From Marsupella aquatica (lineage: Eukaryota > Plantae > Marchantiophyta): 64,000 bases of DNA. Under the pieces are notes generated by a model. It searched no databases. It had not been told where the DNA came from and saw only the letters and a list, made by a program, of their open reading frames with translations. The translations under genes and the position numbers were made by a program. How positions within the stretch are numbered: position 1 is the stretch's first letter; every line of letters begins with the position of its first letter. The DNA is taken from NCBI GenBank assembly GCA_973895155.1, contig OZ316892.1:9280283-9344282 (forward strand). The letters are read 5' to 3'. This document shows positions 1 to 64,000 of this stretch, piece after piece.

Positions 1-602
1 CTCCTTAGACATAAGTCAAAATGAAAAGACTTAAGGATTCAAATCCACGTTTGCTTTTCAGATCTAAAATGCTTACTAGAGTACCTTTTAAAATGCCGTA
101 AACATGTCTTATCCTTTCTTTCTAAGTGGTACTCAGTTAAAATCTAAAAGGTAGCTACTTCAACATTTAGATGGTACTAAGCAACATGAAAGAAAATCCA
201 TCAATTTCAAATAAGACTTAAACTCAGTGAGTTAACTTCAAGAACTCAAGAGATTGCAATGAATCACCAAAAAGGAATCTATCATTACAACTCAAAAGAT
301 TTGCACAAAAGGAATTTTACTTCCTGTGTTTATAATCATAGGTAAAAACACAAGAAGGAGGTAAGTCTCTCCAAATGTTAAACCTGATCTCGAACTCATA
401 GATTCATGATCAACTAGTTTAACACAAGGAAAAGGCAAAAATGCATAACTTAACCATAAACTACACTAGTGGTGGAGGGGTCTTATAGTAAAAACCTACA
501 GGGTAAGAGGTCATAGGGTCGAAGAGACATGCCTCTTCATACTCCTCAAAAAGTCAAAACAGTGATTCAGTAAGTGAAAAGCCGAGAAATGGCTAAGTAA
601 GA

Positions 603-675
603 ACCCGTAAAAGCGTAAAAGCGTAAAGACGTAAACTCGTAAAAGCATAAAAACGTAAAGGCGTAATCCGGTAAA
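603..675 (+). repeat. Degenerate CGTAAA short tandem array; a similar array lies at ~3465-3615
   Basis: CCCGTAAAAGCGTAAAAGCGTAAAGACGTAAACTCGTAAA... read directly, with the same CGTAA unit at 3465-3615. Confidence 0.8.
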
Positions 676-1046
676 TGCGGTAGACTTAAAGACTTACCAA
701 ATTCAACTATTTTTAACTTTCTACTCCTGGCTCGGAAAATTCTGAAATTTTGCCAGTGAGTTTCTCTACGTATAGACTATGTACTAAAGGAGTTTCATAG
801 CTTTTAAAGCTCTAGAACACATTTTGAAAAATAGGGAAAGATGCACTACTCTTAAAACTAATTAAAACACTTAGATTCTGCCTCAAGCTTGTTGTCGGAT
901 GTTGTCTGGTTCGAGTAGCTCCACTGCTGTGACAGTTCGATTCTGTGTAACTTCCATCAGCTCAGCTTGGCGTGAGGATCCTCGAGAGTAGGGTAGGCAT
1001 CTCAATTGCCTTTCAGGATACATCAGGGGCATTCTTCTCCTTCTAT

Positions 1047-3299
1047 TCAAAGAGCTTCTCTATATATCCCAATCACGTCATAATTATTGCAAGTAGCAGC
1101 ATATACTTGAGGATAATGGTATAGAAATTCATCAGAGTTCAGCATCCTAGAATAGAAAGGGTGAAGCCTCCATTTGACATCTCTGAAATACCGGTTGAAG
1201 TTGGCTAGAGTTTGAGAGGTGACATTGTTCCAGATCCTCTGTTTCTCAGCTAATGAACTAGTTGAAACAAGGGTAACCTTGGGCTCTCGAGGAAGGTAAG
1301 CGTTCTGGGGAGAAGTAGATTTCTTACTCTGCATGAGAAAAGAAATCACAAAATCTAGGGCATAAGCTGCTAAATTTCCAAAATAGGCTAGGGCTAAATC
1401 TGGATCCTCCACTTCTACATCACCCTGAAGTAGCATCACAGCAAGAATGAGTCGGAAGTAGAGAGAGTCAGTCCAGAACTCGTCGAATTGTGCCATCTCC
1501 ACTCTGGAAGTTCCAAAACACCTGAGGTCGAAGATATAACTGGCCTCTGTCTTCTTGAGATAGTAGTATTTCCAAAATTCTCCAACCAGTGGTCTGTTGG
1601 CCTGCATAATCTTACAGGTCTCCACATACCTGTGCACTTGGGACTCTGGATGTCTCGGGTATCTACTCTCGATGGTGGCATTCCGAGGTGTTTGAGTAGA
1701 TGAGGTGACAACTGCTACTAAGTTTGGATGGGATCTTAAGGCAGTATCAACATCTTCAAATCCCTGCCTTGGGGATGACTCAAGAGAATTATCATAAGAT
1801 CTATAAGTTTCACCATCTGAGGGTGGATCGGAGTCTTCAGGTATATCCTCTCTGACGTAAGGGTGTTCATATTGTGTCCGATTGTAGGTGGGTCCTTCTG
1901 TGGGTTTGTAGTTGGAATCAGGGCTGTAGGGTTGCGAACCTGGGCTAGGAGTGGGACTAGCAGTTGGACATTGTTGGATCAAGTTGCGGACCACAGATGC
2001 TATCTGTCGAGGTTCACACTGTAGTAGTTCTAACAAGTCATCCACAATGGCCACACAGCTGATACTATCTGTTACTGGAATAGGCTCACTTGTTTCTAGG
2101 GGAGGGGGCTGTACAGTGACAGGAGTACAGATCACAAACTCCATTGGTGCTGGTTCTCTTGGGGGAGAGGTTATTCTGATAGGGCTTAGCTGATCATGAA
2201 ATGGTGATCCCAAACTAACAGCCTCCATTCTCAAATTAGTAACAGCATCATATAGTCCATCATCACTGCAACTGAGGAGAGATATCAACTTATCAATAAG
2301 CTGCTGATTCGACTCTGCCTTCAAAGGAGTGGACCTGGTGGTCTCATGAGGAGTAGCATCAGTTGGTGTAGCAACATCGTCTTGTTGATGAATGCTCCTT
2401 ACTTCTTCAGCTTCTAGTGCATCTGCATCCATAGTCTGGCTAGGGAAATTCTCATTACTTATTGATTGACAAACAACTTCCCTGCTATGCATAGGAGAAT
2501 GTGTAGGGATTTCTAATGAAGTATCCTCCATAGGAACATCAGCATTCTCCTCAACGTTCTGATCATTCGAATTCAATGGGGTGACATGTACAATGTCCTC
2601 CATAGGAATTTCTTCTTCAATACCCAAGTCAATCAGGAGTAACCCCCTCTCTGTCTCTTCCTCCAGATATAAACAGTCATGAGTATAATAGAGTTGAGAG
2701 AGATAATTCTGTAAACAAGTGGTCCTCCCTGCTTCCAAGCTCCTTACTTGATCCTTCATTACATTAAACAGAAGTAGGGCCCAATTTACTTTTATAGCTC
2801 CACTGTGAGCAGCTACAATGGTGTTAGCCAAGGCCACAGGACAGAGAGTTGGCTTTTTCGGATGAAGAATGGGTACTAGAAATTCCATGAGCACTCTCAA
2901 TTCAGGATAAGTACATTGGGACAAGTTCCAACCATTCTTGGCATTTCGAGTTCCTGAGAAGTATGGAGCAGATAAGTCCTGCTTCTTGGAATATAATGCC
3001 TCTCCTTCTGACGGGCATCCAAAGGCGTAAGCAATTTGCTCAACAGTCCACAGGCTGGGGTGAGCTCGAATCGTTTGCCTGAATTCAATCGGGATGATAG
3101 TCCCCTTCACAAAATCCTGCAAGTAGGAGTCGAGCTCAACATTCCAGGGGATCCTGAGCAAGCGCTCCAATCCTAAGTGCTGTAAAGAGTCTTGTAAATT
3201 AGAAAGACTATCAGGCGCTCGTGGTATACGAGCTGCCACTACTTTTGAGACTGCTAGAGCTTCAATTTGATACTGTTCCTCAGCACCCAGGTTCGCCAT
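1047..3299 (-). CDS. Retroelement-associated protein of unknown function (~750 aa from the first ATG; ORF open from 3431)
   Basis: Intact, intronless ORF. Folded-looking N-terminal block (FLVPILHPKKPT...LANTIVAA...VNWALL), long acidic/Pro-rich linker and folded-looking C-terminus. No RT, integrase or protease motifs seen. Confidence 0.65.
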   Translation of the reverse strand: MANLGAEEQYQIEALAVSKVVAARIPRAPDSLSNLQDSLQHLGLERLLRIPWNVELDSYLQDFVKGTIIPIEFRQTIRAHPSLWTVEQIAYAFGCPSEGEALYSKKQDLSAPYFSGTRNAKNGWNLSQCTYPELRVLMEFLVPILHPKKPTLCPVALANTIVAAHSGAIKVNWALLLFNVMKDQVRSLEAGRTTCLQNYLSQLYYTHDCLYLEEETERGLLLIDLGIEEEIPMEDIVHVTPLNSNDQNVEENADVPMEDTSLEIPTHSPMHSREVVCQSISNENFPSQTMDADALEAEEVRSIHQQDDVATPTDATPHETTRSTPLKAESNQQLIDKLISLLSCSDDGLYDAVTNLRMEAVSLGSPFHDQLSPIRITSPPREPAPMEFVICTPVTVQPPPLETSEPIPVTDSISCVAIVDDLLELLQCEPRQIASVVRNLIQQCPTASPTPSPGSQPYSPDSNYKPTEGPTYNRTQYEHPYVREDIPEDSDPPSDGETYRSYDNSLESSPRQGFEDVDTALRSHPNLVAVVTSSTQTPRNATIESRYPRHPESQVHRYVETCKIMQANRPLVGEFWKYYYLKKTEASYIFDLRCFGTSRVEMAQFDEFWTDSLYFRLILAVMLLQGDVEVEDPDLALAYFGNLAAYALDFVISFLMQSKKSTSPQNAYLPREPKVTLVSTSSLAEKQRIWNNVTSQTLANFNRYFRDVKWRLHPFYSRMLNSDEFLYHYPQVYAATCNNYDVIGIYREAL

Positions 3300-5799
3300 A
3301 GCTGCAACGGTGATTTGCGTGCTGCGAAGGTTGCTTTCGAAGAGAAAGAGCAAGTGAATAGGGGTGGTGAAAATACAGGAGTGAGCGCCTGATCTCTGTG
3401 CTTGATTCCTATCAAGGTATGAAGTCCCCAATCCGTTTCTAAGTCCCGTTGCGAAGTTAGCCGTAGCGACGTAACGTGAACTTTCCTTAAATGCGTAGGG
3501 CGTAAGCCATAATCCCGTATTGGCGTAAACTTGTAACAGCGTAAACCCGTAAACCCGTAAACACGTAACTCTCTTACGCGTAAATGCATAATCCCGTTAT
3601 AAAGTATACCCGTAGTTTACACTTGGCATTTTAACAGCAACAGCATGCTTAAATACTGTAAAAAGTTTAAATTTTTCAGTAATTTCAGATTTTGGGTATT
3701 ACCCAATACTCACAAGTTCCATAGGGCATTCATCCCTTTCACATCAGATAATTTAGACTGTTTCTCCCCTGCATTGGCAAATGGCAATGCCACATCTACA
3801 AACACTTCAATCACACGCACTCGCAAGAAAGGGGTTTCAAAATCTGCACAATGAAACTTATCTTCTCCTGGCAGCCCTGTCACCTCACCTTCTGCCACTA
3901 TCATGGAATTGTCCACAACGCTCTTCATCTTCACCAAATCTCCTCTTGCAAACTGTGAACAACACATTTTGTTAAAAATGCAATAAACAGAAATTGAAAG
4001 ATAGAAGAACACTCAAATCAAACACACATTTACCTTTGCAATGGGGTTAGGAGACTGCATTGGTTTCTTCTGTGCAGGTGATGCATTTGCTAAAGATCCT
4101 TTCTTCCTTTTCTTCTTTCCCTTTCTAGTTGATGGAGTGTCATCATGCTCACTTGGAACAGGAGTTTCTTTTGGCAACTCAGATGATTCTGGGGTTACAT
4201 TTGGTGTCAACTGAGTCGACTTATCCTCTGGTAACTGAAAGGCATCTGAAATGGCTTCTTTGGGCAACTTAGATGGCAAAAGGTTCACTTCCAATTCAGT
4301 TTGCTTCAGAGTACTGTTAGCTGTGTCAGTTGGTCTTCCCTGCGACACAGGAGGCTCCCCTAAAGATGCTGTCATAAAACACATACAAGAGAAATGCATA
4401 AACAAACATGTATACACCAGCAACATATAATCACACTAGAACATGCAAGAACATTATAAACATACAATGACATATATACACCACAATAATTACATTGAAT
4501 TGACAGTGAATAGATGATAGAGAATTTTACCTCCATTATCACCTGAAAAAGTAAGAGATCGTTTTCTACTACCTTCTTTGGTAGCTGTAGTCAACTTATT
4601 GTGACTAGGAACAAATGTTGGAACTTGTGCATTACTGGAGTGATGTGCCATCCATATAGTCATCATGTTTGTCAACTCCTTCACAGTGCCTTTCAACTCA
4701 TCGACATCCAATTTGACAGCCCCAATGGCAGTGATCTCTTCTTTTGAATGTGGGGTCTGTAAATGAACCACAAACCAACACAACATTCTCACTGTCAAAC
4801 TAACAAACGACACAACACTCTATCAAATGGAAAATGATGTACAAATCAGATTGGAATGGCAATACTCACAGCTGATCCATGTCTGTATCCTTGCCCCAGT
4901 AAGCTAGCGCTTTTACCCTCCCCACTTGCCAATGACGGGCTCATCTTTGCTCCCAAAAAACTACCAGTCTGACCTTCTGCACTTGCCAATGATGGGCTCA
5001 TTGTCACCTTTGGCAATGAGCCCTGACTACCAAGGTTTTCTTTCAGGTCAGATATACCTGGGCTTGATCCTCTCTTCTGCTTCTGTTCAAACACACAATG
5101 AATGAGAAACTCAGAGTCTGTTTTCATCAAGATTCACAAACAAGACAGAATTGAGTGAAAATGATATAGACAGTTTACCATTCTCTTTGCTGCTGCAGCA
5201 TGCCCTCCTCTACCAAAGTGACTGGTATCTTGCACTCGTGCTCTTTTATCAGTCATCTGTTTACTCAAAGATATCAATGCTGGACTGGTGAAATGAGATA
5301 CCAAAGCTGCCCATTTCTTTGGATCAACACCAGATGGCCCAGGTTTGGTTGGATCCTCATTGCAAACTTTCTTCCAGTAAACATGCATTTTATGGCGCTC
5401 TCTCTTCAATATGCCACGACAATGACTCTGGAATTTTGTGACGGGTACCCCGTCACGGGAAGTCACACATAACTGGTTGCAAAGGCCGATACCTTGTTAA
5501 TAGTCAATGTAAATAAGCCATTTTTTAATTTTTAGTTAATTCCGTCATTATAGGTTGATGATGCCCCAGGTGACTTTATATTCTTTCTCTCATAATAGTT
5601 CTAAGATTTGCGGCGACCTAAGTGGGCAAATATTTTGGGACCTTGAAACTAGCCAGGACCAGCCCCATAGGACTTACCGTTTTGCTTCAAGAGCTATTGT
5701 TGAGACCCCCATTGCAAAGTCAGGAGAGGGGGGGGTTTTTTTTTTAAATAAATCCCTCCTCAGGAGGGCGAGTCCCATTAGTGGCCGTCCGAGAGAAAG

Positions 5800-6172
5800 A
5801 GGGGCTGCCTCGCGAGCCCATAGGGCTGCGTGCCCGGGCGATTAATGGGGCTCCGCGAGCTGAAGGGGCTGCCTCGCGAGCCCATAGGGCTGCGTGCCCG
5901 GGCAATTAATGAGGCTCCGCGAGCTGAAGGAGCGCAAGCGAGCGGGGGGGGGGGAGTTAAAGGGCCTCCCGCGAGCTGGGAGGATCACGCGAGCGGGGGG
6001 GAGTTAAAGGGCCTCCCGCGAGCTGGGAGGATCACACGAGCGGGGGGGAGTTAAAGGGCCTCCCGCGAGCTGGGAGGATCACGCGAGCGGGGGGGAGTTA
6101 AAGGGCCTCCCGCGAGCTGGGAGGATCACGCGAGCGGGGGGGAGTTGAAGGGCCTCCCGCGAGCCGGGAGGA
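5800..6172 (+). repeat. GC-rich tandem repeats inside the solo LTR: ~60 bp x2, then 47 bp x~5
   Basis: GAGTT(A/G)AAGGGCCTCCCGCGAGC recurs at ~5954, 6001, 6048, 6095 and 6142. Confidence 0.9.
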
Positions 6173-6601
6173 ATGGCCGCGCGCCCTGCATAGGGCCGCG
6201 CGCAGGAGGACGCAAGGGTAAGGCCCGAGAAATGGGCCGGGGCGCATGGCGAAGGCGCCAGGAGTTTTTTCGGTTCTATTTTTTTTTTTTTTTCCTTCCT
6301 TTTTCTTTCCCTCTTCCTTTTGCACGACCCTCTCATTGCCGAAAGCAAAAACGGGGTTCTTCTCTCTCTTGCCGGAAGCTCTCTCCAGATTCTAATTATT
6401 TTTGAAGCTCTCTCTTTCATGGTGGATTAGTGGGGCTTGCTGGCGTCATTCTTCCAGGCATTAGTGGCGGCCGCACGGAGTAGTGACGGGAAATTGAGAG
6501 AATTTAAGTGATCGGGCTACGGGGGCTGTTTCGGGCCAGGGAATTGACATTGCCACGGGTGACGGGATTGGTGATTGAGAAATTGATTTCGGGATGCATG
6601 G

Positions 6602-8458
6602 ATGCTAGATCAACCAGAGTTTAGTGCGTCACGCATTCGGAGATACAAGGCTGCTTACCGTGACTACGTGGAGACTCGGATTACACGGGAAAGGGAAGAG
6701 AGAGAAGTTATGATGAGCACGGGATTGGCAGCGGGTTCCTCACCGGTGGGTAGGAAGATTTTTCGTCGAATTTATCCCAAGACCTCCACCAAGGTGATGG
6801 AGGATTGTCGGAACATTTTCCAAGCCACCGGGCTTACAGAATTCATGAAGGTGGAGATTACCATCCCTTCAGGGAAGAGCTGGGACATTGAGGCCGGGAT
6901 GGAGTTCCGAACGGAGGGAATCTACTTTGAATGTCTCAAACGTGTAGTGCCCCATGTGGAGTTGGCTAAGCTATTGTTTCTTGAGAATCAGAAATTCTCA
7001 TTCACACCTCGGAATATCAGGGGAGAACTCACGTTGAAAATGGTGGCCACTTGGGTGACCAATCCTACCTCCACCACCGCCATCCCTCTTTCTGCTGTCA
7101 AGGATGTTGAGTATAAGGGCTTCCTGGCCAAGGTGCATCAACGGGTTCTTGGCAACGTGCAATCCGGAGTGCTGAATGAGGAGCATTTCGTGGTAGCTAT
7201 GGACATCAAGAACTACCCAGCCCATGTGTACGGATGGTGGTGCTACGGATTGAAGAAGCTATTGGCCGCTGAGCCCGGGAGTGTGAAACCAGGTGGGGCT
7301 GTACATTTGATGGGGTCATTTGTATTGGCCAGGGCAGAAGGGTTGATTGGTTCTCCGGGGCATGAAGACACGGGATCATCTCTCACCACGGAGATCCGGA
7401 GTATTGCCACTACCGTTTTAGGGAAGCTCACGGAGGAATCATTGTCTGCTGGTGGGGAGGATAATAGAGAAGAAGAGAACCAGGAGGATGATTGCACATT
7501 GGAGTGGCTTGAATCACTCGTGGGAGATCCGAAACAGCCTCTGGAATACAACATTCCGGATGTTTACTTGGCAGAGCTACGGGATTTCAGAGAGGGAGTC
7601 CACGAGGGACTCAAGCTAGTCCACGCATTGAGGGAGTCTCTCAAGCACGCCACAGTCAAAGTAGAGACGTTAGAGCAGAGCATCCTGTCACTGAAGGAGG
7701 TGATCAAGACCAAGGAGCAGACCATTCATGAGAAGGTCAGGCACATCAATGCAGCTCACGTAGAGATCACCAACTTGAAGGGAGCTTTGTCCACCAAGGC
7801 CAAGGAAGCAGAAGAAGTAGGAGCGTTGAGGCAAGCATTGGCCAAAGAGAAGCAAAATTCTGGAGAAGTGATGGAGTGGAGGAACCAGGTGGGAGCACTA
7901 CGGAGTCAGGTGGCAGCCTTTGAGACACGAGCGAAGAGAAGTGAGGCCCTGAGTCTAGGGAAACGGAAGAGTCCCGGCACACCTGGCTCCACACTTTCCC
8001 CGGATGTGATCTCCCAAGCTATCGAGATGGTGGTGAAGGAGGTTAGTGGGAAGTATGGACCCTTGTTGGATGGAGCCAAGAAGAGTCAGGAGAAGAGTAA
8101 GAGCTTGGAGAAGAAGCTCCGGGAGGTACGGAAATCGTTACGGGAGGCTCAGGTCAGTACGGGGATGCCACCCAGGTCTGTCACCCCCGGGACTCCCATG
8201 GCCACGGGGCAAGTTCTACCGTTGGAGTTGCGGTCCGGAGAAGAGGCTACCCTCTGGAAGGACACAATTGGTGAGGGGTACATCAAGGCGTGGCAGGCCT
8301 TGGCTGCTTTGAGGAAGCGCGGGAGCAGCAGCACTAAGAGTACTCCGTCGAAGAAGAAGAAAAGTACGGTGGCACTCACTCCCGTGAGTGATGAGGAGGA
8401 GGACCACTCACGGGGCACAAGTCCGGGCACCGAGAGCGAAGAAGAAGAGGAGGATTAG
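6602..8458 (+). CDS. 618-aa protein of unknown function encoded within the solo-LTR-like element (coiled-coil C-terminal half, Lys-rich NLS-like and acidic tail)
   Basis: Uninterrupted, intronless ATG-TAG ORF. Heptad-like segment ~aa 330-520 and PSKKKK near the C-terminus. Confidence 0.75.
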   Translation: MLDQPEFSASRIRRYKAAYRDYVETRITREREEREVMMSTGLAAGSSPVGRKIFRRIYPKTSTKVMEDCRNIFQATGLTEFMKVEITIPSGKSWDIEAGMEFRTEGIYFECLKRVVPHVELAKLLFLENQKFSFTPRNIRGELTLKMVATWVTNPTSTTAIPLSAVKDVEYKGFLAKVHQRVLGNVQSGVLNEEHFVVAMDIKNYPAHVYGWWCYGLKKLLAAEPGSVKPGGAVHLMGSFVLARAEGLIGSPGHEDTGSSLTTEIRSIATTVLGKLTEESLSAGGEDNREEENQEDDCTLEWLESLVGDPKQPLEYNIPDVYLAELRDFREGVHEGLKLVHALRESLKHATVKVETLEQSILSLKEVIKTKEQTIHEKVRHINAAHVEITNLKGALSTKAKEAEEVGALRQALAKEKQNSGEVMEWRNQVGALRSQVAAFETRAKRSEALSLGKRKSPGTPGSTLSPDVISQAIEMVVKEVSGKYGPLLDGAKKSQEKSKSLEKKLREVRKSLREAQVSTGMPPRSVTPGTPMATGQVLPLELRSGEEATLWKDTIGEGYIKAWQALAALRKRGSSSTKSTPSKKKKSTVALTPVSDEEEDHSRGTSPGTESEEEEED

Positions 8459-11085
8459 ATAGGCGTACGGACGTGGGTGTACGGCCTCCAGATTTCCAAC
8501 ATTTTAGTGGGGGGTCACTCATGGGCTTGTTGGGATGAGCTCGCGGAGCTGATTCCAACAAGAGGCGGCGCTCCTCAAACGGAGCCAGGATGAGCAAGTT
8601 ATGGCCTGGAGAACTTATGTTTTTGCGGTACGGAAACGGCCATAACTCAGGCGTCTGAAGTCCGTTGAGGGAGCGACTTAGTGATTCGGAAGCAGGAAAA
8701 GAAGAGCTATCCAGGGGTGAGCTCAGGTGTGCACTTGGAAGGGCACCTAGTTTCGGCCATTTTGGGGTGCCTCTCACTTTCAGGGTTCACGTGTACTGTT
8801 GGGGCGCCGTCGAAGGCACCGTCGGCCCCCTTGTTTTGGGTTTAGGGTTTTAGCAGCATGTGTGTGCCGCATGCTCCTCTTCAGTTTAAGGATTTCTCTT
8901 AGTGCAAGGTTTTAGCGGCGCCGCTAGGGTAGCCGCCACCGTTGTGACCCTGTGAGGGGTGCTTTGGTGTGATTTTTCAGTATTTAGGGGGATAGCCCCG
9001 AAGTAGTTAGGGGGACTCAGTGTGAAGTTAGCAAGGAGGGATAGAGTGGAGCCTGAGGAGTTTGAAAGCGTGTTCAGAGTAGTGAGGGGGAGCCATACTC
9101 ATTGTCCGGAGAGGCAGGAGTTGAGTAGACGGCAGGAGGCCGGGTTACTCATGCAATGTGTATCGTTTTTCCCAAGAGATATGGATCTGTACATTTGACT
9201 TGATGGGCTTTTGTTGTGTGTTCCTTCTCCCTTTTTCGCTTTCCGAATTGTGTTCTCCCGTTCTATGATTTGAAGAAACTTGCTTGGTTTGAGTCGGCCT
9301 TGTGAGTAGGGGTGGTGACAGCACTCTTTGGGTGACTCCGAGTGAAGGTGTAGTGGGGTAGTCGGCAGGACTTGATCAAAAGCTGTGGGGTGAGGGTAGT
9401 CGGTAGACTTGATCAAAACCTACATTTCCGGGAGCGGAAACCAAAATACTCATCCTGGTGTGAAAAGAATCCAAATAGCGTCCCTCCACGACCCCGTAAT
9501 ACGATACCAACGGTTTAAGCGAAGAAAAGTGCGGTTTGCACGTATTAACCGTTGGAGAGGCAAGTGACAAATTTGTTGTCAATAAATTCCCCACCCACAT
9601 ACTCCCACTCAGCTGCCATGTTCTTCCACACACTGGTTATATGAACTCGTGGATGATCAGTCCATTTTGGCTTTGATACATCAAAGATTCTGAGTACATT
9701 GCCACGAAGTTCCTCCAACCAATACTGTTTGTTGGGATCAGAATCATCAATATCATTGTCATAAATCTGCATTTCACATGCAATGTCAATTCATAACTCT
9801 GGAATTTATGCATAGTCCAGGTTTTATACACACAATAACAGAGAGGATCTATGTCTAAATCTACATTCAAAAAAAGTACAATACTCACTTTAATGTGTTT
9901 GGGCAAATCTCCCTGATTCCTTCGTACTTTGGCAGCATTATCAAACATCTTCTTAGCATGCCTTCGTTCCCTGCGCATCTCAGAGGCCCCGCCTGCAATG
10001 CACAGACATGCTTTCACTCAGAAAATATGTACATTGAAAAGTTGAGCAAATGCACTTGCATATGCATGACGAGCAGATTTGTATTACCTGAAGATCCTCT
10101 GGAATGTAGTACGTCAGATTGACCTGATCTGCCTTCAGATGCTGATGGAACCACTAAACAAACACACACCACCAAGCACTTCAGTGAATTTTAGGAAAAT
10201 GTAGAATATCAATTTCCAAACACACTGAAAAGGTATATCAGTACAATCCACTCACTTTCATATAACAGTCTAGTGTCTGGGTCTTTCCAACATCTCACCA
10301 GCCCACCTCCACCAGGCCCAGTCTTCTTAGGACCACGATTTTGTTTCTGTACCTACATCATGGACAACGTAGGCATATTAACAAATACTTTGAAACAAGG
10401 ACAAGGATTTAGGGTTTAGGATGATGAAGTTCAAGCATTACCTGCTGTTCACTCTCAGGTTCTGACCCTCCAATTTCAGAATCCTCAGTGTCATACCCAG
10501 CACTAGCATAGCCATCATCACCAGACTCTGCCATGTTCACCTTGGTAACTTGTGATAGTCTAGAGCTCCTCCTCTTTGGCAATGTTCCAGTTGAAGTACC
10601 TTTCACCAATGCAGGCTTTTCTCTCTGTCGTTGTACATGTGTGGTTGGGCCTCTAAGGAACAAAGCAATCATCAACATACACCAATGCAGATCAAACATA
10701 CATGCAAGCAGAATCTACAACACAGTAATAATGGTACTTATGTACAGGTTCCATACTAGTATGAGACCAATCTGGAATATGAAAACAGAACATGAACCTG
10801 ACAACTCCATATATCTACTGAATCAAATTTGCAACAGACATTTTAACACACACATCAGCATGCAGTCTAGCCCCAGTCCTAGATCACGCATAATGCTGAC
10901 ATTATGCTCTATGTTCCGCTTTCGGGCCTCCTCATAAGCATTCATAGGGTGTGACAACCCCTGCAATCTTCCTTTCACAGGCTGCATTCACCAACTGCAC
11001 AAATGGGCAAAACAGTAGTCTGATTTCATATATAGTCCATACATGTAGTCCATCTATGGACTTCACAATCACACCTAAAACCTAT

Positions 11086-14000
11086 TCACTGCTTAGGCCT
11101 ACCCTTTCTTGCAGATCCCTCTGCATCTCTGCCTCGTTTGGGACCAGTACTTGGTCCTGGATTTGCTCTAGTCCTACAGGCTTTAGCCAATTCAATGTGT
11201 AATTTGGCATTGTTTTCCATTGTAGCATGGAAATCAACATCTGTGTAATCACCTAACACCCTTGTGGACCTGGATTCTTTGTGGAGGATTGTTCTCCATG
11301 CTATCCCCTTCTCATTGGGGTGGAAGAAAACCTGCTCCACTTGCTTTGGGAAAACGTAATCCATTTTCTTGGACACACCCAGTTCTCTATGGAAATTCAC
11401 CTGCCAAAGACCAGACTCATAATACCTCATACTGGCAGAGGATTTAGGAGTCCATGATGGATCTGCCCATTATCACCCTATTCATTAAAAGTGTATTTTA
11501 TTTTGTTCACTTTTAGGCCTCGAAATGTACACTTTTTGGTCTCTAAATGTACACTTTTTAACCCCAAAAGGTATATTATAGTACAATACTCTACACCTAA
11601 ATAGTCAATTGTAAACTTGAGAGAGAAAAAATGATCTTTACTAGAAGGAGTCTCATCCTAGTTCATTTATAAAAGATGAACATGGTGATATGTCTGATGG
11701 CCATCACCTTTATTTCTTGCCCAAATGTTTACTTTTTGAAAGCCAAATGTACACTTTCTATTGCCCAAATGTTCACAAATTGAATAATAATTCACTTTTA
11801 ATGAATAGATTGATCCATTTCCCTTTGAAAAGAATCACCTCTTTCCTCAAGCTACCGTAATTCAGTACTAAGATATCTGTCAAGGCCCCTACATACTGTA
11901 CAGATTCTTCTCTAGTTGCGCCAGACCTGTCCACCCGCTTCTCAGTGAATGTCGAAGCCATCCCAGAATCAAAAGTGCTGAATGCACCAGAATCACAATC
12001 ACTCAAACACCCCAAGGATGGAATAGTCCTCCAGTGATGCCCATAGGCTCTGCATGCCCTATACAGTCGTGCCTTCAAACTAGGTGGTGTGGAGTATGCA
12101 GATAGTAATGACCGCTCAGACTCTGTCTCAAAATTATGGGTATTGACTAATGTTTGAAACCATTCCCTGAAAGGTGGCAGTTCTTGGCAGTCAAGGGGAA
12201 ATACCACTGGTTTTCTTCGATTGGCAGGCTTCCTCATCCATTGCTTCCGGAAATCCACTCTTTGTTTGGTAACAGTCTCATTGGTAGCATCATATATCCT
12301 ACATGGCAACAACAACACTCAAGACATTAGTGCACGATCCACCATGAATATACAAACACAATGGGGCAGCATAATTATGATGCATATGGTACAAGGTTTA
12401 CATACCTATACCATGGAGCCACTGTCTCTTCATTCTCCAATATATAATGATGCATGACCATCATTTCAGACCAATTCAAAGTTATCTCCTTTGCAGCCCC
12501 TTCCAAGACAATGCCTGCAACGCCAGCATCCTCCTCCAACTCCCAGGTTCGTTTTCCCTCTCCCTTAGCATCAATCATGTATTCAGAAAGGAATCCCAAA
12601 GACTCATCTAATACATAGCCTTCAGCCATAGAAGCCTCTGGACGTGCCTTGTTTCGTACATAACCCTTCAAAACCTTCAGGTTCCTCTCTATTGGGTACA
12701 TCCATCTGCCTATAACTGGGCCACACAAGTCTAATTCCTCCACTAGGTGAATCATTAAATGGGTCATGACATCAAAGAAGCTTGGTGGAAAATGGATTTC
12801 CACAATGCAGAGAGTGAATGCAACATCCATCATCAAATTCTCATACATTGAAGGGTCCCACACCTTCGTACAGATCTGGCGATAGATATTGCTCATCCCA
12901 GCTATGGCCAAGCGAACCCCTTCATCAAGTAATCCCATTGTTGCCAGAGGGAGAATCTGTTGCATGAGTTGGTGGAAATCATGTGATTTCAACCCAGAGA
13001 GTTTCTTGGATTTTGTAACACACTTTGCCAAAGAACTTGAAAAACCAGTGGGCCCTTTCAAGGTCAATAACACCTCCAAGAACCTTGTTCTTTCCTTCTT
13101 GCTCAGGCAATATGGGGCTGGGGGCATCAACAATTTGTCATCCTTACGCTTGGGAGGTGGATTGGGTACAAGCCATAGGTGTTGGCGCACCTGTAAGAGC
13201 TTCAGGTCTTCTCGCACAGAAGGAGTGTCCTTGGTCCCAATGATAGTGTGCACAATGTTGTGTGCAAGATTCTTCTCACAGTGCATGGGATCTAGACAAT
13301 GGTTAATGAGTAGTTCCTGCAGTGGACACACAATTCAGAAATTAGGGCACTGAATACAACAATTACAAAATCTGGGCTACAAGAAGTAAACACATTTCAA
13401 AGTCATATGAAGAGATTGCAGAAATTCATTGTAGTAGTATGGAGTCTTACGTTCCAATAGGGTAACTTGTACAGACCAGTAGTCCTCTTCACTCCATGCA
13501 CCTTTATGGGGCAGCTCTCATCCTCAACCTTGGTTCCTCCCTTCTTCAAATATTCTGTTGTCTCGTCTCCCCACTTCTTTCTATCAGAGCTTGACATTCT
13601 ACACGGTGCAGGTCGGCTCTCAATTGCACCATCAAAGTATTGTGCACTGTCTGGTCTACAAAAAAGATGCCTTGCTGCTAACCATCGACGGTGGCCACTG
13701 TACTCTAATTTCTGCAAGTGCTTAGAACCACGTGCCACACATTTTGGCCCACAGATGACACATCCTTTGTATCCAGCGTGTTGTTGTCCAGATATTAAAC
13801 CATATGCAGGGTAATCATTGATTGTCCACAATAGCACAGCCCTTAGGTTGAAGTGTTGAGACAATCCTGGGCGTGGCAATTTGTCAAAGCAGGGCATTCC
13901 TTTCGTCCACAACAGCTCCAACTCCTCATAGAATGGGCCCAATATTATGTCCAGTTGTTCCTCTGTTACTAAATCAGGTCCTGGAATCAGCATAGCTAGC

Positions 14001-15334
14001 ATGACAAAGAACTTCTTGGTGGTAAGCCAAGGAGGTAAATTGTAATTCAACAACAAGATTGGCCAGGTAGACCAAGCTGTGGAATTATTCCCAAAGGGAT
14101 TCACCCCATCAAGTGCCAACCCAAATCGCACATTCCTTGGTTCAGCTGCAAATTTTTTATCAATATTTGTATCCACATGCTTCCAAGCCTTGGAATCTGC
14201 TGCGTGCCGAACCATGTTGTCTGTGCTTCTATTCTCATGATGCCAAGTCATGAGTTTAGATGTACCAGCAGTGGCATACAATCTCTTCAACCTGGGAATT
14301 ATAGGGAAATACCGCACCACCTTCCTTGCCTGTAATGAATTCCCCACTCTCTTCATCTTGGGCTGCTGACACACTGAACAGTTTTCTAACTTGGCATTTT
14401 CACCCCTAAAGAGCATGCAACCTTTCTCACAGACAGGGATTCTCTCATAATCCAAGCCAAGCTTTCTCAATAGCTGCTTTGCAGCATATAAGTTCTTGGG
14501 CAGATTATGCTCTGCAGGCATACCATGCTCCCCCATCAAAGACAACAATGCATTCACTCCTTTGTTTGAGAATCCATGGCCATGACAGATGTTTAGCAGA
14601 AGCAACATGAATGACACAACATCTATTTTGCTGCCTGGGAACAAAGGTTGCATTGCTGCATCTAAAGATAACTGTGCAGGATCAGTCTCCACAGGAGTTT
14701 TGGAGGTTTGAAGGGGGTTTACAGGATGGGCACCTCCTTCACTCTCATCATCCCCAAGTACAAAGTCCAAGTCAAAACGGTCCTGATCATGTAGCTCATG
14801 CTCAGGGGATTCTTCACTGGTTCTCAGCAACATTTCTTCCAGTAGAGCCCTGATATGTTCTTCGACATCTATAGTTGGATGTTCTTGAACATCCACAGTT
14901 GGATACTCTGGAACATCCACAGTTGGATACTCTGGAACATCTACAAATAAATGTTCTTCAACATTTACAGTTGGCTGTTGTGCACAGGTTGCCTGCTGAA
15001 GGTTTGCTACCCTCAATGCCTCAGGGCCATGTTGTGACATGTAGTCAGCACCCCACTCTTCATCAGAAGAGTCCTGTCCCTCTCCCACCCACACTCGACA
15101 TGCAGGGTACCGACCATGTTTAATAAGGTGCAGTCTAGCAGTATTCCGATTAGTCCTATAATTCCCTTTGCAGTTCACACAAGGACAGTACATCTTACGG
15201 TCCCCACTCTTGTGGCAGGCCTTCTGTTCTCGAACCCACAAAGCATCATCACGATGTTGTACTCTAGCTGGATGGAAGAGCGGCAACTTTGGAGTTCTAC
15301 CCACACCTAACGTATTCTGTGGCAATTGTGCCAT
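11086..15334 (-). pseudogene. TnpD-like CACTA transposase (transposase-associated Zn domain, Transposase_21, DUF4218, DUF4216), disrupted by a MITE
   Basis: Motifs YCPCVNC, RNVRFGLALDGVNPF, LWTINDYPAYG, LDPMHCEKN, LKSHDFHQL, PPSFFDVMTHL, RWMYPIER, YVFPKQVEQVFF. Introns at ~13450-13317 and ~12405-12299. MITE insertion at 11472-11814. Confidence 0.92.
11472..11814. mobile_element. 343-bp MITE with 22-bp imperfect TIRs and a 5-bp TSD CCATT
   Basis: ATCACCCTATTCATTAAAAGTG at 11472 versus its inverse ending at 11814 (20/22). CCATT at 11467-11471 and 11815-11819. Removal restores FKGKW-ADPSWTPKSSASMRYYE. Confidence 0.85.
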
Positions 15335-15934
15335 GCTAGCTTGATTGAAATTGTATTCAAACTATGATTTTCAAACTGAATCAGAGTGACATGCATACAA
15401 AATTGGGCCTACCGTCACAGTTGTACAACCGATGCCAACCACAGTCCAATTGCTCAAACCCATAGAGCCCAGTTTCTCAAATCCACTGTAGTAGGGCACC
15501 TTCTCCTTCTTGCATACAAATAGAGCATCACATACAGTGTCATCAGAATGATACTATGAACGTAAATCTCTGTGCCTTCATCATTTCCAGTATTTGTTTG
15601 CCTATTAGGAATGTGAGCAGACAGGTCTGGAATAAGTAACGTTTGTGACACCAGTGACAAATTTACAAGTGAAGTTTAGACATCAATATGGAGGAAAGTC
15701 ACACTCAAAGCACATGCTTGAAAATCGGAATCCTACCCTGGAAAAGATAATAAAGTTGATTTCTCAAAATTAATTGCCTCAATCCGCAATGCACTGTCGT
15801 AGAGTGTGTATACATGAGGAGTTCATCAAACTGCATATAAATAGTCCACATGTTTTAGCACTCTGAAAATTGTTTAAGTCCACGTGAAACCATCAAAAAG
15901 CTCTATCTCAAGTTTGTGTTCCATCCAACCTCAA

Positions 15935-16594
15935 TCAAATCCAAGATATGTGGCTCCTAGCAGGAGTGCCTAGTGTAGGGTCAATGTCATGGTCAGGACA
16001 GTAAAACATCCCCTTCTTGGGCTGCCCATGTGCTGAGTGATCCCAAATTGTTCGATCATGGGCAAATCCCCTCTGCTGGATAAACAGCAGGCAGTCCTTG
16101 TGCCATGCCTTAGGACACCTCATGCACTGAACCAAAAAGCCATTAGCCCCATCATTGGGCCCCTATCCACAAGTAAGACAAATATGGAGTCCACATGATG
16201 CTGTGCCAGGAACCAAACACTGCCGACAGTAAAACCGGGCACAGAGAGAGTCTGGACATTTTCTTACCTCTTCACCAATTTTTCCAGACACATGGCACTT
16301 AAAGCAAGAATGTTCCTCATTCTTGCAATCAACACAAAGCCATTCTCCAACATGGCCATCAGCGAGGGATATAGTTGGGCATAGCCATTGCTGACCCAAA
16401 GGACAGGAAATATTCTTATGGAAATGTCGGTGGCAAGGCCCATCACAAACAATGAGATCCCCTCCCTCATCACAAATCGCACATACATGTGGACTATTCT
16501 GGTTAATCTCAATGTCTGAATATAAGGACAATTGAGGTGCTTGAGAGGATTCACCTCTGCAACGATTCATAGCCTTCTGCTTATTGCGAGCCAT
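15935..16594 (-). pseudogene. EDM2/NSD-type tandem PHD-finger module carried in the CACTA element; one in-frame TAG at 16163-16165
   Basis: VCAICDEGGDLIVCDGPCHRHFH...WLCVDCKNEEHSCFKC...CARFYC...CGLHIC...QCMRCPKAWHKDC...FYCPDHDIDPTLGTPARSHI. The ORFs 16163-16606 and 15935-16135 are in the same frame. The C-terminal YCxxHxIDxxLGTPxRxHI resembles plant EDM2. Confidence 0.8.
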
Positions 16595-19500
16595 GGTCCT
16601 GCACACTCAGACCCTACATCAGATTGTGAAACAAGAAGGAATAACAGGGTGCAGCATGACACAAAAGAATGAGGGTGCAGCATAAAATATGACATGTAAC
16701 CACAAGGGTGCAGCATAAACCAATGCTTTATAGATGGCAAAGCATTTAGGACTGAGCAGCGCAAATAACCTTGGCCTATGATTGGAAGCAATCACAAATA
16801 TTGCAACCTGTATGCCTTCGCTTGCTGTACAGCAGTGCTCACTCACCCTGCCTTTTTAAAATCTGTAAGGGCAACACAGAACAAATAGCAATTGAGTTTC
16901 AGCAAAGCATTCATTTGGCTCTCAAGTTTTAAAATGGACAGAGCAAACACAACAATGTGCACAACAAAGCACAGAGAGCAACAAAACTCCAGCAAACTGG
17001 GACTCAGGCAAGAGATACGAATTTTAGCAGCGAAATCAAATCAAGATTCGGACCTGTGAGTTCAACATGCAGTGCTCACTCACCATGCCCTTTTTTAAAT
17101 CTGTAAAAATCAAGTTTTATTGTGTGCCTTCTACATCTTAAGCTGTTGCACACATCTGTTACAGAACCATAAGTTGCTTTACTCTCAACAAGCTGCTGGT
17201 CCACCCACTTTTTCAAAAGCTGCACCGTACTCTATCTTCGTGCACAAATGACTATACCGGGCTGCTGTCAGAGACCCTTACGAAGAATTTAAAATTGACC
17301 AAGCTGATTTTAGTTTAGTTTCGTCCAGTTTGCAGACCAAAGGAAATCATGTGGCTGTATTCATGGAGTTGTATTCATTGCTGTGTATGGATGTTGTGTG
17401 AACATCAGACAGTTAGCTGTAAATTACCATAGTTGAAGAGCAAGGCTTGTACAAAAGCCACTAAGGAATTCTCTGAGGTGGCACAGCAGTTGGCAAACCA
17501 CACACGAAACTCTGAAACTTTTTGGCGACAAAATTCTACAGAGTCGCTGCTGGAATCAAGTGAGGATTCACCATACATGCCTGCACTTCTCTTCAGTAAA
17601 AAAAAGAGAAAAGAAAAGGGCTATGATACAGAGGGATGTCAAAAGAAGAGTAAGGAAACCAATTCATTGAGGAACATAGACAGACTAAGCAAAACATCAT
17701 ACAATGGAAAACTAAGGACTACATTGTAATAATAAGAGATCAAGCTCACCTTGCACCACAAAGATTGTCACGAGTCACCTCGCAGTTCCTTGCAGCTTAG
17801 GTCCAGGATGACATTTCAATATGGAGGAAAGGAGTTTACTCATTTAAAACAGAGAAGGAGTGGCATCTACAGGGACTTTGGCGGCACACTGAAAAGGTTG
17901 GCGATATATCAGGTTATCTTTCTAGGTTGACACTGCCAATAGAATTTTGAACACAACAAACACAACAAACACTGGGCCAGATATAGAATTTTGAACACAA
18001 GGGTATGGCATCCTGATTTGCCTAACTCAATCAACTTAATAGCATATTTTTATGTTCAATTAGGCAGCACTAAATAGAACAGCCTTTCACGCAGTCAGAA
18101 TAATTGGCAATAATTGCCAGACGACAACAAGACAACAAACTGAACTGAACATAGCAGACAAATCCAACAAGTAGCAATCAGAAATCAACAGCAGACAGAC
18201 AGAGGACAACTCGGTCAGAACTCGGGCACTTGATTTAGTTGTGGTAAATAGCCGTTCAAGTTCTGGACAAGCAAGAGCAATACGTGAGCAGACTCCAGAA
18301 AAATCATCTCTTGAGATTGAGGAGAAAGGCATTCCCCAGCCAGCTTACCTATGTCTTGAAAAATGTATCGGACATCGTGGACGCTGGGCCTCAGCTGCTG
18401 GTCGCAAGGGAAGATTTTGCCAAAACAAACAATAAAGCTCGAAGATAGTTAAATTTCTTAGGTCATTCTAAATGGGGACTGAATTAGCAATTAGAACCAG
18501 TAAACCCTGATCTTGGGCAAGCAGAGAGAGAAGACTCTGCGCCTAATACTTATGTCTACCCGAATTTTACTGGGACATATGAGCATTGGGATGGCATTGC
18601 AAAGCAGAATTTTGTAGCAGTGGAAGGAATCAACATAGATAGCAGTGGAAGGTCGCAGTGGAGCTAGCATGGGACAGGGAAGGAAATGCAGGCACTTGTG
18701 ATGCAAAAGGCTATAGAGGGCGAGAAGGTGGACAACCAAACTCAGAAAACTCAAAGAACATGTAGCAAATGGCAATAGAATTGAAGATCAGAGAACCTGA
18801 GTGGGCAAAAAATTGATATAGATTGTAATGGGCAATAAAGAAGCTCAACCGGGAGACTAGCAGTAGTGGAGACAGTTCCGTCTTAAATGGAAAAGGAGAG
18901 ATATATACAATAAAGAGAGACGTCCTTTAAAGTAGAAATTGTCTGAAAAGTAAGTGCAGATAAGTGCATGCAACAGGAGCGGTCACATACAAATTGAGCA
19001 GATCCTCTCAAGGCTACAGAGGGCGAGAAGGTGGACAACCAAACTCAGCAAACTCAAAGAACAAGTAGTAAATGGCAATAGAATAGAAGATCAGAGAACA
19101 TGTAGCGAATGGAGAGGGATAGATAGAGAAAAAACATAAGCAGAGAGCTCTGGCACACAGCAACATAGGTCCCAATTGCAGGTCCCAGGCTGGGGTGGAG
19201 CCGGAAGTGGAGAGCACAGAGCAACCAGGCAAATCACAGCATGGGCGCCAATGGGAATAAGGTCAATACCTTTGAGGCGGAAGCTAGCAGGCCTCAACTT
19301 GCAGGTAGCAGCTTGTGCTCTGTTGCCTTCTGCAAGTAGCTTGCACTCTCAGCTTCCGCAATGAGTCGCCTCTCCCCTTTTGCAAGCAGCTGCTCGACCT
19401 CTCCCCTTCCGCAAGCAGCTTGCCTTCTCCCCGTCCGCAATCAGGTCACCTCTCCCCTTCCGCAAGCAGCTCGCACCCACTTAAAGAAACAAATGTTGAG

Positions 19501-20284
19501 ACCAAACAAACAACCGGCTCCCTTCCGCAAACTCCACAACCTCTTCAAGAAGCTATCGTCGACCTTCCACAGCAAGAATCATTTCCTCCCTGCTTTCACT
19601 GCCTCCACGAGCTTCCATAGCAATCGCCTTCCATGATGATCGGGGCCCCAGTGCGCAAATGCCTTCCGCATCCACCTTGCGCAGCTTGTTGCCGATCGTA
19701 GCTCCTCACCCACAGCTCATGACCCGCAGCTTGTTGCTCGACTGTTTCTGATTGTGTCCGGCTCTTCCTTCTGCAGCTCTTCCCTTCCGCACCTCCAACC
19801 TCACGCAACTCCTCCCCTCCCGCAACTCCAACCTGTGCTCCTGGGGCAACTCCAACCTGTGCGCGGAAGAGTGTTGCAGCTCCTCCCCTCCTGCAACTCC
19901 ACCCTGTGCTAGTCTAGCAAATGTGCTCGGAAGAGTGTCGCAGCTCCTCCCCTCCCGCAACTCCAACCTATGCTCCCGGGGCAAATGTGTTCGGAAGAGT
20001 GTCGAAGCTTGGTGGAGGCAATGCACAACGCTGCGCAACCCTAAGCCCTTGCAATGTGCACACAAGGCATGCCAAGAAAAGAGCACATCGAGCATTGCCC
20101 TCTCCGTCGATGTTTTTTCAGGAAAAAGGGCTCCTGTTGGTACGCGAGAACACTTGAGGAGGAAAAACCTAATGCTGGACGCCTAAACCCCGTAAAAGTA
20201 AGGTATTTCTCCAGATGGGGATGGTGGATATTGTACGTGGGTCATGAATTAGGTTCTATTCTGACAATCTCTCATATGTCTGGA

Positions 20285-20475
20285 CCCCCCATAAGGCCCT
20301 AGGGAAGTTGAGACTAGGTTAATAACAATGTAAACCACCCCCCCCTCGCCCCCATAAGGCCCTAGGGAAATACCGACTATATAGGGTAATAACAAGGTCC
20401 GGACGCCCCCATAAGGTCCTAAGTAGGGAAGGCAAGGTTAATAACTTATAATGTCTCAACCCCCCCCATAAGGTC
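20285..20475 (+). repeat. Four copies of a CCCCCATAAGG(C/T)CCTAG motif
   Basis: Read directly at ~20285, 20349, 20406 and 20463. Confidence 0.7.
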
Positions 20476-20639
20476 ATGGCTGTTTGTGTAGGTGCCAACA
20501 AGAATGTTAAGGACCAATGTTATATATAAAAAATCATGCCCGCGATATAAAAGGTCCTTTTGGACCAAGGGAAGACTACATATGAGGCTATGTTGTCTAA
20601 GAGTTTTTGAGAGCATTACACCAAAGCATTAACAAGTGA

Positions 20640-23600
20640 GCCTTCCCATGACTATATGACCTCCAATATGCCAACATTAATGGCTTCCAATATGACAGCG
20701 TGAGTGACCCCACGTTTAGTCCTCAGATTGAAGCACCATTTAATTCACAAATGACCCAATGAACTCCCTTGTACCTCCAAAGAGAACCCCCCAATAGCCT
20801 TTGTAAAGACCACATTTCCAGTCATTTGGTACTTCTGACCTCTAGTATGACAACCAAGATTACCCTAATTTGAGGTGTTTTCATTAATGACACACCATGA
20901 GGGACCTCTCTAATGACCACATATGCAGTCAATTGCTCCAAATGACCTCCAACTGACTACCAAAATGACCCTTATTGTAGTCATTGACATTAATGACACA
21001 CATTATGTGAAAATGACCCAATGAAGAGTATACTACCTCTCGGAGTGCCCCTTTACAATTCCTTTGGAATTTAATAGAATATATCCAAAATCCAAATATC
21101 GGCACAAACATGACATAGTTATATAGAAGGACATAGTCTTCCACTAGTATTGCACTATATACCTCTTGGAGAGACAAAAACAATTTTTGTATGCATGCCT
21201 TAGGATGGTATGCATGCATGGTGACACTTTTGGCAAATCACTCCAAAGTTGTATGACTTGGGAGTGATTTCCCCAAGGTTGCATCATCCCTTAAGTAATT
21301 GCAAAAACATGGCTCCAAAGTGCTCATGGTGCAACTAGTGGTTGGAGAATAGTGGGTATAGTACCCCGCACCTTGTGGAGAGGTTGCCACCTTCATGTAG
21401 AGCCCCATGGCACACTAGGGCCACCTTAAGCTCCTAGACCCAAAAGGGTCATTTCTGATGGTCCGTAATGACACCATGAGGGACCTCTATAATGACCCCA
21501 TATGGAGTCATTTGGCACAAATGACTTCCAAAAGGACTGCCAAAATGACCCTTACTGCAGTCTTTGGCATTAATGACACACTATTCCTCCAAAATGACCC
21601 AATGAAGATTACAACACCTACTCACAATGCCCCGACACTATTCATATGCAAAATGGAGTATTCCCCATCCAAACACCGGCACAAACATGACACAATTACA
21701 TCACAAGATGACAACCTTCCATTGGTGTTGCGCTACTTCTTGGAGAGACCAAAAATGGCTCCATTTGCGCTTGGATACGGTGGTATGCATCCATGGTGAC
21801 ACTTTTGGCAAATCACTCCAAAGTTGTATGACTTGGGAGTGATTTGCCCAAGGTGCATCATGCCTTAAGTAATTGCAAAAACATGTGTCCAAAGTGTTCA
21901 TGGCACAACTAGTGGTTGGACGATGATGAGTATAGTGTCCCGCATCTAGTGGAGGGGGTTTTCACCTCTATGTGGGGCCCCATGGCACTCTAGGGCCCAC
22001 CTCCAGCCCCTAGCCCCAAACTGGTCATTTGTGCTTCTGCTTAATGATTGCACAAGGGACCCCTCAAATGACCACAAATCCAGTCATTTGACTTATGTGA
22101 CAGCCCATATGACAGATTTAATGACCCTACTTGTAGTCATTGGTATTTATGACACCAATTTTTTCAGAAATGACTCAATGAAGATTACACTACCTTCTTG
22201 AGTGCCCCATCACTATTCATTTGCAAAATAGAATATTCCCCATCCAAACACCGGCACAAACATGACACAATTACATGGAAGGACAACAGCCTTGCACTAC
22301 TTCTTGTAGAGACAAAAAAAATGGCTTCATTTCCTTTTAGATAGGACGGTATGCATCAATGGTGACACTTTTGGCAAATCACTCCAAAGTCGTATGACTT
22401 GGGAGTGATTTCCCCAAGATTATATCATTCCTTAAGTAAACACAAAAACATGGCTCCAAACTGCTAATGGTGCAACTAGTGGTTGGAGAATAGTAATTAT
22501 AGTATTTGACACCTAGTGGAGGGGTTGCGAGCTCTATGTGGTGCCACATGGCACTTTAGGGCCCACCTCCAGCCCCTAACCCCAAACTGGTCATTTGTGC
22601 TTTTCCTTAATTATTGCAGGAGGGACCCCTCAAATGACCACAAATCCAATCATTAGACTGATATGACTCTCTATATGACAGTTTTAATGACCCTACTTTT
22701 AGTCATTGGTATTAATGATGGGCCATTGCTCACATATGACCCAATAAAGGCCCTAGTACCTAGAATTATTGACATCCAGTCATTAGAATTATATGTCATC
22801 CCATATGACCAATTCAATGACCCTACTTGTGGTCATTGGCACTTATGACATGACTTTGTTAAAAAATGACCCAAAGAAGGTCCTAGTACCGCCAGAGAGA
22901 GCCCGCTCTACATTCCTTGCAAAAATGGAATAATCGTATACCTTTAAACATCAGACACATCATAGAGGGAAGCACCACTGCCACACCCATTCCATTGGTG
23001 TTGCGCTACCTCTTGGAGAGACAAAAAAGGGCTTCATTTGCGTTTGGAACAGTGGTATGCATCCATGGTGACACTTTTGGCAAATCACTCCAAAGTCATA
23101 CGACTTGGGAGTGATTTCCCCAAAGGTGCATCATGCCTTAAGTAAACGCAAAAACATGTGTCCAAGGTGTTTATGTCGCAACTAGTGGTTGGACAATGAT
23201 GAGTATAGTGTCCCGCACGCAGTGGAGGGGTTCTCACCTCTATGTGGGGCCACATGGCACTCTAGGGCCCACCTCCAGCCCCTAGCCCCAAACTGGTCAT
23301 TTGTGCTTTTCCTTAATGACTGCATGAGGGACCCCTCAAATGACAATAATTCAGGTCATTTCGCTTATATGACATCCAATGTGACCATTTTAATGACCTT
23401 TCTTGTAGTAATTGGCATTTATGACAGGCCATTGCTCACATATGACCCAATAAAGGCCCTAGTACCTCCAAAGAGAGCCATCTTTAGATTCCTTGCAAGG
23501 TTGGAATATTCCCAAACCCTAATCCCGCAGCCACACCATGCAAAGAAGCATGACTCCCCTGCCCATTCCATTCGTGCAGCACTACCTCTTGGAGAACCAA

Positions 23601-24420
23601 AAAACAGGTTTTATTTGCCTTTGGATGTGATGGTATACATCCATGGTTGCACTTTTGGCAAATCACTCCAAAGTCGTACGACTTGGGAGTGATTTCCCCA
23701 AAGGTGCATCATGCCTTAAGGAAACACAAAAATATGTGTCCAAAATGTTTATGTCGCAACTAGTGGTTGGACAATGATGAGTATAGTGTCCCGCACCTAG
23801 TGGAGGGGTTCTCACCTCTATGTGGGGCCCATGGCACTCTAGGGCCCACCTCAAGCCCCTAGCCCCAAAATGGTCATTTGTGCTTTTCCTTAATGACTAC
23901 ATAAGGGACCCCTCAAATGACCACAAATCCAATCATTAGACTGATATGACTCTCCATATGACAATTTTAATGACCCTACTTTTAGTCATTGGCATTTATG
24001 ACGGGCCATTGCTCACATATGACCCAATAAAGGCCCTAGTACCTCCAAAGAGAGCCAGCTTTAGATTCCTTGCAAGGTTGGAATATTCCTCTTCCCTAAA
24101 CCTGCACCGACACCATACTGAGAAGCATGACTCCCCTGCCCATTCCATTGGGGCAGCACTACCTCTTGGAGAACCAAAAAACAACTTTTATTTGCCTTTG
24201 GATGTGATGGTATGCATGCATTTATTTGCAAATTAAAATATTCCCCGTCCAAACACCGGCACAAACATGACACAATTACAACAAAGCATGACAACCTTCC
24301 ATTGGTATTGCCCTACTTCTTGGAGAGACAAAAAGGTTTCATTTGCCCCATGGATACGATAGTATGCGCGCATCTATATATGATGACACTTCTGGAAAAT
24401 CACTTCAAAGTATGACTCTA
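20640..24420. repeat. Large degenerate subterminal tandem repeats (~570-700-bp units) rich in ATGAC/GTCAT
   Basis: Anchor GGTGACACTTTTGGCAAATCACTCCAAAGT at 21220, 21795, 22361, 23067 and 23645 (variant). Confidence 0.9.
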
Positions 24421-24498
24421 CAATTATGATAGATGTCTGGAATGACTATTGAGTATTTTAATCTTCATATCTCTTGGGTTCTTTAATGACTCTATAAG

Positions 24499-24925
24499 TA
24501 GTCATTTATGTAATAAGTCCATAATGACTGTATGTTATTGTAAACATTGATATATCCTGATTTTTAGATTGACCCTATATTTAGTCATTTATGCGACAAG
24601 TCCATAATGACAGTATGTTGTTGAAAACACCGATATATCCTAATTTCAAGATTGACTGTGGAGTTAGTCATTTATGAGAGAAGTCCATAATGACGGTATG
24701 TTTTTGTAAACACTAATATGTCCTAATTTCAAGATTGACCCTAGAGTTAGTCATTTATGAGAGAAGTCCATAATGATGGTATGTTCTTGTAAACACTGAT
24801 ATGTCCTAATTTCAAGATTGACCCTAGAGTTAGTCATTTATGGCATAAGTCCATAATGACAATATGTTGTTGTAAACACTGATATATTCTCATTTTCAGA
24901 TTGACCCTAAATTTTGTCATTTAAC
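24499..24925 (+). repeat. 83-bp tandem repeat, ~5 copies (CACTA subterminal)
   Basis: TAGTCATTTATG at 24499, 24582, 24665, 24748 and 24831. Confidence 0.92.
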
Positions 24926-25290
24926 ACCGTTGGTTAAAATGACGATAATACATTTTTTGTCATTTATCACCGTTGTCCAAAATGATCCAAATAGATTTTT
25001 GGTCATTTCAGTCATTGTCCAGAGTGACTATAATGTTGATAAACACTGATTTGTCATTGTTGTTATTAATTGTGTCATTTAAGACATGTGTCTAAATTGA
25101 CCATTTAGGGAAATTGGGTCATTTTGGTCGCATCAGTCATTATAGACATTATACAAAATGACGAAAAAATTAAAATTTTGTCATTTCAGTCTATTGGTCA
25201 TTGTGGACAGTCATTCCCCTGTCATTCTTTTTGTGTCATTAAAACTTTTGGTCATTTATTCATCTCTGTCATTGGGTGATTGGTCATAAA

Positions 25291-25311
25291 GGGCCCTGTT
25301 TTCTTCTAGTG
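25291..25311 (-). repeat. CACTA terminal inverted repeat (one end)
   Basis: GGGCCCTGTTTTCTTCTAGTG, i.e. CACTAGAAGAAAACAGGGCCC on minus. The flanking 3 bp AAT is the candidate TSD. Confidence 0.85.
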
Positions 25312-27182
25312 AATCAAAGCTGTCGATAGACAAATTGAGCATGAATAAAAGCGCACTACACCTGAAGATTGAAAGAGGTGAAACAAACCTGAATGATGAA
25401 TGGAAGGAGCTGAAACAAGCTGCCAAAAAGTAGTTCGAGCTGCTGAAACACGTTGATCAAGCTGATATGAGCTTAAAATTGGCTGACACAAGCTGATACG
25501 AGCACTCCCAAAAAACTAGCTGCAACGAACCCAACGGGCTCCTAAGAATCCCTTCGAGCAAACTAGAAGTGAATACGAGCTGTAAATGCGAGCTGCAACG
25601 CGCCAACGAGCTCCTGGTCAAAACGATCGACAACTACTAAGAGCTGCAATGCGCCGACAAGCACCTGACCACAACGAACGAGCTGCAACGACAAAAATGA
25701 AATCCATGGCAAGAGCGAGCGCGAGAGCGAGAGTGAGAGCGACGAGCGCAGGCGTGCGAAAGTCTAGGGAGCGAGAAACAACAACAATGAACAGTGAACT
25801 CGAGACCGTGGGCGCCGATACTAAGGAAGGACTAATTAGGGTATTGTTTTAGCATAGCCCTAATAACAGCCTAGCGACAAGAAGGTTCCAGATGATCTCC
25901 GTACACTCCACCATCGACTCAACAAACTATGCAATCATGAAAAAAAGATTACCGGATTCCTTTTGATTTGCCGGACTAAAGGAGATTTCTATTTGATCGC
26001 CAATTTGAAATTTAAACCGGTAATTATGCAACTGCGAAAGATTGTTAGTGGGGACCCCTGGATCCGGATCCGTATCTTCACTATATCTGCCAATTCAAAT
26101 CCAAAATGTGAAAGAACGACAACTTTCCCACGATCGTTCCATCATGTAGTGGAGGCGAACTTCAAAATCATTCCATTTTGGTAGTGGAGACCTTCGGATC
26201 CGGATCCGTACTCCACTCTCTATCTTGCCAATTCAAACCCAAACTCTAAACAACGTAAAACAATTCTCACGGTCGGGGAGAACCAATATTCAAAATCAAT
26301 TCTGTACAATGATTCTCACGACTGGAGATTCAACCAATTTTCAAAATCAAAATCAAGTCCAGATGAACACATCCTTCATGTAGTCAATAGACTGATCTCA
26401 TTGCTCATGGATCATTCTTCATTTTCAGTTTCTCCTGACCAGGATACTAGATGGGCTCTCAGCGGAGGCTGATCCAAGGCACATTTAAGATGGAGCATAT
26501 TGGATCATTCGACTATTCCAGTCAGAGGCGGAGCTCATTCAAGCAACGCTGGCGCAGTTCTTGTTGTATCACCTTCAATCTTGGGGAGAGCACATCCGAT
26601 CAAGCGGGAGAGTTGCGACGAAGTGAAACGACAAAGATTTAGAACCTCCATAGTCTGCCTCATTCATCGAAGCATTCTAGCGGACCAATAAAGAGCGGCT
26701 ATTCTAAAATCATTGTTTGGTCGAGGATTTTGATCTTGATACGATCAACAAGTTGTCATTCTCTGGTGGTGGGATTCGGTCACGATACTCAAGGAAATTG
26801 GAGTTTGAAGGAGGAGGCTTAGTTGGCTGGGACGAGGAGGAGGCTACGCTGGAATGAAAAGGCTTGGCTGGGAGGAGGGTTTCCGCTAACATCGGAGGGT
26901 TGCCGCCAACATTGCTCAGACCACACGCAACTGAATAACTTGTAAGTATCAATCAGCATTAATTCCGCAATAAATGAGGAGAGTAGTTGCTTTCAAACAC
27001 GCATTCAATGCATGAATTGAGTCAATGAAGTTATGGTCCAATTTCTCACTCCGATTTTGATCAATCCGTGTTTCAAGTCCAATACAGAAGCAATGTATCA
27101 GAAGTACTAGTAGAGGATCCGAATGAATTCTCTAGTCTAAAATTGTATGGCGTTCAAGTATAGTTGTCCGTACGTTTTGCCA

Positions 27183-27788
27183 TTGTTTATTGTAGTCGAC
27201 GGCCTAGCAAAACAAAACGTAATCGAGGTCCATTTCTCAGATCAAACTGATCTCAACTTGTTAGTAGGATGACCTGATTTTTTGGTTACACATGTAGTTC
27301 ATCACGCGCACAGTCGCGTGAACCAATTTATCTCATGTCTTTTGATATTGTTTATTGTAGTCGACAGCCTAGCAAATTGGCCAACAATCTATTTTAAAAC
27401 CAAGGTCTTCGTTTCATCACGCGCACGGTCGCGTTAATGTTTTAGAGGTCAGCGAAAGCTGTGCACTCTTAGACGTAGTCGCCCTTTATTTCTCAGATCT
27501 GTCTGATCTCAACTTGTTAGTAGGATGACCTGTTTTTTTGGTTACACATGTAGTTCGTCACGCGCACAGTCGCGTGAACCAATTTATCTCGTGTCTTTTG
27601 ATATTGTTTATTGTAGTCGACAGCCTAGCGAATTGGCCAGCAATCTATTTTTAAACCGAGGTCTGCGTTTCATCACGCGCCCGGTCGCATTAATGTTTTA
27701 GAGGTCAGTGAAAGCTCTGCACTCTTAGACGTAATCGCCCTTTATTTCTCAGATCTTCTTGATCTCAACTTGTTAGTAGGATGACCTG
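27183..27788 (+). repeat. ~256-bp tandem repeat, ~2.4 copies
   Basis: TTTCTCAGATC...TGATCTCAACTTGTTAGTAGGATGACCTG at ~27233, 27489 and 27746. Confidence 0.9.
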
Positions 27789-28043
27789 TAACACGATTTC
27801 GGACCGACCGAGAAGTGTGTCGGAGTTCTCGTTTAGCCCGATCCCATTTTTTTCTAAGGCAATGCAATGACCGATAAAACTGTCAAAAACTCTCCGAAAC
27901 GACACTTTCCTCCATTGCATCGCCGCGGGAATGCAGGGAGTGATACGTGCATCGGGTTTTACATTCCGTCAGTGAAAAAGTCCAAACTGTGAGTAACTTG
28001 GTCCGAACCGCGTAATCCAGGAATGACCACGCACTAACCCAGG

Positions 28044-28112
28044 TAAAGGGGAAACTTAACCATGGTTAAGGGGAAATTAACCATGGTTTAGAGCGTCTCC
28101 TATATAAAGAGG
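28044..28112 (+). promoter_or_regulatory. Candidate promoter: duplicated AAGGGGAAA(C/-)TTAACCATGGTT followed by TATATAAA
   Basis: Motif duplication and a TATA box (CCTATATAAAGAG, ~28099-28111) upstream of the plus-strand cargo ORFs. Confidence 0.35.
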
Positions 28113-29225
28113 AGCGGGCTGCCCATAAAACGTTTGCTTTCGCCAGAGCAAATATCTCCTGACTGAGAGCGAATACCAAACTCCCATCGAGTCTTACATT
28201 CCTCCCAAGCGATTCGACTCTTTCTACCGAAAACCCGATAAATTTATCGGAACAGCCATTCCTGTTCAAGTTCTCCATGTAAGACTAACTAGTCATTTAG
28301 TGTAAAATGTCCAGATCCGAGCGGACTACGATAAATTTATCGCATCCTGAATTCCTCTGTTGCAATCATTTGATCCAGTGTTTAGAGAGGTGTTGCCTTC
28401 ATTCCGATAAATTTATCGGAGTCTTCATTCCTTTCATGGAAAGAGGAGTAATTGAGAATCCGATAAATTTATTGGAGTTGTCATTTTTGTGAAAGATTGA
28501 ATTCAGGGCTTAGGTGTTTGAGGAAGTCATATTTTCAATTTGAATGCGGAGTGCGATAAACTTATCGCATCCTCCTGTGAGAATCATTTTCCTTTGTTTT
28601 GTTTGGAGACTCATCTTCATCTCTGATGTCGCAGTGTTGCCGGGTTTAGGAGGCACAACGGAAGGTCAATTGCACTCTGTGGACAACAGGTATTGTGACA
28701 AATGGCTGTCTTCCTTGAAAATAGTGTCAAACGTGCACGCCAGTTGTACAAGAGACTCGTGCGACTCAAAGTTCTCCCCATCGGTATAGGAGCATTGTGG
28801 ATGGGTGGTACTGATCCTGGAGATAGGTAGAATCCTCTCCGCATTGAATTTTGCGGAATGAATGATGCAGGAGTTCCAATTCGTTCGAGGTTGATGTTAA
28901 CGGCGTGTTTACATTCTTTGGAGTTTTCTTGTAACTATTGTTGTCGTCGTCTTGACAACAAGTACCACAAACAGGCTCACTTCTGTTGTAAGATTTGGAA
29001 CGAAGACCCTTGGGTGAACCTTTCACGATGAGTGTTTCGACCTTTGCATTGAGGCGCGTCTTGTAAGGACATATTTAAATAAACAAGTCCTACCCTTGCG
29101 CAGCGAATATAATATGTCACAAGTCCTAATCGTTAAACTGTCATGCAGGGTTGGTACTGTGGATGTGTTTGGTTACACCTGGTGATTGAAGGTATTTTTA
29201 TTGGTGGTTTTGGTAGCTCTGCTTC

Positions 29226-29774
29226 ATGGCTGCGTCGGAGAATCTAATCGTTGCAAAGATGGGATCTGTTTTAGCCCACGAGCGTAGGAAATATATTCGA
29301 GGAAAAGTGCCCGGTGTGGAATGTGGAAGTTTGTTGAATGGACTTCCTGATCAACTCGTTGAATCTCACATTTGGCCCCTCCTAGCCTTGTCTTGCACAC
29401 AAGATGAACACCTTGGCCTTGACCTAAAACTTCTACCAGAAGAACGACTGACTCGAACGAGAACAATCATTTGTCTTGGAGCCACCTCAAAGAAATGGAA
29501 CCATCTTGTTGTTGGTACACAATTTTGGGCGCTATTGAAATATGCAGTCCGTGAGATCAATGACATAAACAAAATGCTCGCAAGCATTCCTAATGCCGAC
29601 CTTCTCTCAAACATACATATTGCTAGGGTCTTCCGAGAGGAAACTCATTTCCTCCCTCCCATAGATATGCTTGGGTGCTTTTCGTATGAGCAGTTAGATC
29701 AGTTTCTTAGAGTTTGGATAAATCTTGGAGAAAGCGGGAAGCAAACAATTCTTGCATGGCATGGACGAGTCTGA
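29226..29774 (+). CDS. F-box-like protein, 182 aa (transposon cargo)
   Basis: LLNGLPDQLVESHIWPLL...ICLGATSKKWNHLV resembles the F-box consensus (LPD...L...V.K.W..LV). Intact ORF. Confidence 0.55.
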   Translation: MAASENLIVAKMGSVLAHERRKYIRGKVPGVECGSLLNGLPDQLVESHIWPLLALSCTQDEHLGLDLKLLPEERLTRTRTIICLGATSKKWNHLVVGTQFWALLKYAVREINDINKMLASIPNADLLSNIHIARVFREETHFLPPIDMLGCFSYEQLDQFLRVWINLGESGKQTILAWHGRV

Positions 29775-30089
29775 GTGGATGAGGCATTGCTGCGAACATC
29801 CGATAAATTTATCGCACTCCTCATTCCTCTAGTCGATTTTGGGTGCTCTAAGGTTTGCTCGAGAAGAGCTTGTAAAGAAACACTTTGAATGTAATTGACT
29901 CTGCCTCCCCTGACTTCGGGTTGTGTGGTCCAGAGTGTATTTGTTTGCGCCTCTTTGGACGATTAGCTGACAAGTGCATTGGCTTCACAGCCCGTTATAC
30001 AAGGTACTGTAAAGTTGGATGAAACTTGTAGAATTGTAATTAGTATGTTCTCCAAAATTTATTCCTGATTTCTATTCGGTGATCAGGCC

Positions 30090-30518
30090 ATGCTCGAGCG
30101 ACGCATTTTTGTACCCTACCCGGATCCTCCAGAATGGGGGAATGGAGCCATGCTGGACCAGCTAAGGAGGCTGGATGAGTCACTAATTTTAAAGATATGC
30201 AAGCTGGTAGTAAAACCGTTTTACCATAACGCATTTCACTTCTACGTAGATCAGGTAGGGGGAGAAATTTATATTCGGTGGGATAGATATGTTGGATTTT
30301 CTAGAAGAGTTATCCTACTCTTTCTGAAAACCGGTGCAGTAAGACGTTTTATACTCCACTGCTGTCATGTTGTGAAGGGAAATCCTGCTTATGAGCCAGA
30401 ATTCTATGCCAACAACAGACGTAGAGCATTCGATGAGATTCAAGATGTGATTGACGAGCTGGACAATCCTCTTGCCACCGAGTTTTTTATTGACACTAGT
30501 GGGAAACTATATTCATAA
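30090..30518 (+). CDS. Hypothetical protein, 142 aa (transposon cargo)
   Basis: ATG-TAA ORF with globular-looking composition, co-oriented with its neighbours. No recognised motif. Confidence 0.45.
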   Translation: MLERRIFVPYPDPPEWGNGAMLDQLRRLDESLILKICKLVVKPFYHNAFHFYVDQVGGEIYIRWDRYVGFSRRVILLFLKTGAVRRFILHCCHVVKGNPAYEPEFYANNRRRAFDEIQDVIDELDNPLATEFFIDTSGKLYS

Positions 30519-30563
30519 AAGATTCGTCAACTCCCCCCCCAGCCGGTCTGTGCGCTCTTTAAC

Positions 30564-30803
30564 TTGATCTATGTAAGTTGCCTGTGGACGAACGTCCTTG
30601 CCAATGGTGAGATCTGTCCATGCTGCACAAATGCTTGTTGTGACATTCCGTCACGCCGGTATTCAATAGCAGTAGTGAATCCTGAGACTGGTGAAGTTGA
30701 TTTCCATTGGCTGTGGGCTTATGATCATCGCGTCACTCATATTCCCCAATGGCCCAAGAAGCGGATCGAACGCTTCGCTCTGGCGAGGTTCAACTATGAT
30801 TAG
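30564..30803 (+). CDS. Possible small Cys-rich ORF or exon (CPCC...CC)
   Basis: Short ORF without an ATG start, co-oriented with the cargo cluster. Confidence 0.25.
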   Translation: MIYVSCLWTNVLANGEICPCCTNACCDIPSRRYSIAVVNPETGEVDFHWLWAYDHRVTHIPQWPKKRIERFALARFNYD

Positions 30804-30860
30804 GGTTTAGGTTTAGGGGTTAAGGTTTAGGTTTAGGGGTTAAGGTTTTGGATTTAGGGT
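30801..30860 (+). repeat. Degenerate telomere-like (TTTAGGG/TTAGG) tract, telo-box-like
   Basis: TAGGGTTTAGGTTTAGGGGTTAAGGTTTAGGTTTAGGGGTTAAGG..., ~200 bp upstream of the ParB-MTase ATG. Confidence 0.75.
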
Positions 30861-31058
30861 TCCGTAGCTGATTCTTCAACCTGTACCTCGGCCGTCAATT
30901 TAAAGAAGGCTCACTTTTGCGATAATTTTATCGGTCATTTGCATTGCGGGTCTCTTTGTCCTTGTGTGATGAGATGTCGTGTCCACATGTGTTGTGAGAT
31001 TGGCGGCGATAATTTTATCGCTCTTTGCATTGGAATTTGTTTATTTGCAGACTTTGCC

Positions 31059-34000
31059 ATGGCTGCTAGTGGAAAGAGTGGATCTGCTGAGATAGAAAGT
31101 CTCATGACAAGCCTCACCAATGCAATTTGGACGAGTGAAGATATTTGTGAAGAGGTCAAGTGTATCAAGAAGTCATGGTACTTCCGTGACGCCAGATTAC
31201 AGTCCACGGGTTTCGAAGATTGTGCTACCCCAATCCTTTGGGTCCAGTTGCAAAAATCGGCGAAGGTTAATGTTTCGTATGGCCCTGTCATTGTTGTTGC
31301 CGTCGTCGAGTTCATGGTTGGCCACAGGGAGGGAAAATTGTTGACAGATGGCCTTAGTTTCTTGACAATGTGTGGGCGCAAGGGTTTCACATCTCTCATT
31401 GTTACTCTCGATAACTTTGATGAGAAATCGATGGACAGTTATCCAGAAGATCCCCTTGTTGTGGAAGTTCGGGCAACAAGAGAGATGAATGTTATGGGTT
31501 CGGCTTGGATCGGCCAGTATGTGCAAGATTGTGATGCCATCATGCTTCCAAGGGTGAATGCAGAGTACAAGAGACTTGTGGGTGAAGAGTTCAAACCTGT
31601 CCGCAAAATTGTTTTCAAGAAACCAGGTTCAAGTGGCAGCGGTGGTTCTAATGCCGATAAAATGTCGGGGCGAAAAGAACCATTGCAATCCTCTACACAT
31701 ATTGACGTGGACGAACCTACAACTTCTGGTCGGGTTTCGGGAAGTGGAAGAGGGAAAGGGAGAGGTAGCGGCAGGGGGGATGCCGCGGGAACCTCTGACG
31801 GTGGGAAGAAGAGCCAGGAAACTGGCGATAGTGGGAGAGGCCGGGGCAACCGTCGAGGACCATCCGTTAAACCAAGCGAAAGTAAAGGATCCGAGGGATC
31901 CGGGCCATCTGGTTTTGGACTTAACACAAAGAGGAAGAGGACTGGCTGGACTGAGATGGTGGCTGCAGAAGTAGATAGAGCTCCGTCAATTCCATCAGTT
32001 CCAGTCGCGGTTCCTGCGGCGCCATTGGTAAGTACTACGTCGTTGTACTGTTTAACAAATATGAAATCCGATAAAAATCTCGCTATTTATTTCCTGAATT
32101 GCGGATTGTGGAGTTATGTTGAACAAATGCAAACTCCGATAAAAATCTCGTAGTTTCTTTCCTTAATTGAATTTGCAACGCTTTTGTAGGTTGATGAGAA
32201 GGAGGAGATGGCTCTTTCGATGTATGAGACGGACGCGATCAAGGCAGAGCTCAGTCTTCTGATGCAACGAAGGGTGCAAAGGACAACTGTGCTTCTGCAT
32301 GTCGACAATCTCATATTTGATGAGGAGGGGGATTTGTCAACTTTGATTAGACCAGTGGATAGATTGCATGTGGAAAATATCAAGATACTTCTCATGAAAA
32401 ACCCCACCAACTTCAGTGCCCCGTTCGTGCTGTGTGTGGATCCGAAGGATTGTCCCACAACTGCAGATTGGGACATCCTGAAGTCAAGGGTATGGAAGTA
32501 TAGAATTATTGGAGGGAATCATGGTGCTCGGGCAAAGTCCGAGTTGTTTAAAATGTACGGGAAGCAAATCTATGGTGAGCTGGAAGCTTGGGTTTACGCT
32601 GGGCTTACGAGATCCGAGGTCCAAAAGTTAGGCTTCCAACATAACTATGACCAGGAGTATCGGAAGAACATGACTAAAATTGACCAAGTTCGCGCTTGTC
32701 ACAATATTTTCCTTGAAATGGGTGTGGGCTCGACTAAAAATGTCCGCGAAGCATGTTGTCAAGAATGCATGATGGAGTACACGCCAGGAGTTCGTGACTC
32801 CATGGCCAAACATGATCCGGCTTTCCAAATTGCTTTCCGAACAGGTGAAATTTGGGATCTTCAGGAGCAGATTTTCCAAATGTGGGAGAAAGATATTGTC
32901 TTAGGACAACCCAAAAAAATTGTGGCAATGACGAACGCAAAGGGAAAGGTAAAACCTTTGACGGTAAGGGAGATTAAAATGAATAAACTTGTTGGTGACC
33001 TCAACTTAAATTCATTTCGAGGTCTCCAAGGACTATCAAATAAGGAGCATGTGAAGCGTATCTTGAATAGGGTTATCGGGAAGGTGATCACTTTGGATCA
33101 AATGCACAAGGAAGGTGGGAAGTTGAAAAAGCTTGCCAAGGTGAAGAAACTATTTTTGCAGATATCTGGTCAGCCAGATTGGGCAACATGCAGAGAAATG
33201 TTTCCCAACGAAACAAATGGCTCGGTCCTTGGCATATGGGCGGAGAAATTGAGTGACGCGGTAAGCATTCCTCTCACAGCATGCTCTATCACGAGATTTT
33301 TATCGGCTTTAGCATTCCTTTGTTGGTTTCTGAGCGATTGCATCTATCAGCTAGCGTGCTCCATCGGGAGATTTTTATCGGCTTTAGCATTCCTTTGTTG
33401 GTTTCTAAGCGATTCCATCTGTCGGCTAGCGTGCTCCATCGCAAGATTTTTATCGGCTTTAGCATTCATCTCACGCTATTCTAACTGTAGATGTGTCTGA
33501 CATTTTTATAGCTGAAGATTAATTCAAAAAGGAAAAGCAAAGTGGTTCCGGCTGTCACTTATAATTATGCGGGGGAGGTTATTGTTCCCTCAGCTGAAAT
33601 CCCTTATGTGTTTAAGAATTGTGTGCTTGCTGCAATCGATAAGTACAATCGGCTGAGGTCCTTAGGCGAGGGCACAGCAGAAGCGTTTGAACAAACATGG
33701 AAAAATGCAGACGGGTATTCTTTTCCCTACTATCTCCATGTTGGTGATGTTTGAATTTTGGATTCTTTTGTTCAGCCAAGGGCTTACACCCTTGCGGTTG
33801 CGGATATTCCGTATGGTTTTAATGCTCCTGGTTCGGAGTTTGATGAAGTGGCCTTCACAGAAAAGGACATTTTAGACATGTTGACAAGTTTCTCAAAGAT
33901 GACGACCGCTAAGCAGTGGAGGTTTGTTGTGATCCATTCACTACAACAAACGCATATGGTGATGTCTGCACTGGAGAGTGTATGCAACTGTGGGGTCGAG

Positions 34001-34624
34001 GCTGGAATCTGGGAGAAGACTAACATTCATGAGCGTCCCGCTGGAGCTCGATTGGCGTGGGGTTTTGAAAACTGGTCGATAGGTTTCTATAGCAAGGAAG
34101 GCATTCGGAACATGGACATGTACAATTTCCAACCGGATGAGTCTCGCGTCAATATCATCAAGGTTCCATGTGTAACCAAGAAGTCCATTGATCCGTTGGA
34201 ATTTGTTGTGAACCCGTATTAGAAGCCTGTTGGTTTGGGGGCTTGGTTTGTTTCCCATTTCTCTGAGAAAGAGGATTGGGTTATTGATCTTTGTTGTGGA
34301 ACCGGATCGACATTAGCTGCTACGCTCCTCAATTCTCGCCAGGGTTGTGCTGTTGATAAGAGTTCTACGCAGATTGATTTTGTGAAATCCCGGATCATGA
34401 TTCTGGAGTCAAACTGGAATTTATATGAAGAATCCCAGATTGAAGGGCACGGCGTTGAAGGTCATGAGATTCAACCACCAATTGCAGGCCAATTGGGTGT
34501 TCTCAGGACATCGACTTACGTAGTTGAGGTCGTGAAGGAGACCGAAGAGGAACAAGAAGAAACTGAGGAAGAGCCTCCCAGAACACCAAATGAGGATGAT
34601 CTCAATGACATGTTATTAGATTAG
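31059..34624 (+). pseudogene. Spliced ParB/Srx-like domain + beta-class N6-adenine/N4-cytosine DNA methyltransferase fusion (~1050 codons; exons 31059-32027, 32190-33260, 33512-34624) with two in-frame stops
   Basis: Both introns are GT-AG, phase 0, and join the ORFs in frame. ParB-like segment LIRPVDRLHVENIK...YRIIGGNHGARA. MTase motif IV AVADIPYG precedes NPY*KP (cf. HPTQKP) and motif I DWVIDLCCGTGST...GCAVD, which is beta-class order. Stops TGA 33752-33754 and TAG 34220-34222 do not change the frame. Confidence 0.85.
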
Positions 34625-34954
34625 TTGCGTGTGCTCGTTAGGATAATGTCAATCACCATTGGAGTTGTCGATAAATTTATCGGATTCTGTATTCCATGAG
34701 GAAGAACCTTTGTCACATTTATTAATGCGATAAATTTATCGGACTTTGCATATATCGAACTGTTGCGGTGTTCTAGCTGGGGGAATGGAGTTGTCGATAA
34801 TCTTATCGGACTTAGCATTGTATGCTCTAACTGGTTTGTCATTGCAATTATTTCAAAAAAAGAATATCATTATAGCTGCGGAGTACATAGTCCCAGAACG
34901 ATAACCACTGTACATATTCATGGGAACGATAACCATTATAACTTAAACCTGCAA

Positions 34955-37900
34955 CTAGCTTTGACTATCAACGACTACAGTCTCCATTGCATTTTGAATG
35001 ATTCGTCTTGTTTGTATAGGGAGAGTACTATTTGCCAATAACGCAAAGTTATACGCATAAACGGCAGTTTCTGCTAGGGACAATTCATCCTCCAGTACTT
35101 TGCTAGACGAAGCCTCTTTCTTCGGATAATATCTGCCTTCAATTGCAGACTCTTCCTCTGAATCCATTGCATACCAAGTGATTTTAATCCACTCCGGGAT
35201 GTCGTTAATTCTTGTGAGAAACTCAGTCACTTTTGCCATCCAGAATGGTCTTCCCTTGGGATCCTGATGGGCTGCTACACATATCATTGCAAATTTAGTA
35301 TTCACCTCTAGATCCTTGAAGTCTTCAATTTCCGTGACTTTTCTTCGACTTCCGGAATACATGCCTATCCTCACACCCGCTACTTTATCAACCAAGCTAG
35401 GTTCCATTGCTGCTTCCGTAGGATTACTCGGAAGTTCTCTCTGTACGTTTACCTTGGGCCAACTCCAATCAAAACTCCATTGTGCAGGTTTCAGGTGGTG
35501 CTGAATCACTTCTTTTGTTTGTCAAAAAAATGACCCCACCATAGACGATCTTCGTCGTCAAAGTAATTGAATCCATCTTCAATTGCTCTTCGATATTTTT
35601 GAAGAGTTGACAAATAACTTTGAGCCGCCCGCTCATCTTGTTCCTCAGCATCATTCTCTTGCTCTTCATTGTCTCCTGTCACTCCCGTGGCCGACTTCAA
35701 TGCCATTTGTGGTGCGACCCACATTCCAGATGATGGAATGTACCGAACAAAATCCACCGTCTCCCCCCAATCGGTTGTCGTTGAAAGATGTTTGGCATGG
35801 AATACGGACCGAGCACTTCCATCTTCGAGTACTCTAGTAATCCGAAATTGTTTTTGAGCACTTATGCCGTGGAGAGTACGTAGAACCTGACCATCCATAT
35901 CCTTGTCATTTGCTTGATCCTTGTCTGACACAAATTTCTTGAAATCGGCAACCTCATTGACAAAAAATATCTTTGCCGTAGGATTGTAGGATTCCTCTAT
36001 GATTGCTGAAAGAGCGTCCAACCGGAAAGCTTTTCGCTTGTTCAATTTTGAAGAAAACTTGCTAAACATTTGATCAATTTGATCATGGGTGTGCCCCACC
36101 AATAGGAAACCAACCTTTATTTTCTGGAAAACACCTATCTCCACCAACATATTCAAATATGCCATAAGATATTTATTCTTGTTTTCCCGAGCTGTGTTAT
36201 CAAGCTGGAGGTAAAGCACTGGAGGGAGTAGACCTTCCCAGGTATTCAGAATATGCTGGATAACGTGGATGGTCAGGTTGCTATCATTGTGAATATTTGG
36301 ATAGTTCAAAAAAACATTTGAACTTAATTGTTTGTTGAAGATCAAACAACCCACTACGTGTACGGGGATGAAATACTTTTCATCCATATTCTTTGGACAC
36401 CAAATGAAATGAGGTAACTCTGTCTTCTTTTGATCCATTCCATCAATACAGATGCCCAAATATTTCTTCGGACTCTTGTAACATTTGCTCCGGTGCTTTG
36501 CTAACTTCTCCCTGTCGACTGCTTGTGCCTTCCGATGCTCGTTTAGCAATGTTGAGAATTTTCCTACAATAATACAAATGTTTAGGACAAAACATGATAA
36601 CCGCAATGTTGAACCCTGACAGCGATAAATTTATCGGGTTCAGTATTCAAACACAATACCGTAATGAAAAACTGTGACAGCGATAAATTTATCAAGTTCA
36701 GTATTCAAATTGTTCAAACGATATATTCACTCACATGGCCAAAGAAGAAGCACATGAATACTCAACCCGATAAAATTATCAGGAGTAACACACACGTTTA
36801 GAAACTTACTCTTTTTTGCTTTGAGTGTTGCCTTGTCACGGAGTGCTTTGAATTCAGTACACGGGGCGCAGGTGTAGAAACGGCTCCTTTTGGGGATGCG
36901 CATGCGAGGAAACTCCTTGTTCCAAATGCGAACAAACCACAAATATGTCATGCCTTGTTCTTGGCGCATTAGAGTTTCGGACTGGGAGGCATCAGGTCAA
37001 AAGCAAGCTTGAGGGGTACTGAAAAGTCTCCTATTTTCTCCACAAAAAGGATATACTCCTTGTCCTTATTCCAAGAATATTCCATAATGACCAAAATGTG
37101 ACATGGAATGGTTAGGATTGCTTGGAAAAACTTTAATGGTTAGATCTTGCATGCCAAGTCTTTGGAAGTGTGCACAACATTGTTGGAAGTGCCCCCAACC
37201 TTGCGGAAGTGTGTCCAACCTTTTGGGGAGGGTATTCAACCACATTTTAATGACATTTTCAGTCCTTTCCTTTAGTCCTTCAAAAGTGGTTGTCCTTAGT
37301 CCTGATTGCCTCCTTTGGTACCCCTCGATCTTGCTTTCCACTATCAAAAACTCTGTTTTTGTCCAATTGTCAGGTAAATGAAAGATATCCTTGTTGGGGA
37401 GACTCTCGACATTTGTGGAAAAAAAATCATCCAGCCATTGGACGAGACCAAGATGTGCGGGTGATTTTTCTCGACAAACTATACCGATCTGTATCCGAGA
37501 AAACATGTTCTGCGAGATTTTTTGGAGACGATTATTTCCTAGTGAAAATAATTTCTTAAAACCACTCCGACAAAAGGATCTACCGCTAACTGAGTCACCA
37601 CTTGCACCAGCATGCCCACCCTTCACACATCCTCTTAGAAGGACGTTCTTCTCTGGGTAGGATAGCCCATAGTAATAAGTGCGTTGTTTCGTCACGGCTA
37701 GCAGACCCAAATTCCTCAGACAGTAATTATCACAACACGAATACTTATGAATTTCTCTCATTTTGTTTCTATTCAATTTGTCATTTATCACATTGTCTTT
37801 CCTAGTAATTCGGTCCCTATCTTTTTTACTAGGCTCATTTGACTTCTCTACAGCCTGAAATCCGTTCATAACATTGGCATTTTTGGGTCCTTTAGGTGCC

Positions 37901-38838
37901 TCGCGAATAGATGCATCACTCTCTGCTGAGCTACCATCCTCTATAGATCTCCTTGATGCATTTAGAGGGGCACTGAATAGACGACTATAACTATTCTCTT
38001 CGACAGCTCCTTCTAAACATTCAGACACAACTTGTGCTATTATATCGGATTCTCTATCTCCTTCCTCATCTTCGTCCTCCGATGCACTCGACTCATCTAA
38101 AAACACAATTGGACTCCGTGGCTCTCTATACATAACCCGAACGCCACTAAGACCTCTCCTCGATACTTGGAGCCTGGAACCAATGACAGTCCGCCCTTGA
38201 GAACTTGGAGATTCTGGATTTGCACGTGCAGTCCCAATGACTCCGCGAGCTGCTGGAAATTTGAGCACTTGTTCACCACAATTCCCACGGACCATTCGAG
38301 AAAGGGCCAAGTCTAGACTTTGCAGTCCGATTCCTTCGCTTGCTCGCACATCCAGTCCAGGCAATGCAAAGACCGATCGCCGTATCGGTCTTTGTATATC
38401 TGTGTCCCGATCCTCACCCGAAGACTGAAAGATCCGTCATTGAACTTGTGTTGAATGTGGCGACTTGAATGCCAACTGCGATATGCGTATCGGTCGCCGG
38501 ATATCCTCTCCATAACCCGGAATGGATGGCCTGAATCGACGTCTCGGACCTAAACCTGGGATTGAAAGTTTCTCATTTCTTGGCGATGGAACGCTCAAGA
38601 GACGACGCTTCTCAGGTTTACTAGGCGACACATAGTAAGCACTGGGCTTAGGACCAGAACTTGCATCAGAATCTGAGTCAGAGATTTTGGGCACTATTTG
38701 CTGTGAGAGAGGTAGAGCTTTAAGTATGCAACTTGGCAAACAGCGAGCGACAAGATTAGGAGAGGATTCAACTGAATTGGAAGGTGAATTTGTGTCTGAT
38801 TGAGACATGGCTATCCGAGACACTATGGGGCTTTGCAT
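34955..38838 (-). pseudogene. Sola1/DUF7869-like DDD transposase
   Basis: Motifs CCDNYC, HLPDNWTK, FVRIWNKEFPRMRIPKRSRFYTCAPC, CIDGMDQKKTELPHF, LYLQLDNTARENKNKY, GFLLVGHTHDQIDQMFS. Intron 36809-36564. Lesions: in-frame TGA at 38437-38439, insertion at ~36983-37346 and a frameshift near 35508. Confidence 0.85.
36983..37346. mobile_element. ~360-bp insertion with imperfect near-terminal inverted repeats (MITE or small solo LTR) inside the transposase
   Basis: AAAGCAAGCTTGAGGGGTAC (37000-37019) versus GTACCCCTCGATCTTGCTTT (37318-37337), 18/20. It separates the WTKTE and SETLMRQEQGM parts of the transposase. No clear TSD. Confidence 0.55.
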
Positions 38839-39095
38839 TCCTCCCGCAATCTGGGAAAACGAAAGGCTCAACGGACAGAATGTTGCTCCAAGAACACAAC
38901 TCCCAAAACTCTACTCTCGATAATGACGCCAAAAAATTCTCGGCAGTGGCCCTTTTATAGTGTCTGTTGAGGGGTTGGCTCACGTGTCCACTTTTGATTG
39001 GCTGTCACCCTAAACGACAAAATAGCAGAAAAAGGTATATTTCTTGGATTTCCAATTTCATTCTCACACGTGCATCGTGGCAAAATTATATAGTT

Positions 39096-39300
39096 TTGAA
39101 ATTGAAGCGATAAATTTATCTGATGTTGGTATTGCAAAAGTGGTTCCTTCATATGGAAGTTGCAATTTGAAATTGAAGCAATAAATTTATCTGATGTTCG
39201 TATTGCAAAAGTGGTTCCTTCATATGGAAGTTGCAATTTTGAAATTGAAGCGATAAATTTATCTGATGTTGGTATTGCGAAGAGTTTTCTTCATATGGAT
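39096..39300 (+). repeat. ~72-bp tandem repeat x3, each copy carrying the palindromic motif, upstream of the transposase
   Basis: TTGAAATTGAAGC(G/A)ATAAATTTATCTGATGTT with motif starts at 39108, 39179 and 39251. Confidence 0.9.
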
Positions 39301-39959
39301 AGGAATTTTGAAATTTAACCGATGAACTGAAGGATCTTAGTATTGTCGACTAGTATTTTTGTCGCACGTTGTTTTTGCGATAATTTTATCGGACTGCGCA
39401 TTGTTGTTGAAAGAATGGCATGTTGACTATGGTCACTTGCGGAGGTAACTGCAAGGTAAGTTTGACGAACCGAGCAGTAATTCTTATCGACTGTGATGTA
39501 AAATATTTTTGGTAAATATCCAAAAACTGATAAAACTGAGATTAGGTCGGAGCTTTCATGGCTCAAATCCGGAGTCCGATACAGTTATTGCACTTGGCTC
39601 GAAACGTGGATATGGATTTATAGATAAGACCTTTCATATATCTTCGGAGAGCGTGAATATGAGGTTGAGGAGAAAGTTTTTTGGATCTAATTGTTCCTTG
39701 ATAATATGAATGTTTGTTAGCATGAATTTCATTGGTTTTGATCATTATTAAATTTGCTGTTTCAATCCAAACTCCGATACAAATTACATTATTTCCCCAA
39801 AAACGTGTTTTTGATGAAAAAAACTGCCAATTTCGTGAGATTCGGCGGACAATGAAAATACACTTCTCAGTTAGAGGAAATAGTTTTCGTTCGGTCCGAA
39901 ATTGTGTTTAAAAATACCCTTGCATTGTTCGCACGTCCTCCCTGTATTAGTAACACTAA

Positions 39960-42900
39960 GGTCCCAGGGCAATTTCATCCCGGTTGGTTGGACTCTGAAC
40001 TTCAAAGCACTCAGCTTTGATCTCCGGCCATTCTGGATTGCAAGTGAACGTGATGAAGAGATCTGGCGGGCGATATGTGCGTACCACAGCCATGGCATCC
40101 TGGTATGCTTGGGCTATACTACGTGCACTACCACCATAAGTTGAGGGTAGAATGAAAGTCTTGCCCAACTCACTTGCGCGGGCATCTCCCTCGTGCACGG
40201 CGTCTTGAAGGCCCGAATAAAGGTCCGTCCACAATTTTTGTTGATTGTTACGGATATACGTCAAGCATGTTTGATTGATGCATGCGTAGGCATCAACAAT
40301 GTATTGCTTGAGGAGCCGTCCACCATGAAGGAGCCAATCATCATTACATCGTGCATGAAGATGGTATGCAAAGTATTGCAGTTGGGTGACCTTCTTGGAT
40401 TTGTTACGTCCAGTCCTTGCCCCGACAACAGCTTGATGAAGAACCCCGTCACCCACTTCAAAACCCATCAACGGTCCGATATCATATGACCATCCGTCTT
40501 GGCCTTGCGGAAAAAGAAGAACATAGTGGAGTGGCGCATAAGACCTATGCCACTCAGAGATCCTACGCAATTGCCCATCTATTTGCCTAAGGATGATGTC
40601 CCTATGGCGGACTTCTATATCTTCATCACCCATTATGACAACGCCAATCTCATTGGCCGTGGCTTGTTATAATGCCTTGGTTCACTGTCGCGCTCAGCCA
40701 TGAGGTGTAAAGATACCTTTGGCACTTCGCCCCCCTCGATCCGACTTCCGGCATTCTTAAATAGATGCACATATGTTCATGCAACATGCCTTGTAGTTGA
40801 GCCAGTATGCTTGGATCCAAGTGAGGCATTTGGTTCAGCCTCCCTGGGCCCCCACTCTTAGGTAAAATGGGTCGGACGTGAGAACGATTCAAGGGTCGAT
40901 TTAATTCATGTTGAAGTAATTTTTAGAATTGGCTTGTAACTAAGCAACCCACTCTTTTATACAAATGTCACTTTCCAAATAAGGAAGAGCACTTGATATT
41001 CCGCTCCCATTTGTTTTTGGGAAGGGGGTATATAATCATCTCCGCCACACGGCATCATCTTAGTGGTACATGTGGCATCATCTAATAGGTACACATGTCT
41101 ATGCATTTTGGTATGCCGTTGTAAGTTGTGGCAGGGTTGTGGGGTTTAGGGTGGGTGTTTTGAACTACCTTGTGAGGAAACACATGGGGCAAATCCCTGC
41201 CCATTGGATCCGAGGGAGGGAAGATCTTTGAACAAAGAAAATGTAACTAATGAAGCCTATATAAAAATCCTCAAATCTGGATTCTATAATTATCTCAAGG
41301 ATATTAAGTATTGTCAAAATGTGTTTTTTTCTAAATAACAAGGCAAATTTTTATTGTTTCAAAAATAATAACAAGGGGTACTAGAGGGGGGTCCGTTCAC
41401 AGGGGGGTAGAGATTTTTTAGTGGGAGTGGGGGCCCAGGGTTCAGCCTGCAACAAAAACAATTAGAACCACTCAGGTTGGAGATATATGAAATATAGTTG
41501 AGCAAGATGGAAAAGCAAGTGGTCATGGGATCCAGGAGATGTACCTATTCCCAACTTCATTGGCGGTGTCATAAATGTACAATTGAGAAAATTTGGGTCC
41601 TTCTCCTGTAGGGGGCAAAAGGCTCCCTACAAGATGGTACAATGCTCCTTGGATACAAAAGGAGTACGGTCCTCGATTGTTATTGCGCTCAGACATCCAC
41701 TTTTGCACCAATGGAGGTAAACACCAAGGCATTGTTATAACCTCTTATGCTGTTGCAGAAATTCTTCCCAACATTGTCTTGCCTTGTAAGCAAGCTTCAC
41801 AGAGGCTCTAGTGGGGCACCCAAAGGAGGCAATTTAACCTTGCCATCCGCACAACATGCACTAAAAATGGGATTGTTTTCGGTGCCTTTTTTGCATTCCT
41901 CCAGCCAATGAAGTGCCCCATATATGCGGCACACCACGTCCATACGCCCCAAACAATGTCGGGCCAAGTGGGGATCCAACGGCCTTTGGGCCTTGGGAAG
42001 ACAATTGATTAGTTGTGCCCTCCGTCTTCGTCGCGCTATTTCCTCTTCGCTCTGCAATGCAGGTGTGACTGGTGGAGATGCCAAACTCTCCGCTTCAGAT
42101 GTAACATTGGGCACTACATCCGGTTCTCTTTCCTCACTTGACAACTCCAAGGTGCCCTCGACAAAAGTGTCAAATTCACCATCCCCATCATTGAGATAAT
42201 CTTCCTCGACGTCATATAATTACCCCATAGCATGTTCATCAAACCCGTCATCCACTGCCCCATTGATGAGCCACTCCTCATCAAACAAATGAGCTTGAGT
42301 GTGAGCTGCGTGCATTAGTTCCTCCGAAGGACAATCAATCCTCCCATCATCCAGAGCCCCAATAATAAGCCACTCCTCATCATAGAGGTAAGGTTCCGGC
42401 TGAACATGTGATGCTGCCTCATAGGATGTGTTGGAGGCTAACTCCAATGGAGGATGGTCAATCCCACTTTCATCCAAAGCACCTTGAATGAGCCATCCTT
42501 CATCGAATACATATATGTGGGTCATTGGGGACCATGGGTTGAAGGTCCGATGTGCTCGGATCACCAACACTACTGTTGGAAATTGCATGGGGTCTTTCCA
42601 ATGCTCATCCTTGGCCCCGAGCCTCATGACGGAGCTGTCTCCCACTGTTGACGCGAGCAACCAAGTCTGGTTGAGCGCGCGCTTCTGCCCGAACCCCATC
42701 AGTTGGAGCCCCCGTAACCCCTCCATTATTTCCAAGCACCCCATTTTGTTGTTGCCGACGCTACGCTTGCCTCTCCTAACACCGAGCTGCCAATACCTGG
42801 TCGGGAGGAGGCATGTTGGCAATGGTACCATCAGCAAAATAAAGCCCTAATTACTCCATGCTCCCATTTATAGTCCGTTGTCTGCATCCAACGCACATAT

Positions 42901-44444
42901 ATTGTAAGTCATCCAAATTTATATTAGTCATTCAAATTTACAATCATGCCCCATTCCAAGCTTGACAGACCCTAAGTAAGTTGAACGTCGGTTGGAGGAC
43001 GTGACCATTGCAAGAAACATGGGATATTAGAAGGAGCCCAATATCTGTCAAGGATACATCCTATAAGGGCCCCTTCATCCCACCCACCCACCCAACCTTG
43101 GTGACGTTCCTCCTGCTTCCAGGAGTTGTGCCTCTTGCCCCTAAACCCATGTTTGCTTACTTGGCTTTGGCTGCCCCAATGTCGAGACCCCTAAGTGGGG
43201 CAACGACATGGCTTGGCCGACTTTTCAGCGGCACAAATTTCCTACCCCTAGCATCCCCCAACCCCATTGGTAACCCCAAAGTTTTGGTGACTATAAGTTT
43301 TTTAACTTAAAGTTGTCGCGGCCGCTTACTTGGCTTTGGCCGCTCTAATGCCGAGACCCCTTGGGGCAACGACACGGCTTGGCCAACTTTTCAGCGGCAC
43401 AAATTTCCTACCCCTCGCATGGAATCCCTTTGGTAACCTCATCCATATTTACTCGGCTCCTTACTCGCCAACGCCATTCCCCCTTTGGGTGGTGGTGTGG
43501 TTAGTGTGACTTTCCAAAATGGACTTTTGAGCCCGGGCTTTTGAGAGGAGGTGGTCCCCTCATATATACTTCTGGGGACCTGCCACCCTCGGACCACAAT
43601 TGGTCCGCATATTTTGGCCCCCAACCGCAAGTGATCACTCTTTGGTCGTTGGCTGTCCAAGTGCGGGAGAAAGTCGAGCGTCAGGGCGTGGGTGTGGGTG
43701 TGGGTATGGCTGACTTGCATCATCCGTCATGCCTCGAGTCAAGGTGCAGACTCCAGTTGTGCGGCAGAGGGGGGTTGCAAGGCAAAAGGGGGTCGCCACG
43801 GCGACTTGGGCAGCCAGGAAGTGGGGTGCAGCAAGGCCAGCAGCAACGGCAGCCAGGGCATAGCGAGGGGCACAACTCATGGGACGAGGAGAGGGGTTGT
43901 GTCAGGGAGGGAGGGAGTCGGGTGTGGGAGGGAGGGGGTCGGGCGTGGGAGGCAGGGAGGCGCGCACTCGCGAGGCATGGCGCCACTCGCGAGGCAAGGC
44001 GAGGGAGTTGGGTGTGGGAGGGAGGGGTCAGGCGCGGGAGGGAGGGAGGCACTTGCGAGGCCAGGAGGGAGGGAGCCTGGTGTGAAACGCGAGTCGGCCG
44101 GGCCAAGGGCGTCGCGGCGGGAGAGCGCAGGCTCCACTGGTGGCCGCAACTCAATCGTGGTCCAGGCGTGTGCGGCGGCCGCTGGTCGTCGATTGTTGGG
44201 CCGGGCAAGGGTGTGGCAGGATGATTGTCGGGAGCACAGGGGTATGGTCGCGGCGAGGCAAGAAGACCATTTGGCGAGGCGAGGGCATAACATAGCGGCC
44301 AGAGTACTAAAGGGTGGCGTTTTTTTCCCTTTATTCCTTTTGCTTTTCACTGTTTCTGTTTTTTTCACTCGCCAAATTCAAAGGACGACCACAGCAAAAA
44401 AGGGCGCAACTGTGTATTATAGTTTAGGATATTATAGTTTAGGA
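39960..44444 (-). mobile_element. 5' part of a Helitron with a degenerate RepHel N-terminal/Rep region; helicase portion missing
   Basis: Motifs LGRMDVVC..YGALHW, FSACCADGKVKLP, GPYSFCIQGALYH, FSQLYIYDT, RDIILR...YAPLHYVLLFPQGQDGW, GRLLKQYIVDAY, ILPSTYGGSAR...YQDAMAVVR...PDLFITFTCNPEWPEI. The 5' end reads A|TCCTAAACTATAATATCCTAAACTATAATA on minus at 44444. Confidence 0.88.
40842..41440. mobile_element. 599-bp non-autonomous TIR element with perfect 16-bp TIRs and an 8-bp TSD
   Basis: CCCTGGGCCCCCACTC (40842-40857) and GAGTGGGGGCCCAGGG (41425-41440). TTCAGCCT at 40834-40841 and 41441-41448. Confidence 0.92.
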
Positions 44445-46005
44445 TTCAAAAGCCAAAGCGTCAATTCAATTTCATAAATATGGAGTACATAGCTACTATC
44501 AGAGCTGAATTGTTTCATTCCATTTTCAGTAATGCCTTACCTATGATATGGATCAGCCAGCCCTACAATACAGGCCGGATCACTATCAATACGATGAGCA
44601 AGCACACTAAGAAGGACTTGAACTGAAAGGTCTTTTCGTCATGCCGTTAAGTCTCACATCTTAGATCTGAAATATAGAGGGAGGATGTGTAGTTATCCCT
44701 TTCGAACTGCGCGAGCACCCAATCGTCGTTTCGTTGTGTGATCCGACCGGGGGACCCGCCCGGGACCGGTTAGAGACAACAGTGGCGCGTTCAGAGCTGA
44801 TGCTCTGGATGACAACGCTGATCGCTTTGACTTTTGGACAGACGCTGGCGCTCTGGATGACAACTGTGATCCTTTTCGTTTTCCCACAGACGCTGATGCG
44901 TTTCTTACTGGGGTCTGCACATTAGTCTGCTCTCGAACACATTCTAGAGCCAGTAAAGATGACAAGGAGGGAGCGCTCCAATCCCCCGACTCAAACTCAC
45001 TTGCACCTCTGGTTGCAACCAATGCGCGTGAGTCTTGTTGGCTTATTTGCTTTGTGGCCTCTCCGGAGAAGCTTCTGACTGAGTTGTTCCTTGTCGATGG
45101 TTTGAAAGCTGGTTTCGATGGAAACAGACTCAAGAGCTTTGCTTTTACTTTCCGTTGATGTAACCCGTTGCTCCCGAAAGCAGTATACGGGATCTTTTCA
45201 AGAGTGAATGGAATGGAGCTGCCACAAATGAAAGGTTGATGTCCGGGATCCATTGCGATAGTTTCTTATCGTGCGGACTATCCTGCAAAACATCCCGGAC
45301 CACGACTAATGAGTTAGAAACAGAGGCGCGCTCTTTGCAAAATTGTGAGAACCTCATATGTTTTCTCGGTGAGAGAAAACTCAATCCAAATTTTAATCCT
45401 GATCGAATGTCGGTCCTAATATACTGTTGAGTAATAAAGTAACGTACTATGTCCTTGAGACACTCTGAATTAGAAGCGGGATTAGAAGCATCGGTGCCTG
45501 GCTTAATTGTGAGGATAAGCTATATAATACAATTTAAAGTCCATACCATAATCCATGCATTCAACTAGCTTGCAGGTCCGATATTACTAAACTACAACAA
45601 CACACCGAGATTGGCCTGGATTGTGGGAAACGAGGTTACTGTGATCGATCAGCAATGACTGATACGACTCAGAAGAGGACAGGAAAGATAGGGTCCGGCT
45701 ATCCAGCTTGAGTCAGGTGCTGCGTAATACCTGCTGGGTTACATGTTGAGTGCATATGTGGTGGATAACCAAGGGCCGGCCCTTGAGGTCCCAAACCTTA
45801 AAAACTGAATACAACCAAAAAAACAAACTTTAGGATTGGTAAGGTCAGGAAACTCAAGGGCCGCCCACAGGCAATAAGGCCCAGAGTATCACAAAATGCA
45901 GCGCCCTTGATTATCAAAATTGGTGAGCCCACATGACATTCAACATTTCCAGTCGCCCTTGGTTGTTTCTAGGGTTACATTGCGCCTCAGTCCTCTGATG
46001 CATGC

Positions 46006-46014
46006 TATAAATAC
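46006..46014 (+). promoter_or_regulatory. Candidate TATA box of the SPH-like gene
   Basis: CTATAAATA upstream of probable 5' UTR exons and an acceptor (CTGCAG at ~47080) just before the ATG. Confidence 0.35.
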
Positions 46015-47098
46015 CTCCCTCTGGATCTGTTCACTGGGAAATTAATGCTTGAGCCTCACTTCAGACATATTGTGTTCTTTGGCAGAAACTACATCACGAT
46101 CAGCGGTGGCCTTGCTCTCCCTCAAGCTCTCTCGATCTCAGCGGTGGCCGGCCTTGCTCCCGATCTGTTCAGTGGGAGACGTAAAAGGTTAAGCCTGACT
46201 TGAGACTGTTCTTTGCCAGATCGATCGAACCTATAGCTGGTGGCCTTGCTGCCAACCAAGCTCACTTCCGAAAACAAAGTTATTTCAGGTGCCCTAAAAC
46301 TGGATCTTTCCCAACTCAGTGGTTTTCAGAGGGATCTCAGAACGGCGGACTGGTCTCGCCCTAGCTACTAGCCACTCTTGTGGCAGATGCGACCCATACA
46401 TTCTTCCCCAAAACAGAACTCCAACCAAAGGCCACCACCTGTTATCCAAGTAACTAATCTAGTCTTATCCTCCGTCCACCCTGGAGGGTCGGAGTCACTT
46501 GGATGTATCTACACGCCTCCACTGTCCATTCTTCCGTTGTAAGCTTAATTAACCTGAATCCCCTCTTGATCCACTTGTCAGACTCTCTCACTCCCCCATC
46601 TGGTAGTACCTCAAAAATCCAACCAGTAATTAAGTGGCCACCACTTGTAGTCCTAGTCACTAGCTAGCCAGCCAATAGTACCCTTCGGCAACCGGGTCGG
46701 AAACGGGGGTGGAGCTGAATGGACAAACCCGTTATTCCATCTGGAGTCAACTGTTAGCCCCTCACCGGTCGATCAGTACCGATCGATTAAAGGCTGGTGG
46801 CTGGCATTACCTGTTGCTTGTGCTGACAGCTGAACGCCACGCTGGACTGCCCAGAACGTGCGCTCTATTGCTCATATCCAAATTTCCTGCCAGTAAGACT
46901 CGATCCTACATATGTATATAAGCACTACCTTGGTCTGCAGACAGTCAGATCGATGTCTGTTCTTCTCTCACTCTGTCCCTTCGATTCTCTTAGCACCTCC
47001 TTAATTTCTCGTTGCCTTCCTGCGCAGTCCCGTTTCATATTGTTAGACTTGGCAACACTTTGAGGTTGGTTCTCTCTGCAGAAACAGGCGAAGACGCG

Positions 47099-48145
47099 AT
47101 GGCGAACTATGCATCTCTCTGCCTCCTGGTTCTGGCAATCTTTGCACAGTGTGTGCTGGGCCAGATCGGACATACCTATGTACACAACAGTGCTAGCTTC
47201 GACGTTACACATGCGAAACAAGTTACACACGCCGACGGCTCTGAAACAATCGTCACCGAGTCTATACTGGCGCAGGGCACCACGCAAGTGTTCCAAATTC
47301 CTGTGGACGTGACATGTGTTCGCACTTCGTGAGTTAGCTTAACTTCTCATCTTCTTGGTTAATTTTGGTCCTTACCTTCTGCACTCATTTCATGCCATTT
47401 ACGAAACCTCTATATCGATCTATATTTACGTATTGACGGCGATACGTACTGTCACTTTGCCTGAGACATACTTTAACCACTACCTTTGCTAGTTTTTCTC
47501 CTTGTGTATTCAATTCCTTGACAACATTAACAGTCAATTATATATAAGTAATGACAGTGTCGTTATCACTTTGCCTGAGTTGGCAGTACTACTTGATCGA
47601 ACTGACCTTTCTCCAGTCAGTGTAACAACGATCAAGTCTTCCCGTAGCTTCTGCTCTGATTCTCAGTTGCGGCCTAGCAGATGCTTGTTACCTTGAACGT
47701 ACTTGCAGATGAACTAGCTGGCCGGAGTCGATCTTCTCAGTTTCGTCTATATTTAAGCCTGTATATCAGTACAATTCAACGGTTCAGTGAATACCATTAG
47801 CGTCTCTAACTATTGCTATGCTGGGTGTTTTCAAAGGAACGTTTTTTGTCTGAATAGAGTTCTCAATTAATTAGTGTTTTTGAGCCTCTAAATTTTCCAT
47901 CATCCTCTGCCATGCATTCTACACTTTGCTTGACACGGCCCTTGAACTGATGGTGCAGGTATTATCAGCTGCCAGCCAAAAACGCCAGTGAGGTCATACT
48001 CGATTGGTGCGACGCAGGCATGCCGGTTCCTTGTTCGCCAGATTGTTTCTGGGTAATCGATGACACCGGATTCTCAGTCGCAAATTCTAAATATGGCTTT
48101 CTGGAATTTGTTGCTGCTTGGAACTCGATCGGTGAGCTCCTTTAG
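47099..48145 (+). CDS. Small secreted protein, 138 aa, S-protein-homolog (SPH / self-incompatibility S1)-like; exons 47099-47328 and 47959-48145
   Basis: Signal peptide MANYASLCLLVLAIFAQCVLG. The GT-AG intron joins in frame (RTS-YYQL). The C-terminus CSPDCFWVIDDTGF...FVAAW resembles the SPH CxWxxxxxG...W pattern. Confidence 0.65.
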
Positions 48146-48699
48146 CTGTACTCTAAGAAGGAACACGGGCGTATGCATACTGGATTGGTTGGTAGGAGAG
48201 TTTCAGTTGATCTGATAGATATATCAGATGGGTAAGCCCTCATTTGTTTTAGAGAGGTTGTGTATATATGAGTTACCAATGACACATCTGAGCTAGGAAC
48301 AGAAAACTGAATCAGAAACCTAGTTCAGAAAACAGAAACCTAGTTCAGAGTTCGACAATAAAATAACCATTCCACTGAACGTAAGACTTCGATATCGCGA
48401 TGTATCATGAATTAATCACCCAGTAGACCTTGGTTGAGGGATTAATGAATGATGCTGCAATTGATATGCATGCTTCTCTATTGCATGGCATGCTTTCTTG
48501 GTGTCTCACATTGACATATATATATGTTATTCATCATGCAATAATTCATATATGCCCCTTCGACACCCTGGTTGATAATAACTCTGATCTCTTAATATTG
48601 CCATATATGTTTATATGCCGTCGATGGCCCTTAGTTGCCCATCGATCCCGCTTGCCTGAAGGCTTTATGCTGACCTAATTAAGGTCTGGAGTAGTGGAG

Positions 48700-50267
48700 C
48701 ATTTTGGGCTCGATTTTGGGGAGAGCAATCTCTTCCAGGAGAGACAAAAAACTCAACAACTCCACTTAAGATTATATGAACTAAAAAGTTGGCTATAAAA
48801 AAATTAAAATTTGAAAAACGAAGTCATATAAAAGGTTTGTTTTTCTTATTTTTCCACATAAAATCAAAAAATATTCTTAAACTCGTTGTAGTTTTTAATT
48901 ATTAAAAGATTTTTAAAATTTTCAGAAAGATCCTACAAAATTGGCTAGTTTGGCTATAGACTTGTATTAAAAAAACATGTAATTGATTTTGATCAATTTT
49001 TTCCATATCATACAAGTTCAAGTGTTTTTAAAGTTATATCTTTGGATTCATTGAGAACTTGAGAGGTACAAGATTTTAGTGGACTAAAATGAAACTTCAC
49101 ATGGTCAATTAAATCCAGAATTATTTGGATATAAAGTCATTATTATAAGGAATTATAAAATTGCCTTATAAAAAGCATACTCCTGAAGGGCTAAGTAGGG
49201 GAAAGGGTCACCAAGTGCACGACCGACATGGGAGTGTTTCCATTTTTGCGCTCTGCCCGCATGTGTCCTAGCTCTAGCTATGTTCCGGGATTTGTGTGTA
49301 CCCCTTGTAACAAGTGGGGTTTCCCAAATCTCTTGTGTTAATGTGAGGGTTTGTGAACTTACCTACAACCACCAAAACTGCCCATAATCTTTAGCGCGCC
49401 AAAGCATCAAGTTGGGGACTCCAAACAGTGTCAATGAATTCTAAATGGGTGATGATGCATGGAATGGATGCAAATTGGTTTGCAAATGCCATTTAGTGGT
49501 GGACCTAGCCACCCCGGCGCCCTCACCAAACCAAGTACTCTTGCCGAAGTACCCCTGGTGCTCAAATGCAAACAACTTGGTACCTTTATCATCGCCGGCA
49601 ACAACTCCCACATGAATCCCCACTTGCTCCTCAGCACAACGTACTGTCGCTCAACGGTCCCTTACTATTGCTTGCACAAGCAACCAACCCCATCAATAAG
49701 CTTGAGGGTCTTAGTATATGAAGGCATCCCATTATCTGCAATGTTTTTAGGCCTCAAACACCTTAAAGAAAGAATTTTGTTAATTTATTAACCTCTTTAA
49801 AGTTAGAATATTAGTGGAATATGCACAAAAAATTAATGTTCTTGTATGTATCAAAATTAGATTGAAAAGGCCCTATTGTTATTGTGAGAAAATATCTTAA
49901 GTCTACCCTTAGAACCAATAAAACAATCTAATCTTTTGTCGTACTTGATATGACATTTTTTTGAAAGTGAAACTCCAAGTTGGTAAGTAAGTTGCCATGA
50001 TCTTGGATCCCAAAACCATTGTCTTGCTTCAAGCTCAACAATCATTAGTGAGTACACAAGGAAGATCTGCAAGGTTAGGAGTTTGAAAGAGGGGAATATA
50101 GGGGGTAAGTAGGGAAATTAACCCCAACGTACCTCATGCTCCCCGCCCCCTTACTATTGGGGGTAATTTCCAGAAGATGAGTTGGGAATTCATTCCCCTC
50201 TTATCAAAGCGATTCATGGTAAGGTATTTGTCCCATATTTAGTAGGGAACCAAATCTCCTTGTAGTG
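48700..50267. mobile_element. Orphan CACTA terminus with adjoining AT-rich subterminal DNA; left boundary approximate
   Basis: ...CAAATCTCCTTGTAGTG ends at 50267 (CACTACAAGGAGATTTGG on minus). AGTAGGG recurs at ~49194, 50108 and 50241. No partner TIR found. Confidence 0.55.
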
Positions 50268-50646
50268 GACGGGCTGCTATGCTTGTAAATTACCTATGTC
50301 CCTAGGGTAATCATTCGGTGTGTCTTGCAAGTGCATAACCTAAACCCTAGACACACACAAAAGAACAAGAAAGAATACCAAAGAAACAGTGGACATGAGA
50401 AACAGTGGACATGATTCAAAGATGAAGTTTTCAATTCATAATGCTCCCGCAGGAGGCTCGAACAGGTACATATGTGGCAAGGAAAGACCCACTCAGGCTC
50501 TGCCCTCCTAGTCTCATCGTTGTCCCGCTGCACTAAAATCACAACGGGAGGAAATGAGAGTGGCACTGACAAGTAAACGAATAGTAAGAGTGTCACTGCC
50601 TAACTGACTCAAGCACCGAAGAGAACCTTAGCTAAAACTCATCTAG

Positions 50647-53600
50647 CTACTCTGATGCATTGAACCTCTGCTGCCGATTCTCTCCCAGTATGAACTCCAG
50701 ATTTTGTTCCATGTTATCTTTTTCCCGGTTGCACAGCCATACATGATGTCCCTGATCATCACTCATTTTTTGTTCTGCACAAAACATGCAACATGCGTAC
50801 AATTAGAGACCACATATATGGAATTCATACTAGTGAGTGCGTGCAGGAATTGTTAGGCAAAGCACACGAACTGAAATACCCCAATAATACCCCACTAATA
50901 CCCCATACACAGAGTGACTTTATTCACCTTGCAGTCCACGCAAGCACTTCTAATCTTACCTGCAGCTCCAAAATCTTCAACTCAATCGAATCTTCGGCGA
51001 TAAACCTGACGACTTTCACCGGCCTTGTTTGCCCTATACGATGTGACCGATCGATGGCCTGGTCCTCTACCGTGGGATTCCACCACCCGTCTACCATAAG
51101 AACATGTGTAGCCTCAGTGATGTTGAGTCCTGTGTTCGTTGCCATCAAGGACAAGAGGATAATGCTGATCTGCATGAAATGAGTAGAAACAGTTTAATTA
51201 GAATATAAAGAGTTTACCCTTTGAACAAATACAGACACCGATCTGCACGGATAATGACGGTTGTACCTCTGAGGTCGTCTTGAAATCATTCAAGGCTTGT
51301 TCTCTGACATTGGAATTCATTCCTCCATCAATCCTTGTGAACTTTAGACCAGCCTTCAGAATGTGTGGCTCAAGCATGTCGAGACACGAAGTCCATTGTG
51401 AGAAAACAAGAGCCTTCTGCCTGGGCACAAAGCTTTCGCTGCTGCCCTGTCATGTAGTGTCCAGCGGAATCGACTTCAGGTATTCCAAGACTGCATCAAA
51501 TTTTGGAGAAGGTGGGTGTCGGACATCATATTCTCTTCGCGCCTTCCCTTTTGACTCCGCACCACCATTCACTAGCCTCAAATCAGCTGGCCTGTATAGG
51601 ACCTGGGCTGTCACGTATTTTGAACATTTTGCCGATTTGCAGGTTCCAGCTTCCCGGTCTAAATTGCACAAATGCCATAGTATACATGGCCACAGCCAGA
51701 AATCTGAAATGGACTTCCAATCAAGCCCCCTGCACAATCCAACCGTTAAAGTGAGTGCGTGCAGAAATTGTTAGGCAAAGCACGTTAACTGAAATACCTC
51801 AATCATACCCCAATAATACCCCAATCATACCCCATACACAGAGTGACTGTACTCACCTTGCAGTCCACGCAAGCACTTCCAATCTTCAATTGCTGAAACT
51901 CTGACACGAGTCGGGCTCGTTGAGGCTCACTAAGGGGCGTTCTTTGCACTTTGTTCCCGATCTCCTCTTCGCGAATTTTACATAAGGAAGGAAGTTTTGG
52001 GTGCACTGCAAATTGTCGCAACCGGAGCAGAACGCTCAACACATTCGATAAGGCACCTCTTTCGGCGTCACGGAATTCCTACAACATTACAGGCACATTA
52101 ATTGCCACCGAACAGACACCTTCAAGGGATCAAATTGAACTCTCATACGTCTTCAACATTGGGGATTATTAAGAGCCTTACGTACCTTGTATAACTCCTT
52201 ACTCTTTTCCTCCTGATCAAAATAAGCGTTTCGTTCTTGCTGTGTTCTCCATTCAACAATTTGCACCTCGATCGTCTTAGGGGGAAGTGGGAGTATGCCT
52301 GCATGTAAGCACAGTGGCAGGGTAAATGCACAATTGATAAAGAAATCAGGCTTGGGATTAAACAAAGTGAACTCTACCACGATATATGCATGCACACTTA
52401 CTTTTGTCTCTCCTGAGCGCAATCGCAACCAAGTGTTTCGAGAGGATGCCATTCACTATCTTTGGCCTTGTCTTCAGCAGCTTCTTTAACTGCGAGAATT
52501 CCTTCCACTCTCCTAGAGGATAATACCTCAAAAAACTGAAGTAAGGAAACAGATCAGAAGCCTCGTTCTGTATGGATGTACCGCTTAGGCACCACCTCCT
52601 CTCTGCCTTGAGACAACGCGAGGCCTTGAAATTTTGACTAGTTTTATTTTTCATGACATGACACTCATCCAGGACTACTCTAAGCCAACTAATCTTAAAC
52701 AGTGGACCTGCAAGTCTAGGTTTTTTTACAGGTTTCTTCATACTCCCTTTTGGCATGCTGGACGTCTTTGGAGCAATGGGAGACTCCCCTGTCATGATTG
52801 AGTACGTAGTGACAACCACGTCATGGCTTGAAATAAAGTTGATGTCTTTATTCCTCTTGTTGTGGTAGAGGAGGACCTTCACTTTTGCTATCTTGGAGGT
52901 CCTTGCAGCTATTTCTTGGCCCCATTGAATCACCACGCTGGCTGGACAAACAACTAGAGTTGGCCCACACTTATGAGGGCGATTCGCGAGAAATAGCGCT
53001 ATGACATGCATGGTTTTCCCCATTCCCTAAAAAAATCCAAGCCAAGAAAATGGTCAGGGACCCACTCACTTGCAGACAAGGTGCGCGCGTACCCCTAACA
53101 TACTCCAAAAATACCCCCAAAGTATCCCGCTGAATGAAAATAATGAGTGTGACTTCGGCTTAATTTGGGGGCTTTTGTACCTGGTCATCCGCCAACATCC
53201 CACCAATTGGAGAGCTTTTTCCGTCGCGTTCCAACATCCATGCAAGACCAATCCGTTGGTGTGGATATAGAGCTGTAGTCATTGTACCATGTGGAGGGCA
53301 TGCCTCCTCTGTCAAGTGAGACCCTTGGATATCAATCTGCGGATCTCGCTCACAGCCAAGTTAGATATGCTTGAACATTGTTTCTGAAAAAACAGTAATC
53401 ACACAACAAAGGAAAAAAAATCGCTAACCTTTCCACTCTCTGTGGCACACTCTTCCCAGTGAATGTCTTGTTCTGAATGCTCATCATCCTCCACTTCATC
53501 TTCTTCTTCTTCCTCTACCTCTTCCTCTTCCTCCACTTCGATAGCCCTCCTCTTCGCTGGTGAGTGACTGCCACTCGGAATAGAGTCCTCTCGCCCTCTC

Positions 53601-53833
53601 TTTGAAGCACGAGGCAAATTTGGTTGTCGTGAAATGTGACTCGTCCTAGCCTCCCATCCCGGACTCTTAGTTGGAACATGAAATAGAACAGAAATCGGAG
53701 GTGACCCTGGTACTTCTGATGCAATTGCACCCGACGATTTGTCCTCCTCTGTAGCTGAGACCTCTACTTTTGATGTTGGTGCAGCATTTGGTATTACCCT
53801 CCCCGAGCATGACTTCCAAATTGTCTCTGTCAT
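50647..53833 (-). pseudogene. RAD5/RAD16-like SNF2 ATPase with a central RING finger; multi-exon and degenerate
   Basis: GGMLADDQ|GMGKT, PTLVVCPASVVIQW, RVVLDECH, RWCLSGTSIQN, LRLRQFAVHP, RING CVDC...[58 protein letters not shown]. In-frame TGA at 51450-51452 and an apparent lesion in the RING exon. Confidence 0.88.
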
Positions 53834-54582
53834 GATTGTACAAACAAAGCAGGCCTAAGTTGCGCCATTCTAACAATCGATCAATATACTTCATGCGGAA
53901 TTAAGAACCAAAGGAGTTGAGTGAAAGAGGGGTACATACGATCTGTGATATCCTCGTCGCTCTGCATCAACAATGCGACCGGCGCTGGACGATCATGTCG
54001 ACGAACCATACTTTCACCAATCCTCCAACGTCACCCCGCGCTCGTCGATACTTGCTTCCGTCGCTAACACCCCAAGTGTTATCCAATGGCAGACTTGTCA
54101 ACCACAAAGATTTATGAAACCTACACAATCAAAGACTGGAGCTCAGGAGCTCGCACCATTGCCCAAAGCTTATAAGGAATTCCTCATAGGGCGTTCATGT
54201 GCGCAGTGGCATGCATCATTTAGTCACTGCAGTTTCAGTAGTAGATCTCACAACAAAGATTCTGTCTCCGATCAGTGGCACCGCCCTTTCACTACCCCAA
54301 CGTACATTTTATCACGTTCCCAAGTAACCTGGTAATACCCATCCATTATGTCACGTCCGACCCAGAATCCAATGATATTTGTGACCCATGTCGTCCCCGA
54401 TCATACCCCGTGCGAAGCACCATAGCGTCACCATCACAGGCTCACATCTGACCTGCATCTCACACATCCTACGGTCTGCATCCTGGTCAGTATTCAGTTA
54501 TTGACAAAACGGCGCCTCTCAAGTGTTGTCATATCCCATAGTATCCTTCTTTTTGTCATACTTGGGACTTTCCATGGTATTA

Positions 54583-57500
54583 CTATACGGTATTCCACCG
54601 TACAGGGATACCATGGTGAAGTCCAATTGCACGAAAATCAAGCCTCAACGCAACTAATCTTTGAAAGGTGATGTGTTCATCAATTTGTGACGCTGCCTTG
54701 TAGATTGGGCAACTTGACCGAGAACCCTGTACAGACAACCAGCTCACACCAACCTTCCTGAGGTCCTTCTCAGTATCATTTGCATTGTGCGATTCTGCCA
54801 TGTCATCCCCTCCCTCCTCCTCCTCCCCGTCGGAAGCACCGTCCACTCCTACATCCCCCGCTTGCATTTCCGTTGCCGCATCACGCCTGGGAAGGAGGAC
54901 TTCCCTTACAACACACAGGTCAGGGACGGAAAGTGAGTCCGCTATTGCAATCATTATGTCCCCTACCTCTGGGAAAGGAGGGCAGTTTGCAATTGTGGTA
55001 GGGAGTTCCCGTACTAAAGTATCTCCAATCTCCAAGGCTACAACCTCCCTCCCGCCTCTTTGAATTGGGAAGAACTTGTGTAGAATTCTTGACATAGGCC
55101 TACAGTTGTTGCCATGTGTGTGATATACTTTTGGTTCCAAAAGAGTAAACAGGGAATACTCATCTCGTTCCCAAGACAGTAAATTTCGCCGAGGATCCTG
55201 TGTATACTGTTATTTATACCAATCCGCCTCAAAGAATATGTCCATGTGGCCATCGAATTCATGCATGAAAATCTTTTGGAGTACTGCTTTCCAGTTTTGA
55301 GGATGTGAAGCATCTGTACTCCCATCTACCAGTACAACAACGTGACCGCCAGGCCTGTACACTTCAGCTCTCCACACAGCTGATCGCAATGGAGTGCAAG
55401 ATTCACTAATTTCGTGGTCCTCACTGATGTTGAATACTCCAACATCTGTCCAATGCTACTTCAATGACATCCTGGCGGACAGCCCTAGTTCTTTGTCAGC
55501 TTCCTGTTTGAGCCTATGCCAACCCCTTTGCTCAACAACATGTGCTTGCAACCATATGACTCCACAGAGGATATCATACTATCCCACAATTCCATCGCTA
55601 GAATTTGACTTGAAACTATTGGCACCAAATTCCCGTGCCAGTGTGGGCATTCAGATGGTGGTACAGTGACTCTGCACCTGTGCTCCTTACGATGCTCCGC
55701 AGGGACACACAAGGATGCATGAACTTTCTCCAAAGCCCTCTGATGAGGGAAAAGTCCATCGTCATCTTCCCAAATGTACGACGATATTTTTGTGAAAAAG
55801 CGTCGTGCAAAATGAAGAGAATAAGTGACTTCCTGGTCCTTTTGATTTGTTCTGGTGCGTCCATAGTCTGATACCATCCTCTCAAAGCGGTAGCACCAAT
55901 AAACATAGTGTGGGCCATGTCGTTCTATCCCATCAAATATCTCTCCGCTCCCTAAAAATTGGGATCAAAACACATTGGGATTAGAACATCACCTCAGTGC
56001 AATGATGGATCGACCAACAATGAATACCCACTGTCATCATGGTCATGTAGCAAGTGTAAACAAAATGACTCACCAGCAACATGCTCTAGAATTGCTCCAT
56101 TTGGGCCCCAAGCCTCTTCTGAGCGAACTCTCCAAGAAGCCAGTAGAGACCTGCCTTTTTTCAATGTGGCTGTAGTCCAACCCTCTTGTCTACTTCTGAT
56201 ATAAAAGAGGCGTGCAATCTCTACCAAAAGAATCCCAAGCGTCCCAAGGTCAGAGTGGACACTAATGTCCATCTGTTGGAGGATATGAGGCAGACAATAC
56301 AATATGAATCGCGTGAACTCTTCAGCCTTGAAGTATCCCAATCTTTCAAAAGGTTGTTTAGTCCACCTTCCATCAAAACCTCTCGGTTTCCTAGCAATAA
56401 CCTCCTCCAGAGCATCTTCAAACTGTTTTTGATGTTGACGGGTAACACTCGAAACTAGAAGCTCGCAGTATTTCTTGAAAAGGCACAAGGCAAGGATATG
56501 CATTGTATCATACACCAGATCCTTGCTCAAACAAAATCCAATAAGCTCATGTAGTCGCCAAGCCCTGGTCATGTTTGAAATCCCGCACTCCCTGCTTATC
56601 TTCATCCTCTTTGCAGTTGTTCCTGCCCTGGTCATGTTCCTGGCCGCCTCCCTCACCTCTTCAATTTTCCGTGTAGGTGGTGCATATCTCATCTGCATCC
56701 TATTGTTGTCATACACAGCCCTTCCCAGGAAACCTCGGGGTTGTGATTGGTCAGTCTCCTTTCGAGGATGATCAAACTTGCACTTCATCCATCGAGTGCT
56801 CATTTTACAATTCCTACAAGCGGAATAACCTGTAACATTCCAGCCCCCAAATTTACATTGTGCGGGATGATCTCCAGTGAAAACTGCTAATAGTGCTCGT
56901 AGCACACACCTGGAGTCATTCGGTACATTATCCTCTTCAGCCAATAATTCCATAGGGTAATTGTAATCCACCTCTATCCCATCCACAAACAACTCCTCCA
57001 GTTCTCTTATGAATGGTTCTAAGAAAGCATCCAAGCATTTCAACCTTTTTTTTTCCTACGTCGTCGTCATCACATGGCGGGATAAAAAGAACAGGGATAG
57101 GTGGAATTTTGGTTTGAGACCCGACGCTTAAAACTTGGACCTCTACAGTCCAGGTGCTTTTGTGGGCAGTCTTGGCAAACTGAAATCCATCCCAGTGTGC
57201 CATGAGTGCAATATTTCGGGGATCACCCTGCATGCGGTGGGGTCACACTAGTTAGACAAAAGTTACTCTATCATAACCCATAAATACCCTAAAAATACCC
57301 ATACCATACCCTGGTCATACAAAAGTGCACAACAACAGTAACGCAAGAAGAAATCACTAACCTTTGCAAATTGTTTCGGGGCCGTGACTCAAGATCCGCA
57401 ATCTGAGCATTGGAAGTCGTATTGTTTGCTGACATTCTCCCAGTTGGCAGTATCCAACAACTCAGGACATTTATTTGGTGTTGTTGAATAGCAAGCATAA

Positions 57501-58661
57501 CAGTTTTGGCATAACACGGGAATCTCAAACTGTGTGCCAGTGTCCCAAAAGTAGGATAGCTCGGAAGCACGGTAGCCGTCCCACCATTCCTTGTACACAG
57601 GTCTGTGCATGGAATCCTTCTTAAACCACTTATCTTTGTCCCTCCACGTTGCCTGGAACTCATGACAAACAGATCGACTGCTACATAACTTCCGCAACAT
57701 GGGACCAATGGCAGGGGAAATATTCAAACCGGAGCATCTCCTTGCAAGCCGTGCCGCAACCATCCAATGGGCAACGTTCCAAACAACGCAAACAATCCCT
57801 GGCTAGATGCCACTTCGTCCCTGTGATTGAACAATTGCACTTCAATCCAGTTCGGACATTGTAGTCATCTTGGTGCGACGGCGGTAGGACTACGGGAGCA
57901 TGCCAATTTGGCTTCTGTCCAATACACATTCTCCACCGCTGCGTTTTTGGCATACCATATGCCTCAAACATGCCACACAAACCCTTGAATGATGACAATG
58001 CATCAATTCCATGGCGTCCTCCGTCCCACGTCACACCAGCGTGCCTCAGGAGTGCGCCCAATCCTACATTTGCCATGTCGGATGGAGGGTCGGGTGAAGG
58101 TGTCAAATTTGTAGATGGGGGAATCTGAATCTTCCCAAATAGCATTTTCAAAATGCTATCCTGCAATGCCTGAGGCATTTTAGCCTCATCAAGCATTGAT
58201 TGTAATCTCTGAGTCTGTCGATAAATTGCTTCGTCCACGGTCAGTATTCTTCGAGGCATTATGTGGACACCATACTGCATGGGAAGCGTCCGACCAATCC
58301 CATCAACATCCAGGTCTTGCAAATCGTTTCTTCCAACGTCATCATTCCCGTCTCCTCCTGTAAGTGCCCTGTACAACAAAGTTGGGGCCGTATATCTGTG
58401 TTCTTGTCGGGACATTTGAACATCTAAGAAGCTGGCAGAATGACCGTCTTGATGCGATAGGCCATGGCCATCCGGATGCCCACGGTCCACTAAAAACTTT
58501 GCAGGAATGACCCTGCCTGTCTTGTCATAGTTTGCATGTCGTCTTCGATTCCTTGGGCTCAAAAAATCATACCCATCCTGTAAGCGCGAACATTTGTACT
58601 GACAGGTGCATCGTTCCTTCGGTTCTGGTGTCATGGTGCACACTGCCGTTCCTATGTACAA
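54583..58661 (-). pseudogene. Divergent EnSpm/CACTA-type (CMC) transposase; frameshifted and spliced
   Basis: DPRNIALMAHWDGFQ, LDAFLEPFIRELEELF, AVFTGDHPAQCK, ACRNC, LVYDTMHILAL, FKAEEF. Fragments lie in several frames with GT-AG introns. Co-oriented with the SNF2 gene. Confidence 0.8.
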
Positions 58662-60637
58662 AATATTGCAACGAAGTCGATTCAGAATTCCTCAGGAGGT
58701 GGATGTGCGCGGTGGGATTGTCGGAAGGACGATTGGAGAAGTTCATTATTATGTTGAATACTGTGCATAATTAGGTGGGGCCCATGGCATTCATGACTCC
58801 GGGAAAGCATTCAAACATCCTTGTTGCATGTGAGCGAATGTGCTAGGTGGGAAACCTTATCGTTGACCCTGCAAGCCCGGGGCCACTGCCTCTAATCCCT
58901 CTAAGGCAGTCACTCACCATGTTGAATTCATGCTTATGCTATTCAAATTTGAAGTTCATGTGTATGGTTTTCTTTCTTGGGCAGCTTACTCCGGGAGTTT
59001 ATTGACATTTTTGGTTCAAAGTGCATGTTTTTTATTATTGTTGGGACATTGAAATTGTTGTTGGGCCCTGTCTAGGTCTTTATTTATTTTGTATCCGACC
59101 CATCCTTTCTTACAATATGGTCTATGTAAATAGAATTGTCATCCAAGCTTTTTAATGGCATTCCAGTTCACCAAATGCATACCAGCTGGTTATAGGGGCT
59201 GGCCACGACATCAGCCATCTCAAATGTCACAAGATTAGTGTCACACATACTAATTATTGTGTGACCCTGAAATACCCTGTTGCTCAATCTTACGTGCTCA
59301 TGTCAATTTGTTTTGGGGTTAAGGACCCCCAATGTACCATTTGAAAATAGGTCATTGGTTGATACCCCCTTCTTAAATGAAGATAGAGTAATGGCGCAAT
59401 ATATTGAAGTTTAAATAAGCAATGTAGACTATGGAATATTCCTCTAGGGATATAGTGTAGCCTAATATTCCCTTTGTTAATTCATTTTAGTACTAGTTTG
59501 TTTACCTTCATGAAGTCTATAAGCTACCAGAGTTTTAGACAAATTAACACAGGAAGAACAATAATTTTCTAGTACTAATTTACAAAAGGATCTAATGTGA
59601 TAGGATAAGTAATGTTTTTACATGCATAACAAGGCATTTTTAATGCATCAAACGATATACATGGGGGGGGTTTGTTCTCAGGGGGGTTCACTTAATGTAG
59701 CAAAAGAGGGAGGGCCGAGGGATTCTACTTTGATTTTGATTTTATAAATACATACATAATCCGCTTTTCAATTCGTCAAACTTTAATAAAGTTTGAAATG
59801 TAATTGAGCTTCATTTGTAAAATGTTAAGTTACACACATCAATTCAGAGTCTATCTGCTTGTCACCAAAAGTAATCTAACTTACTTGAATATAGAATGGC
59901 ATGTATTTACTCTTGATCACTTCTTATATAGTGTCACACTTGTTAATGATGGTCAACCTTCAAAATCCTTAATTAGATTACGGATTATTAATCCTTAAAT
60001 TACCCTTCCATTGACATATCATACTAGCTAGCCTTCATTACCTGTTCTTTGCACAAACATGAATAGAGGATAGTACGTATAAATCATGACAAATGGCATA
60101 CATGCTTATTATTTGACATACTGGTCATGAGTTTTCTCATCCACATGATGAGCCATGGAGTTCCAGTTTAATTAAGAGGTTTCACTCGATCTACCTTGTA
60201 GTTGGCGCTTTATAAGTTCTATTGTTAAGGGACTGAGACAATTGGTACCTACCTAGCTACCTCCCAAGTTCACCTTAGGATCACGGAACTTGTTATACAT
60301 GCATCTGCGAACATGCATGTTTGATTTAATCACTCTCTCAAAAAGGAATAGGAAGGTCACAAAACCCACCAATCATTTATTGACATGTGGCAACCAATGA
60401 ATTGTGTGATGAAAAGTGGGACTTTTTGAATTGTTACCCCCTTACTTCATCCCTACTTCTAAGCACTTCCTTACAAATTAATAATGACTGAAACGCCCCA
60501 TACTTTGGTGCACATGATGTGAACATTTAATTTGTGGAAGTGACCCGCACCCCCACCCACCCTGAGCTACCTCCATACTTCATCCTTAAATTAATTAACC
60601 TTCCACATATGCATGCATGCATATATGTGCGCAAGTC

Positions 60638-60663
60638 TTAGGGTTTAGGTTTAGGGTTAGGGT
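60638..60663 (+). repeat. Short telomere-like tract
   Basis: TTAGGGTTTAGGTTTAGGGTTAGGG. Confidence 0.6.
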
Positions 60664-61674
60664 AATGAATAAAAGGCCCCTTACTTTGATCATTTGCACA
60701 TGATGTGAACATTTAATTTGTGGAAGTGACCCGCAAGGAAATGATAATCATTTCCAATCTTATTTTAATGTTTCTCATATTTATGTAATAATATATACTA
60801 AGTGCGTGATGACCCCCCCCCCCCCCCTAAAGAAAAGAAAATAGAGTTTTAAAAAGCAAAATGACCCCTGCCTCACCCAATGCTTTTGTGTCCCTCCTCT
60901 TCAAAAACCCTTATAACTTCACCTTAAAAGCAGGAAAATGTGTTAAAAACTCTCCCCTTATAAGTCATCATGATGTGACATAAAGTGTGCCAATGGTCCA
61001 TATAAACTGGCAATATAAGGGCCTAGATCCAACATTTGAAACATGTGGCACATGGCATTGACAAAGTATTGTAGACATTATTATGGGCCCTGTTTTAGGC
61101 CCCTCATCACAAGTTCAGCCATATAGCAACCTCTATAAGATTCAATGTATGTAAGGAAAGCTCCCACAAGTTCAGCCAATGCCTTCAGAAAATGAAAACT
61201 CAGATTTATGTCAGGGGAAGGGTGAGAAATTTAGAACGCAAGGAGACAAAGTCTTTTTTTATTTGATTTATGTTGCCGCATATTTACTCCATTAAAACGT
61301 GCCCAAGTACACGAAGTGTCCGCCATGTCTCCCAAGAGAAAAACTCCGCGTCTCTCTAAAATGAACGTCTCCCAAAGCTCCGCTTCCGTAAAGTCAACAT
61401 CCCCGTAAAATCAACGTCTCCCAAAAGTCGGCCCTAAACTCCGGGTCTCCCTTCTGGATCCTCTACTTGCATTCACTTTGCGCCCCACGATAATGTACTT
61501 ATCTAGTGACAACTCTGCACAATTTGTCGAGTGTTCTGCAGTCCGGCTTGTCATTTGATTCGCAACCATTGCAGATCGGTATTCGTCCCTTCCTGAGTAG
61601 TGCTTGCGCCCGGCTGAGTGCCTGCCCTTCCCTACTATTGTTTGGATTTCTGCTGGGCGGCTCTTTTTAGAGAC

Positions 61675-62379
61675 ATGGCCACACTTAAAGATGTCGTTGG
61701 CTGCTGCAATGCTGGAGAAACGAGGACCTTCCCATCGATGAGGGTTTTTGTGGTCAATTTTGATGCTCCAATCGATTTTCCGCGGAAGTTTCTATACCAT
61801 GGATGCACTCACTTCGTGACACCTGGGTGGATGTGTAATCGCACTGTTGAAGGGTCAAGTCGATGTCCCCATAATTCGGTTGCTGCTGGGACCTGGACAG
61901 AAAGGTATCGTTTTGAGGTGTTCCTGGTTGACTCTACTATCGGGCCACACTTCCCTCCAGTGCGAGCTAAGATTTTTGATGCAGCGACTGATCTCATAGG
62001 GATGCCTCCGCAGGATTTTAGCAAGAAGGAAGACTTTGTCCAGTTTGCTACTATCCATAGAGCTACAGCAAAGATGGAATGTGTGGACGTAGTGATCCGC
62101 TGCAAAGACGGTGAGGCCATTATTAATTCCTTGTCACCTGTAAGCGATGACAACTGTGAGATCTTGCATTCTGTGGTGTCTACTTTTGTCACTCCACGGA
62201 AGACGAAGTTGAAGACGGACAGTGTACCTTCAAGTTATCATACTGCACGAGGGAGGCATACAGCAGAATCTTCAAGATCATCTATTAATGCTTCAGACCC
62301 GGCCACGGCGTCGCAGCTTAGTTCTGTTAGATGTAGATTGCAGGACCTGCTTGATAGTTTGGATGCAACTGATATCTGA
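61675..62379 (+). CDS. RPA1 C-terminal-like OB-fold/Zn-ribbon protein (~234 aa), probably TE-borne
   Basis: FLYHGCTH...CNRTVEGSSRCPH...ERYRFEVFLVDST...AKIFDAATDLIGMPPQDF matches the Rep_fac-A_C pattern (YxxC..C.K.V...C...RY...D.T...F..A..L.G). Confidence 0.65.
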   Translation: MATLKDVVGCCNAGETRTFPSMRVFVVNFDAPIDFPRKFLYHGCTHFVTPGWMCNRTVEGSSRCPHNSVAAGTWTERYRFEVFLVDSTIGPHFPPVRAKIFDAATDLIGMPPQDFSKKEDFVQFATIHRATAKMECVDVVIRCKDGEAIINSLSPVSDDNCEILHSVVSTFVTPRKTKLKTDSVPSSYHTARGRHTAESSRSSINASDPATASQLSSVRCRLQDLLDSLDATDI

Positions 62380-63415
62380 TGTGACTAGATGCAAGCACAA
62401 CGTACGACGGTTTGGCATTTTGGGCAGGAGTCTTTTAGTTTGTAAGGTTCCTACAGGCCATGCAATGACCTGCCATTTTGGTTTGATATGGCATAACGTG
62501 TATGCTTGGTTTGTGGGGCAAGTGGGACCAGAATGTATGTATGTGAATGGTCGACTTATTTCAATGTGCAATAAAGGGGGGCTCGGACTTGCATCTGTTA
62601 AATGAAGGTTGTGATGTCCACGATGCGTTTGTTAAAACGTACCAGAAAGTAATTGGGTGTTAATTGGCTGGTGTTTAATCGATGAATGGGTCTCGGCTAG
62701 TGTTTAATCGATGAATGGGTCTCGGCAATTTTTCATTTTGCAATTTGTGCGCAATTTCTCAAGGAAAACTTCCAACTTCAAACTCTGATAGAGGACAGCA
62801 AGTAGAACTCAGCCACTATAGCGCTTTTGCGGATCGCAGCGACATCATGTAGTGGGTCATCATAGTTCACGGAGAATTGGGTAAGGGCCCCTCCCCAATC
62901 TCCGGACATCAACAGACCAAAAAAACAGAGAGACACCTGAAACTCATTGGGCGGATCCGCGGCTCCATCGATCCCAACGACCAGGAAGGGAAAAAAAACA
63001 CAAGCATATAGACAACCGTAAAAACAACGTGACCCCAAACAATACATTTATGGCAGATGTGTTCTTGTTCCAGTAGGTGTTCATTATATTTATGGAGAAT
63101 TGATGGGTAATGTATGTAAATGAATAATGGAGTTTGCACTTTGAAGGCCGGGGCAACGACTGCAACTCAATGAAGAAGTAAGTAATCATGAAAAAATAGG
63201 TTCTACGACAACTTCCATATGCGTAAAATAGGTCATAAAATTATCTTTTGCGACAACTTACCACTGCATACCGGTTGGCAAGGGGGGGTGGACAGCATAC
63301 TGGCAACCCGGTTACCTGTCAAGGCAACCCGGGCGGTTGCCACAAAACAGGCATCGGCCTCTAACGATGCCACAACAGCTTTGTCAGCATGGCGCTTATG
63401 ATGTATATTGCTTCA

Positions 63416-63600
63416 ATCACTATATTCATTAAAACTGTACTTTTAAAAGTCCATAAGACGAACCCTAAAGTTATTTTTTTCAGGCCAAATTTCTATTAAA
63501 GCATTCCCAAAAGCTAATTTTTTTCAACCCAAATATACACTTTTGAACGCCCAAAATTTTGTTTTTTTTCACCCAAATGTTTAATAATAACTTAAATCAT
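63416..63600 (+). mobile_element. Left end of an element related to the 11472-11814 MITE; right boundary unknown
   Basis: ATCACTATATTCATTAAAACTGTA resembles ATCACCCTATTCATTAAAAGTGTA. Shared internal CCCAAAT..ACACTTTT motifs at ~63528-63580. Confidence 0.5.
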
Positions 63601-64000
63601 ATATTCTAATTAATTTAAAAATTAGAGTAAATTTAATTTAGTCCAAAAATCAGAGGCCAATACCACTCAGACCATCTATAAATTAAAAAATATAGATGGT
63701 CATAAATCAAGGGTCAAAATGAGATTGACCCACTATATAATTATTAAATTGTCCAGTCCAGTGAGAGAGCCTCACACTAAGCATATATCCTAATTATTTA
63801 CTTTATCCTACATGTTCAAAACATATCCTTTCAAGACATAATATGAATGTACAATTCAGGGTAGGCACTAGAGCAACCCTATCTCCTAATGATCAAGACA
63901 AAACTCATTTGAACAAGAAAGTCTGCTTCCTGATTTATCATAGCGAATGTCACGGTTGCAAGTATCTCTCGCATGGTGGTTCTTAAACTTATTGGTGAGA

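Follow-up and report, generated by a model that had tools for sequence, protein, structure and literature searches.

A high-copy Sola1-like transposon family carrying a ParB-like/amino-methyltransferase fusion gene and a 36-bp palindromic site: a candidate self-marking element

The locus described here raises the question of whether a transposon can carry both a DNA methyltransferase (MTase) and the sites at which that enzyme would act. Within the window (the whole stretch of DNA that was analyzed, 64,000 nucleotides) a transposon of 12,119 bp with inverted termini AACAC...GTGTT holds a transposase gene, a convergent gene for a putative ParB-like/MTase fusion and many copies of one palindrome. 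Self-marking has already been proposed for Sola1-1_Ec32 of Ectocarpus, a large Sola-1 element in which a ParB-like and N4/N6 methyltransferase gene runs in the opposite direction to the transposase (PMC12477816). The label "categorically new" was dropped since that element has the same layout and hypothesis. Here too an amino-MTase domain and a ParB-like domain occur in the same protein, encoded opposite the transposase inside a terminal inverted repeat (TIR) element, a likeness at the level of description. As described, Sola1-1_Ec32 comes from a brown alga, is 21.5 kb long with a 282-bp terminal repeat and termini AACCG...CGGTT, and encodes a protein of 1104 aa, whereas the present element likely belongs to a CG/CHG-methylating land plant, is 12.1 kb long with a 32-bp terminal repeat, and encodes about 1050 aa. 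The string "palindrom" is absent from the main text of the Sola1-1_Ec32 paper (PMC12477816), while a 36-bp site is defined here. The addition made here is a likely land-plant family together with a defined candidate site.

The extent first annotated, 27790 to 39944, held at its left end, where diverse flanks lie upstream in three runs (loose ends agree at 0.45-0.52). The right end was moved to 39908, where the inverted repeat stops; contigs from four runs continue from there into a different conserved repeat, and positions 39909-39944 are therefore likely part of that neighbor. The element was covered along its whole length in four of four runs, with one contig connecting 28581 to 38931. A target-site duplication (4 bp in Sola1) was absent at the ends of this copy, which was likely rearranged because its two flanks derive from different repeats. 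The family is high-copy and this copy is dead. Its inactivation, already read at first pass, is seen in two in-frame stops in the MTase exon (33752-33754 and 34220-34222), where relatives have R and Q, and in a transposase frameshift near 35512, where other copies have one extra base. Both stops fit a C-to-T change at CG and CHG, which suggests that this copy was not protected. CpG observed/expected (0.69-0.78 in the element's ORFs, 0.25-0.65 in the window's other ORF regions, 1.01 in the adjacent left repeat) was set aside as evidence, being confounded by age. Pfam and PDB-type searches gave no assignment for the two further cargo ORFs, the PPR matches likely being due to chance. All features are collected in Table 1.

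Table 1. Coordinates of the element and its features, numbered from the first letter of the window.
Feature	Position	Strand	Basis or detail
Whole element, dead copy of high-copy DNA transposon family	27790..39908	.	inverted ends, diverse left flanks, run coverage
Left terminal inverted repeat (AACAC...)	27790..27821	+	32 nt, 81% complementary to right arm
Weak site match in terminal repeat	27809	.	inclusive rule
Left subterminal sites	27930..29050	.	cores 27941, 28236, 28329, 28405, 28461, 28554, 29026
Cargo ORF, weak F-box-like match	29217..29774	+	Pfam E 0.043, under cut-off
Intergenic sites	29790..31031	.	cores 29801, 30920, 31007
Cargo ORF, ~240 codons, stop 30516-30518	30069..30803	+	sense codon at stop in nearly all aligned contigs
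Fusion exon 1, conserved ~200-aa domain and low-complexity linker	31059..32027	+	31-32% identity in L001, L003
Fusion-gene intron 1, two sites	32058..32161	.	cores 32069, 32137
Fusion exon 2, likely ParB-N/Srx-type domain and helical region, predicted homodimer	32190..33260	+	IIGGNH near 32505-32522
Fusion-gene intron 2, three sites in 75-bp tandem repeat	33281..33466	.	cores 33292, 33367, 33442
Fusion exon 3, beta-class N6/N4 amino-methyltransferase	33512..34624	+	DIPY, NPY-KP, DLCCGTGS; predicted fold
Three sites between convergent 3' ends	34658..34819	.	cores 34669, 34728, 34795
DUF7869 (Sola1-like) DDD transposase, 5' end loosely bounded	34955..38910	-	profile match, full-length relatives
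Transposase intron, three sites	36612..36792	.	cores 36623, 36681, 36768
Two variant sites, transposase unconserved 5' region (possibly coding)	38363..38503	.	cores 38374, 38479
Right subterminal sites	39097..39601	.	39108, 39179, 39251 in 71-bp tandem repeat; 39378; 39577
Right terminal inverted repeat (...GTGTT)	39877..39908	-	pairs with 27790-27821; other repeat joined from 39908

The DUF7869/Sola1-like transposase named in the first-pass annotation is present. Its ORF at 35509-36630 (-) matches DUF7869 (E 2.9e-50), and full-length relatives place its exons at about 37351-37818, 36793-36966 and 34955-36585 (-). The Sola1 superfamily has a DDD catalytic triad, and the acidic residues D48, D129 and D171 are conserved in 74/77, 79/80 and 78/78 covering relatives. 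We infer that DUF7869 corresponds to Sola1 from the layout and the termini.

The convergent fusion gene has three GT-AG exons, with junctions taken from the splice signals and conservation, and all four motifs first reported in it (IIGGNH, DIPY, NPY*KP and DLCCGTGS) were found. For the exon 1 domain there was no Pfam match and no convincing PDB match. A single-sequence fold model of exon 3 was unusable (pLDDT 33). The model that was kept (pLDDT 65) had CcrM, M1.HpyAVI, M.BceJIV and N4CMT as its top Foldseek matches (E 1e-10 to 1e-12), which bears out the expected beta-class amino-MTase fold, and catalytic motif IV precedes the SAM-binding motif I, the beta-class order. A longer-length search with exon 3 returned no result, and viral and prokaryote contigs held no match to the MTase or the transposase. 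N4CMT of bdelloids and MpDN4MT1 of Marchantia share the PF01555 beta-class fold but are host genes with SPPY/TSPPY; the SPPY of such 4mC writers is not present in exon 3, which has DIPY and belongs to a transposon-borne ParB-like fusion. The aspartate of motif IV and the nearest matches lean modestly toward 6mA over 4mC as the predicted product.

The identification of the domain joined to the MTase as the ParB/Srx-like domain of the first-pass annotation is backed weakly, by an hhalign probability of 43% and a PHROG match at E 0.013 for this protein. No ParB match was returned by Pfam for this protein, a PDB sequence search with exon 2 gave no result, and tblastn of exon-2-type queries against phages and plasmids gave nothing or matches at E about 7. 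Several weak signals concur, however, and exon 2 likely encodes a ParB-N-type domain. Phage ParB-like nuclease domain proteins of ParB-terminase loci (PMC4738411; Mithril gp1), for which the accessible record gives an AGNH/GGNH box and which match weakly by profile, are the likely source of the module, although theirs is a prokaryotic viral context; the phage, viral and prokaryote collections held no close relative of it. Among 45 long exon-2 relatives scanned, drawn from 150 listed, nine also match N6_N4_Mtase, and fused relatives include proteins of Chara, Riccia, Ginkgo, Adiantum, Holothuria and Ptychodera. Exon 2 is predicted to form a homodimer (score 0.51 versus 0.00 for the best control, at least 33% of contacts common between runs, pLDDT at least 69), by a mark reached by 17/29 eukaryotic homodimers and 0/30 single chains, but by just 1/7 lacking any older solved relative, model memory being possible. 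ParB clamps bind palindromic cognate sites through a helix-turn-helix; a candidate one was noticed here by eye alone. An apparent covariation between exon 2 residues and sites, also seen by eye (two versus two loci), was dropped as confounded by kinship. In ParB-parS CTP clamps the GxxR arginine lies in the CTP pocket. Arg follows GGxH in just 3 of 69 matched ParB boxes (150 relatives listed), and this element has GGNHG. Because this arginine is missing, a CTP-dependent form of the parS-like loading first suggested is doubtful, and the protein would more likely bind directly, as a factor does at an operator, than by a sliding clamp.

The palindrome, first annotated as about 23 copies of 14 bp, is a real repeated site, but its length is 36 bp (AAT-N8-CGA[T/G]-N6-[A/C]TCG-N8-ATT). 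The sequence CGATAAATTTATCG has 7 exact matches, 15 with up to one mismatch and 18 with up to two, all within the element, and up to three mismatches 22 of 24 lie within it; an inclusive rule finds 29 sites inside and one outside. The site core is found at 17 positions in the element versus 0.33 expected, and at 20, 6, 11, 6, 5 and 3 positions in the related metagenome loci L001-L006. The AAT at -11, which lies outside the search pattern, is found in 80/136 half-sites. None of the 29 sites falls within the firm exons (6257 of 12,119 bp), and 50/51 sites in L001-L006 are outside exons. Every close relative carries a palindrome version of its own, and the 36-bp geometry is conserved across subfamilies despite saturated synonymous sites. 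An intronic palindrome peculiar to that locus is present in L008 (24% identical); the introns of L007 (39% identical) are free of sites, and its one core match falls in coding DNA.

The MTase and transposase are also linked elsewhere, as had been anticipated. The transposase is convergent to the MTase in four of eight metagenome loci (L002, L004, L006 and, with 28 aa only at a contig end, L001; L001-L007 are all from one assembly), and in Riccia R1sor_010795 (DUF7869) and R1sor_010796 (fusion) are consecutive tags. Among 80 matches listed, one of three named Riccia fusion genes has an adjacent transposase tag. Downstream sequence of L007 and L008, about 500 and 900 bp respectively, showed no transposase. 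The MTase of L001-L005 has no stops, and pN of 0.06-0.28 versus pS of 0.47-0.84 (15 pairs), similar to the transposase, indicates strong purifying selection on the methylase.

The explanation that we prefer, at slightly less than an even chance, is that the fusion protein, acting as a dimer, recognizes the palindromes and methylates the element that encodes it. The accessory protein would dock, as the predicted dimer, on the 36-bp sites, those in introns, intergenic gaps and ends being candidate docking places throughout the element, and would place methyl groups there or close by; this private amino-methyl mark would likely help to keep the element active against host 5mC silencing. The fusion is probably the reader of the site, with the transposase a distinctly weaker candidate and other cargo an improbable one. 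Weighing against the explanation are L007, the single adjacent tag in Riccia, the weak ParB signals with their missing arginine, the variant motif IV and the stops of this copy. Two known systems lend support. In the VANDAL elements of Arabidopsis, the motifs associated with VANC are likewise element-specific, differ among families, lie in introns, intergenic and terminal non-coding DNA and are multiplied in tandem repeats; by the available account these are MuDR elements with non-palindromic motifs of 8-9 bp, and their activity was shown experimentally (PMC5735166). The present family also combines family-specific motifs in non-coding parts with tandem repeats. We know of no MTase or ParB domain in VANC. 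In an unrelated superfamily, the red-algal Plavaka elements, with accessory genes PAG2/PAG3, carry a ParB-like accessory protein by inverted-repeat arrays, as in Bostrychia PAG3; the protein is proposed to bind and modify its own element, and the cassette also includes a PF01555 methylase (10.1101/2025.02.11.637652). As reported there, these have an EnSpm/Plavaka transposase, with ParB-2OG oxygenase and methylase-SET fusions as separate genes and arrays that adjoin PAG3, whereas the sites here are dispersed over non-coding gaps.

Unlikely, but the foremost alternative, is that the fusion binds the palindromes but catalyzes nothing and works as an operator regulator or a VANC-like factor against silencing, the MTase fold serving dimerization, SAM sensing or CG shielding. 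The two CGs in every site core would suit shielding, and relatives from animals and amoebozoans keep the fusion but have a degenerate motif IV (DMPQ, DVPN, DTPT). In the close family it is DIPY/DVPY versus canonical [DNS]PP[YFW], and DLCC is likewise non-canonical. DAM retrotransposons, which carry a prokaryote-like adenine methylase proposed to favor element activity, yielded no 6mA in E. coli in the portion of that report available, which also states that abundant 6mA is absent from streptophytes; they are retroelements with another DAM class, and Sola, ParB and N6_N4 go unmentioned in that portion (10.64898/2026.05.21.726589). Against a loss of catalysis, most of the Chara, liverwort-like, fern and Ginkgo relatives in the alignment retain D-x-P-Y/H, the YQKP motif and the GxG SAM loop, under the strong purifying selection noted above; three relatives carry canonical DPPY, and DIPY also occurs in a phage enzyme annotated, by annotation only, as an adenine MTase. 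The methylase is probably catalytically active in the plant clade.

Somewhat less likely still, the transposase reads the palindromes, like TnpA or the AtMu1 transposase, and the methylase acts separately on ends, target DNA or genome-wide, timing or limiting transposition. According to the accessible part of one report, transposases by themselves can activate their own copies in a sequence-specific manner (10.64898/2026.08.24.746577). The terminal repeats have a CCGA/TCGG tetramer in common with the sites but lack the AAT-N8-CGA geometry. The two genes are co-inherited, so the loci cannot separate their roles; in L008, nevertheless, the MTase introns contain palindromes although no transposase is seen, and Plavaka elements, as described, pair ParB cargo with inverted-repeat arrays under a different transposase. 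That the methylase gene was captured and is carried passively, the palindromes being a side effect of tandem duplication, is very improbable: several sites do lie within local tandem repeats, but purifying selection, the conserved convergent layout and a 36-bp geometry fixed across synonymous-saturated subfamilies largely refute it.

Self-marking by transposons with a ParB-methylase is a published idea, and in the available literature a target for the methylase type has gone unnamed. With this family come a 36-bp candidate site, variants of it among subfamilies that would allow specificity swaps, relatives whose reading frames are open, and a host that is likely a CG/CHG-methylating land plant. 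The strongest form of our preferred explanation, in which an active, sequence-specific bacterial-type methylase on a repeated 36-bp operator writes 6mA or 4mC that blocks host 5mC silencing in land plants, is doubtful. An active enzyme would supply 6mA or 4mC locally in plants, in which the occurrence of such marks is contested, and would be a second sequence-specific route of transposon anti-silencing besides VANC. Were the strongest form true, a transposon would be writing an amino-methyl epigenetic mark in plants, and site and writer together would make up a compact, portable module.

The element holds the coding parts that the first-pass annotation had read from it, a minus-strand DUF7869 transposase (E 2.9e-50) and, convergent to it, a three-exon fusion gene. 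Four public runs supply contigs over its whole length, with deeper coverage towards the ends, and a single contig connecting 28581 to 38931 resembles a deletion derivative. The left end is placed by the varied sequences that precede 27790 in three runs. The right end had been placed at 39944, which is 36 bases too far because contigs run from 39908 on into a conserved repeat of another kind. No target-site duplication was found at the flanks of this copy. The copy is dead, as had been claimed: exon 3 contains two stops, and near 35512 there is a frameshift not shared by other copies. The nearest named relatives suggest a land plant as the host. Elsewhere in the window, 20750-25312 is another element with palindromic arrays, and we take its terminus at 25312, from its motif, to be CACTA-type.

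Features of the element and its surroundings (window positions)
Feature	Position	Strand	Remarks
Terminal inverted repeat, 32 nt	27790-27821 and 39877-39908		bounds the element
Fusion gene, exons 1 to 3	31059-32027, 32190-33260, 33512-34624	+	convergent to transposase
Telomere-like TTTAGGG-type repeats	30804-30862		within element, directly after second cargo ORF; also in other copies' contigs
256-bp tandem repeat, 2.3 units	27217-27788		other high-copy family; cut exactly at element's left end
Fragmented Helitron helicase region	39956-42846	-	Helitron_like_N E 1e-32; abuts repeat at element's right end
Array of ~576-bp tandem units, then 83-bp repeats	20750-25312		internal inverted repeat per unit
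Two broken CACTA-like transposase regions	11773-15361 and 55485-58691	both -	by eye from ORFs
SNF2-like helicase fragment	52358-53026	-	near CACTA-like region 55485-58691

All 18 matches to the palindrome of the first-pass annotation at no more than two mismatches fall inside the element. The site reads CGAT-AAATTT-ATCG here, CGAT-C(A/C)AAAC-ATCG at L001 and CGA(G/T)-ACNNGT-CTCG at L002-L006, metagenome loci with relatives of the fusion gene. The shared core was observed 17 times in the element against 0.33 expected, and in L001-L006 the counts are 3-20 where at most 0.37 would be expected, the pattern having been derived from the same loci in which it was counted; an outer AAT at -11, which was not part of the derivation, is present in 80 of 136 half-sites. 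The full geometry is AAT-N8-CGA[T/G]-N6-[A/C]TCG-N8-ATT. None of the element's 29 sites falls in a firm exon; two are in the 5' part of the transposase, whose coding status is uncertain. In L001-L006, 50 of the 51 sites are outside exons, whose bounds are approximate.

Eight metagenome loci, seven from one assembly, were recovered with the methylase. The expected linkage recurs at four of them, where the same transposase is convergent to the methyltransferase (MTase; at L001 over 28 aa only), and in Riccia sorocarpa, where tag 010795, a DUF7869 gene, is followed directly by tag 010796, a fusion gene; for two further named fusion genes of Riccia, no adjacent transposase tag is among the 80 matches listed. 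L003 and L005 stop about 350 bp past the MTase gene, and no transposase is in view in the sequence of L007 and L008. Across 15 pairs, MTase pN is 0.06-0.28 and pS 0.47-0.84, with similar values for the transposase. The L007 methylase (1-1986; 39% identical, three introns, no palindromes, lower CpG) may have been domesticated or may belong to a different kind of element. At L008 (60-2150) the methylase is 24% identical and its motif IV is degenerate; the 19-bp palindrome in its intron is a different one (CGAGATAG-N3-CTATCTCG).

For exon 2, 152 relatives were found at E<=0.001; N6_N4_Mtase matched 9 of the 45 long relatives scanned (of 150 listed), 8 above the cut-off. The fusion is seen in named proteins of Chara, Riccia, Ginkgo, Adiantum, Holothuria and Ptychodera, and also of Clastostelium, where the MTase match is weaker. 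A ParB/Srx-like domain had been claimed for this gene, and weak but concordant signals suggest a ParB assignment: ParB_N clusters at 0.93 in ESM features (from residues 1-160 of a relative with 54% identity, DUF3723 clusters left out), four ParB-like PHROGs matched (best E 3e-4; 0.013 for this element's protein) and a profile matched a phage ParB-like protein with 43% probability. The Pfam scan gave no ParB match. The arginine that belongs to the CTP pocket of ParB occurs in just 3 of the 69 boxes matched. Exon 2 is predicted to form a homodimer (score 0.51, best control 0.00; shared contacts at least 33%; pLDDT at least 69), a mark reached by 17/29 eukaryotic homodimers, 1/7 without a solved relative and 0/30 single chains. 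DUF3723 ranked first for whole exon 2 in ESM features, and the language-model neighbours of the exon belong to the fungal DUF3723 family, a conserved cargo of Starships; this family may be related to the module and itself ParB-like.

For exon 3, 27 relatives share 47-72% identity, and PF01555 is on record for 20 of these. Its model, built from 20 sequences (pLDDT 65), has the beta-class fold anticipated earlier, matching CcrM, M1.HpyAVI, M.BceJIV, RsrI and rotifer N4CMT. The close family has DIPY or DVPY as motif IV; among 32 proteins submitted the motif is D-x-P-Y/H/C in relatives from Chara, ferns and Ginkgo, canonical DPPY in three, and decayed in animal and amoebozoan relatives. DIPY also occurs in an annotated adenine MTase of a streptococcal phage, whereas the motif of N4CMT and MpDN4MT1 is SPPY; from this difference we lean towards 6mA rather than 4mC as the putative product. 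The N4CMT paper itself cautions that the domain alone does not fix specificity. Relatives named from animals and an amoebozoan (P0117, P0130, P0164, P0132), together with P0155, retain the fusion of a ParB-like part and an MTase fold, but their catalytic motif is decayed; this suggests that they work without catalysis.

The long two-fold site persists in non-coding DNA across subfamilies whose synonymous sites are saturated, and is therefore best read as a candidate protein operator. The transposase is a possible reader (10.64898/2026.08.24.746577), but the element's terminal repeats lack the site geometry, and Plavaka elements join ParB cargo to inverted-repeat arrays with a different transposase (10.1101/2025.02.11.637652). 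The fusion protein is thus the likelier putative reader. It would dock on palindromic operators dispersed in the element's non-coding DNA, its MTase would methylate locally, and the mark would counter silencing, the latter two steps by analogy to VANC as outlined in PMC5735166. Against a methylation or anti-silencing role, TE-borne DAMs are reported to be inactive in E. coli (10.64898/2026.05.21.726589), and both stops of this copy are compatible with 5mC deamination.

Like this element, Sola1-1_Ec32 carries a ParB-like and N4/N6 methyltransferase gene opposite the transposase, according to PMC12477816, which cites Iyer 2011 and already proposes self-modification. Among the papers listed by the literature searches, none reported a land-plant case or defined a site, though either may exist in subscription papers, Repbase, supplements on bioRxiv or the Ectocarpus FASTA files. 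The element is real and well supported, and it belongs to a kind recently proposed, with a putative function.
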